This document shows, piece after piece, positions 1 through 64,000 of a DNA stretch of 64,000 nt (within the stretch, counting starts at the first letter, position 1; every line of letters starts with the position of its first letter). Made by a program: the position numbers and the translations under genes. Origin of the DNA: Hyalangium minutum (GTDB lineage Bacteria; Myxococcota; Myxococcia; Myxococcales; Myxococcaceae); the NCBI RefSeq assembly GCF_000737315.1, contig NZ_JMCB01000005.1:310001-374000 (forward strand). Direction: 5' to 3'. The notes below the pieces were generated by a model that did no database searches, was not told where the DNA came from, and worked only from the letters and a program-made list of their open reading frames with translations.

Positions 1-2613
1 GGTCACATCCGGGCGCGGCATGACGGGGGAGTTGGTGTCCTGCAGCAGCTCGGGCGGGGTGAGGGTGCTCGCCATGCGCGCCCCCGGGTGGAAGTGCTCC
101 ACCAGGGTGGGGATGTCCAGGCCCGCGCGGATGGCCTGGCGCACCCGGACGTCGTCATAGAGGGGCTCTCGCAGGTTCAAGCCCACGAAGGCGGTGGAGG
201 GCGTGGTGCTGGCGGTGACCTGGAACAGCTCCATGCCGGACGCTTGGGTCTGCTCGGCATGCAAGTACGAGACGAAGTCCAGCTCTCCTGCCCGGAGCTG
301 GTCCAGCGCCTCCTGCCGGGAGTCCGTCAGCCGGAACTCGAGCCGGTCCAGCAGGGGATGGCCCTCGCGGAAGTAGGTGGTGTTGCGCTCGAGGACGATG
401 CGCTCGGCCTCGAAGCGCTCCAGGCGGTAGGGGCCGGTGCCCTGCAGGTTGCCCATCGCGTCCACGCGGGCGATGGCCGTGGGGGTGAGCGCGAGCAGGT
501 GGAGGAAGAAGGCCTTGGGCTCCTTGAGGCGGATCTCCAGCGTCGCGTCGTCGATGATCTGGATGCCGTGCACCTCGCGCGTGGTGCCGGCGATGTAGTC
601 CGTCGCGCCCGCGATGTCCTCCAGCAGGGTGCGGTCCGGCGAGCGGACCTCCGGGTTCAGCAGGCGCTCGAAGTGGCGCTTCACGTCGTAGGCCGACAGC
701 TTCACCCCGTCATGGAAGGTGACACCGCGGCGCAGGAAGAAGCGGAAGATGCGCGCGGAGGGGTCCGCCTCCCACCGCTCGGCGAGGTCCGGGGCCAGCA
801 CGCCATCCTCCAGGCGCAGCAGGCCGATGAAGACGCAGGCGCAGAGCTCCGAGAGCTGGTTCTCCACGCAGAAGAGGGGATCCAGCGTCTGCCGCGAGCG
901 CAGCCCCGCGGACTGGTGGATGCCCACGCGCAGCAGGCCTCCCGCGCGGGGCTGGGGCAGGCGGAAGCGGAACACCTCCGCCTCCAGGTTCGACGTCTCG
1001 TGGCTGAGCTGATCCACGGTGCGGCTGAGCTCGTCGCCGATGCGGATGACGCGGCGGGCGTCCTCTCGCACGCGGGTGACTTCCTCGCGGATGGATTTCT
1101 CTCCGCCGGTGAGGACGCCGTGAGCCTTGCGGATGTCGTCGATGGCCGCCGTCAGGCGGACCACGGACTCGGAGAGCTGGTGGTTGGTGCGGGACTGGCC
1201 CTCCACCTTGTCCGTGGCATCGCGCGCCAGCCGTGCCATCTCTCCGGTCTGCCGGACGAGCTCGCGTGCATGGCCCACCTGCTCGATGGCGGCGCGGGTG
1301 ACGTCGTCCACCTGCAGGGCCACCCGGCGGCTGGCTTCCACGACGGTGGTGCCCTGCTGCTCCAGGCGCTTGGTCTCCTCGACCGTGGACTCCACGGCGG
1401 TGAAGGTGCGCTGGGTGATGTTGCGGATCTCCGCCAGCGCGGCCGCGGCCCGGTCTCCCAGCTGCACGCCCACGGTGGTCTGCTGGCGGCCCTCGCGCAC
1501 CAGGACCACGGCGGTGCCCACCGCCTCGCGCACGCCGGTGACCATGGTGGCGATCTCACGGGTGGAGCGAGCGGTGCGCTCGGCCAGCCCGCGAATCTCA
1601 TTGGCCACCACGCCGAAGGGGCGCCCGTGCTCACCGGCCTGCGCGGCGATGATGGAGGCGTTGAGCGCCAGCAGGTTCGTCTGGTCGGCGATGTCCTGGA
1701 TGACGTCGACGATGCGGCCGATCTCCGAGGAGCGCACCCCGAGCGAGTCAACGAGCGCGGCGGTTTTGCGCACCGTCTCCTCGACTTGGTACATGCCCTT
1801 GACGCTGTCGTTGACGAGCTCCTCGCCGCGCTTGGCGGTGTCCGTCACGGCGACGGCGAGCTGGTTCGTCTCACTGGCGCGGCGGCGCACGGCGTCGATG
1901 CCGCTGCCCACCAGGGAGACGAAGCTCTCGGCCTCGTTGGCGAAGCGGGCCAGCTCGTCGCCCGCCATGGCGATGTGGGCCAGGCGCTCGCTCATGGCCT
2001 GCACCAGCTCGCTGGTGTTGTGGGAGAACTCGTCGAGGATGGACAGGGCGCGGCCCACCTGCTGCAGTCGCTCGGTCATCTCCGCCAGCGCGCTCGTCGT
2101 CTCGTTGGCGAAGCTGTCCATCTGCTCCACGCGCTGGCCGGTGGCACCGAGGCTGTCGCCCATGCTGGACACGGCGTTCAGCGAGCGCTCCACCGCCGCG
2201 CCCTGGCGCCGGGCGGCCTCCAGGAGGATGCGCGCCTCGTCGGCGACGCTGGTGCTGGTGCGGTGCAGGTTCACGGTCACCCGCTGCACCTGGGAGATGG
2301 CGCGGCGCAGGGAGACGAGGAGGCGGTGCAGGTCATCGCGCCCCTCGAACTCGGCGCGGGTGGAGATGGCGAGGTCACCCTCGGCGAGGCGGGTGATGAT
2401 GCGGCGGCGGGTCTGCCCGCGGCGCCCGGCCCAGGAGAACCAGGTGAGCCACCCACCCAGCAGGTAGAGGCCTGGCGTCACCACGAGGATGAGCAGCCAC
2501 GAGCTCCAACCGCGTGGCTCTCCCGTGAAGACGCGCATCATCCCGCCGAGGACGATGGCGCTGATGAGTCCTCCGACGAGACCGAAGCCGAAGAGGTACC
2601 GTTTGGCTCCCAT
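1..2613 (-). CDS. Methyl-accepting chemotaxis protein fused to a C-terminal family-5 (peptide/nickel-type) solute-binding domain; 3' end runs off the window
   Basis: Absent from the ORF track because it is open at the window edge. Hand translation from ATG 2613 (GGAG upstream): two TM helices, HAMP-like segment, MCP signalling core [43 protein letters not shown], then SBP5 motifs [20 protein letters not shown] and GTGPYRL. Confidence 0.9.
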
Positions 2614-2686
2614 GAGCAGCCGCGAAGCTACTCCGCCTTTCCGCGCCGCACCTCAAAACCTTGCACTCCCTGGCGGGTGGAGGGCC

Positions 2687-3706
2687 TTGCTGGCGGTCCT
2701 GGCCTGGGTCCTACCTGCCACGTCCATTGGGCTGATGGGGGGAGGGTCCCCAGCACCCCAGGCTGAAGAGGACTCAGCACGTTACCTGTTTGCGTGGCGG
2801 GGAGTGCCGGTGGGGCGGGTGACGCTGACGCGGGCGCCGGGGCGCTTCACGTATGCATCGTTGCACCTGCATACGCGGGAGGGGCAGGTGGGAGCCCTCA
2901 CGCGGGAGGTGAAGCTGGCGGTGGATGGGCGGGGGAGGGTGGAGGGCTCGGCGGTGGTACCCCAGGCGCTCTGGCTGTGGAGAGGGCCGCCGGGGGTGGG
3001 GTGTGTGACGGCGCGGGAGGAGCTGACGGGGCGGGAGGGCCCGCACTGTGTCACGGCGGTGAGGGGGCGGGAGGTGGAGGGGACGATGCTGGGGACGGCC
3101 TTCCGGGCGAGGTACGGCGCGGCGGGGCAGCTCGAGGGGTTGGAGGTGGGGGACTCGCGCTTCACGGTGATGGCGCCCGGGGAGAAGCTCAGGCCTCCGC
3201 CGGAGCTCTTCTCCGAGGGGATTCCCGTGGAGGGGGCGCAGGGAGCGCTGGCCTTCACGCCGCCGTGGCCGGTGCCCGGGAAGCTGCCGGGGATGACGGC
3301 GTGGGAGGTGGGAGCGGCGCGGGCGCTGGCGAAGCGGGTGCATGCGGCCTTCCCGGAGAAGCGGCCGGGGGTGGCGGACTGGCGCGAGGGCGGCGAGGGC
3401 GAGGCGGGAGGGTGCCTGGCGCATGCGCTGCGCTTCGCGAAGGAGGCGGCGGCGCTGGGGCAGCAGGTGGGGATGGTGCACGGGCTGCTGGTGGTGGACG
3501 GAGGGCCGGCGCGTCCGCACGCGTGGGTTCGGGTGGCATTGGCGGACGGGAGCGTGCTGGAACTGGATCCCACCTCCTTGGATCCGGTGTTGCCGGAGAC
3601 GCACCTGCCGTTGGCGCTGGTGGATCCCCAGGGCTCCTCGCGTGAAGCGGGGGAGCGCTGGCTGGAGCTGCTGCGAGGAACCCGCCGCATCGTGCGGCGG
3701 CCCTGA
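2687..3706 (+). CDS. Secreted transglutaminase-like (papain-fold Cys-His-Asp) domain protein
   Basis: ORF 2489..3706; probable TTG start at 2687 after GGAGG with a signal-like N-terminus. C-terminal motifs GGCLAHA, PHAWVRV and ELDPT. Confidence 0.7.
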   Translation: MLAVLAWVLPATSIGLMGGGSPAPQAEEDSARYLFAWRGVPVGRVTLTRAPGRFTYASLHLHTREGQVGALTREVKLAVDGRGRVEGSAVVPQALWLWRGPPGVGCVTAREELTGREGPHCVTAVRGREVEGTMLGTAFRARYGAAGQLEGLEVGDSRFTVMAPGEKLRPPPELFSEGIPVEGAQGALAFTPPWPVPGKLPGMTAWEVGAARALAKRVHAAFPEKRPGVADWREGGEGEAGGCLAHALRFAKEAAALGQQVGMVHGLLVVDGGPARPHAWVRVALADGSVLELDPTSLDPVLPETHLPLALVDPQGSSREAGERWLELLRGTRRIVRRP

Positions 3707-3714
3707 GCCTCACC

Positions 3715-4740
3715 TCACTCGAAGGGAATGAGGGACAGCTTCGCTCCCGAGGAGGCGCCGAGTGCCTCTTTGGCCGCCCTCGGCAGGTAGAGGATCTGAT
3801 CCTCCACGCGGGCCTGGGTGCGCACGGAGCGGAAGCGGTTGCGGCCGGACTCGCGCTCGAGGCCCACGAGCACGTCATCGCCCTCCCGATCGAAGTCCTG
3901 GTCCGCCAGCTTGACCGTCCGGTAGCGCCGCACCAGTGAGAGGTCCGCCACCTCGGCCTCGAAGTGCGGCCCGCCGTCGAACGGATCGATGCGCTCCACA
4001 TACTTGAAGCCGATGCGCTCCAGCATGCGCTGCACGCCGCGCGTCTGAGGCCCCACCTCGCCCAGCACTTTCTGCACCCGCGTGGGGAACAGCGACGCGT
4101 AGATGTCCGAGGAGGGGAACAGCTCCTTGATGAACTCCTTGTTCTGCCGGCTGAGCCGATCCGCTTCCTGGTAGTTCAGGCCCGTGAACTTCCGGCCGCA
4201 CGCCTCCCACAGCAGGCTGCGTCCATCGGGCAGCAGGGGTGGGAGCAGCTCCGCCAGCACCCGAGGCCGGAACAGGCGCCGGTGCATGGCGATGAAGAGG
4301 AAGCGCACGTACGACAGCTGCTTGCCCGGCTTGTCCGCCGTGGCGCGGTAGGGTGGATCCACCACCAGCCCGCCCACCTCCGTGGGGCCCGCGTAGTTGT
4401 ACGCGATGGACAACACCTTGTGCCGCAGGTGCCGCTCCAGCGAGGCCGAGTAGTGCTCGCGCTCGCTCACCTCGTAATAGATGTGCGGGGCCTCGTACGT
4501 GCCGTGCTGGGCGATGATCATCGACGTGCCGATGATCGTCTCGTTCCGCAGGTCCTCGAGCACGAAGAGGTACTCGCGCTCCAGCGGGTCCTTCACCTTG
4601 CCGGCGAAGCTCTTCACGGACTTGTCGATGATGGCGGCCAGCGTCTCTTCGTTGTTGGGAAGATTGACGGTGTTCAGCACCGCCGCGAGCCTTTTGAGGC
4701 CCGCCAGATCGCTCTTCTGGACGTCTCGCAGCACGAGCAT
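3715..4740 (-). CDS. astA: Arginine N-succinyltransferase
   Basis: MLVLRDVQKSDL start; TEVGGLVVDPPYR, GKQLSYVRFLFIA, VLAELLPP, IDPFDGGPHFEA are AstA-family motifs. Confidence 0.9.
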   Translation of the reverse strand: MLVLRDVQKSDLAGLKRLAAVLNTVNLPNNEETLAAIIDKSVKSFAGKVKDPLEREYLFVLEDLRNETIIGTSMIIAQHGTYEAPHIYYEVSEREHYSASLERHLRHKVLSIAYNYAGPTEVGGLVVDPPYRATADKPGKQLSYVRFLFIAMHRRLFRPRVLAELLPPLLPDGRSLLWEACGRKFTGLNYQEADRLSRQNKEFIKELFPSSDIYASLFPTRVQKVLGEVGPQTRGVQRMLERIGFKYVERIDPFDGGPHFEAEVADLSLVRRYRTVKLADQDFDREGDDVLVGLERESGRNRFRSVRTQARVEDQILYLPRAAKEALGASSGAKLSLIPFE

Positions 4741-4919
4741 GGAGGTACCCAGGACGCCCTGCGGAACGAGGACGCCGAGGAAGGGTGGGGACCATACACC
4801 ACGCCTGCCCACAGTCAGCCTCTTGTCTGCACGCCTGAGCAGCCACTCGTCATGGCGCCCTGCGTCAAGGCGGGCCCTCGTCCCCTGGGCCGCCGGCCCT
4901 CGCAATCCCAGACACGAGC

Positions 4920-5013
4920 GAAACATGTCTCACACCCGCCGGGCCCCTGGCCGCTTGCACGCTCTGAGAGGGAGGGGCCGGGAACAATGGGGCATGGGAA
5001 TGAAACATGTTTC
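4920..5013. promoter_or_regulatory. Pair of palindromic operator-like boxes, GAAACATGTCTC (4920-4931) and GAAACATGTTTC (5002-5013)
   Basis: The second box is a perfect 12-bp palindrome and the first differs by one base. Both lie in the divergent astA / lyase intergenic region. Confidence 0.4.
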
Positions 5014-5066
5014 TCCGCTAGGGTTCGCAATCGTTGGCTACCCAACCCCCGCGAGGGACCACCGAA

Positions 5067-6038
5067 TTGCGACTCCTTCTTGTTTCGTTGGCGGTGTTGC
5101 TGGTGTCCGGCCCGGCCTCGGCGAGCGTCGTCTGGAGAGGAGACTTCGAGACGGGCGACCGCTCGCAGTACTCCACGTCCCAGATGGTGAGCGCGGATCG
5201 GCTGCAGGTGGTGACGTCTCCGGTGGCCGAGGGGCGCTATGCGCTCAAGGCCACCGTGAAGCAGGGCGACAACCCCATCAACGCCAGCGGCAACCGCAAC
5301 GAGGTGGTGCACTGGGGCAACGAGACCGAGGGCACGGAGTATTACTACCGCTGGAAGGTGATGTTCCCCACGGACTACCCCAGTGTCCGCACGTGGCAGC
5401 TCTTCACTCAGTGGCACCACGATGGGTGCTGCGGCTCGCCGCCGGTGGAGTTCTACGTCTACGGTGACGAACTGCGGCTCCGGCTCACGAACGGCGCGGA
5501 CGTGTGGACCGCGCCGCTGGTGCGAGGCGTGTGGAACGAGTTCGTCTTCCACGTGAAGTGGTCGTCGAACCCCGCGGTGGGCTTCATCGAGCTGTGGCAC
5601 AACCGCGAGAAGGCCTTGGCCAAGCGCAGCCTCGCGACGATGTATGCGGGGACGCAGAACTATCTGAAGCTGGGGCTGTACCGGAACAACACCATCACCC
5701 AGACCGGCGTCGTCTACCACGATGGATTCATCCAGGCGACGCAGCTCGCGGACGTGCTCCCGCCGCCGGAGACTCCGGATGCAGGCACTCCTCCAGTGGA
5801 TGCGGGCACGCCTGCTCCAGATTCCGGGGCGACGCCCTCCTCTCCCGCGCAGGAGCCCGGTTCGGGGAGTGGCCCGGCGCCTGAGAGCAACTCGGGCGAT
5901 GCCTCGGGGGGGGTGGACCGGGGCTCACAGACGGACGCCATGAGCGCGGGCTTTGGCTGCTCCGTGGCGGGGAGTCCGCTGGCGGTCATCTCCCTGGTGT
6001 CGCTGATCGGGGGCTTGAGCCTCCGTCGCAGGCGCTGA
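5067..6038 (+). CDS. Secreted polysaccharide-lyase-like protein with Pro-rich linker and MYXO-CTERM-like C-terminus
   Basis: Signal peptide, WRGDFETGD start, QLFTQWH, WNEFVFHVKWS...GFIELW and YLKLGLYR; ends GFGCS + hydrophobic stretch + RRRR. Probable TTG start at 5067 (ORF 5034). Confidence 0.75.
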   Translation: MRLLLVSLAVLLVSGPASASVVWRGDFETGDRSQYSTSQMVSADRLQVVTSPVAEGRYALKATVKQGDNPINASGNRNEVVHWGNETEGTEYYYRWKVMFPTDYPSVRTWQLFTQWHHDGCCGSPPVEFYVYGDELRLRLTNGADVWTAPLVRGVWNEFVFHVKWSSNPAVGFIELWHNREKALAKRSLATMYAGTQNYLKLGLYRNNTITQTGVVYHDGFIQATQLADVLPPPETPDAGTPPVDAGTPAPDSGATPSSPAQEPGSGSGPAPESNSGDASGGVDRGSQTDAMSAGFGCSVAGSPLAVISLVSLIGGLSLRRRR

Positions 6039-6099
6039 GCCACCCAGGCCCCGAGGTGCTGGAGACTCCCGCGGGGCGCGGCTAGGTTCGCTGCCTGCC

Positions 6100-7614
6100 A
6101 TGAGCCAGGAACGCAACGAGTCCGTGCCCCACATGAAGTCCGAGGAGTTCCGTCAGCTGGGCCACCAGATGGTGGACTGGATCGCGGACTACTGGGCCCG
6201 AATGGAGTCCTACCCGGTGCGCGCGAAGGTGGCGCCGGGAGAGGTGCTCTCGAAGCTGCCCCCGCATGCCCCCGAACAGGGGCTCGGCGGCGTGGAGGGC
6301 TGGGACGCCGTCTTCAAGGACCTGGAGTCCGTGGTGATGCCGGGCGTCACCCACTGGCAGTCGCCTTCGTTCTTCGCCTACTTCCCCGCGAACGCCTCGG
6401 GGCCCTCGGTGCTGGGAGAGCTGCTGTCGGCGGGGCTCGGGGTGCAGGGGATGCTCTGGTCCACGGGGCCGTCCTGCACCGAGCTGGAGACGCGCGTGCT
6501 GGATTGGCTGGCCGAGCTCATCGGGTTGCCGGAGTCCTTCCGCTCCATGTCTCCAGCGGGAGGCGGCGTCATCCAGGGCACCGCGAGCGAGGCCACGCTG
6601 GTGGCCATGGTGGCGGCCCGGTCTCGCGTGCGGCGCCAGCGTCCCGGGGATGCGCCGCTCGTGGCGTACTCCTCCACCCAGGCGCACTCGTCCGTGCTCA
6701 AGGCGGCCATGCTGTCAGGCGTGGCGCGGGGAGCGAGTGATACCGCGCACGTGCGCCTGCTGGAGACGGACGGCGGCTATGCGCTGCGCCCCGAGCTGCT
6801 GGAGCGCGCCATCACCGAGGACCTCGCCGCGGGCCGGCAGCCCTTCTTCGTCTGCGCCACGCTGGGGACCACCTCCTCGGGGGCGATGGATCCGCTCGGG
6901 CCGACCAGCGAGGTGATGAAGCGCACGGGCCTGACGGACATGGGGGGCTGGCTGCACGTGGACGCGGCGTGGGCGGGCTCGGCGCTCATCTGCCCGGAGA
7001 ACCAGGGGCTGGCAGCAGGCATCGAAAACGTGGACTCGATCGCCTTTGATCCACACAAGTGGATGCTGACCAACTTTGACTGCGACGCCTTCTACACGCG
7101 GGACCGGGCCGCGCTGGTCGAGGCGCTCAGCGTGACGCCGGAGTACCTGCGCAACGCGGCCAGCGCCAGCGGCTCGGTCATCGACTACCGCGATTGGCAG
7201 GTGGAGCTGGGCCGCCGGTTCCGGGCGCTGAAGCTGTGGTTCGTCGTGCGCCACTACGGCGTCAACGGCCTGCGGGCCTATATCCGCGAGCACGTGCGGC
7301 TGGCCGCGCTGTTCGAGTCCTGGGTGCGCGAGGACACGCGCTTCGAGCTGGCCGTGCCGCGCTCGCTCAGCCTCGTGTGCTTCCGCCTCGCGCCGCGCCC
7401 GGGAGAGGCGCCCGAGGCCACGGATGCGCGCAACCGTGCGCTGCTCGACAAGCTCAACGCCACGGGGAGCGCGTTCCTCTCGCACACGGTGCTACCGGGA
7501 GTGGGAGGCAAGCCCGCGCGCTTCGTGCTGCGCATGGCCATCGGTGCTCCAAGCACGCAGGAGACGCACGTGCGTGCGTGCTGGGAGGCGCTCCAGAAGC
7601 TCACTGGGGAGTGA
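6100..7614 (+). CDS. PLP-dependent (group II, aromatic-L-amino-acid-type) decarboxylase
   Basis: THWQSPSFFAYFP, WLHVDAAWAG, FDPHKW (PLP lysine), DYRDWQVELGRRFRALKLW. Confidence 0.92.
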   Translation: MSQERNESVPHMKSEEFRQLGHQMVDWIADYWARMESYPVRAKVAPGEVLSKLPPHAPEQGLGGVEGWDAVFKDLESVVMPGVTHWQSPSFFAYFPANASGPSVLGELLSAGLGVQGMLWSTGPSCTELETRVLDWLAELIGLPESFRSMSPAGGGVIQGTASEATLVAMVAARSRVRRQRPGDAPLVAYSSTQAHSSVLKAAMLSGVARGASDTAHVRLLETDGGYALRPELLERAITEDLAAGRQPFFVCATLGTTSSGAMDPLGPTSEVMKRTGLTDMGGWLHVDAAWAGSALICPENQGLAAGIENVDSIAFDPHKWMLTNFDCDAFYTRDRAALVEALSVTPEYLRNAASASGSVIDYRDWQVELGRRFRALKLWFVVRHYGVNGLRAYIREHVRLAALFESWVREDTRFELAVPRSLSLVCFRLAPRPGEAPEATDARNRALLDKLNATGSAFLSHTVLPGVGGKPARFVLRMAIGAPSTQETHVRACWEALQKLTGE

Positions 7615-7695
7615 CCGCCAAGGTCAGCGCACTCGCAGAGTCCCGCGAGGATGTGACCGTCCAAGAGGTGCCCCGTCCCTAGAGGGGCCTGCGGT

Positions 7696-8091
7696 CTACC
7701 AGTCGTCCGCCTTGGGACGGTTCTGGCCCATGGCGAAGGTGGTGTTGATGAAGGAGACCAGCGACATCTTCATGATCTCCTTCAGTTGCTCCTGCCCGGC
7801 GGCGGGGGCCGTCGTCTGGCCCTGGGTGGCGGTGGTGGCGGGAGTGCCCGCGCCCGGAACGCCGGACGACATGGCCTGCAGGTAGGGCGCGCCGAAGCCA
7901 GGGGCGCCGCCAGAGTTCGCCGAGATCGCCGAGGCCACGACGCTGGAGCCCGGCAGGCCCGCGCGGCCTGAGGTGGCCGTGCTCGCGCTTCCCTGCACGA
8001 GCGAGCCGAAGCGGGTGGCAGCGGTCTGGGTGGTGCGGTCCGTGCTGGTGGTGACGGGCATCCGCACGCCGCCCAGGGTGTTGATGTTCAT
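7696..8091 (-). CDS. Hypothetical 131-aa Thr/Ala/Gly-rich protein
   Basis: Strong GGAGGAG RBS and host-like codon usage; no recognised domain. Confidence 0.7.
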   Translation of the reverse strand: MNINTLGGVRMPVTTSTDRTTQTAATRFGSLVQGSASTATSGRAGLPGSSVVASAISANSGGAPGFGAPYLQAMSSGVPGAGTPATTATQGQTTAPAAGQEQLKEIMKMSLVSFINTTFAMGQNRPKADDW

Positions 8092-8239
8092 GGCTCCTCC
8101 GGAGACGGAACCCGGCCTGAATCCCAGATCGGCTTCCCTCCTTATTATCGGTCAGGAAGGGCCCAGAGTTGCGATCCTCTTTTTCCTAGGCATTTCAGGG
8201 GTTTGGGAGGAAGAGAGGCACGGTATAGGCTCGCGTCCC

Positions 8240-9571
8240 ATGGCAGCTCCCACCCCCGTGCCCCCCGTCATGACGAGCGGTTCGCAAGAAAAGGTCGCAC
8301 TCGTCCTGAGCTACCAGTACCCGGGCAAGTACGCCTTCACGGTGCTGGCGGGAGCCATCGAGTCCGATCCGGGGCTCGCGGACGTGCCCATCCACTACCC
8401 CCGGGATCGCGAGACGCTGCTGGCCACGCTGCTTCAGTGCGCGGACGAGGGCTACACGGTGGTGGGGGCATGGTCGTTCTACTCGGCGAGCTTCGGCGCG
8501 GCGGTGGCGGAGCTGGCGTGGGTGCACGAGCGGCTCGAAGGGCGGGAGGTGCTCTGTATCGCGGGCGGGGTGCACGCCACGGCGGAGACGGAGCAGACGC
8601 TGCGGGCGGGCTTCGATCTGGTGGCGGTGGGCGAGGGCGAGCACCTGCTGCGCGAGCTGCTGCACCGGCTGAAGCGCGGCGAGGATCCAAAGGGAACGCG
8701 AGGCATGGCGCGGCTGGAGGGCGGCCGTGTGGTGCAGAACGGGCGCGGAGAGGGCGTGGTGGACCTGGACGCCTTCCCGCCGTTCGCGGCGAAGCATGAG
8801 AAGTACGGAGCGATCGAGATCACCCGGGGCTGTATCTACGCGTGCCGGTTCTGCCAGACGCCGTTCATGAGCAAGGCGCGCTTCCGGCACCGGAGCGTGC
8901 GCAACGTGGCCGAGTGGGCGCGGGTGCTGCGGCAATCGGGGCGGAGGGACATCCGCTTCATCACGCCTACGTCGTTGTCCTACGGTACGGCGGACGAGTC
9001 CGTGAACTTGGCGGCGGTGGAGGAGTTGCTGGCGGCGCTCCGGGAGTCGATGGGGCCGGACGGGCGGATCTTCTTCGGCACGTTCCCCTCGGAGGTGCGG
9101 CCGGAGCACGTGACGCCGGAGTCGCTGGCGCTGCTGAAGCGGTACGTGGACAACGACAACCTGATCATCGGTGGGCAGTCAGGCTCCAACCGGATCCTCC
9201 AGAGCAGCCACCGCGGGCATGACACGGAGGCGGTGGTACGGGCGGTGCGCATCGCGGTGGAGGAGGGCTTCCTGCCGAATGTGGACTTCATCCTGGGGAT
9301 GCCGGGCGAGGAGCGGGAGGATGTGGACGCCACGCTCCAGCTGATGGAGCAGCTGTCGGAGCTGGGAGCGCGGGTCCACGGGCACACGTTCATGCCGCTG
9401 CCGGGGACTCCGTACCGGGATGCACCGGCAGGCCGGGTGGACGAAGAGACGCAGCGTCGGCTGGACCGGCTGGCCTCTCAGGGCCGGCTGTACGGGCACT
9501 GGAAGCAGCAGGCGACGCTGGCGGAGCAGATTGTCCAGCGAAGACAGCCACGCGCGCGCGGCCGCGCTTGA
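8240..9571 (+). CDS. B12-binding domain / radical SAM protein (TIGR04013-like)
   Basis: IAGGVHATA cobalamin-binding segment, EITRGCIYACRFCQT (CxxxCxxC), GGQSGS, VDFILGMPGE. Start inferred inside ORF 7973. Confidence 0.88.
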   Translation: MAAPTPVPPVMTSGSQEKVALVLSYQYPGKYAFTVLAGAIESDPGLADVPIHYPRDRETLLATLLQCADEGYTVVGAWSFYSASFGAAVAELAWVHERLEGREVLCIAGGVHATAETEQTLRAGFDLVAVGEGEHLLRELLHRLKRGEDPKGTRGMARLEGGRVVQNGRGEGVVDLDAFPPFAAKHEKYGAIEITRGCIYACRFCQTPFMSKARFRHRSVRNVAEWARVLRQSGRRDIRFITPTSLSYGTADESVNLAAVEELLAALRESMGPDGRIFFGTFPSEVRPEHVTPESLALLKRYVDNDNLIIGGQSGSNRILQSSHRGHDTEAVVRAVRIAVEEGFLPNVDFILGMPGEEREDVDATLQLMEQLSELGARVHGHTFMPLPGTPYRDAPAGRVDEETQRRLDRLASQGRLYGHWKQQATLAEQIVQRRQPRARGRA

Positions 9572-9581
9572 TTAGGATGGG

Positions 9582-9938
9582 ATGGCGATGGCGGACGAAG
9601 ACCAGTCACCTCCTTATTGGACGCTCATCTCGGTCCTGTTCAGCACGCAGCCGCTGACTCCGGCGCTGGCGATGACGCTGCACCAGACGGCGTATGACCT
9701 GTACCAGCGAGGCGACTCGGTGGGACAGGTGGCGGGCGATCTCATCTCGGGCAAGGTGCGGAGCCTCGGCAAGGATGTGGCCCTGGGCGGCATCACGGGC
9801 CCGGCCTTCGAGGCGGAGATCGACACGGAGCGGGGCTCGGGAGTCGTCCGGTTCCTGCTGACGCGGCAGGGACTGGAGCTGATGCAGGCCCAGCCGCCGC
9901 CACCGAGAGTGAAGTCCAAGCCCCCATTTCTGAACTGA
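9582..9938 (+). CDS. Hypothetical protein (118 aa)
   Basis: ORF 10 nt downstream of the radical SAM gene, host-like codons. Confidence 0.7.
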   Translation: MAMADEDQSPPYWTLISVLFSTQPLTPALAMTLHQTAYDLYQRGDSVGQVAGDLISGKVRSLGKDVALGGITGPAFEAEIDTERGSGVVRFLLTRQGLELMQAQPPPPRVKSKPPFLN

Positions 9939-10025
9939 GCGAGCGGGCCTGCGAGCCCTCGCTGCTGGAGGCCGTTCCGGTCGCACCTTTGAGGCAGCGT
10001 CGAGCGAGACCTCGGAGGAGCGAGC

Positions 10026-10259
10026 ATGGACCCGAAGGAATGGAAGAACCGCAGCATGGGCATCCCCCTGGATCCGGCGAAGCAAAAGGATCCGGAGGCG
10101 GAAGGGGACCGGGTGCCTGCGGAGGGGCGCAGCGAGGAGCTGAACGACGTGACCGGTCAGAACGGCGGCCAGCGCACGGAGGTGGGTGTGCCCTACGATG
10201 GCTCGGGAGACGTGCAGAGCGGCACGCGCGATGAGATTCAGAGCGACCGCAAGAAGTAG
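10026..10259 (+). CDS. Hypothetical small acidic protein (77 aa)
   Basis: GGAGGAG RBS upstream; low-complexity hydrophilic sequence. Confidence 0.65.
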   Translation: MDPKEWKNRSMGIPLDPAKQKDPEAEGDRVPAEGRSEELNDVTGQNGGQRTEVGVPYDGSGDVQSGTRDEIQSDRKK

Positions 10260-10359
10260 GGTGGACTGACGCGCCGCGCCTCTCATGACCCGGTACGTCC
10301 GAGGGCCGCTTCTCCCTCGGACAACGGGTATAGTTGGGTTGAAGGCTCACCCAGGGCGG

Positions 10360-10938
10360 ATGATGGAACCACGGCCACCGCTGAATCAGCAGCCACCCGG
10401 CACTGAAACCCGGACCTTGAAGCACAGCGCCGTCGAGGGCCTGTTACGAGGCTTCGGCGTGCTGACCGGCTCCGCGGAGATGACCGAGGTGCTCGAGCTG
10501 CTGGGCGCCAAGGGAGGGCTCCCCTCCGAGATACCCGTGGACCGCTACATCTCCCTGATCGAGTGGTTGGCGCGCCGCCACTTCGGCACGCAACCTCTCA
10601 AGGAGGGCATCCGCAGCGTGGGGATGCGCATGCTCCACGGCTACCGGCAGACGCTGCTGGGGAACATCCAGCTCAAGGCGCTGAACCTGATGGGCCCGGA
10701 GCGGCTGATGCGCAAGATGGGAGATTTCATCGGGCGCAACAGCAACTTCGGCGAGCGCACCGCCCAGGAGGTGGCGCCTCGCCACTGGAAGCTGTTCTTC
10801 AACGGAGTGCCCATCGCGCCCGAGTTCTACCAAGGGCTCGCCGAGGCGGCCTTTGACGCGATGGGCATCCGGAAGGTGCGCATGACCTTCCAGCGCAAGA
10901 GCCCCGAGGACACGGAGTTTGATGTCCGCTGGGAATAG
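10360..10938 (+). CDS. DUF2378 (Myxococcales TIGR02265-like) family protein
   Basis: HSAVEGLL...G.RMLHGYRQTLLG...GPERLMRK...NFGER pattern; start uncertain (ORF 10285). Confidence 0.75.
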   Translation: MMEPRPPLNQQPPGTETRTLKHSAVEGLLRGFGVLTGSAEMTEVLELLGAKGGLPSEIPVDRYISLIEWLARRHFGTQPLKEGIRSVGMRMLHGYRQTLLGNIQLKALNLMGPERLMRKMGDFIGRNSNFGERTAQEVAPRHWKLFFNGVPIAPEFYQGLAEAAFDAMGIRKVRMTFQRKSPEDTEFDVRWE

Positions 10939-10968
10939 CTCGGGGCTCTGCCTGGGCGGCACCGGCTC

Positions 10969-12258
<1,290 letters not shown>

Positions 12259-12286
12259 GGCTCAAGCTCCTCTCGGTGATGCGACG

Positions 12287-13912
<1,626 letters not shown>

Positions 13913-14176
13913 GGGAACTCCTCGACGTGCCGCGTTGTAAAAGGCTGTAGCGGGTTCGAAAATGCGCACGTCAGAGGGGATTGTGAAGCTTCGTGTGAAA
14001 AGGATGCCTGCCTGCCTGTAAGGATGTCAACACGTTCTGTAGCTAACTTGTAAATCGGCAAACGGAGCGGGAGCAGGCGAGGAAGGGCCCACGCAATGAG
14101 CGGAGCAGGTCTGCGTAGGTAGGGATGAGCGCCGGGATTCACAAGGCACATCCGGCTTGTGCGAAAGGACGACGTC

Positions 14177-14536
14177 ATGGACACCACGAAGCGCTGTGTT
14201 GCCTGCGCGATGGAGCTGAGGGACGAAGCGACGAAGTGCCCTCACTGCCACGCGTTCCAGCCGGGCGCGGTGATGCACCGGGGTGGTGAGGGTCGGCGGC
14301 TGCTGGGCGTGTGCCTGGCGCTCGGCCGTCAACTCGGGATCGACGTGGCGTTGGTGCGTGTGGCGTTCGTCATCGCCCTGGTAGTTACAGGCGGCGCAAC
14401 GCTGGCGGTGTACTTCCTGCTGTGGGCCTTCACTCCTCCGTCGGCCATCGGCAAGGCTCCCATCCAGCGGGTGGCGGACTGGCTGACGGGCCCCTCCGAG
14501 GGCACGAGTGAGCCCCGGGTCGAACGCCGGGTCTGA
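14177..14536 (+). CDS. PspC-domain membrane protein with N-terminal zinc ribbon
   Basis: CVAC..CPHC, then RRLLGVCLALGRQLGIDVALVRVAFV (PspC). Confidence 0.85.
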   Translation: MDTTKRCVACAMELRDEATKCPHCHAFQPGAVMHRGGEGRRLLGVCLALGRQLGIDVALVRVAFVIALVVTGGATLAVYFLLWAFTPPSAIGKAPIQRVADWLTGPSEGTSEPRVERRV

Positions 14537-14592
14537 CCCACTGGGTGAGCTGAGGGCTTGAGAATGTAACAGGTAGGGGGCATGCTGTAGCC

Positions 14593-15162
14593 ATGCCCGC
14601 TCGCCCTGTTCCGCTGCTGGATGACACCTCCCCTGCCCTGGGAGCGTTTCCCTCCAACCTGGTGGCGGAGATTCTCGGAGGGGAACTGGTCGACAGCCCT
14701 CGGCCCCGCGTGCTGCAGACGCTGGCGGCCTCGGCCATCTTGGGGGAACTGCTCGGGCCCTATGTGAGGGGGCAGGGAGGGCCCGGGGGCTGGCTGCTGC
14801 TGTTCGGGCCGGAGCTTCACCTCGTGGGGGGCGAGGTGGTGGTGCCCGACCTGGCGGGTTGGCGCCGCGAGCGGCTGCCCGAGGCGCCGGACGTGACGGT
14901 GATGACGCTGACTCCGGACTGGGTCTGTGAGGTGCTCTCACCCGAGACGGTGGCGCTCGATCGAGGCGTGAAGATGCTGGCCTACGCGCACGCGGGTGTG
15001 GAGCACGTGTGGCTGGTCGACCCGGATCTGCAGTCGCTGGAGGTCTACCGCCACGAGGACGGCGCCTGGTCGCTGCTCGGCGTGCATGAAGGGGCCCAAC
15101 GTGTGAAGGCCGAGCCCTTCGGCGGGATGGAGCTGGAGCTGAGCCTGCTCTGGCAGCGCTAG
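14593..15162 (+). CDS. Uma2 (DUF820) family endonuclease-fold protein
   Basis: [41 protein letters not shown]. Confidence 0.92.
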
Positions 15163-15253
15163 TTCACGGCTGGACGCTCACTTTTGGGCGGGCTCAGCGG
15201 ACGAGGATGCAGGGCGAGGTTCCGTGGTAGGCGCCGGAGCAGGAGGCCTGCCC

Positions 15254-16651
15254 GTGAGCACGAAGAACGTTCGCATCGAGAAAGACACCTTCGGTCCCAT
15301 TGAAGTGCCCGCTGATCACCTCTGGGGCGCGCAGACGCAGCGCAGCCGTCAGAACTTCGCCATCTCCACCGAGCGCATGCCGCCCGCGCTCATCCGTGCG
15401 CTGGTGCTGGTGAAGAAGGCTGCGGCGCTGGTGAACATGGAGAACGGCACGCTCGACAAGCAGAAGGGCGAGGCCATCGTGAAGGCGGCGGACGAGGTGC
15501 TCGCGGGCCAGCACGATGACGAGTTCCCTTTGCTGGTGTGGCAGACGGGGAGCGGCACGCAGACGAACATGAACTGCAACGAGGTGCTGGCGAACCGCGC
15601 CTCGGAGGTGCTCGGCGGCGAGCGCGGCGAGGGCCGCCGGGTGCACCCGAACGACGACGTGAACAAGGGGCAGAGCTCCAACGACGTGTTCCCCACGGCG
15701 ATGAGCGTGGCGGCGGCGCAGGCGGTGGTGGGCAACGTGCTGCCGGAGCTGAAGGAGCTGCGGGACGTGCTGGCCGCCAAGTCAGCGGCCTTCCGGGACA
15801 TCGTGAAGGTGGGCCGCACGCACCTGCAGGATGCCACGCCGCTGACGCTGGGCCAGGAGTTCAGCGGGTACGTGGCGCAGCTGGACCACGCGCGAGGGCA
15901 CCTCGAGCGCACGCTGCCGCACCTGTACGAGCTGGCGCTGGGAGGCACGGCGGTGGGCACGGGGCTCAACGCGCCCAAGGGCTACGCCGAGCGAGTGGCG
16001 CAGGAGATCGCCCGGCTGACGGGGCTCCCGTTCGTGACGGCGCCGAACAAGTTCGAGGCGCTGGCCGCCAATGACGCGCTGGTGCAGGCGCATGGGGCGC
16101 TCAAGGGGCTGGCGGCGGTGCTGTTCAAGATTGCCAACGACGTGCGGTGGCTGGCATCCGGGCCGCGCTCGGGCATCGGCGAGCTGACGATTCCGGAGAA
16201 CGAGCCGGGCAGCTCCATCATGCCGGGCAAGGTGAACCCGACGCAGTCCGAGGCGATGACGATGCTGTGCGCTCAGGTGATGGGGAACGACGTGGCCATC
16301 AGCGTGGGCGGGGCCTCGGGGAACTTCGAGCTGAACGTCTTCAAGCCGCTCATCGTCCACAACTTCCTGCAGAGCTGCAGGCTGCTGGCGGACGGGATGC
16401 GCAGCTTCCGGCTGCACTGCGCGGTGGGCATCGAGCCGAACCTGCCGAGGCTGAAGGAGAACCTGGAGCGCTCGCTGATGCTGGTGACGGCGCTCAACCC
16501 GCACATCGGCTACGACAACGCGGCGAAGATCGCCAAGAAGGCGCACAAGGAAGGGAAGACGCTCAAGGAGGTGGCCGTGGAACTGGGGCTGCTCACAGCC
16601 GAGCAGTTCGACCAGTGGGTGCGCCCCGAGAAGATGATCGGCAACCTCTAG
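15254..16651 (+). CDS. fumC: Fumarate hydratase class II
   Basis: [13 protein letters not shown] signature; [12 protein letters not shown]; GTG start after AGGAGG. Confidence 0.98.
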
Positions 16652-16670
16652 GGTGAGGCGCGCCGGGGGG

Positions 16671-17096
16671 CTAAATTTTCGGGCGCAGCCCCTCGGTTCC
16701 CGGGATCATGATGTACCACTTGCCGTCGTGGTACTTCAGGGCGAGGGTGTCCGAGCAGTCGTTGTCGTGGGGCATCTCGCCGAGCGCGCGGAACGTGGCG
16801 GTGCACTTGAACCGCACCACGGCGTCCTCATCGGGGCGGGTGATGAGCGACTCCTCGATGGAGAGGTCGATGTCCTGAATGTCCTGGTAGATGCTGTAGT
16901 AGAAGGCCGCCGCCTTGCCGGGCCCGCCAGACTTCTGGAGGCTGCCGGGATCGAGCATCTCGTGGAGGGTCATCCACTCCTGGGCCTCGATGGCGGAGTA
17001 GAAGGACTTCACCGTGCCCTCGGGGCTGCTCTTGGGGCCGTAGCAGCCGGTGAACAGGGTCAGGGCCAGGACAGGGATCAGTGCTGCGCGTGACAT
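16671..17096 (-). CDS. Small lipoprotein, NTF2/DUF4878-like
   Basis: Lipobox LFTGC; SPEGTVKSFY N-terminus and L.YHDGKWYI C-terminus. Confidence 0.7.
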   Translation of the reverse strand: MSRAALIPVLALTLFTGCYGPKSSPEGTVKSFYSAIEAQEWMTLHEMLDPGSLQKSGGPGKAAAFYYSIYQDIQDIDLSIEESLITRPDEDAVVRFKCTATFRALGEMPHDNDCSDTLALKYHDGKWYIMIPGTEGLRPKI

Positions 17097-17125
17097 GTCC
17101 TCTTTCTTACTCCAATCCGGCGGCG

Positions 17126-17812
17126 TTACTCCAGCGTGGCCCAGAGGTCATCGAAGGCGCGGCAGAAGGGCTGGACGAGGCGCGGGTCATCCGACACCAG
17201 TACGTTCTCGTGGTTCACATCGGCGGCGGAGCGGGTCCAGTTGTAGCTGCCGGTGAGCAGGCGCAGCCGGTCGAAGACGGCGAACTTGTGGTGCATGTGG
17301 GATGGAGCGTGGTCCAGGCGGACGGGGATGCCCGCGTCGCGCAGGCGCTGGAGGTCCGAGCCCGGGTCGAGCGCCTTGTCGTCGTCGCTCAGCACCCGGA
17401 CCCGGATGCCGCGCTGGTGGGCGTTCACCAGGGCTCGGGCCAGGCGGTCATCTGTCACGGTGAAGACACACACATCGATGGAGCCCCGGGCCTCCTCGAT
17501 GAGCTTGACGATGGCGCGCAGGGGTCCGTCGCCAGGGGAGAAGTGGGCCTCGGTGCGAGAGGCCTCGGGGACTCGGCGGGTGGGGAGCAGGGCCTGGATG
17601 GCCTCTTCGAGCCAGGAGATGACTTCCCGAGCGCGTGGGTCGGTGACGGACTCCCGGGCGAGGGCAAAGGCGCGGGAGCGGAACAGGGCGAGCACGGCCT
17701 CGCTTGCCCGCCTGTCATCGAGGACGGCCTGGAGAGCCTTGCGCTCCGAGCGGGTGAGCTGGCGGTCCGCCAGGGTGGCCGTGAGGATGGCGTCGATCTC
17801 GGAGGTGTCCAT
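17126..17812 (-). CDS. Single-HKD phospholipase D/nuclease-family protein
   Basis: FSPGDG, IDVCVFTVTD, HMHHKFAVFD..LLTGSYNWT..A...N.EN; start MDTSEID inside ORF 17126..18613. Confidence 0.88.
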   Translation of the reverse strand: MDTSEIDAILTATLADRQLTRSERKALQAVLDDRRASEAVLALFRSRAFALARESVTDPRAREVISWLEEAIQALLPTRRVPEASRTEAHFSPGDGPLRAIVKLIEEARGSIDVCVFTVTDDRLARALVNAHQRGIRVRVLSDDDKALDPGSDLQRLRDAGIPVRLDHAPSHMHHKFAVFDRLRLLTGSYNWTRSAADVNHENVLVSDDPRLVQPFCRAFDDLWATLE

Positions 17813-17914
17813 GGGGTTCCCAGCGGGGCGCAGGGGGGCCGATCGTAACGCAGCGCACGCTCTGGAAAGAACAGGCGAGCATGCGGGACGGAGGGGGATT
17901 AGGGTAGGGGAGCC

Positions 17915-18517
17915 ATGAACATCCCCTTCGTCATCGAGACTACGCACCGCGGCGAGCGGGCGTATGACCTCTACAGCCGGCTCCTGAAGGACCGGATCAT
18001 CATCCTGGGTACGCCGATCAACGATGAGGTGGCCAACGTCATCGTGGCGCAGATGCTGTTCCTGGAGTCTGAGGACCCGGACAAGGGCATCAACCTGTAC
18101 ATCAACTCGCCGGGCGGGGTGGTGACAGCGGGCCTGGCCATCTATGACACGATGCAGTACGTGAAGTGCCCGGTGTCGACGATCTGTATTGGGCAGGCGG
18201 CGTCGGCGGCGTCGCTGCTGCTGCTGGCGGGCACGAAGGGCAAGCGCTACGCGCTGCCGAACGCGCGCATCATGATTCACCAGCCGCTCGGCGGGGCGCA
18301 GGGCCAGGCGACGGACATCGACATCCAGGCGAAGGAGATCCTGCGCCTGAAGGCCTACATCAATGGGCTGATGGTGAAGCACACGGGCCACACCATCGAG
18401 CGCATCGAGAAGGATACGGAGCGCGACTACTTCATGAGCGCCGAGGATGCCCGGCAGTACGGCATCATCGACGAGGTGGTGGTGAAGCAGGGCGTGCCGG
18501 TGCCGAACAAGGCATAA
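17915..18517 (+). CDS. clpP: ATP-dependent Clp protease proteolytic subunit
   Basis: [27 protein letters not shown] (catalytic Ser), IMIHQP. Confidence 0.97.
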
Positions 18518-18545
18518 GGCGGTCGGCGTAGGTTCTGCGCGAGCA

Positions 18546-18578
18546 GGAGGGAGGGTGCAGGCTTTGCGCCCTCCTTCT
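18546..18578 (+). terminator. Hairpin downstream of clpP, putative terminator
   Basis: GGAGGGTGCA-GGCTT-TGCGCCCTCC 10-bp stem (one G-T), extendable; no clear U-tract. Confidence 0.45.
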
Positions 18579-18628
18579 GGCGTGCGGGTGGGAGAGGCCG
18601 TGGCACGGCGCATGCTCTACCTTGGAGC

Positions 18629-18979
18629 ATGATCCGCCTGAGCCTGCCCTCCCTGATTGTGACTGCTTCCTTGCTTGCGGCCGCGTGCGCCACTCCGGCA
18701 ACGGGTCGTCCTCCTCAGCCTCCCGCCTCGCCGACAGTGCAGGCGGAGATGGGGCAGCGCGAGGTTCTCCAGGCTGGCGAGGAGTACGCCCGCCTGCAGG
18801 GATACGCGGTGGCGGGCAAGCAGGAAGTTGTCGAGCTTCGGCCCAACTACTGGAGGCTGAGGTTCGGATTGGCCGAGCGGCACTCGGGCAAGTTGCTGAG
18901 CCTGGAGTTCGACGGGGCTTCGCGCTCGGTGGTGCGCGAGGAGATCATCCCCGAGACAGGAACACAGCAGAGCCCGTGA
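18629..18979 (+). CDS. Small lipoprotein
   Basis: Lipobox LAAAC, Pro-rich linker, compact C-terminal domain. Confidence 0.75.
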   Translation: MIRLSLPSLIVTASLLAAACATPATGRPPQPPASPTVQAEMGQREVLQAGEEYARLQGYAVAGKQEVVELRPNYWRLRFGLAERHSGKLLSLEFDGASRSVVREEIIPETGTQQSP

Positions 18980-19038
18980 ACCGCGGGCTTCGGTTCAAGG
19001 CCCACAGCCAAGGGGTACAGGTCGCGGGTCCCTCGGCT

Positions 19039-19080
19039 CGGTGCGGGGCCCCCCGTCAGCGGACGGGTCCTCCCGCACCG
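19039..19080. terminator. GC-rich hairpin between convergent genes
   Basis: CGGTGCGGG / CCCGCACCG (9 bp) plus CCCGTC-AGCG-GACGGG (6 bp). Confidence 0.4.
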
Positions 19081-19128
19081 GCCGTCCCGCTCTCTCAAGG
19101 TCCTCTGAATGAGGCCACGGGCCTCAGG

Positions 19129-19530
19129 TTAGTCCTCGGCGCCAGTGGCACCCGCGACTTGTCGTTGCTGCCACTCCTTGTAGCTCTCGCCGGACGCTGC
19201 CACCTTCCACATGTCTCGTCCGTTCACGCTCGTCCCCGCAACGGCAACGGCCGCCGCTGTCGGTGAGCGGTGGAGCCGTTCTGGATGATGAACGAGCCCT
19301 TCTCCAGAAGTCTTTCTTCGAATCGTGGTTCTTGAGGCGAGCCCAGACGTCGTCCGCCTCTCCGACGTAGACCGTTGTCTCGAACGATCGATCCTCCGAA
19401 GGACCCACCAGCACATAGATCCCGGTGTTCTGGATCTCCTCACGTTTGCCAAGCCGATCGAGTTCCATGCGCGGAGCTACCAGCACCTGCCCCGTCCACA
19501 TCCCCACCTCAGCAGTGCGGAGTCCCTGCA
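19129..19530 (-). pseudogene. Internally deleted, frameshifted GIY-YIG nuclease-DUF4357 gene remnant
   Basis: One frame gives GLRTAEVGMWTGQVLVAPR..TGIYVLVG..VYVGEADDVWARLKNHDSKKDFW (GIY-YIG N-terminus). A second frame gives SPTAAAVAVAGTSVNGRDMWK (DUF4357 C-terminus) almost immediately after it. The middle of the gene is missing. Confidence 0.65.
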
Positions 19531-19681
19531 GCGCAACCGAAGAACCTACTGGCAGCGCGTCAGCGAGACACTCGCTTTCTGCTACCCAGCCTCTCGGATC
19601 CTCCATGCGCAAGCCGGGACTTCCGGAATGTCAGCGGGTGCGGCTAGGCTCCTGCTCGTTCGCCTGGAGGGGTTTACCGGC

Positions 19682-21106
19682 ATGGCTGATCAGCTGACGT
19701 ACCTGGAGCTTTCGGAAGACGGCGGTAGCTCGCACAAGTTCTACGAAGTCAAAGTGGAAGGAAAGAAGCTCTCCATCCGCTTCGGCCGCATCGGGGACTC
19801 CGGTCAGCTCAAGGTCACCGACTTCCCCAGCGCCGACAAGGCCCTCGCCGAAGCCCAGAAGAAGATCGCCGAGAAGACCAAGAAGGGCTACGCCCCCGCC
19901 GTCATGGGCGCCCGCAAGAAGCGCTCCATCACCCGCCGCGAGATCACCAGCGGTAGCTCTACCGCCAAGCAGTCTCCCATCCTCTGGAAGTTTGGCACCG
20001 GCGAGCGCGCCTTCGGCATCTTCGTCGACGACGCCCGCTGCTGGGTCGGTAACGAGAGCGGCAACATCTACTCGCTCAGCCACGACGGCAAGGTCCTCAA
20101 CCAGTTCCGTCTCCCCGACGGCGTCAAGTGCATCGTCGCCGATGACCGCTGGCTGTACGCCGGCTGCGATGACGGCAACGTGTACGATCTCAGTGGCAAG
20201 GTGCCTCGCAAGGCCTACGAGATCGCCGAAGACGTCGACATCTTCTGGCTCGACATCAAGGATGCCGTGCTCGGCGTCTCCGACGCCAACGGCAAGCTCA
20301 CCGCCATCAACCACGAGGATGAGTCCGTCTGGTCCCGCCAGAGCAAGGGAACCCACGCGTGGATGGTCCGCTGCGATGAGGTCGGCATGTACCACGGCCA
20401 CGCCAAGGGCGTGACCATGTACGACTGGGAGGACGGCAGCGAGATCTGGTCCAAGCCTACTCAGGGCCACGTCATGTTCGGCTGGCAGGAGGAATCCTCC
20501 ATCTACGCCTGCACCAACACCGGCTATGTCCACCGCTTCTCCAAGAAGGGGGACGTGGGGCCTGTCATGAAGTGTGACGCGGCCGTGTTCTCGTGCGCCG
20601 CCGTGGAGGATGGGAAGTACGTCTTCGCGGGCGACAACATGTCCAGCATCTACTGCTTCAATGACAAGGGCGAGCGCCTGTGGAAGCTGTCCACCGGCTG
20701 CGGCTCCGCCTTCTCCATGCAGTTCTTCAAGGACCGGCTCTACCTCGTCACCACCGACGGCTCCCTGGCCTGCATCGATGCCAGCGAGGCCGCCATCCAG
20801 GCCGCCCAGAAGGGCTCTGTTCCCAAGCCCGTCACCGTCAAGGCTCCCAAGCCGCTCGCCGCCGCTCAGGTCGGCACGGTGGAAACCACCCGCAGCGCGG
20901 GCTCGGGCGTCATCGTCGAGTGCTACGAGGACGGTGGCCACGTGCGCGTGCGTGTCACCTCCTCGGGGTACAACAAGAACTGGCACGTGCAGTTCCCCAA
21001 GGACATCCGCGAGGCGGGCTCCCGCTTCGTCGTCGAGGGCGTGCGTGAGTCCGCGCGCGGCGGTTTCTACCGCGCCTACGGTGACATCAAGAAGCTGGTG
21101 AGCTGA
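19682..21106 (+). CDS. WGR domain + beta-propeller protein (retron-associated)
   Basis: YLELSEDGGSSHKFYEV..IRFGRIGDSGQ (WGR); repeated W-K/S blade motifs with GN/GC-x-G; small C-terminal domain. ATG 19682 inside ORF 19325. Confidence 0.88.
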   Translation: MADQLTYLELSEDGGSSHKFYEVKVEGKKLSIRFGRIGDSGQLKVTDFPSADKALAEAQKKIAEKTKKGYAPAVMGARKKRSITRREITSGSSTAKQSPILWKFGTGERAFGIFVDDARCWVGNESGNIYSLSHDGKVLNQFRLPDGVKCIVADDRWLYAGCDDGNVYDLSGKVPRKAYEIAEDVDIFWLDIKDAVLGVSDANGKLTAINHEDESVWSRQSKGTHAWMVRCDEVGMYHGHAKGVTMYDWEDGSEIWSKPTQGHVMFGWQEESSIYACTNTGYVHRFSKKGDVGPVMKCDAAVFSCAAVEDGKYVFAGDNMSSIYCFNDKGERLWKLSTGCGSAFSMQFFKDRLYLVTTDGSLACIDASEAAIQAAQKGSVPKPVTVKAPKPLAAAQVGTVETTRSAGSGVIVECYEDGGHVRVRVTSSGYNKNWHVQFPKDIREAGSRFVVEGVRESARGGFYRAYGDIKKLVS

Positions 21107-21107
21107 C

Positions 21108-24100
21108 GTGAAGCTGATCGAGCAGGTGACCCTGCTCTTCCAGGAAGGGAAGAGCGACAAGGTGTACGAGGTGGACCTGCTCGAAGTGGGTGCAGGCCAG
21201 TACGTCGTCAACTTCCGCTACGGCCGACGCGGCACCGCCCTCAAGGACGGCACCAAGACCCCCGCGCCCGTCTCCATGGCCGAGGCGCGGAAGGCCTACG
21301 ACAAGCTCGTCCAGTCCAAGCTGGACACGGGCTACGTGCGCGCGGGCCACCCGTCTACCGGGCTGCCTCCGCCTGCTCCTCGGCCTGCGGCTCCCACGCC
21401 TGTCGCTGCTGGGGGATCCGCCGCCGCGGCTGCCCCGGGGGCACCGGCTGCACCTCCGGGGGCTTCGGCCCGGGAGCGCATCCTGCTCCAGCAACTCACC
21501 CAGGAGGCCAGCACTCGCCGGTGGTTCCGCTCCACCGAGGTGCGCGCGACGGCTCGTCCCCTGGAACGCGTCATCTGGCGAGTGGGCGAGCTTCGTATCC
21601 GTGCCGCCGAGCCCATCCTGTTGCCCATGTTGGAGCGGGCCACTCCGCTGCGCGCCTACTGCCTCGCCGCGGCGCTCGGGCGGCTGGGCTCGGCGCAATC
21701 CGTGGCGGCGCTCGGGCGGCTCTATGGAGATGCCGGGACGCCGGACATGGTCCGCCGCATCGCCACCGAGGCGCTGCTCCAGCTCTCCGATGAAGCCACC
21801 CGCCGCGAGTTCCGTCAGGACTTGATGGGCAAGCTGCCCCCGGTGCTTCGCGACGCTGCTCAGGCGGGGAATGCGGAACTCTTCGGCCAGGAGCTCGACA
21901 AGCACCTCTCCAGTGGGAAGGACCCGTACGCGGTGCTGGAGACGGTGTACCTGGTGGACTCGGAGGCCGTGCGGCCCGCGCTGCTGCGCGTGCTGCGGAC
22001 CGCTCCCTTCCAGCGCGGTGCCGTGAAGGCCCTGCGCCACGTCTTCAAGATGGCCGAGTACCGCCGCGATGGCGAGGTGTTCGGCATCATCGCCTGGCGC
22101 TATGAGAAGGAGCGCTCCACCAACCGCAGCAGCCGCGACGGCTTCGCCAAGTCCACGCGCCTGTTCCTGCGCCGCCGCATCTGGCGCACCCTGCGGCGGA
22201 TGGGGCAAATCGAGGACTCTGAGTTCGTGAAGATGGCCGTGGGTGTGTTGCTGGCCTTCACCGACGCGGACGCCGTGCCCGAGCTCACCACGAGCACTGG
22301 ATATGGCGCCAGACGCGAGCAGCACTTTTGGGGACCGTTCGCTCCCTACTGGGCCTTCAACCACCTGCTCTACGGGAACAGCCGGTACCTCGAGCCGGTG
22401 GACCACAAGCTCGCCTTCTATTCGAAGTGGAAGCCCTCCTCGCAGCAGGACGTCCGGACTCGCGAGGAGAGCTTCCCCGCGCTGTGGGACCGGACACCTC
22501 AAGGGCTGATGCACCTGCTCGACGAGAGCCGCTGCGCTCCCGTGCACACGTTCGCGGCTCGCGCGCTGCGCTCCCTGCCCGCGTTCCTCGCCCAGCTCGA
22601 CGAGGATGCGGTCGCGATGCTGCTCGAGAAGCCCTATGCGCCCACCGCTCAGCTCGGCTTGGACCTGGCTGTCGAGCGGGTCAATGCGCGCGGGGAGCCT
22701 CGGGCGCTGGTGCTCGCGGCGGCGCGCTCGCCGTACGCGCCTGCCCGTCAGCAGGCCTTCCGGTGGTTGGACGCACTGCGGGAGGTGTTGCTGAAGGACC
22801 TGGGCTTCCTCGCCGCGCTGGCCATCTCTCCGCAGACCGAGACCCGGCAGTATGTGGCCAACATCCTGCGTGGCTCCGTCCTGCCCGATGACGTGGCCGA
22901 GGCGTTCATCCGCCACCTGCTTCAGGCCGCCCGGAAGCTGGGCCCCAATGATGGTCCGCTGGCCGCCGATGTGAAGCAGCTGGTGCTTGCCGCGCTGGGA
23001 CCTCTGGGCAGGCCGCCAGGGACCGAAGTCCTTATAGAGCTGCTTGGCCATCCGCTCGTCGAGATTCAGGAGCTGGGCGGTGAGCTGCTTCTGCGCCGGG
23101 ACCTGCGCACCGAGCCGGTGCCTCCCGAGGTGCTTGGCCACCTGCTGCAGTCCGCGAGTGCCTCGCTGCGCACCCTCGGCCTGCGCTTGCTGGGGAAGAT
23201 GCCGGACGAGGCGTTCCGCGCGAACGAGGCCGTGCTCGGGCGGCTGGCCTCCAGTCCTCACCCGGATGTGCGGCAGGGGATTCGTCCACTGCTCGGGCGG
23301 CTCATCGCCCTGGATGCACAGGCCGGCGCGCGGGTGGTGGAGCTGCTCGTGGCGGCGCTTCTCCGCCGGCGGCTTCCCGAGGGCGTGCCGGAGCACGTCG
23401 CGAGCCTGCTCAGCGGCGAGCTGGCGGCCGCGTTCCACACCGTTCCCGCCGAGACGGTCTGGCGGCTGCTGGACTCCGAGGATGGCACGGCGCAGACCCT
23501 GGGCGGAGAGCTGCTCGAGAAGCGCGGTGATGCGCTGACGGTGGATGTGCCTCGGGCTGTGAAGCTGGCCGGGCATGACGTGCTCAAGGTTCGCGAGTGG
23601 GCTTGGCGCTGGCTCGAGGGTCACGTGGCCGACGTGCGCGCGGATCTGGCCACGGCGGTGCGGCTGCTCGACACGCGCTGGGACGATGCCCGCGCTTTCG
23701 CCTTCCGCTACTTCCGCGACCGCTTCGCCCCCGAGGACTACACCCTGGAGGTGCTCGTCTCCGTGGCGGACAGCGTGCGGCCCGATGTGCAGACCTTCGG
23801 CCGGGAGATGCTGGCGCGCTCGTTCCGCGAGTCGGACGGGCCGGAGCTGCTGCTGCGCCTCTCCGAGCACCCCACGCCCGCCGTGCAGCTCTTCGCCACG
23901 CACTACCTGGACCGCTTCGCAGGCGGTAGCGTGGCCATGGTGGAGAAGCTGGTGCCGTACTTCCATCGCGTGCTGAACCAGGTGAACAAGGGTCGCGCCG
24001 CGCGCAGCCGCGTGCTGGAGTTCCTCCGCAAGGAGGGGCGGCGCGATGAGGTCTCCGGCCGCCATGCCATGGACGTGCTGCACCGATTGTCAGCGACCAT

Positions 24101-24215
24101 TGCTATAGAGAATCGCGCCGCGGCGCTGGAGGCCATGCTCGCCATCGGGAAGGCGCAGCCTGCCGTCCCACTGCCCGTGCGCTTGAAGCCGGTGGAGGTC
24201 CGTCGTGGAGTTTGA
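21108..24215 (+). CDS. WGR domain + HEAT/ARM-repeat protein (retron-associated)
   Basis: LLFQEGKSDKVYEV..VNFRYGRRG (WGR-type), Pro/Ala linker, then about 900 aa of Leu/Ala/Arg-rich helical repeats. GTG start 1 nt after the previous stop. Confidence 0.88.
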   Translation: MKLIEQVTLLFQEGKSDKVYEVDLLEVGAGQYVVNFRYGRRGTALKDGTKTPAPVSMAEARKAYDKLVQSKLDTGYVRAGHPSTGLPPPAPRPAAPTPVAAGGSAAAAAPGAPAAPPGASARERILLQQLTQEASTRRWFRSTEVRATARPLERVIWRVGELRIRAAEPILLPMLERATPLRAYCLAAALGRLGSAQSVAALGRLYGDAGTPDMVRRIATEALLQLSDEATRREFRQDLMGKLPPVLRDAAQAGNAELFGQELDKHLSSGKDPYAVLETVYLVDSEAVRPALLRVLRTAPFQRGAVKALRHVFKMAEYRRDGEVFGIIAWRYEKERSTNRSSRDGFAKSTRLFLRRRIWRTLRRMGQIEDSEFVKMAVGVLLAFTDADAVPELTTSTGYGARREQHFWGPFAPYWAFNHLLYGNSRYLEPVDHKLAFYSKWKPSSQQDVRTREESFPALWDRTPQGLMHLLDESRCAPVHTFAARALRSLPAFLAQLDEDAVAMLLEKPYAPTAQLGLDLAVERVNARGEPRALVLAAARSPYAPARQQAFRWLDALREVLLKDLGFLAALAISPQTETRQYVANILRGSVLPDDVAEAFIRHLLQAARKLGPNDGPLAADVKQLVLAALGPLGRPPGTEVLIELLGHPLVEIQELGGELLLRRDLRTEPVPPEVLGHLLQSASASLRTLGLRLLGKMPDEAFRANEAVLGRLASSPHPDVRQGIRPLLGRLIALDAQAGARVVELLVAALLRRRLPEGVPEHVASLLSGELAAAFHTVPAETVWRLLDSEDGTAQTLGGELLEKRGDALTVDVPRAVKLAGHDVLKVREWAWRWLEGHVADVRADLATAVRLLDTRWDDARAFAFRYFRDRFAPEDYTLEVLVSVADSVRPDVQTFGREMLARSFRESDGPELLLRLSEHPTPAVQLFATHYLDRFAGGSVAMVEKLVPYFHRVLNQVNKGRAARSRVLEFLRKEGRRDEVSGRHAMDVLHRLSATIAIENRAAALEAMLAIGKAQPAVPLPVRLKPVEVRRGV

Positions 24216-25851
24216 GTACGCCTATCGGGGCAACACCGCCGTCGAGCACCGGGGCGACCGCACCGAGCTGTCCTTCTCGCCGGACACCAAGCGCCCTCCC
24301 ACGTACTTCTCCGGCGACCTGCGCCAGAACGTCGCCTTCCGCGAGGCCATCTCCGCCCTGCACAGCGTGGTGGTCTCGGATCTGCGCTTCAAGCCCAAGG
24401 ACAAGACGGCCTACAAGGCCTGGGCCGCCAAGCAGGAGGATGCGGACCTCGACGCCATCTTCGCCCAGCGTCAGCAGGTGGCCAGCCGCCTCAAGGTCCT
24501 GCGCGAGGAGCTAACGGAGCTGGAGCGGCAGAGCGCTCGCCGCATGGGGCCGTTCCTGGAGGCCCGGCGCCGCTACTTCAATTACCTCTACGAGCGGAAC
24601 AAGGACTTCTGGTTCGTGCTCGACCCAGTCATCACCGTTCACCCGGATGAGGCCTTTTTCGAGTGCTTCAGCCAGGACGAGTCCAGCTACGGCCGGCTCG
24701 GTGCCAGCTACGAGGTGTTCCAGAACGTCGGCGAGTTCTCCTGCGGCACCACCAACATCGATTACTCGTCGCCGCTGTATGACGAGTTCCAGAAGATCCG
24801 CTCGTACAAGAAGACGCGCTTCGAGGTGGACCCCACGGGCTTCACCACGAAGACGGGCGAGGACGCCGCCTACAAGGAAGTGAAGATCGACCTGCCGGAC
24901 TCGTGGGTGCGCGGGTTCCTGCAGGTGAACTCGGCCATGAGCCTGCCGGCCACGCGCGTCACCCTGCACCCCATGGACGTGCACAACTTCCTCTTCGTGC
25001 TCAAGCGGCGCAAGGAGAAGAAGGGCCCGCGCTCCATGCGTTACCAACTCAAGCCCGGCCAGCCGGTGAAGGTCCTCTTCGAGCCGTGGAACCTCGAGGT
25101 GACGTGCCCCCGTTCCATTTACGAGGGCGAGGGCTCGCACGACATCCGCGTCTGGGGCCGCCGCCGCCTGCTCATCCTCGAGCGGCTCATTCCCGTGGCC
25201 AAGCGCTTCACCGTGCACCTGCTGGGCAGCGGCATGCCGTCCTTCTATGTCGCGGACCTCGGAGATTTGTCCTTCACCCTCGGGCTCTCCGGGTGGACGG
25301 CGAACGACTGGTCCACCGCGGGCAACTTCGACCTGATGGCCCCTCGCACCGAGGTGGATGAGTTCACCCGGCGCCGCGTCTTCGACGCGCTGAAGGAGAC
25401 GTGGCGCGAGCCGCCGGAGGCGCTGGCTGCGCGGCTCGGGCTGGACCGGGCCACGGTGCTCGGAGCGCTCGGCGCGTACACGCAGGCGGGCCGCGCCATC
25501 TGGGACTTGAACAAGAACGTGTACCGCGCCCGCGAGCTGAGCCGCGAGCCCCTGCCCATGGAGAAGCTGCGGTTCTCCAATGAGCGCGAGGAGAAGGCCA
25601 CGCGCTTCCTCGATGCGAAGGCGGTGATGGTGCAGGCGCAGCCGTCGAATGTGGATGGCTCGCTGGAGCTCAAGGGCACGGTGCGCGAGGCCACCAAGGT
25701 GCAGCGCGCCGCTTTGCGGCTCGATGGGGATCAGCGTATGGTCTCCGCCGAGTGCACCTGCAACTTCTTCCAGCAGAACAAGTTGTTCAAAGGGCCTTGC
25801 GAGCATCTGCTCGCGCTGAGGCTCCAGCACTCGAGGTCCTATCGGACATGA
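24205..25851 (+). CDS. SWIM zinc-finger protein with coiled coil and wHTH-like segment (retron-associated)
   Basis: C-terminal ECTCNFFQQNKLFKGPCEHLLAL (CxCx(n)CxH); overlaps the upstream gene by 11 nt. Confidence 0.88.
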   Translation: MEFEYAYRGNTAVEHRGDRTELSFSPDTKRPPTYFSGDLRQNVAFREAISALHSVVVSDLRFKPKDKTAYKAWAAKQEDADLDAIFAQRQQVASRLKVLREELTELERQSARRMGPFLEARRRYFNYLYERNKDFWFVLDPVITVHPDEAFFECFSQDESSYGRLGASYEVFQNVGEFSCGTTNIDYSSPLYDEFQKIRSYKKTRFEVDPTGFTTKTGEDAAYKEVKIDLPDSWVRGFLQVNSAMSLPATRVTLHPMDVHNFLFVLKRRKEKKGPRSMRYQLKPGQPVKVLFEPWNLEVTCPRSIYEGEGSHDIRVWGRRRLLILERLIPVAKRFTVHLLGSGMPSFYVADLGDLSFTLGLSGWTANDWSTAGNFDLMAPRTEVDEFTRRRVFDALKETWREPPEALAARLGLDRATVLGALGAYTQAGRAIWDLNKNVYRARELSREPLPMEKLRFSNEREEKATRFLDAKAVMVQAQPSNVDGSLELKGTVREATKVQRAALRLDGDQRMVSAECTCNFFQQNKLFKGPCEHLLALRLQHSRSYRT

Positions 25852-26124
25852 AGAGACGGAGGGTTCGCGCACGCGGCGGTCAGAGGGCGGTACCTTGCAA
25901 CCTGGGCGGCGTTTCGCCGTCCTTGCCTGATGGCCTGTGATGCATCACTGGCCCGCTCTTGACTGTGCCGTAGCTCCCTACCCCAGGCGTATGGCGGTGT
26001 GGATTCCGTAAATCCATAGCGCCCGGGGTAGGGGCTACGGCTTGAGTCGAGACGAGCCAGTCCAGAGAGCAGTACGAAGGTGCTCTCGGACCGCTGCGTG
26101 GGCGGACCCTCCCAGCTCTTCATG
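25847..26124 (+). ncRNA. Retron msr-msd non-coding RNA
   Basis: Outer inverted repeat: 25847-25881 CATGAAGAGACGGAGGGTTCGCGCACGCGGCGGTC versus the reverse complement of 26089-26124, CATGAAGAGCTGGGAGGGTCCGCCCACGCAGCGGTC. AG follows the 5' arm (candidate branching G25883). msr hairpin GGGCGGCG-TTT-CGCCGTCC at 25904-25922. Long msd hairpin 25955-26057. Lies directly upstream of a retron RT. Confidence 0.85.
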
Positions 26125-26132
26125 ACAACGTC

Positions 26133-27710
26133 ATGGCCCAACAACCTCCCCGCAACCGGCAGGAGCTGTACGAGCGAATCCAGTCCACCTCCAAGGAGGA
26201 GGTTGTCCTGGAGGAGATGGTGCGGCTGGGCTTCTGGCCCGAGCGCAGCGGCGCTCCGGGAGACCCGCGGGACGAGGTGCATCGCAAGGCGGAGCTGCAG
26301 GCCCAGATTCGCGCGCTGACCACCGAGCAGTCCCGCCTGGGCAACCTGGAGCGGCTGAAGAAGGAGCTGCGCAAGAAGCGGCTCGCCGAGAGCAAGCGCA
26401 AGCAGAAGGAGACGAAGGAGCGCCACGAGCGCGAGCGCGTGGCCCGCGCCGAGGCGTGGAAGGCTCGCAAGGCGAAGGAGATTCTGTTCCTCGGGCGCGG
26501 GGTGTCAGGCGGGCTGAACCAGCGCACCCCGGACGCGGCGAAGCTGGAGCGCCAGGGGCTGCCGAAGCTGGAGACGCCCGAGGTGCTGGCCCAGGCCCTG
26601 GGGCTCACGGTGGGCCAGCTGCGCGGGCTCTCGTACGCGCGGGGCGTATCCACGCGGACGAACTACGTGCGCTTCGCCCTGCCGAAGAAGACGGGCGGCA
26701 TGCGGCTCATCTCCGCGCCGCTGCCTCGGCTGAAGGCGGCGCAGCACTGGGTGCTCGCGAACGTGCTGGAGAAGGTGGCGGTGCACGACGCGGCGCATGG
26801 CTTCCGGGCCGGGCGCTCCATCGTCAGCAACGCGAAGCCGCACGTGGGCGCGGCGGTGGTGGTGAACCTGGACCTGAAGGACTTCTTCCCCACGGTGGTG
26901 TACCCCCGGGTGAAGGGCTTCTTCGTGAAGCTGGGGTACAGCGAGGCGACGGCCACGGCGCTGGCGCTGCTGTGCACCGAGCCGGATGTGGAAGAGGTGG
27001 AGCTGGATGGGCAGCGCTACTTCGTGGCGCAGGGAGGCCGCAGGCTGCCTCAGGGCGCGCCGACTTCTCCGGCGCTGACGAACCTGCTGTGCCGGCGGCT
27101 CGACCGGCGGCTGCTGGGCGCGGCGAAGAAGCTGGGCTTCACGTACACGCGCTACGCGGATGACCTGACGTTCTCCGTGCCCAAGGGTGGTACCGGGGAC
27201 GTGGGGAAGATGCTGCGGCTGGTCCGGTTCGTCGTCCACAAGGAGGGCTTCGTCCCGCATCCCGAGAAGACGCGGGTTCTGCGGCGGGGCGGGCAGCAGG
27301 AGGTGACGGGCGTCGTCGTCAACGACAAGCCCGGCGTGGACCGTGAGACGCTGCGGCGCTTCCGGGCCCTGCTGCACCAGCTCGAGAAGACCGGGCCTGC
27401 GGGCAAGAAGTGGAACGGCTCGACGGACGTCATCGCCTCCGCCGTGGGCTTCGCCAACTACGTGGCCATGGTGGACCCGGTGAAGGGCAAGGTCTTCCAG
27501 GACAAGGCTCGCGCGCTGGAGCTGAAGTACGGGCGCAAGACGGTGATGCCGCCGCGGCCCAAGCCCGGGGCATCTCCGAAGCCGGGGGCGGCGGCGGCAC
27601 CCGCGAGCGCGCCGGTCCCGTCCGGGACAGCCGGGAGCGAGGCGCCGAAGTCCGAGGAGCCTTCGGATCCGAGCGATGCGCCAAAGAAGAAGTGGTGGAA
27701 GCTTTTCTGA
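26133..27710 (+). CDS. Retron-type reverse transcriptase with N-terminal charged coiled-coil extension
   Basis: PKKTGGMRLISAP, HDAAHGF..GRSIVSNA (region X), LDLKDFFP, LPQGAPTSPALTN, YTRYADDLTFS, QEVTGVVVN (retron region-Y VTG). Confidence 0.96.
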   Translation: MAQQPPRNRQELYERIQSTSKEEVVLEEMVRLGFWPERSGAPGDPRDEVHRKAELQAQIRALTTEQSRLGNLERLKKELRKKRLAESKRKQKETKERHERERVARAEAWKARKAKEILFLGRGVSGGLNQRTPDAAKLERQGLPKLETPEVLAQALGLTVGQLRGLSYARGVSTRTNYVRFALPKKTGGMRLISAPLPRLKAAQHWVLANVLEKVAVHDAAHGFRAGRSIVSNAKPHVGAAVVVNLDLKDFFPTVVYPRVKGFFVKLGYSEATATALALLCTEPDVEEVELDGQRYFVAQGGRRLPQGAPTSPALTNLLCRRLDRRLLGAAKKLGFTYTRYADDLTFSVPKGGTGDVGKMLRLVRFVVHKEGFVPHPEKTRVLRRGGQQEVTGVVVNDKPGVDRETLRRFRALLHQLEKTGPAGKKWNGSTDVIASAVGFANYVAMVDPVKGKVFQDKARALELKYGRKTVMPPRPKPGASPKPGAAAAPASAPVPSGTAGSEAPKSEEPSDPSDAPKKKWWKLF

Positions 27711-27735
27711 GCCCGAGCCTTCGAGGAGGGTGAGT

Positions 27736-27984
27736 GTGGACGGTCAGGCGGCGTTGATCTTCGTGGGCGTGGTGGTGGGCGTCGTGGTCCTCGGGCTGCT
27801 GCTCCGAGGCACGGAGGCTCAGCGGCTGCGGCGGGCCTGGTTCCGCAACACGCCCCTGCCCCGGGCCCAAGCCGAGGAGTCGCTCGCGCGCCACCTCATG
27901 GCGAACAAGGAGCGGTTCCCCGGCCGCACCGAAGCTTGGTACCTGAAGAAGATCCTCTCGGACCTCAAGCGCGACCGGCGCTGA
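27736..27984 (+). CDS. Small single-pass membrane protein (about 82 aa)
   Basis: GAGGAGG RBS, GTG start, N-terminal hydrophobic helix, basic helical C-terminus; 25 nt after the RT stop. Confidence 0.7.
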   Translation: MDGQAALIFVGVVVGVVVLGLLLRGTEAQRLRRAWFRNTPLPRAQAEESLARHLMANKERFPGRTEAWYLKKILSDLKRDRR

Positions 27985-28006
27985 CTTCTCCGGCACCCCG
28001 GAGGAG
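27985..28006 (+). terminator. Hairpin closing the retron operon
   Basis: CTTCTCCGG-CACC-CCGGAGGAG 9-bp stem (one G-T) immediately after the stop codon. Confidence 0.45.
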
Positions 28007-28089
28007 CAGCTGCATCAGTTCACCACCCGTGAATGGGAATACTCGGAGCCTCGCGCGGTTTTCCACGGTTCGTTAGCCTCTGAGGAACC

Positions 28090-28713
28090 ATGGACCACCA
28101 CCACCTCGAGTCGCGGATGGAGCTGTTGGAGCGCAGCTACCGGCGCATGCAGGGCGTGGCCCTAGGGGCGCTGGCCCTGGCTGCACTGGGACTGGGCGCC
28201 GCCTTGCTTCGAGGGCAGGGTGGGGCGCTGGAGGTGTCCCGGCTGACACTGACGGATGCGCAGGGGCGCCCGCGCGCCACGCTCGCGGCCGAGGCAGATG
28301 GGAGCACGGGCCTGGTGCTCAATGACGCGGCGGGCAATCCCCGGGCCCTGCTCGGCATCTCCGCGGATGGCTCGCCGAAGCTTCGCTTCTCCACCGCCGA
28401 GGGGCTCGCGCTCGCCGAGCTCACTGTGTACTCGGACGAGGCGCCGCGGCTGGCGTTCGCGAAGAAGGGCGGCGCGGAGTTCTTCGCCGTGGGCATGTTC
28501 CCGGATGGCTCGTCCCGGCTGGAGCTGGCGGACGAGGACGGCCGGCCGCGCGCCATCCTCGGAGCGGACGAGCACGGCTCGCCGGGGTTGCTGCTCGTGG
28601 ACCGGCTGGGGCAGCCCCGGGCACAGCTCCGCGTGTCCCCCTCCAACAGCGCCAGCCTGGTGCTGGAGGGGCACGATGGCGAGGTGTTCCGCGCGCCCTC
28701 CAGCGTGCAGTGA
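28090..28713 (+). CDS. Membrane-anchored hypothetical protein with repeated beta-hairpin motif
   Basis: GAGGA RBS, N-terminal TM helix, repeats of L.D..G.PRA.LG...DG.P.L. Confidence 0.75.
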   Translation: MDHHHLESRMELLERSYRRMQGVALGALALAALGLGAALLRGQGGALEVSRLTLTDAQGRPRATLAAEADGSTGLVLNDAAGNPRALLGISADGSPKLRFSTAEGLALAELTVYSDEAPRLAFAKKGGAEFFAVGMFPDGSSRLELADEDGRPRAILGADEHGSPGLLLVDRLGQPRAQLRVSPSNSASLVLEGHDGEVFRAPSSVQ

Positions 28714-28723
28714 GGCGGGCTAG
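28682..28723 (+). repeat. Left copy of 42-bp direct repeat (att-like)
   Basis: AGGTGTTCCGCGCGCCCTCCAGCGTGCAGTGAGGCGGGCTAG; matches 35852-35893 at 41 of 42 positions. Confidence 0.92.
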
Positions 28724-29007
28724 TTAGTGCTCCCCGGATTGCCTCGTGTTCAAGGCAGCGCCTACGGATTATGAGTCTGAGCTGCGAAGGAGTGGCCCAA
28801 TAGGAACCTGAGAAGGTGATAGCCCCTTCTCAGCAATAAGGCGGCTCTGCGGCCCCAGCCCCGGGCGTCGGAGCGTTTCCCTCCTTTGGAGACGTAGTAG
28901 ACGGGTGTTTCGTGCCGCGTCAGGATGAGCTGCCGCTACTTTGCCCACCGCGCTTCGGTGTTCGTGGTGAGCCGTCACGTAGTTTCCCGAGGCAGAGTAC
29001 CACCCAG

Positions 29008-30222
29008 CTACTCGTGCGGACGCTCCGCTAAAGGCCGGGAGAATTGCTCTAGGAGTCGTTGAATCTTCTCCCGTTTGGAGCCTCCAATCTTCAGCTGGTG
29101 TTTCGCCAGGGCGGCATCGAGCTGCTTGGAGTCGAGTTCCATCATCAGCGAAATCTCGCTGAATCGAGACTCCCGGAGCAGCTGGACGAGCTGCTCCTTA
29201 GAGCCAGTCACCCGCGATGCGTCGATACTTGAGAGGATGTCCGACAGGTCCTGGCCTCGGAACGAAGCGAAGAGTGTGTCGAAAGCAGGCGTGGACAGGT
29301 GGCGTGGCTCAGGCGGTGGAGGCGGGGGGGCAGCAGGCTTAGGCCGAATGTCGTAACCGAGAGCGAAGAAACGGACTAGGCGAGCAACGAGCTCCTCCTT
29401 GCTGCCCCCCACCCCAAGTTCGACATCCCGGCACACATCGCGAAGCGTCGCGAGCGGCACTGGTGTCAAGACCTCGGTGGGCTGCACGTAGTTGTCCACG
29501 AGCCGCTGAACTTTTTCCTCTTTGGTACCGCTCGTCCGGAGGGCTGCCACTTCTAGGGCTGCACTCACATCGGCTCCCGTCAGGCGCTCGAAGAGCCGTT
29601 TGCGTGCTGCGGCGTCAGCTTCGAGGCCCAGCACCTGCCGAGCAATGGCTACGAGGTCTTCCGGGAAACGGAGTTGGCCGTGCGCGCTATAAACCAGCCC
29701 ACTTGAGCGCAACCCGTTGAGGGCTCCGAGGAATGCATGGTCCGTGTTCCAGAAATGGTGGAAGTCCTCGTGGTGCTCGATGAGGAAATGCTCGGCCTGA
29801 CGAATCTTCAGCTCGCGACGAAGCACCCCCAGGAGCGCGGCTTCGGATGCATCGAGTTCGAGCTCGTTCCGCCGTGCCTCAAGCAGCACGCGCCGGTAGA
29901 CGACAAGCCCGCTATCCCGTCCCAGGATTTCACCATTGGTTACCCGCTGCGCCAAGTCGAGGGTATCGGCAATGACGCTCTCCTTGAGGCCGTCGAGTGG
30001 GAGAGAATAACCCTCCGCATCGAGCAACCGCTCAAGCATTCGGAATGATGGGGGCTGGAGATTGTAGATGGTTTCTCGGACGTACTTCGGGCTGCGGAGC
30101 ACGTTCTCCAAGTTGACGCACACAGTCGCTCGATTCTCCGCCTCTCCCGCTTCAAGATGGTGATGGGCGAGCCTATCGAGCGTCTCTTGATCCAGGCCTG
30201 CGAGGAGTTCCACGAGCCGCAT
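29008..30222 (-). CDS. Hypothetical 404-aa protein with N-terminal helical (TerB-like) region and four SAP-like motifs
   Basis: Motifs LRTSGTKEEKVQRL, LGVGGSKEELVARL, RVTGSKEQLVQLL and LKIGGSKREKIQRL; start MRLVELL inferred inside ORF 29008..30330. Confidence 0.75.
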   Translation of the reverse strand: MRLVELLAGLDQETLDRLAHHHLEAGEAENRATVCVNLENVLRSPKYVRETIYNLQPPSFRMLERLLDAEGYSLPLDGLKESVIADTLDLAQRVTNGEILGRDSGLVVYRRVLLEARRNELELDASEAALLGVLRRELKIRQAEHFLIEHHEDFHHFWNTDHAFLGALNGLRSSGLVYSAHGQLRFPEDLVAIARQVLGLEADAAARKRLFERLTGADVSAALEVAALRTSGTKEEKVQRLVDNYVQPTEVLTPVPLATLRDVCRDVELGVGGSKEELVARLVRFFALGYDIRPKPAAPPPPPPEPRHLSTPAFDTLFASFRGQDLSDILSSIDASRVTGSKEQLVQLLRESRFSEISLMMELDSKQLDAALAKHQLKIGGSKREKIQRLLEQFSRPLAERPHE

Positions 30223-30232
30223 AGCGCCATTC

Positions 30233-31219
30233 TCACATGATTTCCGCGAGTGCCGTGAGACCAAAGCGCCAAAGTGTCGAGGCCAACGTGGCACCCTCCA
30301 GTTGCGGAGTACCGTGCAGGTGAATGACATACCGGACCGACGACACTCCGGGGTCGACCGTACGGATGCGCGGCACCGTCGCGAGAGCGAAGGCCATCGG
30401 AGGAATCAATAACCGGTATCGAGTTGAGGCTGCATCCAGAGTCGCAAGCGACAGACTGTGTCGCGCGAGAGCCTCAAGAAGCGGCGTCGCATCGGGAAGG
30501 CGGGCAAGGAGCGACTTTGCAAGGCTGGCTACGCTCTGCCCCGTGGCGCTGCGCTCTGCCGCGAGCGAAAGGAGGATGCCGGAACCGTCTTGGGGAGCCA
30601 CCTGGGTGAGCGACACATGGTGTACACCAGGGTGGCGCGAAGCCTTCACCTCTAACCGTGCCTCTTCGACGAAGAAGTCGTACGTCCCGCCATCGCTCCC
30701 CTGCCAGCCTCGCACGAGGACGTCCGGGTCAGCGCTCTGGCTGATGGTCCACAACTCGCCCCACAAGCCGAGTTCCTCCGCCTCCGAGAGGCGAGCAGCT
30801 GGCGCGAAGAGGCTGCTCCATCGCTGGAGCAGCGAAACGACCATCGCCGCCGTCGGTGCCGGAGTGGATGCGAGCGCGTTGCCCAACTCGACTCCAAGCG
30901 GAGCAAAGACGTCCAAGAGGTGTTCGTCCAAGCAGGCAACGGCAATAGCGCTCGCAGAAAACTGTGCACCGTCCACGTCGAAGTCCACAGCGGGATATTC
31001 CTGCACCCGGAGCGCACGGGTAGAGAAACCTGCCGTGGCATGGCCATGCACCCCCGTAACAAGGAGAGTGGTATCACGCTGCGGGCTGAGCGTCACAAGC
31101 AGCTTGGCGTGTCCGGCCACAAGCTCACCGACGACTTTGTAGGTCTTCTCGTCCGGGTTCGGCTCAGCCATGGCGGCGGTTGCGAGTAGACGACGCAAGT
31201 CGGAGGCAGACCATTTCAT
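30233..31219 (-). CDS. PD-(D/E)XK motif protein (DUF4420-like nuclease)
   Basis: ELGLWGELW, WQGSDGGTYDF..LEVKAS; overlaps the Z1 gene stop by 4 nt. Confidence 0.85.
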   Translation of the reverse strand: MKWSASDLRRLLATAAMAEPNPDEKTYKVVGELVAGHAKLLVTLSPQRDTTLLVTGVHGHATAGFSTRALRVQEYPAVDFDVDGAQFSASAIAVACLDEHLLDVFAPLGVELGNALASTPAPTAAMVVSLLQRWSSLFAPAARLSEAEELGLWGELWTISQSADPDVLVRGWQGSDGGTYDFFVEEARLEVKASRHPGVHHVSLTQVAPQDGSGILLSLAAERSATGQSVASLAKSLLARLPDATPLLEALARHSLSLATLDAASTRYRLLIPPMAFALATVPRIRTVDPGVSSVRYVIHLHGTPQLEGATLASTLWRFGLTALAEIM

Positions 31220-33456
31220 TCAACGGGTCCGGCGTCGGCGCTTGCGTCGTTGAAGACGTGAGCAGGCAGATCGGCTCGCATGGGTAGGACAAGCTCCGGG
31301 AAGATGTACGGGAAGTCGATGTTGACTTCGACCGTTTGCCCGATTCGCTTCAGTTGCCCCGAATCGTCTTTGAAGACGCAGAGGACGGGACGCCCGGCAG
31401 CGCGCAGCGCCTGGAGCTCCGTCCCCCCGACCATGCCTTCGGTCAAACTCGTGCGCTTTGCGGTACGTGCGTACAGATAACCTTGGTTTGCGAAGAGCGC
31501 CGAGGAGCTTTGCAGGACACTCTTGATTGCCTCAGGGTCCCACTGCCCCGTACCCAGATTGTCGTAAGGGAGGTAGCCCAGCGCCTCGATGATCTCCGCG
31601 AGCGACACGGGGTGGAGCGCATCCCGCTTGATCGGTCCGAACTTCCCACCGGGGAACAGCTTCTCGACCTTTTCGAGGGCCTTTTTGTGCTCCGCAGCAG
31701 CCGGCTTCGGCTGGAAGAGAGGCGCCGCTGGGTAGAGGTGCTCGCCCGGCATGTAGGCTACGACGTGTGACGTATCGAGGACGCTGGTTCGTGTTGCCCG
31801 CAGTTTGCGCGCGACTTGTACCGGAACTTGAGCAGGGGAGCCGTTCGTCCCGAGAAGGTTGCGCAGCCGGTGCTCGGCCGTGCAAATCTGGTGGAAGCGT
31901 AGGGCCTGGAGCTCAGGAATGTACACGCGGAGGAAAGACTTAGCCGACTCCCGGTAGCCGAACATGCGCGCGTGCTGGAGCATCGTGTCCATCTGGGCGA
32001 TCTTCGCGGAGCGCAGGTAGTAGGTGACGAGCAGATTGTCGATCGTCAGGCCACGGCCCAGGATGTTCCCGCCAACGATGAAGTTGAGCTTCGGCCCGAA
32101 ATTGGCGTCGTCCTGCTCCGAGTTGACGACCTTCACCTCTCGGTTGCGAAGACGCTGCCGCACGTACTCCTCGACGGTTTCCAACTTCGGAAGGGAGGTG
32201 ACGCTGCGCGACAGCTCCTTGAGCCCTCGCTGCAAACCGATGCGGGCGGTCGTGCGGTCGCCCTTGAGCGACTCGTAGACCTCCATGAGCAGCTCGCGTA
32301 CGCGTTTCGCCGCCACCTCGTGGTCGTCTTTCTTGACGCTCGTGTGACAGAGGTAACTCTGCGGGCCGAGCTTCGACTTCGGGTCGGCGAGTCCCTGCGC
32401 AGCAGTTGCGACCAGGAAGTAGTACAGGGAGTTGCGCAGGCCATCGGGCGTCTCTCCCCCGGTGAGACTGTCGCCCTCGTTAGCCGCAATATAGACCAAC
32501 GGGGCTGCACCTTCATCGATGACGTTCTTGGGGAAGAAGAACTCCCCACCCGTGTACCCCTGCCCCGGCTCAAGCACTTCAGTGAACAGGGGTCGAAGCG
32601 GGCTATCCGTGTTCTGGAGGAGCAGGGCGTACGGCGTCGCGGTCACTTGGAGGTATAGGTGGTGGCGAAGCGTCTGACGGATCGAGAAGCCCTCCTCCCC
32701 TTCACGGTCGTTGACGTTCGTTTTCGAGAAGATCGCGCTCGGGACTGCACTGGGCGCAGGAGCCTTGCCCTTTGCGCGCGCACGCGACCGGGCGGCAACA
32801 CTCGTGTCGAGCGACGCCTGATCGGCCTCGTCATCGAGGATCAAGGCGGGATGCTCCGAAGCCCCGACCGTCCGTAGGAAATCGACGAACGTCGAGAGGT
32901 GCGAAGTGTTCTTCGCCGTAATCAGGACTAGGCCGGCCTCCGAGAGCGACGCGCGCACGTGGTCGACGTCCGAGATCCACGACCCGATGTCCGTCGACTC
33001 CTTCACGACGACACCTTGGAGCACGCCGAAGCGGTCTGCGGTCTGCTTCACCAAGCTGACGTTGTCCGAAGTGAGGACAACGATGACTTTGAAGCCGTTG
33101 TCGATGGCCATAGCGGCAGTGGTGATCATTGCCAGCGTCTTGCCGCTCTGGACTCGGCCGTAGAGCAGTCCCGTCGGACAACCCTCCTTGAGCGGAGCCT
33201 GTTCCGTCGCGAGCCCCGTGCCACTCGGGCCGACCTCTCCAGATGCGACGTTGGCCGCGTAGTTCCGTAGGATCGATGTCATGAGTCGCGTCACCTGCTC
33301 CTTGACGCGCTCCAGGGTCGCCGGAGTCATGGGTGACGACTTGCCAATTCCCGCCGCAAGTGCTCCCAGGGTGTCCGACAGCACGGGACCGTCGATACGT
33401 GGCACGAGCGTTGGCGCTCCTGCCCCGACCTTGGCAGTACCAATCTCTCCACTCAC
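31216..33456 (-). CDS. Z1-domain protein with SF2 helicase-like N-terminus
   Basis: GRVQSGKT (Walker A), LILDDEADQAS, VTATP, VGGNILGRGLTIDNL, DTMLQHARMFGYR; GAGGAGG RBS and GTG start. Confidence 0.9.
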   Translation of the reverse strand: MSGEIGTAKVGAGAPTLVPRIDGPVLSDTLGALAAGIGKSSPMTPATLERVKEQVTRLMTSILRNYAANVASGEVGPSGTGLATEQAPLKEGCPTGLLYGRVQSGKTLAMITTAAMAIDNGFKVIVVLTSDNVSLVKQTADRFGVLQGVVVKESTDIGSWISDVDHVRASLSEAGLVLITAKNTSHLSTFVDFLRTVGASEHPALILDDEADQASLDTSVAARSRARAKGKAPAPSAVPSAIFSKTNVNDREGEEGFSIRQTLRHHLYLQVTATPYALLLQNTDSPLRPLFTEVLEPGQGYTGGEFFFPKNVIDEGAAPLVYIAANEGDSLTGGETPDGLRNSLYYFLVATAAQGLADPKSKLGPQSYLCHTSVKKDDHEVAAKRVRELLMEVYESLKGDRTTARIGLQRGLKELSRSVTSLPKLETVEEYVRQRLRNREVKVVNSEQDDANFGPKLNFIVGGNILGRGLTIDNLLVTYYLRSAKIAQMDTMLQHARMFGYRESAKSFLRVYIPELQALRFHQICTAEHRLRNLLGTNGSPAQVPVQVARKLRATRTSVLDTSHVVAYMPGEHLYPAAPLFQPKPAAAEHKKALEKVEKLFPGGKFGPIKRDALHPVSLAEIIEALGYLPYDNLGTGQWDPEAIKSVLQSSSALFANQGYLYARTAKRTSLTEGMVGGTELQALRAAGRPVLCVFKDDSGQLKRIGQTVEVNIDFPYIFPELVLPMRADLPAHVFNDASADAGPVE

Positions 33457-33742
33457 TGTTCATCCTCCTCAGGTTGGCGGAGCGAGCCGTCATGGCCGAC
33501 CCCCGGCCGTGAAGTCACCATCCTATGCGGGCATGGAGGAACCACCACCCCCCCTTATTGGGGGATGGCGCGCAGGTAGCTCACCTGCTCTGGCAGCGGC
33601 AAGCCACAAGGTCCGTCCGTCCCAAGCAGAATATTACTTGTGGGCAAAACATCCGAGCCGTACGACCTTCCTCTGTGTTGCTCTAGGCAGGAGTATGTCG
33701 GCGGCCTTCGAAGGGGCAGTGACCATCCCACCACCACTGGTG

Positions 33743-34972
33743 TCAGGCCGCTTTTCCGGTCTGGCTCCTCGGGCGATTCGGGCGGTCGTTGGGCTCGTTG
33801 CGAGTTGCCTCTGGCGCGGCATCAACGGGCTTACCAGCGGTCCGTTGAAGGAGGCGGGTAACCACTGCGTAGGCCAATTTTGGAGGAACAGCATTACCGA
33901 TGCAGTGAGAGAGAATCTTGCGCGTCGTGGCGGACCCGAAGGTAAACCAGTCCGGGAAAAACTGGACTCGTGCCGCTTCGTGAGGCGTGAGTGTTCGCGG
34001 CTCGGACGGGTGGAGGAATCGACCTTGCCCGGGGCTTCCGAATCCTGTGGTGATCGTGTGGGCAGGTTCATCCCACGAAAGGCGGCCGTACATCGCCGTG
34101 TAGCGGTGAGTCGGGTTGTCGCGATGACAGGGCGGTCGATAACGATTCGGCAGGTCGTACAATCCCCGTCTCAGTAAGAGGTTCGCACGAGCTAGGTTCT
34201 CAGGTGTCAGGCGTGAGGAACTGTCGAAGACCAAATCCGAAGTCCGTCCTTGGAGGTCGCCGATTGCCCACTTCAGGGAGCGGGGAGAGGCAATGGCGGG
34301 TAGGTCGAGGACTCCACCGATACTGCATCCCCTAGCCGCGACTAGGATGTGCCTCACGCGCTTCTGTGGGACGCCGATATCCACCATGCGGACAAGGGCT
34401 TCCTCCACTTCATAACCGATGTCTTGAAGGTGTCGCGTAGCGCGGTCAAGCACAGCTCGATGGTCTCGCCGAACGCCTTGGACGTTTTCGATCATCAGGT
34501 AAGTCGGCCCGAGCACTTCAGCGGCTCGGACCATGACGAGATACAACTCGTTCTTCTCGTCCTTTCTGCGAGTGTGGTTGTTGAGATCCGAGTGCCCCTG
34601 GCACGGAGGACCTCCAACGAGGATGTCGACCTTGCCCACTTCGGCTCGCGTTCGCTCCTCAGAAGCGGAAGGAGATCGCCCGACGGCACGGTCGAACCGC
34701 GAGCAGACATCTCCTCGCTCTCTAGCCACGCTCGACCCAAAATTGAGGTCGTAGACACCCCGAATGTGCTCGTCCCACTCCATTGCGAGCCGCACTTCGA
34801 GGCCCCGCCCGAAGCGGCGGCAAGCCTCGGCGACTCCGAGGGTGAGCCCGCCGGAGCCCGCGAAGAGGTCAACCAGCCGGACAGAGTGATGCCCCCTCTC
34901 GTAAGGGGGGCGCATCGTCCGACGGAGGAAAATGTGGTCGTCGCCGTCAATTTCGTCCAAAGAGCTACTCAT
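33743..34972 (-). CDS. dcm: DNA cytosine-5 methyltransferase
   Basis: Motif I DLFAGSGG, IV GGPPCQG, VI ENV, VIII QKRVR, IX RTLTPHEAARVQ, X IGNAVPP; ATG 34972 overlaps the vsr stop (ATGA). Confidence 0.93.
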   Translation of the reverse strand: MSSSLDEIDGDDHIFLRRTMRPPYERGHHSVRLVDLFAGSGGLTLGVAEACRRFGRGLEVRLAMEWDEHIRGVYDLNFGSSVARERGDVCSRFDRAVGRSPSASEERTRAEVGKVDILVGGPPCQGHSDLNNHTRRKDEKNELYLVMVRAAEVLGPTYLMIENVQGVRRDHRAVLDRATRHLQDIGYEVEEALVRMVDIGVPQKRVRHILVAARGCSIGGVLDLPAIASPRSLKWAIGDLQGRTSDLVFDSSSRLTPENLARANLLLRRGLYDLPNRYRPPCHRDNPTHRYTAMYGRLSWDEPAHTITTGFGSPGQGRFLHPSEPRTLTPHEAARVQFFPDWFTFGSATTRKILSHCIGNAVPPKLAYAVVTRLLQRTAGKPVDAAPEATRNEPNDRPNRPRSQTGKAA

Positions 34973-35409
34973 CGCTTCGTTACACCAGCCTTCACGAACC
35001 GCCGACTGACGGCGTCGGGGGCCCTGAGCTCGCACTGCCATACCACGAAGACCTTGTAACCGAGGCCCCTGAGTGCGCGCGCTTTGCGAGCATCCCGGGC
35101 GCGGTTGTTCGCTAACTTGGTCTTCCAGAACCCCTGGTTTCTCTTCGGCAATGTCGCCAGCGGGCAATTTCGATGGCCGTGCCAGAAGCAGCCGTTCACG
35201 AAGATCGCCCAGCGTGCAGTCTTGTTGGCGATATCGGGCGTCCCGGGAAGATCTCTCGCGCAGAGCCTGAAGCGGGCTCCCGCCTCCCAGAGAAGCCGCC
35301 GAACCGCAAGTTCTGGCTTGGTATCGCGCCGGCGCACGGCCTTCATCCGCTGCGAGATCTTTTCGGAGATCCGACCCGAAAGTTGGCCTTTTGGCGACTG
35401 GTGCGTCAT
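34969..35409 (-). CDS. vsr: Very short patch repair endonuclease
   Basis: MKAVRRRDTKPE, LPGTPDI, FVNGCFWHGH.C, FWKTKL..NRARD, VWQCEL. Confidence 0.95.
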   Translation of the reverse strand: MTHQSPKGQLSGRISEKISQRMKAVRRRDTKPELAVRRLLWEAGARFRLCARDLPGTPDIANKTARWAIFVNGCFWHGHRNCPLATLPKRNQGFWKTKLANNRARDARKARALRGLGYKVFVVWQCELRAPDAVSRRFVKAGVTKR

Positions 35410-35449
35410 GCCGCAAAGATAATGACGGACCGTTCGACTTGCTGAACAA

Positions 35450-35782
35450 GCCCTCGTCTGAGGTACCCCAGCTTCAGACGCAGAGAGCTTATCTCAATAA
35501 GTAGGGAAGAAAAGGCGCCACCTGATGGGTTACGTGAGGGCAGGAAGTATACTGTGGGAGTTGCCAAGAGAGATGATGCACCCTGTGCTGGTGCATCACG
35601 TCGACCGGTGGCACCGGTAGTTTTCGCTCCAGAGCAGCTCTCCAATGCTGGCGAAAGGCCCGTACGACTCGTCGCACGTTGGAGGCCACTCGCCAATGTC
35701 GGGCGATACGCGATGAACTCCATCCATCGCGCGCCAGCAGCACCATCTCCACCCGATTACGTACGTACCCACCAGCCGACTG
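35450..35782 (-). pseudogene. Probable IS630-family transposase N-terminal (HTH) remnant
   Basis: VRNRVEMVLLARDGWSSSRIARH..NVRRVVRAF..AALERKLPVPP resembles IS630 HTH N-termini; in-frame stop upstream and degeneration downstream. Confidence 0.5.
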
Positions 35783-35851
35783 TCAGTGTGCAGCGCAGTT
35801 CCATGAGCCGCGCACAGTTATCCCCGTCCACCTCCAGCGGCTCCATGCCGA

Positions 35852-35893
35852 AGGTGTTCCGCGCGCCCTCAAGCGTGCAGTGAGGCGGGCTAG
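35852..35893 (+). repeat. Right copy of 42-bp direct repeat (att-like)
   Basis: AGGTGTTCCGCGCGCCCTCAAGCGTGCAGTGAGGCGGGCTAG; weaker similarity continues upstream (RAQL..VFRAPSSVQ* in both copies). Confidence 0.92.
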
Positions 35894-36171
35894 CGCTTCA
35901 GGGCGGTGATTCGCCGCTCGATCTTGTCCAAGTAGGCGCTCAGCCCGTCGTGGCTCTTGGGAGCCGGGGACTCGGTCAACACCTTCACGATGCGCGTGAC
36001 TTGCTCGAGGATGCGCCCGTTCGACGTCTCGAGCCGCTCCATGCGGGCCTCGAGCCGCTCCATCCGGCCCTCAAGTCTGCTCACGCGCCCCTTGAGCTCC
36101 TGGACATCCATGTCGAGCTTCTGGATGCCCTGGAGCACGGGTGCTCCATCCTTGTGTATCGCTGCCGTCAT
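35890..36171 (-). CDS. Small coiled-coil protein (93 aa)
   Basis: Heptads VSRLEGR-MERLEAR-MERLETS; its stop codon lies inside the right direct repeat. Confidence 0.7.
   Translation of the reverse strand: MTAAIHKDGAPVLQGIQKLDMDVQELKGRVSRLEGRMERLEARMERLETSNGRILEQVTRIVKVLTESPAPKSHDGLSAYLDKIERRITALKR
36028..36090. repeat. 21-bp tandem repeat (3 units) encoding heptads
   Basis: ctcgagccgctccatgcgggc / ctcgagccgctccatccggcc / ctcaagtctgctcacgcgccc. Confidence 0.75.
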
Positions 36172-36339
36172 CGGCCCCCCTGGCTGAGACTTGCGAGCAC
36201 TCTACAGCAGATGGTCACGATCCTACCATGTGGGTTTGATCGATGTTCCATATGCTGCAGGTGAGGAGAGATCCGGAAACCCAGAACGAGGCGGACTTGG
36301 AGCAGAAGTTTGAAGCTTCGCTGGAGCGGGAGGCTCTCT

Positions 36340-38685
36340 TCAGGGGGAGGGCCGGCCCAGGCCAATCGGGGCAGCCAGCGCCGAGTCCGGGATGTCGAAG
36401 GCGCGCACGAGCGCCACCGCGTCCGGCCGCAGCTCCGCGCACAGCCGTGTCACCTCCTTGCGGATGGCCTTGGCCTTGCCGCTCTCGATGTGGTCGTTCT
36501 CCAGGAACCAGCCGCTCGCCTCCACGAGGCAGCCCAGGCCGTACAAGTCGCACAGCTTGCCGAGCACAGCCTTCACCGCCGGGTCCTCCACCTGCTCCAC
36601 GCCCGCGAGGAACTGCTCCAGCACCACGCGCTCCACGTGCGCATGCGCCAGCGCCTGCAGGTGGTCCTGCACCTGGATGAAGGCCTGGAACGAGTCCACC
36701 CCCGTGCCCAGCCGCTTGCGCAGCCGCGCCGCTGCCGAGGCCAGCAGGTCCGACTCGCGGAAGCGCAGCGCGCGCACCTGGAAGTCGCCGTCGCGCAGGT
36801 GCTCGCTGCCTGTGCGCCGCACCTGGAAGGGGTTGCGGTCCGTGAGCGCTCCCGAGGCCCGCTCGACGATGAACTTCATCACCGTGAAGACGCGGTCGTC
36901 CTCGAACTGCTGCCGGTAGCCCGTGAGCAGGCTCTTGGCCACCAGCTGCATGAGCACCGTGTTGTCGCCCTCGAAGGTGGTGAACACGTCCGTGTCCGCC
37001 TTGAGCGAGGGCAGCCGGTTCGCCACCAGGTAGCCCTGGCCACCGCAGGCCTCGCGCGCCACCTGCAGCGTCCGCGTGGTGTGCCACGTGCTGTACGCCT
37101 TGAGGCCCGCTGCCAGCGCCTCCACCTCCATGGCATCCTGTTCCGTGCGGCCCACGTAGCGCTTCACCAGGTACTTGAGCGCGAAGTCGAGCGCGTACGT
37201 CGTCGCCAGCGGGCGCAGCAGCCGCAGCTGGTGGGTTTGGTAGTCCAGCAGCCGGGCCTCGGGCGCTCCGGCCGGGCCGAACTGCCGGCGCTCGTCGCCG
37301 TAGGAGATGGCGATGGCCAGGCCGCTCTTGGTCGCGCTCAGTCCGCCGCACGCCACGCTCACCCGGCCCGCCACCAGCGTGCCCAGCATGGTGAAGAAGC
37401 GCCGCGAGGCGCTGGGGATGGAGCTGGTGTACTCGCCCTGGGGGCTCACCTGCGCGAACCGGTCCAGCAGGTTCTCCCGAGGCACCCGCACGCGGTCGAA
37501 CCACAGCCGCCCGTTGTCCACGCCGTTGAGCCCCATCTTCACGCCGCAGTCCTCCACCCGGACGCCGTGGAGCAGCCGCCCCTGCTCGTCGCGGAGGGGA
37601 ACGAGGAGCGCGTGGACGCCATGGCGCTCGCCCTTCACCTCGAGCTGCGCGAACACCGTGGCCAGGCGCGCGTGCTGGGCCGCGTTGCCGATCCACTCCT
37701 TGCGCGCCCCCTCCGAGGGCGTGTGCACCACGAACTCGCCGGTGATGTCGTCGTAGATGGCCACCGTCTCCACGTCCCGGACATTGGAGCCGTGGGCCAG
37801 CTCGCTCATGGCGAAACAGCCGGGCAGCTCCAGCGAGGCCACCTTGGGCAGCACCTGGCGGTGGTGCCGCTCCGTGCCCAGGAAGTAGATGCTCCCGCCG
37901 AACAGGCCGAAGTTCACGCCCACCTTCACCACGAGGCTCAAGTCGAAGGAGGCCAGCGTCTCGAAGGCCGCGATGAAGGCGCCCAGGTCCACCTTCGACA
38001 GGTCATCCGGGTAGGCAATCTTCCCCAGCCCTCGGTCCGCCAGCTGCTTCAGCCACGAGAAGACCTGCTCCCGGTAGGCGCTCGTGTCGCGCTCGTCCAC
38101 GTAGCGGAAGGCGGGGTGGGCCAGCCACTGGCGGACCCTGGCGCGCACGTCGGGGTAGGTGCGCTCCAGGATGGGGCGCAGCTTGTCCACGTCGAAGGAG
38201 GCCGGGGCGGGAGCGGCCCGCGAGAGGGGGGGGGGCGTGGCGGGCGAGACGAGGGCGCGCACGGCCTCTACGCCCGAGACCCCCAGTGCCGTCTCCAGCG
38301 GGGCGAGGGTGCGCGCCAGCTCGGGCATGGAGGCGGGCAGGGCGTTCTTGCCTCCGAGTACCTCGGCGAGCTGCGTTCCCAGCTCCGCGAGGCTCTGCTG
38401 CCCACTCTGCTCCAGGCGCTCGGAGGTGGTGCGGATGTGCTCGCGCAGCTGCGCCAGGGCCCGAGACGTGGGCGGGTTGAGCGGATCCAGCCAACGCGCC
38501 AGCACGGCGCTGGAGCGCAGGTCCAGCCACGGCTGTGCCCGGGCAGCGGCGCCCAGGGCGCGGATCTCCTCGGGGGTCAGCTCACCGTCCGTCCAGGCCA
38601 CGTAGAGCATGGGGACGAGCGGCGCCAGGCGGGGCAGGGACAGCAACTCCTGGGCGGAAGGGCCCGGCACGTCATCAATGGCCAT
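36340..38685 (-). CDS. Acyl-CoA oxidase/dehydrogenase with N-terminal TerB-like extension
   Basis: GCFAMSELAHGSNV, KEWIGNAA, KMGLNGVDNG, REACGGQGY, TFEGDNTVL; N-terminus MLYVAWTDGELTPEE. Confidence 0.9.
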   Translation of the reverse strand: MAIDDVPGPSAQELLSLPRLAPLVPMLYVAWTDGELTPEEIRALGAAARAQPWLDLRSSAVLARWLDPLNPPTSRALAQLREHIRTTSERLEQSGQQSLAELGTQLAEVLGGKNALPASMPELARTLAPLETALGVSGVEAVRALVSPATPPPLSRAAPAPASFDVDKLRPILERTYPDVRARVRQWLAHPAFRYVDERDTSAYREQVFSWLKQLADRGLGKIAYPDDLSKVDLGAFIAAFETLASFDLSLVVKVGVNFGLFGGSIYFLGTERHHRQVLPKVASLELPGCFAMSELAHGSNVRDVETVAIYDDITGEFVVHTPSEGARKEWIGNAAQHARLATVFAQLEVKGERHGVHALLVPLRDEQGRLLHGVRVEDCGVKMGLNGVDNGRLWFDRVRVPRENLLDRFAQVSPQGEYTSSIPSASRRFFTMLGTLVAGRVSVACGGLSATKSGLAIAISYGDERRQFGPAGAPEARLLDYQTHQLRLLRPLATTYALDFALKYLVKRYVGRTEQDAMEVEALAAGLKAYSTWHTTRTLQVAREACGGQGYLVANRLPSLKADTDVFTTFEGDNTVLMQLVAKSLLTGYRQQFEDDRVFTVMKFIVERASGALTDRNPFQVRRTGSEHLRDGDFQVRALRFRESDLLASAAARLRKRLGTGVDSFQAFIQVQDHLQALAHAHVERVVLEQFLAGVEQVEDPAVKAVLGKLCDLYGLGCLVEASGWFLENDHIESGKAKAIRKEVTRLCAELRPDAVALVRAFDIPDSALAAPIGLGRPSP

Positions 38686-38832
38686 GGTTGTCTCTCCGGA
38701 GAGCAGGCAGGCGGGCACAGTTCGCCATGGAGCGCCGCTCGGAGCAATGGTGGGTTGCATCGTTGCCACATGCACAGGTGGGAGCTTCGCGCAGACTGGC
38801 CATGAAGCCTCGCGGCCTTAGCTTGGCAAGCC

Positions 38833-40101
38833 ATGGACATGGACGTCATGGATGGGGTGCTCCCGCAGCCGGGAGCGCATGGGTGGGACGAGGAGGATCG
38901 CCAGCGCCATGAGATGAAGGGGCCCTTCCATCTGCCCCCAGGCCCGGATGCCTTCTCCTTCGTGCTGTACCAGTCCACGGGGGTGTGCCTGGACGAGGGC
39001 CACAAGGTGGAGTTGCTGGAGAACGGCACGGTGTTCGAGCGGATGCTCGAGGACATCCGGCAGGCGCAAGAGAGCATCCACATCCTCGTGTACATCTGGC
39101 GGCCCTGCGAGCTGTCGGACCGGTTCGTGGAGGCGCTCCAAGAGCGGGTGAGCGCGGGCGTGCACTGCCGCGTGCTGGTGGACCCGGTGGGCAGCGAGGA
39201 GGTGTCCGGCGACCACGACTTCGACCAGAAGATCGAGCGCAAGCTCGTCGAGTGCGGCGTGGAGGTTCACTACTACCGGCCGCTGGCGGGCAAGGTGCTG
39301 GGGCGGCTGCTGGGACGCAACCACCAGAAGCTCATCATCGTGGATGGGCGCATCGGTTACACGGGGGGCTTTGGCATCTGGAAGGTGTGGGAGGGAGATG
39401 GCCGGGCGGAGGAGAACTGGCGTGACACGCACGTGCGCGTGGAAGGCCCGGCCGTGTGCCGGATGCAGTTGACGTTCTCGCGCTCATGGCAGGAGAGCGG
39501 CGGGAGCCTGCTGCACCCGAGAGACTTGCCGGGCCCGTGCCATGTGGGGCCGGTGCGGGGCGCCTTCGTGGACAGCATGGGCAAGTTGGGGATGACGGAT
39601 GCGGAGCGGATGGTGCGCATCGTCATTGCCGCTGCTCGCAAGCGGTTGTGGATTGCCAACGCGTACTTCACACCGCCCAACGCCATCATGGAGCAGCTCG
39701 TGCACAAGGCGCACGAGGGCGTAGACGTGCGGGTGCTGGGGCCGGGGCCCGTGCATGACGTGCCGCTGGTGCGCGCGTCGCAGCGCTCCACCTACGAGCA
39801 GCTGCTCCGGGCCGGGGTTCGCATCTGGGAGTACCAGCCGTCGATGATGCATGCGAAGACGGTACTCGTGGACGACTGGCTCACCGTGGTGGGCTCCACC
39901 AACCTGGATGCGCTCTCGCTCAACAAGCTGAGCGAGGGCTCCATGGTGCTGGCGGACCCGGAACTCGCGAGCAAGCTGGAGCGGTGCTGGCACAGGGACT
40001 TCGAGTACTCGAAGGAGATCACCCTCGACGCCGGTGGCCGGACCAACCCGTGGCGGCGCCTGGCACGGCGGGCCACGCAGTTGATGGGCCAGGACCGCTA
40101 A
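38833..40101 (+). CDS. Cardiolipin-synthase-like phospholipase D
   Basis: Two HKD motifs (RNHQKLIIVDG, MHAKTVLVDD), WRDTHVRVEGP, NAYFTP. Confidence 0.9.
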   Translation: MDMDVMDGVLPQPGAHGWDEEDRQRHEMKGPFHLPPGPDAFSFVLYQSTGVCLDEGHKVELLENGTVFERMLEDIRQAQESIHILVYIWRPCELSDRFVEALQERVSAGVHCRVLVDPVGSEEVSGDHDFDQKIERKLVECGVEVHYYRPLAGKVLGRLLGRNHQKLIIVDGRIGYTGGFGIWKVWEGDGRAEENWRDTHVRVEGPAVCRMQLTFSRSWQESGGSLLHPRDLPGPCHVGPVRGAFVDSMGKLGMTDAERMVRIVIAAARKRLWIANAYFTPPNAIMEQLVHKAHEGVDVRVLGPGPVHDVPLVRASQRSTYEQLLRAGVRIWEYQPSMMHAKTVLVDDWLTVVGSTNLDALSLNKLSEGSMVLADPELASKLERCWHRDFEYSKEITLDAGGRTNPWRRLARRATQLMGQDR

Positions 40102-40106
40102 GAACA

Positions 40107-41081
40107 TCAGTCACATGCGGTCAGCTCGGTCTTCCAGCGGGTCCGGCAGATCTTCGTCAGGTTGTTTTGGGTATGGAAGATCGTGTGGTCCATGGACATC
40201 TCGCCGGCGCCGGCCGCGTTCCACTTCACCTCGTAGGTCGAGTAGGGCGAAGGCCGCTCGCCGGTGAAGGCGAAGCTGCCGCAGCCCGTCAGAGAGGGAC
40301 CGCCGGCAAGCCAGTTCTCTTCCTCGACGGATGCGGCGTTGTCGGCGAAGGCGAGGTGGCCGCGCTGATCGATCACGACCGCGAAAGGATCCGGAAACCA
40401 GCCGAGCACCGACGCACAGTGATTGCTGTCGCTCTCGACGAGCTGCCCCTTGCCGCCGAACGCGACCTTGAAGCAACGGGACGCGCCGCAGCCGGGCCAG
40501 TCGTTCGCGAAGGACAGGATCTTCTTCGCGGACTCCGGGTAACCGTCGACGGTCGCCTTCTGGGCCTGGGACTGCGGGTAGAGCCCGTAGGTGGCCTTGG
40601 AGCGAATGAAGTCCTGCCCGCGCTGCTCGAACCACGTGCCGTCGAGGACGGCCTGACTGCCGGTTGCCGCCCTCGGGTTGAAGGAGGCCGGTGTCGTCAA
40701 TTCGAAACGCGCGAACCCGGTCTCCGTGGGGATGAGGCACGTGCCCTCCGTGAGCTCGGCGCGCACCTGATTGCTCAACCCCTTGAACGTGCAGCCCACG
40801 GGACGGCCGTCGCTGGTTGTGCCCATCTGCCGCTGCAGCGTGACGGTGCCGCTGAGCGTCTGCGGATCTTCGTCGAAGTCGATGACCCAGCATGTCGTGC
40901 CCCGGTCGAGCCGCTGGTTGCCGTGACCCGGGTTCGTGGACTTCACCTGCTTGAGATCGATCAACTCGAAGCCGCAGTAGTACTGGGGCCACTCGGGGGG
41001 GACTTCCTCCTCCTGCTCGAGTCCGGAGAGCTCACAGCCGGAAAGAAGCGAAACGGCAGCGCAGAGCAGCAAGCGATTCAT
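40107..41081 (-). CDS. Cys-containing lipoprotein of unknown function
   Basis: MNRLLLCAAVSLLSGC lipobox; ATG overlaps the upstream stop (ATGA). Confidence 0.8.
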   Translation of the reverse strand: MNRLLLCAAVSLLSGCELSGLEQEEEVPPEWPQYYCGFELIDLKQVKSTNPGHGNQRLDRGTTCWVIDFDEDPQTLSGTVTLQRQMGTTSDGRPVGCTFKGLSNQVRAELTEGTCLIPTETGFARFELTTPASFNPRAATGSQAVLDGTWFEQRGQDFIRSKATYGLYPQSQAQKATVDGYPESAKKILSFANDWPGCGASRCFKVAFGGKGQLVESDSNHCASVLGWFPDPFAVVIDQRGHLAFADNAASVEEENWLAGGPSLTGCGSFAFTGERPSPYSTYEVKWNAAGAGEMSMDHTIFHTQNNLTKICRTRWKTELTACD

Positions 41082-43264
41082 GGGACCTTCCAGACGAAGA
41101 GGCGGCGAGTCACGATGAGAACGTTCCGCCCGCCGAGCCGCTCGAAGCGGATGACGTCGTTCGCGTCGGAGCTGACGAGGTGGGTCTGCAGGGTGACGGT
41201 CTGCGAGTCCGTGCCCCAGCGCCACAGCCGGCTGGCGAGCGCGTCTCCCAGCAGGCAGTTGCCGTCATTCGTCATCGCAGCGCTCTGGGCCGTCTTCAAC
41301 GCGCCTCCGCTCGCCTGCTCAAGCTGTACGCACTGCTCGCCGCCGCTCTGGAGATCCTTGCGGCAGGCCTGACCACCGGAGACGACGCACTGATAGCGGC
41401 CGCTCGGCGAGATCGACGCATCCTCGCCCTGTGTCGGCGCCACGCCGAAGACTTCCGTCTCCTGCGAGGGGTTCGCGTAGGGCACGCGGAAGAGGCGTGT
41501 GCCACGGCGGACGACGAGCGAGTCCTGCTCCATCGTCACCAGGGGGCCGGTGTTCCCGTCGTACCACACGATCATCCGGCGCTCCTGCAGATCGTAGATG
41601 CCGGTATGAATGTCCGCGCTCGTCCCCACCGACGCAATCCAGAGGTAGCGGCCCCCCGGCGCGAGGCGTGTTTGGTACGGGCTCTTGGAATCCATCGGCT
41701 GCTCGTCGTAGCGGATGCCGCCGTCGCTCTGCTCGAGATCGACCAGCGCGAGCCGTCCGTTCGTCGAGGCGACCGCGATGCGTTTTCCATCCGGCGAGAA
41801 CGCGAGCCGGTAGAAGCCCAGCTCGAACGTACTGTTGCCGCCCTTCTCGAAATCGAGGACGAAGTCGCGCGTGACGTCACCCTCGGTAAAGTTGGCGCCG
41901 AAGTAGTCCAGTGGCTTCCAGATCGGTGAGCCTTCCGCGACGTTGTACAGGAGCAGCCGCGGTGCGCCGTTGTAGCCGACGACCGCGAGCGTATTGCCGT
42001 CCGGCGAGAGCGCCCAGCCCATGAGGGTCGTGTTGTCGAACCGGCCGTTCCCGAGCTTCCGGCAGTCCGGCATCTTGTAGATCTCGATGCGCCGCGTATC
42101 GGGCGCATTGCCGACGACGAAGGTGCTCTCGTCATCGGAGAATCCCGTGCGGTGCAGCTTCGTATTGATGGTCGTGGTGCCGCAGACGGCGAATCGATCG
42201 TTCTGGGTGTCGTAGACGGAGTTGCCCACGCTGCAGCCGCTCGGGCCGAAGGCGACGTAGCGCCCCTTCGGTGAGACCTCGGTGTACCACTCAGGCACCA
42301 CGGTGGGAGGTGGAGTGCCGGTGCTCCCTCCGCTGAAGTTCAGCTCGCGCGCCCGGCCTGCGGGGGCAAACGCATCGACGAGGAGGCGCCTGTTCGTCTT
42401 GAGGTCCAAGGTTTGGATGGCGCAGCCGGCCGTGTTCTGTCCGTCGTTCCACGACCAGGCCGCGAGGAGCCCGGCGTTCGCGCTGATCGACCGGGTTTCG
42501 GCCGATCCGACAGGCTGGGTCACCGGAGCCTCGAAGAGGGCCCCTTGTCCGAGCCCATCGAACCAGGTCGTGTAGCGCGCCGTCGGAAGATCGAAGATGG
42601 CCGACCGGAAATTGTAGATGGGCACGAAGACGCGGCCGTCCTCGATGAAGCTCGCGTCGTCGCCCATCGTCACCCAGCCGCCTTCGATCGCCAGCGTGGT
42701 GCCGTGCCACTTCGTCAGTGTCCGATCCTTCGACGCCACGAAGAAGGACGCCCCGTCCTTCGACCAGAAGATACGCGTCGGTGCGCTGTGGTGATGCCCG
42801 AGCACGATCTCCGCCGGCACCGGGTTCGCCTGTCCCGAGGCCGGCAGCCCGATTTCAATGTCCCCTTCGGCGAAGTAGTCCGGCAGGCTCTTGAGCCCCG
42901 CGCGGATCTTGAACTTGCCGTGCTTCGCACGCGCGCAGAAATCGACCTGCGAGAAGGTCTCGTACGTGTCCAGCGTCGCGTTCCCGCTGGAGTAGGACAT
43001 GTCCTCGAAATCGATCAGTGTCGCGTCGGCCGACCAGACGATGTCGTCCTGATCGATCTTCCGATCCGCGACCATGCGGAGCGTGGCGCGGCCACAGGTG
43101 TACGGGCGCACCTGGTACGACCTCTGCAACATCCCGAACGCCTCGAACTTCGGAATGGCCGTCGGTTCAGGCGGCGTCTCTGTCTTCTCAAAGAGACCGC
43201 ACGCCGATAGCAGCGTCAACACTGGCGCCAGCCACAGGCCGCTCCTACTGCTTCGAAGGTGCAT
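41078..43264 (-). CDS. Lipoprotein with Ig-like N-terminal part and WD40-like beta-propeller
   Basis: Lipobox LLSAC; blades FWSKDG, EVSPKG, FSDDE, LSPDG, FSPDG, ISPSG. Start inferred inside ORF 41078..43651. Confidence 0.8.
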   Translation of the reverse strand: MHLRSSRSGLWLAPVLTLLSACGLFEKTETPPEPTAIPKFEAFGMLQRSYQVRPYTCGRATLRMVADRKIDQDDIVWSADATLIDFEDMSYSSGNATLDTYETFSQVDFCARAKHGKFKIRAGLKSLPDYFAEGDIEIGLPASGQANPVPAEIVLGHHHSAPTRIFWSKDGASFFVASKDRTLTKWHGTTLAIEGGWVTMGDDASFIEDGRVFVPIYNFRSAIFDLPTARYTTWFDGLGQGALFEAPVTQPVGSAETRSISANAGLLAAWSWNDGQNTAGCAIQTLDLKTNRRLLVDAFAPAGRARELNFSGGSTGTPPPTVVPEWYTEVSPKGRYVAFGPSGCSVGNSVYDTQNDRFAVCGTTTINTKLHRTGFSDDESTFVVGNAPDTRRIEIYKMPDCRKLGNGRFDNTTLMGWALSPDGNTLAVVGYNGAPRLLLYNVAEGSPIWKPLDYFGANFTEGDVTRDFVLDFEKGGNSTFELGFYRLAFSPDGKRIAVASTNGRLALVDLEQSDGGIRYDEQPMDSKSPYQTRLAPGGRYLWIASVGTSADIHTGIYDLQERRMIVWYDGNTGPLVTMEQDSLVVRRGTRLFRVPYANPSQETEVFGVAPTQGEDASISPSGRYQCVVSGGQACRKDLQSGGEQCVQLEQASGGALKTAQSAAMTNDGNCLLGDALASRLWRWGTDSQTVTLQTHLVSSDANDVIRFERLGGRNVLIVTRRLFVWKVP

Positions 43265-43326
43265 CGTCGGTCCCCTCCCGGGAGCTACCGCTGCGGCACT
43301 GTGGCCGCCAGACCGGCGCCATACTA

Positions 43327-44016
43327 TCAGTGCGGGTGCTGGACGCCGATCTGGCGGCACATGGAGAGCACGGGGCACGTGGAGCACTTGGGCCGCGTCC
43401 CCGTGCAGACGTGCTTGCCGAACGGCACGAGTAACCGGTTGAGCTCCACCCAGTAGGCCCGGGGGAGCCGGGCCTCCAGCGCGGCCAGGGTCTGCTCGGG
43501 CGTACGGGCTTGTACATAGCCCCACCGGTTCGTGACGCGGTGCACGTGGATGTCCACGCTGATGGCCTCGTGGCCGCACGCGATGCCCAGCGCGAGGTGG
43601 GCGCACTTGGGGCCCACGCCCTTGAAGGACTGGAGCACTTGGGCATCGCACGGGAGCTTCCCGTGGAACTCCTCCACCGTGCGAACGGCGATGGCGTGGA
43701 TCTGCCGGGCCTTGGGCTCCGGGAACGTCACCGGGCGGATGAGGGCTTCTATTTCCTCCGGCTTGAGCCGGCTCATGGCCTCCGGGGTACTTGCGCGCCG
43801 CAGCAGGGTCAGGGAGGTGGGCAGGCTCACCTCGTCTCTCGTCCGGATGGAGAGGATGCAGGCGACCAGTTGTTCGAACAGCGTCTCATGGCCCTGGGCC
43901 GCCAGCGCAAACATCGCCGCGTCCGCGAAGCTTCGGACTGTCTCCCGGATGCGCCTCAGCACCGTGTCGATGTCGAAGGGCTCCTTCTCTGCCTCCACGC
44001 TCCCGGTTGAAGCCAT
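43327..44016 (-). CDS. nth: Endonuclease III (HhH-GPD, 4Fe-4S)
   Basis: LQSFKGVGPKCA (HhH), VDIHVHRV, CTGTRPKCSTCPVLSMC. Confidence 0.93.
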   Translation of the reverse strand: MASTGSVEAEKEPFDIDTVLRRIRETVRSFADAAMFALAAQGHETLFEQLVACILSIRTRDEVSLPTSLTLLRRASTPEAMSRLKPEEIEALIRPVTFPEPKARQIHAIAVRTVEEFHGKLPCDAQVLQSFKGVGPKCAHLALGIACGHEAISVDIHVHRVTNRWGYVQARTPEQTLAALEARLPRAYWVELNRLLVPFGKHVCTGTRPKCSTCPVLSMCRQIGVQHPH

Positions 44017-44146
44017 GCGACCTCCCTCACCCAATCTAAGGAGTGAGGTGGGAGAGAGGCAACCTGGCACGTTCACTCGTTACCCACGACGGAAGGAGGG
44101 CCGCTGCGCTAGGGTGCGGCGGGAGCGTTCCACAGGAGGGGACATC

Positions 44147-44569
44147 ATGAGGGTGACGTTGCTGTGCGCGGTGATGCTGTTCGGGTGCTCGGCCAAGCAG
44201 TCAGCGCCGCAGTTCTCGCTGTGCGAGCAGAGCCCCGCGAAGGACTGTGAGGCGACGAAGACCTCGTTCAACACGGACACGCCCGAGTTGCTCGCCGTGG
44301 GCCGGTTCCCCACGGTGCCCAAGCCTGGGAGCAAGATCACGACGAAGTGGATCGCGGTGGACGTGGGCAAGGCCGCACCGCCCAATACGCTGATCGATCA
44401 GAGCGTGGTCGAGGTGGCCGCGCAGAATGAGCCTCTGTCGAGCGGCTCCTATTACACGGTGCGTGGCACGCTCTCACGGCCCAACAAGGGCTGGCCTCCG
44501 GGCAGCTACAAGGCGGAGTGGGCCATGGACGGCCAGCCGCTGGGCACGACCGAGTTCCAGATTCGCTGA
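44147..44569 (+). CDS. Small Ig-fold-like lipoprotein
   Basis: MRVTLLCAVMLFGC lipobox after GGAGG; GWPPGSYKAEW C-terminal strand. Confidence 0.75.
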   Translation: MRVTLLCAVMLFGCSAKQSAPQFSLCEQSPAKDCEATKTSFNTDTPELLAVGRFPTVPKPGSKITTKWIAVDVGKAAPPNTLIDQSVVEVAAQNEPLSSGSYYTVRGTLSRPNKGWPPGSYKAEWAMDGQPLGTTEFQIR

Positions 44570-44589
44570 GGCGCTCGGGCCCCGGCTCC

Positions 44590-45249
44590 TCACATGAGTG
44601 TGCTCAGGACGTTGGTCACCCACTTCCGCGCCCCATGGTAGTCATTGAGCAGGTGGGTGAAGCGTCCAGCGCGCATCAGCGCGACGAGGGGGCTGTCCTC
44701 AGCCACCTGCTGGGCCATCTCCCAGGGGAAGGTGATCTCGGGAGTGCCGGTCTCCAAGTACTCGGGGTCCACCGCCATGCGCTCAAGGTAGCGCGAGTAG
44801 AGCGCGAAGAACCGGTCCAGGTTGGAAGCAATGGGGATGCCGTAGACCTCCGCTGGGTAGTAGGCGATGTAGACGATGGGCTGGAGCCCAGTGGAGTCCG
44901 CCAACTCAGGCACCGTGCCGAAGTAATAGGAGAACCCCGTCTCTTTGGCGAACAGGTGTGTGGAGCGAAAGGGCTCTTCACCGTCACGCTTGAAGTACTC
45001 GTTCTCCTGAATGAAGCCGTGGGGTTCGGCATCGAGGCGGAACACGGAGAACGGTCCCAGCGAGGCGTCCGCCGTGCGCTGGTAGAGCGCGGCAAGCATT
45101 GGGTCCAAGGGCTGAGCCAAGAGCAACTCTCCAGCCTTGGGGGCCGTGGGCAGGGGAGGTGACAGTTCCAGCGGCAGGCCATGGTGGCGGCATGTCTTGA
45201 TGAGGAGGTCCAGGCCGGGCAGTGAAGGCATGGCGGGCATTGAGGTCAT
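44590..45249 (-). CDS. SMI1/KNR4 (SUKH)-like immunity protein
   Basis: PLDPMLAALY, VPELAD..GLQPIVYI, PIASNLDRFFALYSRYL; starts 7 nt after the toxin stop. Confidence 0.75.
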   Translation of the reverse strand: MTSMPAMPSLPGLDLLIKTCRHHGLPLELSPPLPTAPKAGELLLAQPLDPMLAALYQRTADASLGPFSVFRLDAEPHGFIQENEYFKRDGEEPFRSTHLFAKETGFSYYFGTVPELADSTGLQPIVYIAYYPAEVYGIPIASNLDRFFALYSRYLERMAVDPEYLETGTPEITFPWEMAQQVAEDSPLVALMRAGRFTHLLNDYHGARKWVTNVLSTLM

Positions 45250-45256
45250 CCCTGGT

Positions 45257-46987
45257 TCAACGGGTGAGCGTGGCCAAGAATTCAGCCGCTTCCGCAAGCG
45301 CAGCCTGCTCAGCACGAGCCAACGTGGGCGCAGAACTCGGGTCGTACATCTGGTGGAACCAGCGGCGATAGTGGCGGTGGACGATGTCCATCATGCGAGT
45401 CACATCCCTGGCGGTCATTTTCTCGGCAACCGGTCTTGCGAGACTCCACACCTTGCCGATGCTCCTGTGTACATCCCTGTACAGCCCAATGAGGTTGGCG
45501 CCACCATTGATGTCCAGCTTGGGGAAGAGATGGGCGTACTCCAGAGGGCAAGTATGGTGGATGTCGTAGGCCTGTAACCGAACCGTTCCCAAGGCTTTGG
45601 CGAGCTCAGGACGATGCAGCTCGAAATACTCGGTGCGGGCCCATACACGAAGTTGCTTCTTTGCTTGGTCATCCAGGCTTGTTCGCAGCAGGCCTTCCAA
45701 CCGGCCCATCAGGCCTCGGAGTTGGGTCTTCTCCGCTTCGCTCAGGGCCTTCAGGCCTTGCGTCTCTGCTTTCAGCCAGAGCTGTTGGAGTGCCTGCCGT
45801 TCCGCGGCGGGCATGCGAACCAGGAGATTTCGAAACCAACGAACCGCTCCATGCCCTCCGCGGGCCAGAAGGGATGTGACGGTAGGTGCTGCTGCCTCGA
45901 AGAGGATGAGCGCCCGCTTGAGGATGAAGCCCCCCACGAGCATCGTAGCGACCTGTTCGATTGAGAAGCCGGCCAGGAACACCACGCCGTCCCGCATCTC
46001 CTCTCGGGACTCACGGAGGATGCGCTCGTGCATGGCCAGGTACTCACGCCGGAAGTCTTCCAGCTCGCGCGGCGGCGGAGGCGGCTCCAGCGTTCGGGCC
46101 TCCGTCGCTTCCCAGCGTGGCAGGGGCGCGCCGGGTGAATGACGCCCATGGAGGATCAGCACGACCTCTCGTTCACCCAGACCCTTCAAGAAGGGGCGCA
46201 GTGCATGGGTGACGAGTGTCACCTCGGCTTCAGAGGCGGGCATGTCGGTCCCGCTCCCGGAAGCATCCCGTCGGGAGAGCTCCCAGCTGGATATCCGGTC
46301 ATCTTCCAGTGTGAGCCGTACCTCCAGCCGGGTGGTACCGTTTCTGGGGAGGGCCATCAGGCGTTGCAAGCCTCGTGCGGTGGTGAGCACCTGAGCGTAG
46401 CTGGCCCTGGAGGTGCCCTCTTGCGAGGATGGCAGTGTACGGGCGTGCCAGGGCGCCTCAGTTCGTGCGGAGAGGTCCAGGTCCAGAGTCCAACGTGCCT
46501 CCTCCCGCTCCAGAGAGAGCGTGACCTGTCGTGCCTCAGTCCCCAACAGCGTGGTGAGATGGTGCTCCAACCCTGCCAGGAAGGCACTTCGATCCACCGG
46601 CGCGGCTCTTCCTCCTCCCTCCTTCACGCGGTGGAAGGACAAGAGCGTCAGGGCACCGCCATCCACCCAGTAGCGGAATTCCCAGTGGGCCCCAGGTGCA
46701 TCCGAGTGGCTGGTGACTGTCCACATCTCGTTCAACGCTCTTTGAATCTCAGCACGTGTGGCCTCGGCACGTTCACTCTCGCGCAGGGGAGGGAAGGGCA
46801 CGTCGCGCGCGAACCGAACATCCTCTTCTTCGGAGTGAGAGAAAGAGTGGGCTTCAAGCCGGAGTTCGCCGCCCGCCCACCCTGTGGCGGAGTGCGTCGT
46901 GGCACAGGCCGACAGCAGGGAGACGGCCAGCAGTATGAGGGCCAAGAAGCCGTGCTGAGTGAGCCAGCCATGGGACCATGAGTGCAT
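45257..46987 (-). CDS. Lipoprotein polymorphic toxin (SitA-like) with C-terminal His-rich nuclease-like domain
   Basis: Lipobox LLSAC; C-terminal YDIHHTCPLEYAHLFP..INGGANL..L.RDVHRSI; followed by an immunity-like gene. Confidence 0.72.
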   Translation of the reverse strand: MHSWSHGWLTQHGFLALILLAVSLLSACATTHSATGWAGGELRLEAHSFSHSEEEDVRFARDVPFPPLRESERAEATRAEIQRALNEMWTVTSHSDAPGAHWEFRYWVDGGALTLLSFHRVKEGGGRAAPVDRSAFLAGLEHHLTTLLGTEARQVTLSLEREEARWTLDLDLSARTEAPWHARTLPSSQEGTSRASYAQVLTTARGLQRLMALPRNGTTRLEVRLTLEDDRISSWELSRRDASGSGTDMPASEAEVTLVTHALRPFLKGLGEREVVLILHGRHSPGAPLPRWEATEARTLEPPPPPRELEDFRREYLAMHERILRESREEMRDGVVFLAGFSIEQVATMLVGGFILKRALILFEAAAPTVTSLLARGGHGAVRWFRNLLVRMPAAERQALQQLWLKAETQGLKALSEAEKTQLRGLMGRLEGLLRTSLDDQAKKQLRVWARTEYFELHRPELAKALGTVRLQAYDIHHTCPLEYAHLFPKLDINGGANLIGLYRDVHRSIGKVWSLARPVAEKMTARDVTRMMDIVHRHYRRWFHQMYDPSSAPTLARAEQAALAEAAEFLATLTR

Positions 46988-47133
46988 CCCATGACTTCAT
47001 CCACGGGCATCCCGGCTGACAAGAATCCAGCAGGAGGGTTCGAGATCACGTCCCAGGAAGAGCGAGCTGAAGTCCGCCTCACCGCCCAGCGTGGTGCTGT
47101 GGATGTCGATGACCTTCGCGTTCGGTTTGTTTC

Positions 47134-47646
47134 TCACTTCGTGGGGGGCGAAGGGCGGCTCAGGTCCAGCGTGTAGAAGCGGTTGCACCCAAAGTGCCCC
47201 GTGTTGCCCATGGCCTGGGGAATGCGCCCGAAGCCCAGCCGCTCGTACAGCTTCTGCGCCTGGTCCATGCCGGTGAGCGTCTCCAGGTAGCAGAGCCGGT
47301 AGCCCGCCTCCCGGGCGAAGTCGAGGCACCGCCGCAGCAGCCGCTCGCCTACCCCACGGCCGCGCACCTCCTTCAGGAAGTACATCTTTCGCAGCTCGCA
47401 CACGGACGGGTCTCCGCCCGCCAGCGGCGCGATGCCCGCGCCTCCCAGCACCCGGCCTTCCTGCTCCACGACGAAGTAGGCGTGCCGAGGCCGTGAGTAC
47501 GCGGTGCTCATCGTGTCCACCTCCGTGTCGTGGATGGCGAAGCCCGGGCCGCTGGCCCCGAACTCCGGCATTACGGTCCGGATGATGGAAGCTACGGCAG
47601 TGTCGTCCTTGGGCTCGATGGGGCGCAGGGTCCAGTCGTTGCTCAT
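47134..47646 (-). CDS. GNAT family N-acetyltransferase
   Basis: CELRKMYFLKEVRGRGVG, CYLETLTGMDQAQKLYERLGF. Confidence 0.93.
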   Translation of the reverse strand: MSNDWTLRPIEPKDDTAVASIIRTVMPEFGASGPGFAIHDTEVDTMSTAYSRPRHAYFVVEQEGRVLGGAGIAPLAGGDPSVCELRKMYFLKEVRGRGVGERLLRRCLDFAREAGYRLCYLETLTGMDQAQKLYERLGFGRIPQAMGNTGHFGCNRFYTLDLSRPSPPTK

Positions 47647-47781
47647 GCGCCGAACCGTTCCACAGCGCCTGGTCGATGGCCAGGGGGGCTTTTCGGGTAG
47701 TCAACGCTCCACCGAGGGGGGTGGATTCGGACGCGGCAAGCCCCTATACACCCCAGCGGAACCCCTCAGGAGTCCCGGCAC

Positions 47782-48846
47782 ATGGCCAACAAGGTGAAGG
47801 CAGTCCTCATCGGTGGTACCGGCTACGGCGGCGCGGAGATCCTCCGCCGTCTCCTCTTCCACCCGAACGTCGAGGTCATCCGCATCACGTCGGTGGACAA
47901 CATCGGCAAGAAGGTGGGCGACGTCCATCTCAACCTCGCGGGCCTGTCGGACTTGACCTTCCAGCAGCTCGCGCCCTCCGAGGCCGTGGCCGGCGCGGAC
48001 GTCACCTTCCTGGCCATGCCCCACAAGACGACGGCCCAGGTGGTGATGGAGATCCTCTCCTCGGGCACGCGCATCGTGGACCTGTCCGGCGACTTCCGCC
48101 TGCGCGACCCGGCCGCTTATGCGAAGTACTACGGTGTGCCCCATCCGGCGCCTCAGCACCTCACGGACGGCACCTTCGTCTACGGCATGCCGGAGCTCAA
48201 CCGCGAGGCCATCCGCAAGGCGCGCTACGTCGCCAGCCCCGGCTGCTTCGCCACCACCATTGCCCTGGGCGTGATGCCGTTGGCCAAGGGCGGCAAGCTG
48301 AGCGGGGCCATCCACACCGTGGCGGCCACGGGCTCGTCCGGCAGCGGCGCCAACCCGCAGATCACCACCCACCACCCGCTGCGCGCCAGCAACCTGCGCA
48401 CCTACAAGCCGCTCGAGCACCAGCACATCCCGGAGATTCTCCAGACGCTCCGCAACGCGGGCGCCGCGCAGGACCTGTCGCTGGAGTTCGTCCCCGTGTC
48501 CGCGCCCCTGCCGCGCGGCATCTTCGCCACCTCGTTCGTGGACGTGCCCGCCTCCACCACCCAGGAGGAGCTAGACGCGCTCTGGAAGCAGACGTACGGC
48601 AAGGAGCCCTTCATCCGCATCATCGGTGGCGGGCGGCAGCCCGAGGTGGTGGGCGTCTCCGGAAGCAACTACGTGGAGGTTGGCTTCACGCTGGGGCCTG
48701 TGACGGGTGATACCCGCCGCGTGGTCTGCTTCTCCACCCTGGACAACCTCGTCAAGGGCGGCGCCGGCCAAGCCATCCAGAGCTTCAACGTCATGATGGG
48801 CTTCGACGAGCGCACCACGCTGGCCGAGCCGGGGCTGTGGCCGTGA
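47782..48846 (+). CDS. argC: N-acetyl-gamma-glutamyl-phosphate reductase
   Basis: IGGTGYGG, IVDLSGDFRL, YGMPE, ASPGCFAT, LDNLVKGGAGQAIQ. Confidence 0.93.
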   Translation: MANKVKAVLIGGTGYGGAEILRRLLFHPNVEVIRITSVDNIGKKVGDVHLNLAGLSDLTFQQLAPSEAVAGADVTFLAMPHKTTAQVVMEILSSGTRIVDLSGDFRLRDPAAYAKYYGVPHPAPQHLTDGTFVYGMPELNREAIRKARYVASPGCFATTIALGVMPLAKGGKLSGAIHTVAATGSSGSGANPQITTHHPLRASNLRTYKPLEHQHIPEILQTLRNAGAAQDLSLEFVPVSAPLPRGIFATSFVDVPASTTQEELDALWKQTYGKEPFIRIIGGGRQPEVVGVSGSNYVEVGFTLGPVTGDTRRVVCFSTLDNLVKGGAGQAIQSFNVMMGFDERTTLAEPGLWP

Positions 48847-49691
48847 GCGGGCTCTCGGACTTCAAGGGCCGCTGGTTCGTGGTGAAGATCGGCGGCGAGC
48901 TGGCCTCGGACAAGCCCAAGCTGGCTGCCAGCGTGGGCGCCGCCGTGCGCGCGTTCCTGGACGCGGGCGTGCGCGTCGCGGTCATCCACGGCGGTGGGCC
49001 CCAGGCCACCGAGCTCACCCAGAAGCTGGGCCTCACCCCGAAGATGGTGGGTGGGCGCCGCGTCACCGACGAGGCCACCCTCGAGGTCATGAAGATGACG
49101 CTCGCGGGCCAGGTCTCCGTGGATGTGGCCGCCGCGTTTCGCATCGCCGGTGTGCCCGCGGTGTGCACCACGGGCGTCTCCGCGGGGCTCGTCAATGCGC
49201 GCAAGCGGCCCGCCAAGGTCATCACCGGCGCGGGGCCGGATCCGATCGACCTGGGGCTCGTGGGCGATGTCTCCGAGGTGAACACCGCGCTCTTCGAGAA
49301 GCTGTCGGAGGCGGGCGTGGTGCCGGTGCTCGGCTCGCTGTCCGGGGATGCGCAGGGCAACGTGTTCAACATCAACGCGGACACGGTGGCCACGCGCGTG
49401 GCCGCGAAGCTCAAGGCCGCCAAGCTGTTCCTGGTGTCCAACGTGCCAGGCGTGCTCGCCAACAAGGATGACCCGTCCACCCGGCTGCCCACGCTCACTC
49501 CCGCCGAGGCCAAGGAAAAGATTGCCTCCGGCGTGATTCAGGGCGGGATGATTCCGAAGGTCGAGGAGAGCCTCGCGATGCTGGAGGAGGGCATCGAGGC
49601 CATCCACATCGTCGGCATCTCTCCGGTCAACGCACTGCTGGGCGAGGCCGAGAAGGCCGGCAGCTTCGGCACCGCGTTCCTGCGCGGCTGA
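48843..49691 (+). CDS. argB: Acetylglutamate kinase
   Basis: VVKIGG, IHGGGPQ, GRRVTD, NINADTVA, GGMIPKV; GTGA overlap with argC. Confidence 0.93.
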   Translation: MSGLSDFKGRWFVVKIGGELASDKPKLAASVGAAVRAFLDAGVRVAVIHGGGPQATELTQKLGLTPKMVGGRRVTDEATLEVMKMTLAGQVSVDVAAAFRIAGVPAVCTTGVSAGLVNARKRPAKVITGAGPDPIDLGLVGDVSEVNTALFEKLSEAGVVPVLGSLSGDAQGNVFNINADTVATRVAAKLKAAKLFLVSNVPGVLANKDDPSTRLPTLTPAEAKEKIASGVIQGGMIPKVEESLAMLEEGIEAIHIVGISPVNALLGEAEKAGSFGTAFLRG

Positions 49692-49755
49692 CGGCGGGGC
49701 GCACCGGCGGCGTGCAAGGTGCGCTCGGGGCGCGTTCGTGGTCTGATCACCCCGG

Positions 49756-50259
49756 ATGCGCGGCTATACCCTCATGGAGCTGATGGTCACCGTGGCGCTG
49801 CTCGCCCTGATGAGCGCCATGACCGCCGTCGGGCTGCAGCCGCTCCAGGCCCGCTACCGGCTGCGCAAGGCCACGGATGCTACGGCCTCGCTCCTGGTCC
49901 GCACCCGCCAGCGCGCCATCGAGACGGGCCGTTGCCATCAGATCGAGGTCCTCGCGGGCGGCGTTCCCGTCACGGGCCTTCCCGGTGACGTCTTGCGCGT
50001 CAGCCGCCGACGGGATGTGGACTGCGAGTCCCCCGCGGATCCGCTCGCCTTCGTCGAGGTGGAGCGCCTCACCCTTCCCGAGCGCATGACGGTGCGCCAG
50101 GAGGGCTCGAAGGCCCTGGTCTTCCGCGCCAATGGACGGATCTGGGACAACGAGCCCCGGCGCTTCCAAGTGGGCCGTGAGACAGCTCTGCGTGTCATCG
50201 TCGCAGTGCCCCAGGGGCCCGTGTGCACGCTCGAGAATGAGGCGGAGGGCTGTCCGTGA
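49756..50259 (+). CDS. Type IV minor pilin, FimU/GspH-like
   Basis: Prepilin motif RGYTLMELMVTVAL. Confidence 0.82.
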   Translation: MRGYTLMELMVTVALLALMSAMTAVGLQPLQARYRLRKATDATASLLVRTRQRAIETGRCHQIEVLAGGVPVTGLPGDVLRVSRRRDVDCESPADPLAFVEVERLTLPERMTVRQEGSKALVFRANGRIWDNEPRRFQVGRETALRVIVAVPQGPVCTLENEAEGCP

Positions 50260-50654
50260 AGTTCTGGCGCTCACGGAGGAGCAGGGCCGGGCACCTGCTC
50301 GCGGAGGCACTCGTGGGGGGAGTCCTGCTCTCGCTGACGATTGCCGCGCTTGCGTCCGGAGAAGTGGCGGCCCGGCGGAGCCTGTCGCGCAGCATCGAGG
50401 ACCTGGAACTGGAGCGCGCCGCCACCGACCTGCTCGAGTCCTTGCGCGCACAGCCCCCAGGTTCGCCTGCGTGGACGTCTTCCTCTGGGGGTACCGTTCC
50501 AGGACATCCGGAGTGGGCCTGGACCATCACTCCCGAGTTCGTCGAGGACCGTGACGTGCGGGTGGGTTTCCCCCTGTTCCGCTACGTGCGCGCGAGGATC
50601 ACCCTCATCACCCCGCAGGGAAGGATCTTGGAGCGGGAGGCGTTGCGATGGTAG
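50256..50654 (+). CDS. Type IV minor pilin, PilV-like (divergent prepilin motif)
   Basis: RAG-HLLAEALVGGVLL; GTGA overlap with the previous gene. Confidence 0.65.
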   Translation: MKFWRSRRSRAGHLLAEALVGGVLLSLTIAALASGEVAARRSLSRSIEDLELERAATDLLESLRAQPPGSPAWTSSSGGTVPGHPEWAWTITPEFVEDRDVRVGFPLFRYVRARITLITPQGRILEREALRW

Positions 50655-51700
50655 CGCGCGGCTCCTCTCCGGCACGGCGGGGCTTCACGCTCGTTGAGGT
50701 GCTCGTTGCCAGCGCCGTGGGGTTGATCATCCTGACGGGAATGATGGGCTACCTGCTGCACCGCTCGCGGATGGATCATCAGGAGGCGCAGCTCGCCCGG
50801 CTCAAGCAGGACTCGAGTTTGGTGTTGGGCCAGCTTGGCCGGGAGCTGCGGCAAGCGGGCCTCGGGCGTCCCACGCGGGCCCGGAAGGATGGAGATCGCG
50901 AGCTCTTCCCAGGGCCTCTGCTTGTCGCGGACGCGACGTCGCTGGCCTTCGTGGCGGACCTGCCTCGGCCCGATGCGGATCTCAATGGCCTGTCTACCTT
51001 CGCCGCCAACCAGTTCGCACCTCCGATGCCCGATCGCGGAGTCGCCTTGCTCAACGAGCTGAACGGGAGCTGTGACGTGGACAGCTCGTTGCCCTCGGGC
51101 TGCCGGACGGATGAGGCCTCGCTGGTTCTTCCTTTTCCCGGGGTGGATTGCCGCAACTCGCCCTTCACCGCGCCCTCCTGCCCCTGGGGGCTCAAGAAGT
51201 ACCAACCCGGCGAGTGGCTCGTGCTGGTGGACGGAGTGGGACGGTGGGTGGAGCGCCAGGTGTCCTCGAACCTGTTCTCCAGCTCGGCGAGCCGCATCAC
51301 TCTGCAGCTCAACGAGCGGCTGCCCGCAGACTTCTTCGACGTGCCCAATCGCGGCTGGGTGGCCTCGATGGACCGCGTCTTCTACCGGCTTCGGGGCAAT
51401 ACCGTGGAGCGCAAGCAATGCTGGAATCCGGTTGGGAGCTTCGTGTCCGCGAGCACCTTCTCGCCCTGCAGCTCCTCTGCTGACGGCACGGCGTGGGAGC
51501 CGCTGCTGCGCACGGCTGTCCCCGGTGGACTCATGTTCCGGTACTTCGATGTGCAGGGCTTCGAGCTCACGCGTCTTCCTCTATCGGAGGAGGACCTCCG
51601 GCGGGTCCGGCGCGTGGAGGTGCGGATGAGCCTGAGCGCGCCCACCCAGCGAGCACCCGTCACCTATGACACCTTCACCTCCGTCGCATTGAGGCATTAG
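50648..51700 (+). CDS. Type IV minor pilin, PilW-like
   Basis: RRGFTLVEVLVASAVGL; L.RELRQAG; C-terminal VRRVEVRM. Confidence 0.85.
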   Translation: MVARGSSPARRGFTLVEVLVASAVGLIILTGMMGYLLHRSRMDHQEAQLARLKQDSSLVLGQLGRELRQAGLGRPTRARKDGDRELFPGPLLVADATSLAFVADLPRPDADLNGLSTFAANQFAPPMPDRGVALLNELNGSCDVDSSLPSGCRTDEASLVLPFPGVDCRNSPFTAPSCPWGLKKYQPGEWLVLVDGVGRWVERQVSSNLFSSSASRITLQLNERLPADFFDVPNRGWVASMDRVFYRLRGNTVERKQCWNPVGSFVSASTFSPCSSSADGTAWEPLLRTAVPGGLMFRYFDVQGFELTRLPLSEEDLRRVRRVEVRMSLSAPTQRAPVTYDTFTSVALRH

Positions 51701-51709
51701 GAGCCTCCG

Positions 51710-53530
51710 GTGCTTCCTCTCTCCTCCCGCCCCCCTCGCGGCTACATCCTGCTCGCCGTGATGCTGCTGTTGGCGGCGCTGGTGCTGCTCGTGGCGCTGG
51801 CGCAGCAACGGGCGGGGGATGAGGGGCTGACCGCCAACCGTGAGCGCAGTGAGGCCCAGGCGCGAGCCCTCGCCGAGGCGGGCCTGGAGCGCACGCGCGC
51901 GTATCTCGGAGAATTGTTGGCGCGAGATGTGGATCTCGATCGCGCCTTGGATCCCGGGCTGGATACCGACTGCCTCACGCTGCCGGCGCTCGGGGGCGTG
52001 ACATGGGATGACCACCTGCCGCCGTTCGCCGACAGCCAGCCCGTCACGGTCTCCTCCAGTGGCAGGGACTACCTGCGCGTGCTCGCCGATGAGGGCGCCG
52101 AGGGGGCGTACTTCGTCCGCATCGACGACAACGACGATGACGCACAGGACTCGATGCTCCTCAGCCCCGCCACCTCGAACAACCCGATCGGGAACTGTCT
52201 GGAGGGCCCTGTCCTGGGACCGCTGCGGGACAATCCCGTGAGGGACCGGGATGGAATGGTCTGGGTCACCGTTATCGGGGTTCACCCGGGGACGAGCCTC
52301 GAAGGCAATGACGCGCGCGTCACGCTGCGGGTGCTCGTGGGGCCCGGTGAGCCCGCCGGAATCATCGCGGGCGGCACCGTGAGGATGTCGGGCGCCGCGC
52401 ACGTGTGTGGCCCGTTCGGGGATGTGGTGGCGACGGGCTCGGTGGAGGGCGGGTGCCTGTGTGGGGCGGCCTGCTCGTCCGGGCCGTTCTGGAACGCGTG
52501 TGTCCAGGGGGAGGCGTGCATCGCGCAGGCTGGGGGCAGCATGTGCTCGGCCACTTCGGGCCGGGGGCCGGGGACCGAGGTGTGCGAGGCCGGTGTGTCC
52601 GTGCCCCCTCCACCCCGTGTGTCCGCATGGGATGTCACCAACGCTCCCCTGGACTGCACGGGGGCTCCTTGCTTGCCCTTCTATTACCTGCGGCTCGACG
52701 AGGGGGCGGCTCAGGCGCGGCTGTACGGGTGGAGCTACAGCGCCTGCCACTCGCCGCGCTCGGCGCCTCGCGTGTGCAGCCCCGCGGACTGCCCGACGTG
52801 CTGGGTGTTGCTCGATGCCAACACCCAGAACGAGCCGATGGGCATCTCCCTGTCGCACGCGGATCCGGGGCTCCGGAATCCGAGCCCCTCGGTTACCATT
52901 CCCGGGGCCCGCGCGCCCCGGGTGTGGCTCGCGGATGGGAGTGGCGGTTTTCGCTCGGGAAGCGGCTCCTGTGATGCGGGGGACACCGCGCTCTATCCCG
53001 GCACCACGGGTTTCGGGCGGCGCGATGTGCGCAACGTCTGGTTCGAGTACTTTCCTGAGTCGGCGGCCACGCCGCTGCCTCGGGGCGTCTGGTTCGTGGA
53101 GGGCAACGTGCGCTTCCGGAGTGCCGGAACTCCGAGCTGCGCGGCGCTCCAGGCTGATCCCACGTACAGCGCGAGCATCATCGCCACGGGCAGCATCGTG
53201 CACGAGGCGGGGCTGATCTCCTTGCGTCCCGCGAGCCCCAAGGGGGTCGTGTTGCTCGCTGGCAGGGATCTGGTGATGCGCGGAGCCCAGTCGCGCGTGC
53301 TGACCTGCGGTACCAGCGCGGCGGTGATGGTGCACGAGCAGGTGGTGATGGGCGGCGACTCGCATGTGGAGGCGCAGCTCGTGGCGGAGAATGCGTCCAC
53401 GTGCGACGCCGAGGTGGTGGGGGAGGCCGTGCAGATGAGTGGTTCCGCGACCGTGGCCGTGCCGCAGTTTCCCCCGGTGCCCGCAGGGCCGCCCTTGCGC
53501 GTGCGGCTCCAGTCCGAGTCCACGCACTGA
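51710..53530 (+). CDS. PilX/GspK-like pilin with large Cys-rich C-terminal domain
   Basis: RGYILLAVMLLL (no Glu5), QARALAEAGLE, acidic DDNDDDAQD loop, many Cys. Confidence 0.78.
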   Translation: MLPLSSRPPRGYILLAVMLLLAALVLLVALAQQRAGDEGLTANRERSEAQARALAEAGLERTRAYLGELLARDVDLDRALDPGLDTDCLTLPALGGVTWDDHLPPFADSQPVTVSSSGRDYLRVLADEGAEGAYFVRIDDNDDDAQDSMLLSPATSNNPIGNCLEGPVLGPLRDNPVRDRDGMVWVTVIGVHPGTSLEGNDARVTLRVLVGPGEPAGIIAGGTVRMSGAAHVCGPFGDVVATGSVEGGCLCGAACSSGPFWNACVQGEACIAQAGGSMCSATSGRGPGTEVCEAGVSVPPPPRVSAWDVTNAPLDCTGAPCLPFYYLRLDEGAAQARLYGWSYSACHSPRSAPRVCSPADCPTCWVLLDANTQNEPMGISLSHADPGLRNPSPSVTIPGARAPRVWLADGSGGFRSGSGSCDAGDTALYPGTTGFGRRDVRNVWFEYFPESAATPLPRGVWFVEGNVRFRSAGTPSCAALQADPTYSASIIATGSIVHEAGLISLRPASPKGVVLLAGRDLVMRGAQSRVLTCGTSAAVMVHEQVVMGGDSHVEAQLVAENASTCDAEVVGEAVQMSGSATVAVPQFPPVPAGPPLRVRLQSESTH

Positions 53531-53678
53531 GCACCGGGTGAGCACCCGTTGTGCACCGGCCTGCACAGAGCGGGTGTGCACCGCGTCATCGCGGTGTCAC
53601 ATCTGAGCGGGCTGGGGATACAAGTGCCCGGGACTTCTAGGGCTTTGGGGTGGCACGGCGGTTGTTAGAGGCAGGGGT

Positions 53679-56600
53679 ATGTATTGCCCTCAATGTCAGC
53701 AGGAGCGCCTCGGTGGTCGGCGGTGCATCCTCTGCGGCGGCGCGATGACGCTGCGTCCCCGGGATGCGTTGGAGAAGGAGCTGGACCACATCCACTTCCT
53801 CCTGAGCGAGCTGAAGCGGTGGGATCCCATCGAAGTACCCAACGGCGCGCGCGGTTACATCTCCCAGCGCTATGAGCGCCAGACGCGGGTGCTGCTCTCC
53901 GTGCTGGCGGAGACTTTCAAGGGTGCTTCGGCGGTTGAGGCGCCCGTCGTTCCGTCCGAGCCTGTGGCGGTGGTGCAGCCCGAGCCTGTGATGACGGCTG
54001 CGGCGGTGGAGACTGCGCCTGTCATTGTGCCGCCTGAGCTCGTGACCGTGGAGGCGCCCGTGGTGCCGGTGCGCGAGGCTCCGCGGAGCCGGCGGCCGCA
54101 GCCCCAGCATCCGGCTCCAGCGCCCAAGGCCGAGGAGCTGCTGCCTCCGGTCACCACCGAGCCCCTCTTCGAGGCGCCTCCCGTGCGGACCATCGCCGCT
54201 CGCGTGGTGGAGGAGACCTCGACGTGGGACCGTCTCTGGCGCCCCTTCCTCTACGAGAGCATCGCCTGGTTCCTCGGCGCGTTCCTCATCCTCGCGGGCA
54301 CCTTGTATTTTGTCTTCGAGAGCTGGGCGGGCATGGGTTCGCTCTCGCGCTCGCTGGTCGTGTTCGGGATGACGGCTTTCTATTCGGTGGGCTTCTCCGC
54401 GTGGGGCGCCTTCCTGACGCGGCGGGCGGAGCTGCGCAACGCGGGCCGCATCCTCGGCATCATCGGTTCGGCCGTGGCGCCGCTCGCGGGCCTCGCGCTC
54501 GGGCCTCTGGGGGGGATGGCCCTGGGAGCGGGGCTGCAGCTCGAAGGGGTTCAGCCGGCGCTCCTCGTGCCGTTGCTGCTGGGGTGGTCGGTCTGTGCCG
54601 CAGTGATGGTGCGGCGGCCCGCCGAGGCGCTCGATGCGTCCTCCCGGCCGCTCATTCAGTGGGCCATGGTGGGGACCACTCTCATGATGGGGCTGGCGCC
54701 GCTCGCCGCACAGCTCGGGGCTCCGGCCCTGTGGCTGAACGCGCTGCCCTGTGCGCTGTTCTTCGTGCTGTCCCGGCAGACTCCCGCTGTGCCTCGCCGA
54801 GGCTCCGCGTTCGTCTTCGTGCTGGGGGCGCCGCTCTACCTGCTCGCGCTGTATGCGATCCGCCTGCACCTGGCGCTCGTGGTGGCGGGGACTCCTCCCT
54901 CGCTTGGCACCTATGCCCCGTTCATCGCCTTCCTGCTCGCCACCTGCCTGGCATTCCGTGAGGTCCGGGAGGAGCAGGCGGCGGATTCGCTCTCGGTCGG
55001 AGTGGCGGCGCTCCAGGTGGGGTGCCTCGTGCTCGCGGGGACCGGTGCGGCCCCGGCCTTCTTCGTCACCTCGGCCGTGTTCACGTGGACCGTGTACCGG
55101 CTGTCGCTCGGGTCGCTCGCGCGGCTGCGCTGGCTCTATCCCGCGTACTTCGGGGCTTATCTCGCCTACGGCTCCAGCAGTCAGCTCATCCCGGGGTTCG
55201 TCGAGACGCTCATCCAGGCCATCAAGACTCGGCTCGGCTATCCGTCCGCCGAGTCCCTGCCGTTCCAGTTCGGTGCGCTGACCGCGCTGCCCTTCATCCT
55301 CGTGGGCGTGGGGCTCGCGCACTGGCTGATGGCCCGTGCGGAGCGGAGTGGGGGAGCGCGCGAGGCTGGCATCGCGGAGGTGCTCCTGCGGTCCACGGCG
55401 GTGGCCAGCGTCGTCTTCCTGCTCCTGGCGCACCTCGGCCCCGATCAGCGCCCGGCCTTCTGGAGTGCGTTGGCTCTGGCCTCCATTTGTGTCGCCAGCG
55501 GCCTGTGGTTCGAGCGCGTCTATCTCTCTGCCGTGGGCGCCTGTGTGACGGTGGTCCTGCCGTTCGCGGCGCATGGGCTCTATGGCCCGGCCCTGGCGTC
55601 GGTGGTGTGCGGTGTGCCGGCGCTGGTGTTCGCGGTACTGGTCAGCCTGCACGCCCGCCCCACGCGCCTCATCTTCAGTAGCGCGGTGGGCCTGCTCTCG
55701 CTTGCGGGCTTCATCCTCGGCCTCAGCGCGGGCCATGGCACGACGGCGGCCTTCGGCATCGGGCTCTCGGGCGCGGCCGCGCTCCTGGCCACCTGGTTCC
55801 TGGCGGATCCGCGGCTCATCGCCGTGGCGGGGACCGTGCTCGCCGCCGCGGCTCCTAAGTTGGCCGCCACCTATGCGCCGCACGCTCACGGAACGCTGGA
55901 GGCCGTGTCTCCTGCCCTGGTGCTCATGGCGCTCGCCCTGGCTGGGTTGGGTGAGCTGAAGGGCCGCCTGCGGCTGCTCGGCGTGCCCGGCATCCTCTAT
56001 GCCTTCTTGGCTGTGGCTGTGGCCATTGAGCAGCAGACGCCTGTGCTCGGTGTCATCCTCCTGGCCTCCGCGGCGGCGGTGCTCATCGCCTCGCGCACCT
56101 TCCCAGCGGTGCGGCCGGTGGCGGTGCTTGCGGCGGGGATGGCGCTCCTGCCCGCCTTCCCGGGTTCCTTCGTCCCGTGGTCCTGGATGACGCCGGAGTT
56201 GTCCGTCGGGCTGATCATCCTCTGGGCCTTGGGCGCCTCGGTGGTGACCGCTCGGTGGGGCCGCAGCCCGAGCACGGTCGTGGCTGGCGTCGTGGCGCTG
56301 CTCATGGCGGCCGCCCCGGCGTTGGCGGTGGGGTCTCTGCAAGCTTCCTCGGGGCTGTTGCTGGGCGCGGGTATGGCGGCGCTCCTCACGGCCCGTGCGC
56401 TGCATCCGTCCGTCAGCATCCTCGTGGCGGCGGGCTATGCCGGGCTGGGGTTCGAGTCGTCTCCTTATGGCCTGCTCGGGCTGGCGGCCCTCCTGAGCGT
56501 CATGGCGCTCCTGGAGCAGTGGCGCGCTGTGTCCTCCGTGTTGGCCGGGGAGCGGCGCTTCGCGCTTGTGGCCACCCTGTGCTCGGCGTTCCTCCTGGGC

Positions 56601-59102
56601 AGTGCCATGGTCATCTGGGGCATCCGGCCTACTGGGTTCCTGATGGCGGCCGTCCTGGTGCTGCCGTTGCTGTGGACTCGTGCCACCCGTCAGCCCGTCT
56701 TCATGGCGCTCGGGGCGTTGGTCACCGCGGGGGCCTTGCGCGTGGCGTCTCCTGACCCTGGATTCGCTCCCGCGCTGCCGCTCCTGGCGCTCCTGATTGT
56801 TCGGGCCGTGGCCCATCTGCCGGCCGCGCGCTCGCTGCTGTTCGGCTCTGAGGCCGATGACAAGCCCGTGCTGGCGCTCTCCCGGTGGATGCAGCGCACG
56901 CTGCCCCTGCTCGGCGTGGCGATGTGGATGGCAGACTGGGGTGCCCTCTCCTTGAGTGTGCTGGTGGCGGCGCTTGTGCTGATGCCGGGGCCTCGGGCTT
57001 CGATCCGCCTGACTGTGGGCACGGTGATGCTCGCCTTCGTCCTCCCGGCCTGTCCCACGGCGACGGTGCTGCTGCTGGCGCTCGCCGTGCTCGAGCACCA
57101 CCGTCCGGCCTGGGTCGCCGCGTTCTTCCGGGCCGCTCCGGACCCGGCGCTGCGCTCCCGCGCGACCCTGGGCGCGATCTTCCTCATCACCGTGGCCACG
57201 CTCTTCGTGAAGGCTCCGGGAGGCTTCGCGGCGGTGGCGGGTGTCCTCTTCCTGGCGGCGTTCCTCCTGTCCACGGGCTGGCTGCTCACTGCGGCCGTCG
57301 CCGTGCTGGGCATCAGCGCCTTCGGGGACATGAGCTACGGGTTCCCCCACCGGACACCCATGACGGCGCTCATCTTGGTGGCCGTGGCGCTGGGGGCTGC
57401 CGTGCTGTCCGCGCTGTGCCAGTCCGGCCGTGTCCAGCGCGCTCTCTCTGCCGCAGCGGCGAAGGTGCTCCCGCGTCTGGAGGAGACCTGGAGTGAGCCG
57501 CTGTGGGCCGGTGGTGCCCTCACGCTCGCGGGGCTGTTGGCGTTCAGTCTGTTCGAGGGCGGTCCGGGAGCGCTGCCGATGCCCGTGGCGGTGCTCGCGG
57601 GGCTGACGGCGCTCGTGCTCATGATCACCCGTGAGGAGTGGATGGCTTTTGCCGCCACCGCGCTGCTCGGTGGAGTGCTCGTGGCCTCGGTGCCGCCGCT
57701 CTGGATTCCCGTGGTCGTGGGAGGCACGGGGCTTGCCCTCTGCCTGGCGGGCACGGAGCTGGAGTCGCGCGAGTTCCACATGGGCCGCGCGCTCCACCAT
57801 GGTGGGTGGATCCTCTCGCTGCTGGCGCTCTGTGGGCTCGGGAGCCTGCGCCACATCAGCGCCCCGCTGAGCTTCGCGCTGGCGACGGGGGCTGCGTGGG
57901 CCGTGGTGCACCGCCGCCGGGAGCGTGAGGTGGTGGGCTGGCTCGCCACGTTCGTCTTCGGCCACGTGCTGGTCGCGTTCCTGGGCGCGGTGTTCTCCAG
58001 CGGCCACGGCCAGGAGTTCATCCTCCCCCACCTGGGCGCGGCGACCGCGGTGCTTGCCACGCTGGCGCTGTCGCTCGCGGGGCAGAACGTGCGCAGGAGC
58101 GTCGGGCACCTGTTCACGGCTGTGGCGCTCCTCGAGGTGCTCCTGGGACTGTTGCTGGTGGATGGGACGACGGGCGCGTTGCGCGAGGCGCTCGTGGTGG
58201 GCGCGGGGGTCATCGTCCTGCTGGGCGCGTTGGTCCGCCGCGCCGTCGAGGAGGAGGACGAGCTCTCCGCGTACTTCGCGCAGGGGGCCGTGGCGCTGGG
58301 GTATCTCGGCGCCCGGTTGCTCGGCATGGGCGTGGGGGGCCTGAGCGGGACGGACAGCCTTGTGGGGCTCGTGGGCGGTGCGATCTTCTCCGGCCTCTAT
58401 GTCTTCACCCAGCGCGAGGGCTCGGGGCTCCCGGCCTTCCGCCGCCCCGCGCTGTTCGGCGCCTTCCTGTTCCCGCTGGCCGGTCTGCTCACCGCGCCCT
58501 GGGACCAGCCGATGTACGCCGCAGCCCTGCTCGTGGGGCATGCCGCGCACTTCGCCGCGCTCGCCGCGCACCCGTCCCGCCGGACCTTGGCCTCCCTGGC
58601 GTCCGCCGTGGCCTTCAACGCGGCCCTGCTCGTCGTCTGGGCCGGTACCGGCCGCGGCGAGCCGCAGTTCTACGTCATTCCCGCGGGCCTCTCGCTGCTG
58701 GTGCTGCTGCGCGTCTTCCGGGACTCGCTCGAGGCCGACACGGCGGCGAAGCTGCGCGCCGTCGCGGTGACGATCATCTATGTGGCTGGCGCCTGGAAGC
58801 CGCTGATGTTCAGCGATGCCCCGTCAATGATGCTGTGCGTGCTGATCTGTTTGCTCGGAGTGGCAGCAGGCATCGCGCTGCGCATCCGCTCCTACGTGTA
58901 CCTGGGCTCCGCGTTCCTGGTGACGTGCATCGCCGCCAACCTCGCTCGCTTCGGCATGAGGGACCACCGCATCGGCGCGGCGTTTCTCACGCTCATGGGT
59001 CTCATGGTGGTGGGCTTCATGGTGGTGCTCAGCGCGCACCGCGAGCGGCTGCTCCTGAGGTACGCGAGGGTGCGTTCGCTGCTGGCAACGTGGGAAGGAT
59101 GA
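53679..59102 (+). CDS. Very large polytopic membrane protein (1807 aa) with N-terminal zinc ribbon
   Basis: CPQC..CILC, Pro/Glu/Val linker, FLYESIAWFLGAFLILAG, then dozens of hydrophobic helices. Confidence 0.85.
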   Translation: MYCPQCQQERLGGRRCILCGGAMTLRPRDALEKELDHIHFLLSELKRWDPIEVPNGARGYISQRYERQTRVLLSVLAETFKGASAVEAPVVPSEPVAVVQPEPVMTAAAVETAPVIVPPELVTVEAPVVPVREAPRSRRPQPQHPAPAPKAEELLPPVTTEPLFEAPPVRTIAARVVEETSTWDRLWRPFLYESIAWFLGAFLILAGTLYFVFESWAGMGSLSRSLVVFGMTAFYSVGFSAWGAFLTRRAELRNAGRILGIIGSAVAPLAGLALGPLGGMALGAGLQLEGVQPALLVPLLLGWSVCAAVMVRRPAEALDASSRPLIQWAMVGTTLMMGLAPLAAQLGAPALWLNALPCALFFVLSRQTPAVPRRGSAFVFVLGAPLYLLALYAIRLHLALVVAGTPPSLGTYAPFIAFLLATCLAFREVREEQAADSLSVGVAALQVGCLVLAGTGAAPAFFVTSAVFTWTVYRLSLGSLARLRWLYPAYFGAYLAYGSSSQLIPGFVETLIQAIKTRLGYPSAESLPFQFGALTALPFILVGVGLAHWLMARAERSGGAREAGIAEVLLRSTAVASVVFLLLAHLGPDQRPAFWSALALASICVASGLWFERVYLSAVGACVTVVLPFAAHGLYGPALASVVCGVPALVFAVLVSLHARPTRLIFSSAVGLLSLAGFILGLSAGHGTTAAFGIGLSGAAALLATWFLADPRLIAVAGTVLAAAAPKLAATYAPHAHGTLEAVSPALVLMALALAGLGELKGRLRLLGVPGILYAFLAVAVAIEQQTPVLGVILLASAAAVLIASRTFPAVRPVAVLAAGMALLPAFPGSFVPWSWMTPELSVGLIILWALGASVVTARWGRSPSTVVAGVVALLMAAAPALAVGSLQASSGLLLGAGMAALLTARALHPSVSILVAAGYAGLGFESSPYGLLGLAALLSVMALLEQWRAVSSVLAGERRFALVATLCSAFLLGSAMVIWGIRPTGFLMAAVLVLPLLWTRATRQPVFMALGALVTAGALRVASPDPGFAPALPLLALLIVRAVAHLPAARSLLFGSEADDKPVLALSRWMQRTLPLLGVAMWMADWGALSLSVLVAALVLMPGPRASIRLTVGTVMLAFVLPACPTATVLLLALAVLEHHRPAWVAAFFRAAPDPALRSRATLGAIFLITVATLFVKAPGGFAAVAGVLFLAAFLLSTGWLLTAAVAVLGISAFGDMSYGFPHRTPMTALILVAVALGAAVLSALCQSGRVQRALSAAAAKVLPRLEETWSEPLWAGGALTLAGLLAFSLFEGGPGALPMPVAVLAGLTALVLMITREEWMAFAATALLGGVLVASVPPLWIPVVVGGTGLALCLAGTELESREFHMGRALHHGGWILSLLALCGLGSLRHISAPLSFALATGAAWAVVHRRREREVVGWLATFVFGHVLVAFLGAVFSSGHGQEFILPHLGAATAVLATLALSLAGQNVRRSVGHLFTAVALLEVLLGLLLVDGTTGALREALVVGAGVIVLLGALVRRAVEEEDELSAYFAQGAVALGYLGARLLGMGVGGLSGTDSLVGLVGGAIFSGLYVFTQREGSGLPAFRRPALFGAFLFPLAGLLTAPWDQPMYAAALLVGHAAHFAALAAHPSRRTLASLASAVAFNAALLVVWAGTGRGEPQFYVIPAGLSLLVLLRVFRDSLEADTAAKLRAVAVTIIYVAGAWKPLMFSDAPSMMLCVLICLLGVAAGIALRIRSYVYLGSAFLVTCIAANLARFGMRDHRIGAAFLTLMGLMVVGFMVVLSAHRERLLLRYARVRSLLATWEG

Positions 59103-59172
59103 CGCGTGAAAAGGGACACGCTGCGAGTGTGTGGGTTTGTAGCCCCTGCCCTCGGAATCGTATGGAGAGGGC

Positions 59173-59577
59173 ATGCGAATCCTCATGCTCGTGGGTGTCC
59201 TGTTGTTGTCTCAGGCCTGCGTGGTCGTCCCGGCGCGGCGCGCACCGGGCTCACCTCCGCCTCCGCCCCCCTCGAGGGCGATGAACTATGACGAGGCCGT
59301 GGGGCTCGGGTTCCAGTTCTGCCGGTCGCGCGGATACGACTGCCAGCTCAAGGAGGCCCACATGACGGGCAACGACGTGTGGAAGGTGAAGTTCCGCGCG
59401 TTCGCGTCCGGTGCCAAGGGCCATGTGCACCTCGACTATCAGGCGTACTCGCGCGCGCTGCTCCGCGTCGATGAGAAGGTGAAGGCCAAGGGCGGCGGCC
59501 GCGGTGACGATGACTGGGACGATGATGATGGCCGCGGGCGCGGCAAGAAGAGGGGCCACGCCAAGTGGGATGACTGA
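59173..59577 (+). CDS. Small lipoprotein with acidic/basic tail
   Basis: Lipobox-like LSQAC, poly-Pro linker, DDDWDDDDGRGRGKKRGH tail. Confidence 0.8.
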   Translation: MRILMLVGVLLLSQACVVVPARRAPGSPPPPPPSRAMNYDEAVGLGFQFCRSRGYDCQLKEAHMTGNDVWKVKFRAFASGAKGHVHLDYQAYSRALLRVDEKVKAKGGGRGDDDWDDDDGRGRGKKRGHAKWDD

Positions 59578-59594
59578 CGCAGGCTTGCGTCAGT
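59573..59594. terminator. Hairpin spanning both convergent stop codons
   Basis: ACTGACGCA-GGCT-TGCGTCAGT perfect 9-bp stem. Confidence 0.5.
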
Positions 59595-61662
59595 TCGGTT
59601 TCTGCAGCGTCTGCAGCGCGGCGGTTGCCTCATCCTGACCGCAGTTCTTCTCGCCGAGCGGCGCCGTCTCCTTGGGCTGCTCGGCGATTCTTTTGAGCGC
59701 GGGCACCGCGTCCTTGTCTCCCAGCGCTCCGAGCCTCCGCGCCGCCTTGGCCCGCACTTCGCAGTTCTCCAGGGCCAGCGCCGTCGAGTAGAGCTCCACC
59801 AGATCCAGCCCCTCCGTGTCCTGGGAGGCTTCGAGGTAGCGCAGCGCGCCCCACTGCTTCGAGGAGGCCGGGCCCTCCGCCAGCGTCTCGAAGTGGTCGT
59901 GCAGCCCGTCCTTCGGGAGTGAGCTCAGCAGCTTGCGCAGCGCCTTGTCGTTCTCGTCCGCGCCGAAGTCCTCCGCGAGCCCGTCGAGCGTCGGGTCCTC
60001 GAGGTCCTTCCGGTGGTCTGCGGGGAGGCCGAGCAGCACCTCGTGCTCATCGTCGTGCTTCTTCAGTGCGTGCAGGGCCAACGCACGCAGCTCGCGGACA
60101 GAGGGCTCCTTGCGATCCGATGCGGAGGCCGCGTCGATGCGCCGGATTGCCTCGGCGGGCTTGCCTGCCTCCAACAGCCGCCGGGCCTGCACCTCCGTGC
60201 TCCGCTCCCACAGCCAGATTCCCACGCCGCCCACGAGCAGGAGGCCCACGGTCAGGCCCAGTCCCCCGAGCCGGCCAGTCCGGCGGCGCAAGAGCACCGA
60301 AGGCTGCTGCTGCTGCGCGGGCTGCGGCGCGGATGTGACGGGAGCGGCTGTCTCGCTGCCAGTTGCCGCAGGTGGCAACGGGGAAGCAGGCGGGGGCACT
60401 CCGAAAACTGCTGTGTTGCTTCCGGTCTGAGGTGATGTCTGCGGTGCAGAAGCGGCGACGCCGAACGCCGCCGTGCTGCTGCTTGTGGGCGGCGGGGGAG
60501 AATCCCAGGGAACAGCGGGGCTCGCAGTGGCTGCTCCGCTCGAGGGGGAGTTGCTCGGAGCGTGCTCCCGTTGCCAGGGAACCGAGAAGGTGGGGGCGCC
60601 TTGAGGCAGTGGCGGCGCTGCGGTCGGCGATGGAGAGACTGCGAGATCCGAAGCCAGACCGAAGACGGCTGTGCCACTCCCCGTGGGGGGGAGGGGACCC
60701 GGGGACGGACTGGGTCCGGGCGACGTGGCTCCGAAGGCCGCCGTGCCGCTGGGGACAGGAACTGGAGCGCCCCCGCTGGACAGCTCCGTGCCAGGCGGTG
60801 TGAGGGCCGGGAGCGGACCGGAAGCGATGGCAGCCAGGGCCTCTGCCAGCGCGTGCGCGTTCTGGAACCGGTTCTCCGGATTCTTCTCCAGCAGCCGCAT
60901 CACCAGCGCCACCAGCGGGCGGTGCGAGGCCAGCCACGGTGCGGCCTGCTCCAACGGCAGCGGCGCCACGTTGGCATGCTGCGCGATGTACTTGCGCGCA
61001 TCCGGCCCATGGAACGGGAGCCGCCCAGACAGGATGCGGTACGCCACCACTCCGAAACAGTAGAGGTCGCTGCGCGCATCCACCCGGGCCCCGATGGCCT
61101 GCTCGGGGGACAGGTACTCGGGAGTGCCCAGCACCACGCCCACCTGGCTCACGGCACTGTCGGCGTCCGGCTCGACGAGCCGCGCGATGCCGAAGTCCAG
61201 CAGCCGGGCATGCTCGCCTCGGGCGGTAGGGGAGAGGAAGACGTTCTCCGGCTTGAGGTCCCGGTGGATGATTCCCTTGTCGTGGATGGCTGCCAGCCCC
61301 TCGGCCAGTTGGCGCAGCACCTGGAGCGCTCGTGAGGGGTCCAGAGGGCCGCTGCGGAGCAGCTCGAACAGGCTCTGCCCCTCCACCAGCTCCATCACCA
61401 GACAGGCCGAGTCATCCGTCTCGCCGAAGTCGATGATGCGCACCACCGCCGGGTGCTCCACCGCCGAGAGCAGGCGGGCCTCACGCTTGAAGCGCTCCAG
61501 CATGCCGTGCTGCTTGTGCAGATCATGGTGGAGCACCTTGATCGCCACCTTGCGATCCAAGGAGACCTGCTCGCCAAGGTACACCTCGCCCATGCCGCCG
61601 GAGCCAATGGGCCGGAGGACCCGGAAGCGGCCTTCGAGGACCAGGGAGCCGGGGGAGAGCAC
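59590..61662 (-). CDS. Membrane-spanning Ser/Thr protein kinase with C-terminal helical-repeat domain
   Basis: IGSGGMGEVY, VAIK, IHRDLKPEN, DFG, GTPEYLSPE; Pro/Ser/Thr linker, TM helix, HEAT-like tail. Confidence 0.95.
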   Translation of the reverse strand: MLSPGSLVLEGRFRVLRPIGSGGMGEVYLGEQVSLDRKVAIKVLHHDLHKQHGMLERFKREARLLSAVEHPAVVRIIDFGETDDSACLVMELVEGQSLFELLRSGPLDPSRALQVLRQLAEGLAAIHDKGIIHRDLKPENVFLSPTARGEHARLLDFGIARLVEPDADSAVSQVGVVLGTPEYLSPEQAIGARVDARSDLYCFGVVAYRILSGRLPFHGPDARKYIAQHANVAPLPLEQAAPWLASHRPLVALVMRLLEKNPENRFQNAHALAEALAAIASGPLPALTPPGTELSSGGAPVPVPSGTAAFGATSPGPSPSPGPLPPTGSGTAVFGLASDLAVSPSPTAAPPLPQGAPTFSVPWQREHAPSNSPSSGAATASPAVPWDSPPPPTSSSTAAFGVAASAPQTSPQTGSNTAVFGVPPPASPLPPAATGSETAAPVTSAPQPAQQQQPSVLLRRRTGRLGGLGLTVGLLLVGGVGIWLWERSTEVQARRLLEAGKPAEAIRRIDAASASDRKEPSVRELRALALHALKKHDDEHEVLLGLPADHRKDLEDPTLDGLAEDFGADENDKALRKLLSSLPKDGLHDHFETLAEGPASSKQWGALRYLEASQDTEGLDLVELYSTALALENCEVRAKAARRLGALGDKDAVPALKRIAEQPKETAPLGEKNCGQDEATAALQTLQKPN

Positions 61663-61783
61663 CGCTGCCCATCTTGTCCGAGTTTCGTGCGCCGCGCGAT
61701 GTCTCGCTGTCTGCTCCTCGGCCGGGGGAACGGTAAAAATTTCGAGGGCTTAGCCACCGTGGTACCCTCTGCCCCTCACCCCG

Positions 61784-64000
61784 ATGGCCACCGAAAGCGA
61801 CTCCCCCAAGCCCGCGCCCGACTCGGGCGCCGCCGCCCCCGAGCTCCGGCTGCTGGACCGGCGCGCGTTCGTCGGCTTCCCGCCGCTGCCGCTCGCGCCG
61901 GGCCTCACCATCGCGGACTTCGCGCTACAGATTCCGGACGTCACCTTCCCCTTCAACGTCAGTGCGGGGCCGTCTCGCTACCAGCGCAAGAAGCTCAACT
62001 TCGGCTTCCTGGAGCTGACCGTCGACGCCGACCTGGTGGCGCGGAAGATCGGGGAGCTGGCCGGGCGGCTCGCGGGCATCGAGGACCTGAAGCTCCACTT
62101 CCGCCCCGGCTACGTGGAGGGCCAGGCCCGGTTGCAGGGCCCGGAGCGTACCCCCATCACCTTCAAGGTGGCCTTCGATGGGGATGGCGAGAAGCTCGCC
62201 CTCTACATCTATGACGTGCGGCTGTATGGGTTCTCGCCCACGGCCTCGGTGCAGGTGCCCGGCATCATTGCCTCGGCCGTCTCGGCGCTGGGGCTGCTGC
62301 CGGAGATGGAGGTGCAGGGCGCCACGGGCTTCACCACCCGCGTGCTGCCCGAGCTGTGCCGCCTGGCGTCGGTGACGCGCGGCTTCAAGATGCCCGAGCT
62401 GGACAACGCGCGCCTGTCCGCCGCGGAGGTGTCCAGCAAGGGCCTGCGCCTGCGCTTTGCCTCCGGGGGGCTGCCGCCTCCCTCGGCCCCAGATGATGAG
62501 CTGCTGATGACGCTGGAAGGCGCTCGGGCCTTCGCCGAGCCCGAGGCGCTCATTGCCCAGGGCCGGCTTGCCGATGCTCGCGAGGCCTATCTTCAGAGCG
62601 GAGATGCGCAGGATGCGCACCCGTTCGCCGCCGAGCGGCTGCTGTCGCTGCTCGTCGCGGATCCTCAGGCGCACGATCTCGCGCTCGATGTGGCGGCTTC
62701 CCTGCTGCGCCGCCGGGACAAGAGCCCTGCCGCCCTCTGGGGTGAGGCCGTGGTGCGTGAGCGCCGGGGCGAGGGAGCCCGTGCCGCCGAGCGCTATCTG
62801 GCTCTGAGCGCCCTCTCGCGCCGCACCTCCGAGGAGGCTGCGGCCTTCTTCGCCGCCGAGGCCGCTGCCCGCTGCTCGCGCGACACCGCGCCCGCCGTGG
62901 CGGTGAAGGCGCTCCATGAGCTGCTGGGCCTCCGGCCCGACCACCTGCCTTCGCTCAAAGCCCTGGCTCGCGCCTCGGACCAGGCGAAGGACCGGGCCGG
63001 CGCCGTGCGCGCTTATCGCCGCCTCGCCGCGCTGACGCGAGACCCGGCTGAGGCCGCGGATGCCCACGTCCACCTGGCCCAGCTGTGCGCCCAGACCGAG
63101 GACGATATCGCTGGTGCCCGGCTGCATTGCGAGGCCGCGCTGCGGCTCGCTCCGGACCAGCCGGATGCGCTGCTGTTGCTCGGCGAGCTGTGCCACCGCG
63201 ACGGCGAGCACCTGCGCGCCCTCAAGGCGCTGGACCGGCTGCGCGAGGTGGCCCTGGCCCGCCATGAGCTCGACCGCGTGGGGCAGGCCAACCTGCTCGC
63301 GGGCCGGGTGTGGGAAGAGGGCCTCAAGCAGCTCGACAACGCGCTGCTGCGCTACCGCGAGGCCGTCACGCTGATGCCCGGCTCTCCCGAGCCGCTCTTC
63401 GCCGCCGGCCGTGTGGCCGAGGGCCTGGGCAAGGTGCAGGAAGCGCTCGCGGATTATCAGCAGGCCCTGGAGCTGGCGGGCCCCGCGCCGCGCTCGGAGT
63501 CCGTGCGCAAGGCCGCGCATTCCAGCCACCACGCCATGGCGCGGCTGGCTCGCACGAAGCTGGGAGACCCGGCGCGCGCCCGCGACCACCTGGAGGCCGC
63601 ACTCGCTCTCGAGCCGCGCGACTTGACCGCTCTCGAGGAGCTGATTCCGTACTTCCGTGCCACCGGCCGTGCGCTGGAGCTGGCGGAGGCACTGGAGAAG
63701 GCCGCCGCTGTCTACGAGGAGCCCGTCAAGCGCGCCAACCTGTGGGCCGAGGCCGGTGAGCTGTATCGCGGACGGCTCCAGCAGCCCGAAAAGGCCGAGC
63801 GCCTCCTTCTCTCCGCCATCGAGGCGGACCCTGACAACAAGCCCGCCCTGGAGGCCATGCTCGCCCTGGCCGAGGCCCGGCGTGATGGCGGCCTGCTCAC
63901 CCGCTGCCTCTCCGCGCTCGCGCGCCTGACGCCCGAGCCCAAGGAGCGCGCCCAGAAGTACCGCCGCCTCGCGGTGGCCGCGCGCGATCTCACCTTTGAT
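61784..64000 (+). CDS. Large tetratricopeptide-repeat protein (5' part; runs off the window)
   Basis: Hand-translated from ATG 61784 (MATESDSPKP...); the start and end I translated are in one frame and the protein runs to the edge; N-terminal beta-rich domain, then TPR-like repeats (e.g. EAALRLAPDQPDALLLLGEL). Confidence 0.85.
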   Translation, partial: MATESDSPKPAPDSGAAAPELRLLDRRAFVGFPPLPLAPGLTIADFALQIPDVTFPFNVSAGPSRYQRKKLNFGFLELTVDADLVARKIGELAGRLAGIEDLKLHFRPGYVEGQARLQGPERTPITFKVAFDGDGEKLALYIYDVRLYGFSPTASVQVPGIIASAVSALGLLPEMEVQGATGFTTRVLPELCRLASVTRGFKMPELDNARLSAAEVSSKGLRLRFASGGLPPPSAPDDELLMTLEGARAFAEPEALIAQGRLADAREAYLQSGDAQDAHPFAAERLLSLLVADPQAHDLALDVAASLLRRRDKSPAALWGEAVVRERRGEGARAAERYLALSALSRRTSEEAAAFFAAEAAARCSRDTAPAVAVKALHELLGLRPDHLPSLKALARASDQAKDRAGAVRAYRRLAALTRDPAEAADAHVHLAQLCAQTEDDIAGARLHCEAALRLAPDQPDALLLLGELCHRDGEHLRALKALDRLREVALARHELDRVGQANLLAGRVWEEGLKQLDNALLRYREAVTLMPGSPEPLFAAGRVAEGLGKVQEALADYQQALELAGPAPRSESVRKAAHSSHHAMARLARTKLGDPARARDHLEAALALEPRDLTALEELIPYFRATGRALELAEALEKAAAVYEEPVKRANLWAEAGELYRGRLQQPEKAERLLLSAIEADPDNKPALEAMLALAEARRDGGLLTRCLSALARLTPEPKERAQKYRRLAVAARDLTFD

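Follow-up and report, generated by a model that had tools for sequence, protein, structure and literature searches.

Evidence for a complete type XIII retron, including its msr-msd RNA gene, in Hyalangium minutum

Type XIII retrons have an architecture in which genes for a WGR-HEAT protein and a SWIM protein are followed by a noncoding RNA (ncRNA) and a reverse transcriptase (RT) (PMC7736814). The preceding protein combines a WGR-like domain with HEAT/ARM repeats (cluster 216_1), and the other linked protein has a DEDE motif, a winged helix, and a C-terminal SWIM finger of the form CxCx12CxH (cluster 114_1) (PMC7736814). The type includes Mx162, Sa163, Mx65, and Ne144 (Mestre 2020, PMC7736814); four experimentally described retrons are listed as type XIII, and Ne144 has its own ncRNA subfamily name (PMC7736814). 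An N-terminal extension has been described for myxobacterial RTs (PMC6868368). In Mx162, the 8-nt overlap between RNA and DNA lies about 11 to 18 nt after the msr hairpin (PMC6868368, combined with the Mx162 locus). Type XIII ranks with the most widely distributed types of retron in the literature that we searched, where we found no demonstrated function for any of its members.

We analyzed a 64-kb window of the genome of Hyalangium minutum (64,000 nt; all positions refer to this window). An earlier note, made from the sequence alone, had proposed that the window contains an unannotated retron msr-msd RNA. The predicted fold, covariation in relatives, a retron-type RT, and neighboring proteins that match PADLOC's type XIII models all support this proposal, and it is very probable that positions 25847 to 26124 (+ strand) are the msr-msd ncRNA gene of a complete type XIII retron. 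We assigned the locus to type XIII because the PADLOC models RT_XIII, SWIM_XIII, and WGR_XIII gave full-length matches to the three neighboring proteins. The operon order is WGR/beta-propeller, WGR-HEAT, SWIM/DEDE, ncRNA, and RT (Table 1). The ncRNA sits between the stop codon of the SWIM-finger gene and the ATG of the 525-aa RT, on the strand of the RT, and the synteny of WGR-HEAT, SWIM, ncRNA, and RT is found in about 60 loci, to which the ncRNA is common. The retron belongs to an already classified type (type XIII; Mestre 2020); it is a correct but ordinary find, and these findings would not surprise a retron specialist.

Compared with type XIII retrons in general, nothing essential is different. 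The shared features are an RT from clade 10 (RT_XIII) with an N-terminal extension; a broad phylogenetic spread; a SWIM/DEDE/winged-helix protein upstream, with a WGR plus HEAT/ARM protein before it; and a structured ncRNA that separates the SWIM gene from the RT. An extra WGR plus beta-propeller gene is present here and in some relatives too.

The RT gene starts 8 nt downstream of the 3' arm of the ncRNA. The protein contains the retron motif NAxxH of region X (NAKPH, at residue 233), the catalytic box YADD at 341, and the VTG of region Y at 391. Pfam's RVT_1 covers residues 184 to 392, and the N-terminal extension is about 135 to 180 residues. Among PADLOC's models, RT_XIII matched with E = 6.5e-187 (620 bits over residues 2 to 483), and 47 retron RT models matched in all. 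The best relatives in the PDB are the Ec86 RT (E = 1.4e-42) and the Ec67 RT.

The putative effector is the 548-aa SWIM/DEDE protein, which matches SWIM_XIII over its full length (E = 1.1e-236, 784 bits). Its SWIM motif (CxCx12CxH, residues 517 to 534) is CTCNFFQQNKLFKGPCEH, and its DEDE pattern, D-x7-D-x4-E...D...E, starts at D140. SWIM proteins from different phyla are 53 to 69% identical. The TGA stop codon of the SWIM gene (25849 to 25851) is within the 5' arm of the ncRNA. The 1035-aa protein contains WGR and HEAT_2 domains from Pfam and matches both WGR_XIII (1135.8 bits over residues 1 to 1031) and HEAT-ARM_XIII; this WGR-HEAT protein is syntenic in about 50 loci. Its start is preceded, 1 nt away, by the stop of the gene for the 593-aa protein, which has a WGR domain (Pfam, E = 7.6e-19) and matches beta-propeller families. 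No PADLOC model matched the 593-aa protein. In every full-length Archangiaceae locus, its homologs adjoin the retron, as they also do in loci L022, L023, L044, L045, L052, and L074.

Table 1. Features of the retron locus, with positions in the 64-kb window
Feature	Positions	Strand	Basis or remark
WGR + PQQ/BamB-like beta-propeller protein, 593 aa	19325-21106	+	Candidate fourth operon gene
WGR + HEAT/ARM-repeat accessory protein, 1035 aa (Mestre cluster 216-type)	21108-24215	+	PADLOC, Pfam
SWIM zinc-finger/DEDE-motif protein, 548 aa (Mestre cluster 114-type)	24205-25851	+	PADLOC, Pfam SWIM
Outer stem (a1/a2), 5' arm	25847-25888	+	Fold; consensus pairing of relatives starts at 25852
Earlier candidate branching G, in TCAGA	25883	+	Paired with C26087 in the fold
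3-nt bulge GGU (AGU in most relatives) between outer stem and P1	25889-25891	+	Fold, alignment
Helix P1, 5' strand, (A)CCUU	25892-25896	+	Pairs with AAGG(U), 26077-26081
msr hairpin	25897-25926	+	GCA/UGC (25897-99 / 25924-26) closes the inner stem
Unpaired linker, holding part of the palindrome	25927-25946	+	Unpaired in family consensus
msd hairpin, template of the msDNA stem-loop	25947-26061	+	Covariation, DNA fold
3' linker CCAGAGAGCAGUACG, ending in conserved ACGAAGG that runs into P1	26062-26076	+	Unpaired in consensus
P1 3' strand (26077-26081), then outer-stem 3' arm (26082-26124)	26077-26124	+	Fold, covariation
Retron RT, 525 aa	26133-27710	+	Pfam RVT_1, PADLOC RT_XIII, PDB relatives

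The stretch from 25847 to 26124 is predicted to fold far more stably than expected: its minimum free energy is -180.8 kcal/mol, versus -120.5 ± 4.9 kcal/mol for 200 dinucleotide shuffles (z = -12.2), and none of the 200 shuffles was as good. The elements that the earlier note had listed (the AG dinucleotide at 25882 to 25883, the msr stem, the palindrome, the msd stem, and its cap) were all found where it had placed them. Its outer inverted repeat is also present, and so are the two G-U pairs (U25865-G26105 and G25875-U26095), but the reported agreement of 35/36 was too high. In the fold, the 5' arm (25847 to 25882) pairs with 26089 to 26124 at 32 of 36 positions, with the G-U pairs included. 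Three features break the outer stem: an asymmetric internal loop (AC at 25856-57 versus CAG at 26113-15) and two mismatches, G-G at 25869/26101 and A-G at 25882/26088. Aligned without gaps, the repeat comprises 31 nt at 84% complementarity and 20 nt at 75%. The helix extends past G25883, with 11 pairs further inward: G25883 to C25888 pair with G26082 to C26087, and after a 3-nt bulge, A25892 to U25896 pair with A26077 to U26081. This last helix, P1, is conserved in 67 sequences, with 95% of cells paired. The stem had been described as unusually long, yet it is typical of the family: the arm of Mx162 is 34 nt, and the outer stems of relatives are long, at roughly 13 to 40 bp as read from predicted folds.

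By the earlier note, a lack of covariation in homologous loci would have refuted the proposal of a retron RNA; covariation turned out to be abundant. We used an alignment of 16 Archangiaceae sequences (A1) and an alignment of 67 sequences or loci from many phyla (A2). In A1, 97.8% of cells were paired, compared with 41 to 50% if the partners were slid, and 24 of 98 pairs had compensatory changes, which was reached by 0 of 500 shuffles. The outer stem (helix 1 of A1) has 34 pairs, 9 of them with compensatory changes. In the core of A2, 90.6% of cells were paired, compared with 35 to 45% with slid partners, and compensatory changes were seen at 40 of 52 pairs (again, 0 of 500 shuffles reached this). 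The msd (helices 4 to 8 of A2) contains 37 pairs, and 34 of these have compensatory changes. The sequences of the outer arms are unrelated between lineages yet are always complementary, and the core of the ncRNA has a near-invariant sequence and a constant length of 184 to 190 nt across phyla. Coding readings of 25839 to 26426 (- strand) and of other overlapping open reading frames were ruled out by the covariation and by the conserved intergenic position. Tandem duplicated copies of the ncRNA occur in other loci.

Within the msr hairpin, the inner stem is GGGCGGCG-UUU-CGCCGUCC (25904 to 25922), or GGGCGGCG-TTT-CGCCGTCC as DNA; 99% of the hairpin's cells are paired, and 4 of 8 pairs have compensatory changes. 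The palindrome GTGATGCATCAC (25937 to 25948) is not kept as a palindrome beyond the closest relatives, and the conserved motif at this place is GC-(A/T)TCACTGG. By analogy with the position of the overlap in Mx162, the linker after the msr hairpin is likely to be where the RT stops and where the 3' ends of the RNA and the DNA pair. In the long hairpin of the msd, GCTCTTGACT... (from 25955) pairs with ...AGTCGAGACGAGC (up to 26057), and the cap is TGGATT-CCGTA-AATCCA (26000 to 26016). The base of this hairpin (ACUGGCCCGCUC / GAGACGAGCCAGU) is conserved, and the middle of the stem is variable and covaries. The msd, folded as DNA, has a free energy of -48.5 kcal/mol (z = -9.7). The CGAAGG motif of the 3' linker and P1 is nearly invariant.

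Rfam 15 had no match at gathering thresholds in the whole 64-kb window, and from 25600 to 26400, hits at E ≤ 10 were miRNA-like hairpin noise only, all below threshold. A weak covariance-model match at 35889 to 36020 (13 bits) is only a GC-rich hairpin that resembles the msr stem, and we treated it as a chance match. A scan of 25400 to 28300 for promoters and terminators gave none on the + strand; it considered sigma-70-type sites only, which may not fit myxobacterial promoters, and it neither supports nor excludes a separate promoter for the ncRNA.

The earlier note had also likened the RNA to Mx162, and this is correct at the level of the family. GGCGTT.CGCC, in the msr hairpin, is the one element common to both ncRNAs. 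GCCGTAG, CTACGGC, and CTACCC, which had been put forward as shared, are absent from Mx162, and orthology is excluded. (Our comparisons with Mx162 use the M. xanthus RT, P0121, and its locus, L081.) The RT in the window is just 47 to 48% identical to the Mx162 RT of M. xanthus, and separate true orthologs of Mx162, with RTs at 72 to 76%, are found in Hyalangium, Archangium, and Melittangium. Across the Mx162 orthologous group, RT identity among Myxococcaceae and Archangiaceae orthologs is 72 to 85%, and the Mx162-like ncRNA of H. rubrum shares 87% identity with the M. xanthus ncRNA. In contrast, nhmmer found no match between the ncRNA of the window and the Mx162 loci, and covariance model R1 scored 12.7 bits against these loci, from the msr hairpin only. 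The global alignment of the two ncRNAs scored 12.5, versus 2.9 ± 6.4 for shuffles. By these sequence comparisons, the retron is a paralog of Mx162, not an ortholog, and a member of the widespread WGR_XIII lineage. Some genomes that have an Mx162 ortholog (from Hyalangium and Archangium) carry the lineage of the window too. The Archangiaceae have two distinct type XIII retrons: the Mx162 ortholog and the WGR-HEAT-linked lineage.

What the locus shares with Retron-Mxa1 (Mx162) and Retron-Sau1 (Sa163) is the retron type, a very long outer inverted repeat, an msr hairpin with GCGGCGTT.CGCCG, a precursor of about 280 nt, a long msd hairpin, and a SWIM-type gene upstream of the ncRNA and the RT. The SWIM proteins are only about 33% identical, though, and the 8 kb upstream of Mx162 contains no WGR-HEAT homolog but instead a WD40-repeat protein of more than 2,100 aa. 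The msd and linker sequences of Mx162 are unrelated to those of the window's ncRNA. A P1-like CCUG/CAGG helix in Mx162 showed no covariation between M. xanthus and H. rubrum, and we did not use it as support.

For the guanosine whose 2'-OH primes DNA synthesis, our preferred candidate from the alignments and folds is the bulged G25890, rather than G25883, which the earlier note had favored. G25890 is invariant in the 16 Archangiaceae sequences and is unpaired in all 16 folds, and of the 59 non-redundant members of the family, 43 have a G at position -1 or -2 relative to the conserved CCUU. Against G25890, no unpaired base of the 3' strand faces it, whereas Mx162 and Ec86 have a G opposed to a G. 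G25883 is probably the poorer candidate, as it pairs with C26087 and the family's position-conserved unpaired G is G25890. An alternative reading is that the RNA is Mx162-like in the narrow sense, homologous to Mx162 and Sa163, and that a 36-nt a1/a2 arm leads straight into G25883 as the branch point. Several features are consistent with this. The context of G25883 (TCAG, then A) is like the CAGC of Mx162 and Sa163 and the CAGA of Ec67 (PMC6868368); G25883 lies 36 nt after the start of the inverted repeat and 20 nt ahead of the msr hairpin, close to the 34-nt arm and the 18 nt of Mx162; and several unrelated lineages have a CGGYCAG motif in the 5' arm. Also, in the Hyalangium group, A25882 faces G26088, so that G25883 could oppose G26088 if A25882 bulges. 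However, the G25883-C26087 pair is present in all 16 Archangiaceae sequences, whereas the G of the CAGC in Mx162 is unpaired at a helix end. In most Archangium sequences, an A-U pair takes the place of the mismatch beside G25883, so that the helix runs through G25883 without a break. YCAG occurs at a comparable offset in only about 8 of the 59 family members, compared with 43 that have a G near CCUU; in the Nannocystis loci, the outer stem is interrupted only by the bulge beside CCUU; and, as explained above, orthology to Mx162 is excluded. Overall, we consider the Mx162-like reading unlikely. The first templated base is predicted to be about 26081 if G25890 primes and about 26087 if G25883 does. 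The position of the branching G in the WGR-HEAT-linked lineage is ambiguous and may be non-canonical: in Ec86 and Mx162, the priming G faces another G at a free end of the helix, but here it is possibly a bulged G.

The RNA might instead serve chiefly in the processing or regulation of the operon mRNA without being reverse transcribed, for instance as an RNase III site or by controlling translation of the RT through sequestration of the sequence immediately ahead of the ATG. The stem of about 40 bp, which begins at the SWIM stop codon and ends 8 nt short of the RT start, is a plausible substrate for RNase III, and the failure to find a separate promoter or terminator fits as well. But processing does not require a conserved inner hairpin with a constant length of 115 nt, a conserved msr hairpin that is shared with Mx162, or tandem copies of the ncRNA, and the type has experimentally described members (four are listed in PMC7736814). 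A role in processing alone is very unlikely; processing and templating are not mutually exclusive. As for a non-retron mechanism, with template-jumping or untemplated synthesis as in DRT2 or DRT9 and no 2'-5' branched msDNA, it would account for a structured ncRNA directly upstream of a defense-type RT, and there is a weak match to NCBIfam's Drt2 (34 bits, compared with a cutoff of 390). We consider it extremely improbable, given an RT that scores 620 bits on RT_XIII, that has the retron-specific NAxxH and VTG motifs, and whose nearest solved structures are retron RTs, next to an ncRNA with the retron hallmarks of terminal inverted repeats, an msr hairpin, and an msd hairpin.

With the retron reading, we infer that the ncRNA is transcribed within the operon transcript, because our scan gave no sigma-70-like promoter and no terminator, the SWIM stop codon is in the 5' arm, and the RT starts 8 nt after the 3' arm. 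The ends of the RNA form the stem of about 40 bp, as the covariation shows, and the stem brings a guanosine at its inner end beside the 3' end of the template. Conservation suggests that the RT recognizes the msr hairpin (GGGCGGCG-UUU-CGCCGUCC), and from retron biochemistry, it would prime from the 2'-OH of the guanosine, with G25890 favored over the paired G25883. DNA synthesis would proceed leftwards through the msd hairpin and stop in the linker at about 25930 to 25945. The expected product is a branched single-stranded DNA that is linked to RNA and measures roughly 140 to 155 nt (an approximate length). By analogy, the msDNA-RT complex presumably restrains the SWIM/DEDE and WGR-HEAT proteins until there is a trigger, for example phage infection.

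We also considered a joint hypothesis: that the priming G is a bulge between the outer stem and a conserved 4- to 5-bp CCUU/AAGG helix, and that the core of the msDNA is read by the partner proteins. We hold this only tentatively, as a possibility that is more doubtful than not. If the bulged G does prime, then the 3' strand of the CCUU/AAGG helix would be the first template, and the RT must open the helix to start. If the core is constant because it is read, then the base of the msDNA and the linkers would be read sequence-specifically by the SWIM/DEDE and WGR-HEAT partners, and the msDNA would act as a fixed cofactor and not as a decoy that is free to evolve. The ncRNA adds the missing noncoding gene to a defense operon that protein-based tools (PADLOC) would already call retron XIII, and a model of the ncRNA with explicit candidate priming sites is a concrete construct design for experimenters. 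In this second lineage, the ncRNA, which is absent from Rfam, keeps a deeply conserved core whose length is constant across phyla.

Lastly, we compared the locus with two other described retrons. Ne144 (Retron-Nex2) comes from Nannocystis exedens, and Nannocystis genomes carry the same ncRNA family and RT lineage as the window: in loci L043, L048, L049, and L057, the RTs are 57 to 62% identical to ours, and nhmmer matched the ncRNAs with E values of 1e-24 to 1e-28. The 144-nt msDNA of Ne144 would be compatible with the length of the core here but does not fix the priming site; we tried this length as a gauge in the Nannocystis loci, and because the stop site is known only approximately, both candidate sites agreed with it. 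Retron-Eco1 (Ec86), for which structures have been solved and which is the best understood of the retrons, has an RT from the same fold family, terminal inverted repeats, a priming G at their inner end, and an msd hairpin. It differs in its type (II-A3), in its effector, which is nucleoside deoxyribosyltransferase-like, in its shorter arms (12 to 13 nt), and in its 86-nt msDNA, and its RT does not have the N-terminal extension.

The element at 25847-26124, which the earlier note had read as a retron msr-msd RNA, is flanked by two same-strand genes: the upstream ORF (548 aa) ends with a TGA stop at 25849-25851, within the ncRNA's 5' arm, and the downstream ORF (525 aa) starts 8 nt past the 3' arm. 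PADLOC gave full-length matches to RT_XIII (6.5e-187), SWIM_XIII (1.1e-236), and WGR_XIII (1135.8 bits). The RT has the expected motifs NAKPH, YADD, and VTG and is closest, among solved structures, to the retron RTs Ec86 (1.4e-42) and Ec67; CxCx12CxH and a DEDE pattern as in cluster 114_1 are found, again as expected, in the SWIM protein. This gene architecture is exactly type XIII of Mestre et al. (2020, PMC7736814), which includes Mx162, Sa163, Mx65, and Ne144. The retron belongs to a known type, and computational work has already described its ncRNA family, which Rfam lacks. The points to keep are that it is a paralogue of Mx162, that a long outer stem like this one is usual for the type, and that G25890, not G25883, is the probable branching G. 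A scan of the + strand (25400-28300) found no sigma-70-type promoter or intrinsic terminator; the simplest inference is that the ncRNA is co-transcribed with the operon and that the long duplex is then processed.

The RNA at 25840-26135 has a minimum free energy of -180.8 kcal/mol, versus -120.5 +/- 4.9 for 200 dinucleotide shuffles (z = -12.2). On inspection, the elements listed in the earlier note were all found where it had placed them within 25847-26124 (see the table). The outer inverted repeat exists, but its description as a 35/36-nt repeat was overstated: 32 of the 36 positions of 25847-25882 are paired (two as G-U), with a 2x3 internal loop and two mismatches, one G-G and one A-G, breaking the stem. 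Without gaps, the repeat comprises a 31-nt part with 84% complementarity and a 20-nt part with 75%. The helix extends inward beyond G25883 by six pairs (25883-25888 with 26082-26087), followed by a 3-nt bulge (GGU, 25889-25891) and five more pairs (25892-25896 with 26077-26081). Also, GAGAGCA (26065-26071) is complementary to UGCUCUC (26081-26087), and the two could pair into a small hairpin (26065-26087) in competition with those six pairs and with P1, the short helix inside the outer stem. Folding the msd as DNA from 26087 onwards gives the same pairing as a 5' hairpin, and it is a possible conformational switch.

Features of the window, of the M. xanthus Mx162 locus (L081), and of loci with related RTs
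Feature	Locus	Position	Strand	Remark
PLD-like (PLDc_2) protein	window	17126-18613	-	upstream of retron
WGR, beta-propeller (PQQ/BamB-like)	window	19325-21106	+	Pfam; ends 1 nt before WGR-HEAT gene
WGR, HEAT	window	21108-24215	+	Pfam
SWIM	window	24205-25851	+	Pfam
AG	window	25882-25883	+
msr hairpin GGGCGGCG-TTT-CGCCGTCC	window	25904-25922	+
Palindrome GTGATGCATCAC	window	25937-25948	+
Long hairpin	window	25955-26057	+	cap TGGATT-CCGTA-AATCCA at 26000-26016
RVT_1	window	26133-27710	+	Pfam
SAP-domain, DUF4420 (PD-(D/E)XK), Z1-domain, C-5 cytosine DNA methylase proteins	window	29008-35449	-	cluster downstream, opposite strand
Mx162 5' arm, 34 nt	L081	7678-7711
Mx162 G7712	L081	7712		within CAGC
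Mx162 msr hairpin GGGAGCGGCGTTGCGCCGCTCC	L081
Mx162 3' arm	L081	7925-7958
Tandem ncRNA copies	L073	7475-7673, 7742-7940		both 154-159 bits with R1
Tandem ncRNA copies	L030	7459-7659, 7722-7923
Tandem ncRNA copies	L029	1465-1670, 1797-2001
Tandem ncRNA copies	L025	1034-1232, 1325-1528
Tandem ncRNA copies	L045	7376-7575, 7694-7897
Tandem ncRNA copies	L017	6744-6946, 7045-7247
Tandem ncRNA copies	L055	2605-2809, 2931-3131
ncRNA distant from RT	L067	6249-6451		~1.5 kb upstream of RT
ncRNA distant from RT	L071	6238-6439		~1.5 kb upstream of RT

Scanning one genome per species gave 416 stretches that encode relatives of the RT, and we kept 80 loci, with RT identities of 82-89% (Hyalangium), ~73% (Archangium), or 47-62% (many phyla). 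Identity over the 300 nt that precede the RT is 90-95% in the Hyalangium group and ~80% in Archangium. RNAalifold on 16 Archangiaceae ncRNAs (A1) recovered the single-sequence fold, with compensatory changes clustered in two places, the msd hairpin and the long stem's outer end. With an HMM of A1, almost every locus, regardless of phylum, had a sequence-level match to the inner 190 nt upstream of its RT. Covariation, whose absence from homologous loci the earlier note had named as evidence against a retron, is abundant: 24 of 98 pairs in A1 and 40 of 52 consensus pairs in A2 (67 core sequences from many phyla) have compensatory changes, so that objection clearly does not apply. Paired cells make up 97.8% in A1, versus 41-50% with partners slid by 1-3 columns, and 90.6% in A2, versus 35-45% with slid partners; in either alignment, none of 500 shuffles reached the observed value. 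Across the family, the core from CCUU to AAGG has a near-constant length (184-190 nt), and the outer arms are unrelated in sequence across lineages yet always complementary. The gene order WGR-HEAT, SWIM, ncRNA, RT is kept in ~60 loci. The ncRNA covariance model (R1) had no match at E <= 1 in four loci (L023, L036, L050, and L066), each of which encodes a related RT preceded by 1.4 kb of sequence or more. Two loci have intervening sequence between ncRNA and RT (L067 and L071), and in two others (L030 and L047) the SWIM gene is several kb upstream of the RT.

Conservation and covariation show a long outer stem, helix P1 ((A)CCUU/AAGG(U)), an msr hairpin closed by GCA/UGC, an unpaired linker of ~20 nt, and a 15-nt 3' linker ending in ACGAAGG. 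The base of the msd hairpin (115 nt) is conserved, its middle covaries, and its apex is semi-conserved; folded as DNA, the msd region reaches -48.5 kcal/mol (z = -9.7). A purely regulatory or processing stem would leave the conserved inner architecture unexplained. The RT's family assignment contradicts a non-retron RT mechanism, and the covariation contradicts a coding explanation for the element. With the fold, the covariation, and the RT_XIII, SWIM_XIII, and WGR_XIII neighbours all in agreement, the identification as a retron ncRNA was correct. By analogy with retron biochemistry, the RT would bind the msr hairpin, prime at the 2'-OH of a guanosine located at the outer stem's inner end, copy the template leftwards, and stop in the linker, and RNase H would remove the copied RNA. 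The DNA would start opposite ~26081 or ~26087 and, if Mx162 is a guide, stop opposite ~25930-25945, for a product of ~140-155 nt. We found no experimental report of type XIII function in the literature searched; as in other retrons, the SWIM/DEDE and WGR-HEAT partners may act in defence.

The earlier note's branch point, G25883, fared less well. It is paired with C26087 in all 16 close relatives, and in most Archangium sequences an A-U pair replaces the A-G mismatch beside it. G25890 is favoured: in close relatives it lies in a bulge, invariably R-G-U, that separates the outer stem from P1. In 43 of 59 non-redundant family members, a G lies one or two positions before CCUU, mostly in the form AG or AGA, and in the Nannocystis loci, the bulge next to CCUU is the outer stem's only interruption. 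In Mx162, the proven branching G is directly followed by CCUG. On the side of G25883, a CGGYCAG motif recurs in several lineages, and the spacing from the ends mimics Mx162. Overall, these sequence patterns suggest that G25890 (or G25889) is the likelier branching G and that G25883 is a rather unlikely one.

A putative Mx162 RT sequence served as a search query only; it retrieved P0121 from M. xanthus, which is 98% identical to it, along with relatives, and our comparisons used the retrieved P0121 and its locus. The Mx162 msr-msd is legible there and agrees with the published description (CAGC context, 162-nt msd, and 8-nt overlap; PMC6868368). Given Mx162's own 34-nt arm, the outer stem is not "unusually long", as had been thought; a long stem is a family trait. 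Of the motifs that the earlier note had called Mx162-like, only GGCGTT.CGCC is in both ncRNAs; GGGTAG is in Mx162, but GCCGTAG, CTACGGC, and CTACCC are absent from Mx162.

P0121 is only 47-48% identical to the window's RT, and true orthologues of the Mx162 RT (72-76%) are found in Hyalangium versicolor, H. rubrum, H. minutum, Archangium gephyra, A. lansingense, and Melittangium. Both lineages occur on the same contigs in A. lansingense and A. gephyra, and H. rubrum has one RT match from each, so these genomes have two type XIII retrons each. In these three species (P0023/P0175, P0024/P0178, and P0009/P0158, respectively), the Mx162-orthologous RTs have 472-485 aa and those of the window's lineage ~520-534 aa. 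No protein from Myxococcus or Corallococcus is among the 120 best relatives of the window's RT. The Mx162-like ncRNA of H. rubrum and the Mx162 ncRNA of M. xanthus share 87% identity. With the window's ncRNA, nhmmer found no match in the loci of Mx162 and its orthologues, R1 reached only 12.7-12.9 bits on Mx162-type loci (limited to the msr hairpin), and global alignment to Mx162 did not score above shuffles. The RT identity, the separate orthologues, and the lack of an ncRNA match rule out orthology to Mx162; together with the coexisting lineages and the H. rubrum ncRNA, these sequence comparisons indicate that the window's retron is a second, paralogous type XIII retron.

The WGR and beta-propeller protein matched no PADLOC model. 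Its homologues adjoin the retron in all full-length Archangiaceae loci and lie at differing operon positions in L022, L023, L044, L045, L052, and L074, whereas the Mx162 locus has a very large WD40 beta-propeller protein (>2100 aa) upstream. This gene may represent a fourth component, so far undescribed, of some type XIII retrons. The surroundings resemble a defence island; the SAP-domain ORF (29008-30330), the only gene of the downstream cluster that we compared, has no homologue in any related locus.

R1 also had a weak match (13 bits) at 35889-36020 (+), which comes from GGGCGGTGATTCGCCGCTC, a hairpin similar to the msr stem-loop. We rejected this as a second ncRNA copy: the rest of R1 is unmatched, and the hit is most likely due to chance in a GC-rich genome. 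Several relatives do have two complete tandem ncRNA copies upstream of a single RT, each with its own outer stem. The copies differ in the mid-stem sequence of the msd, so a single RT would produce two distinct msDNAs.
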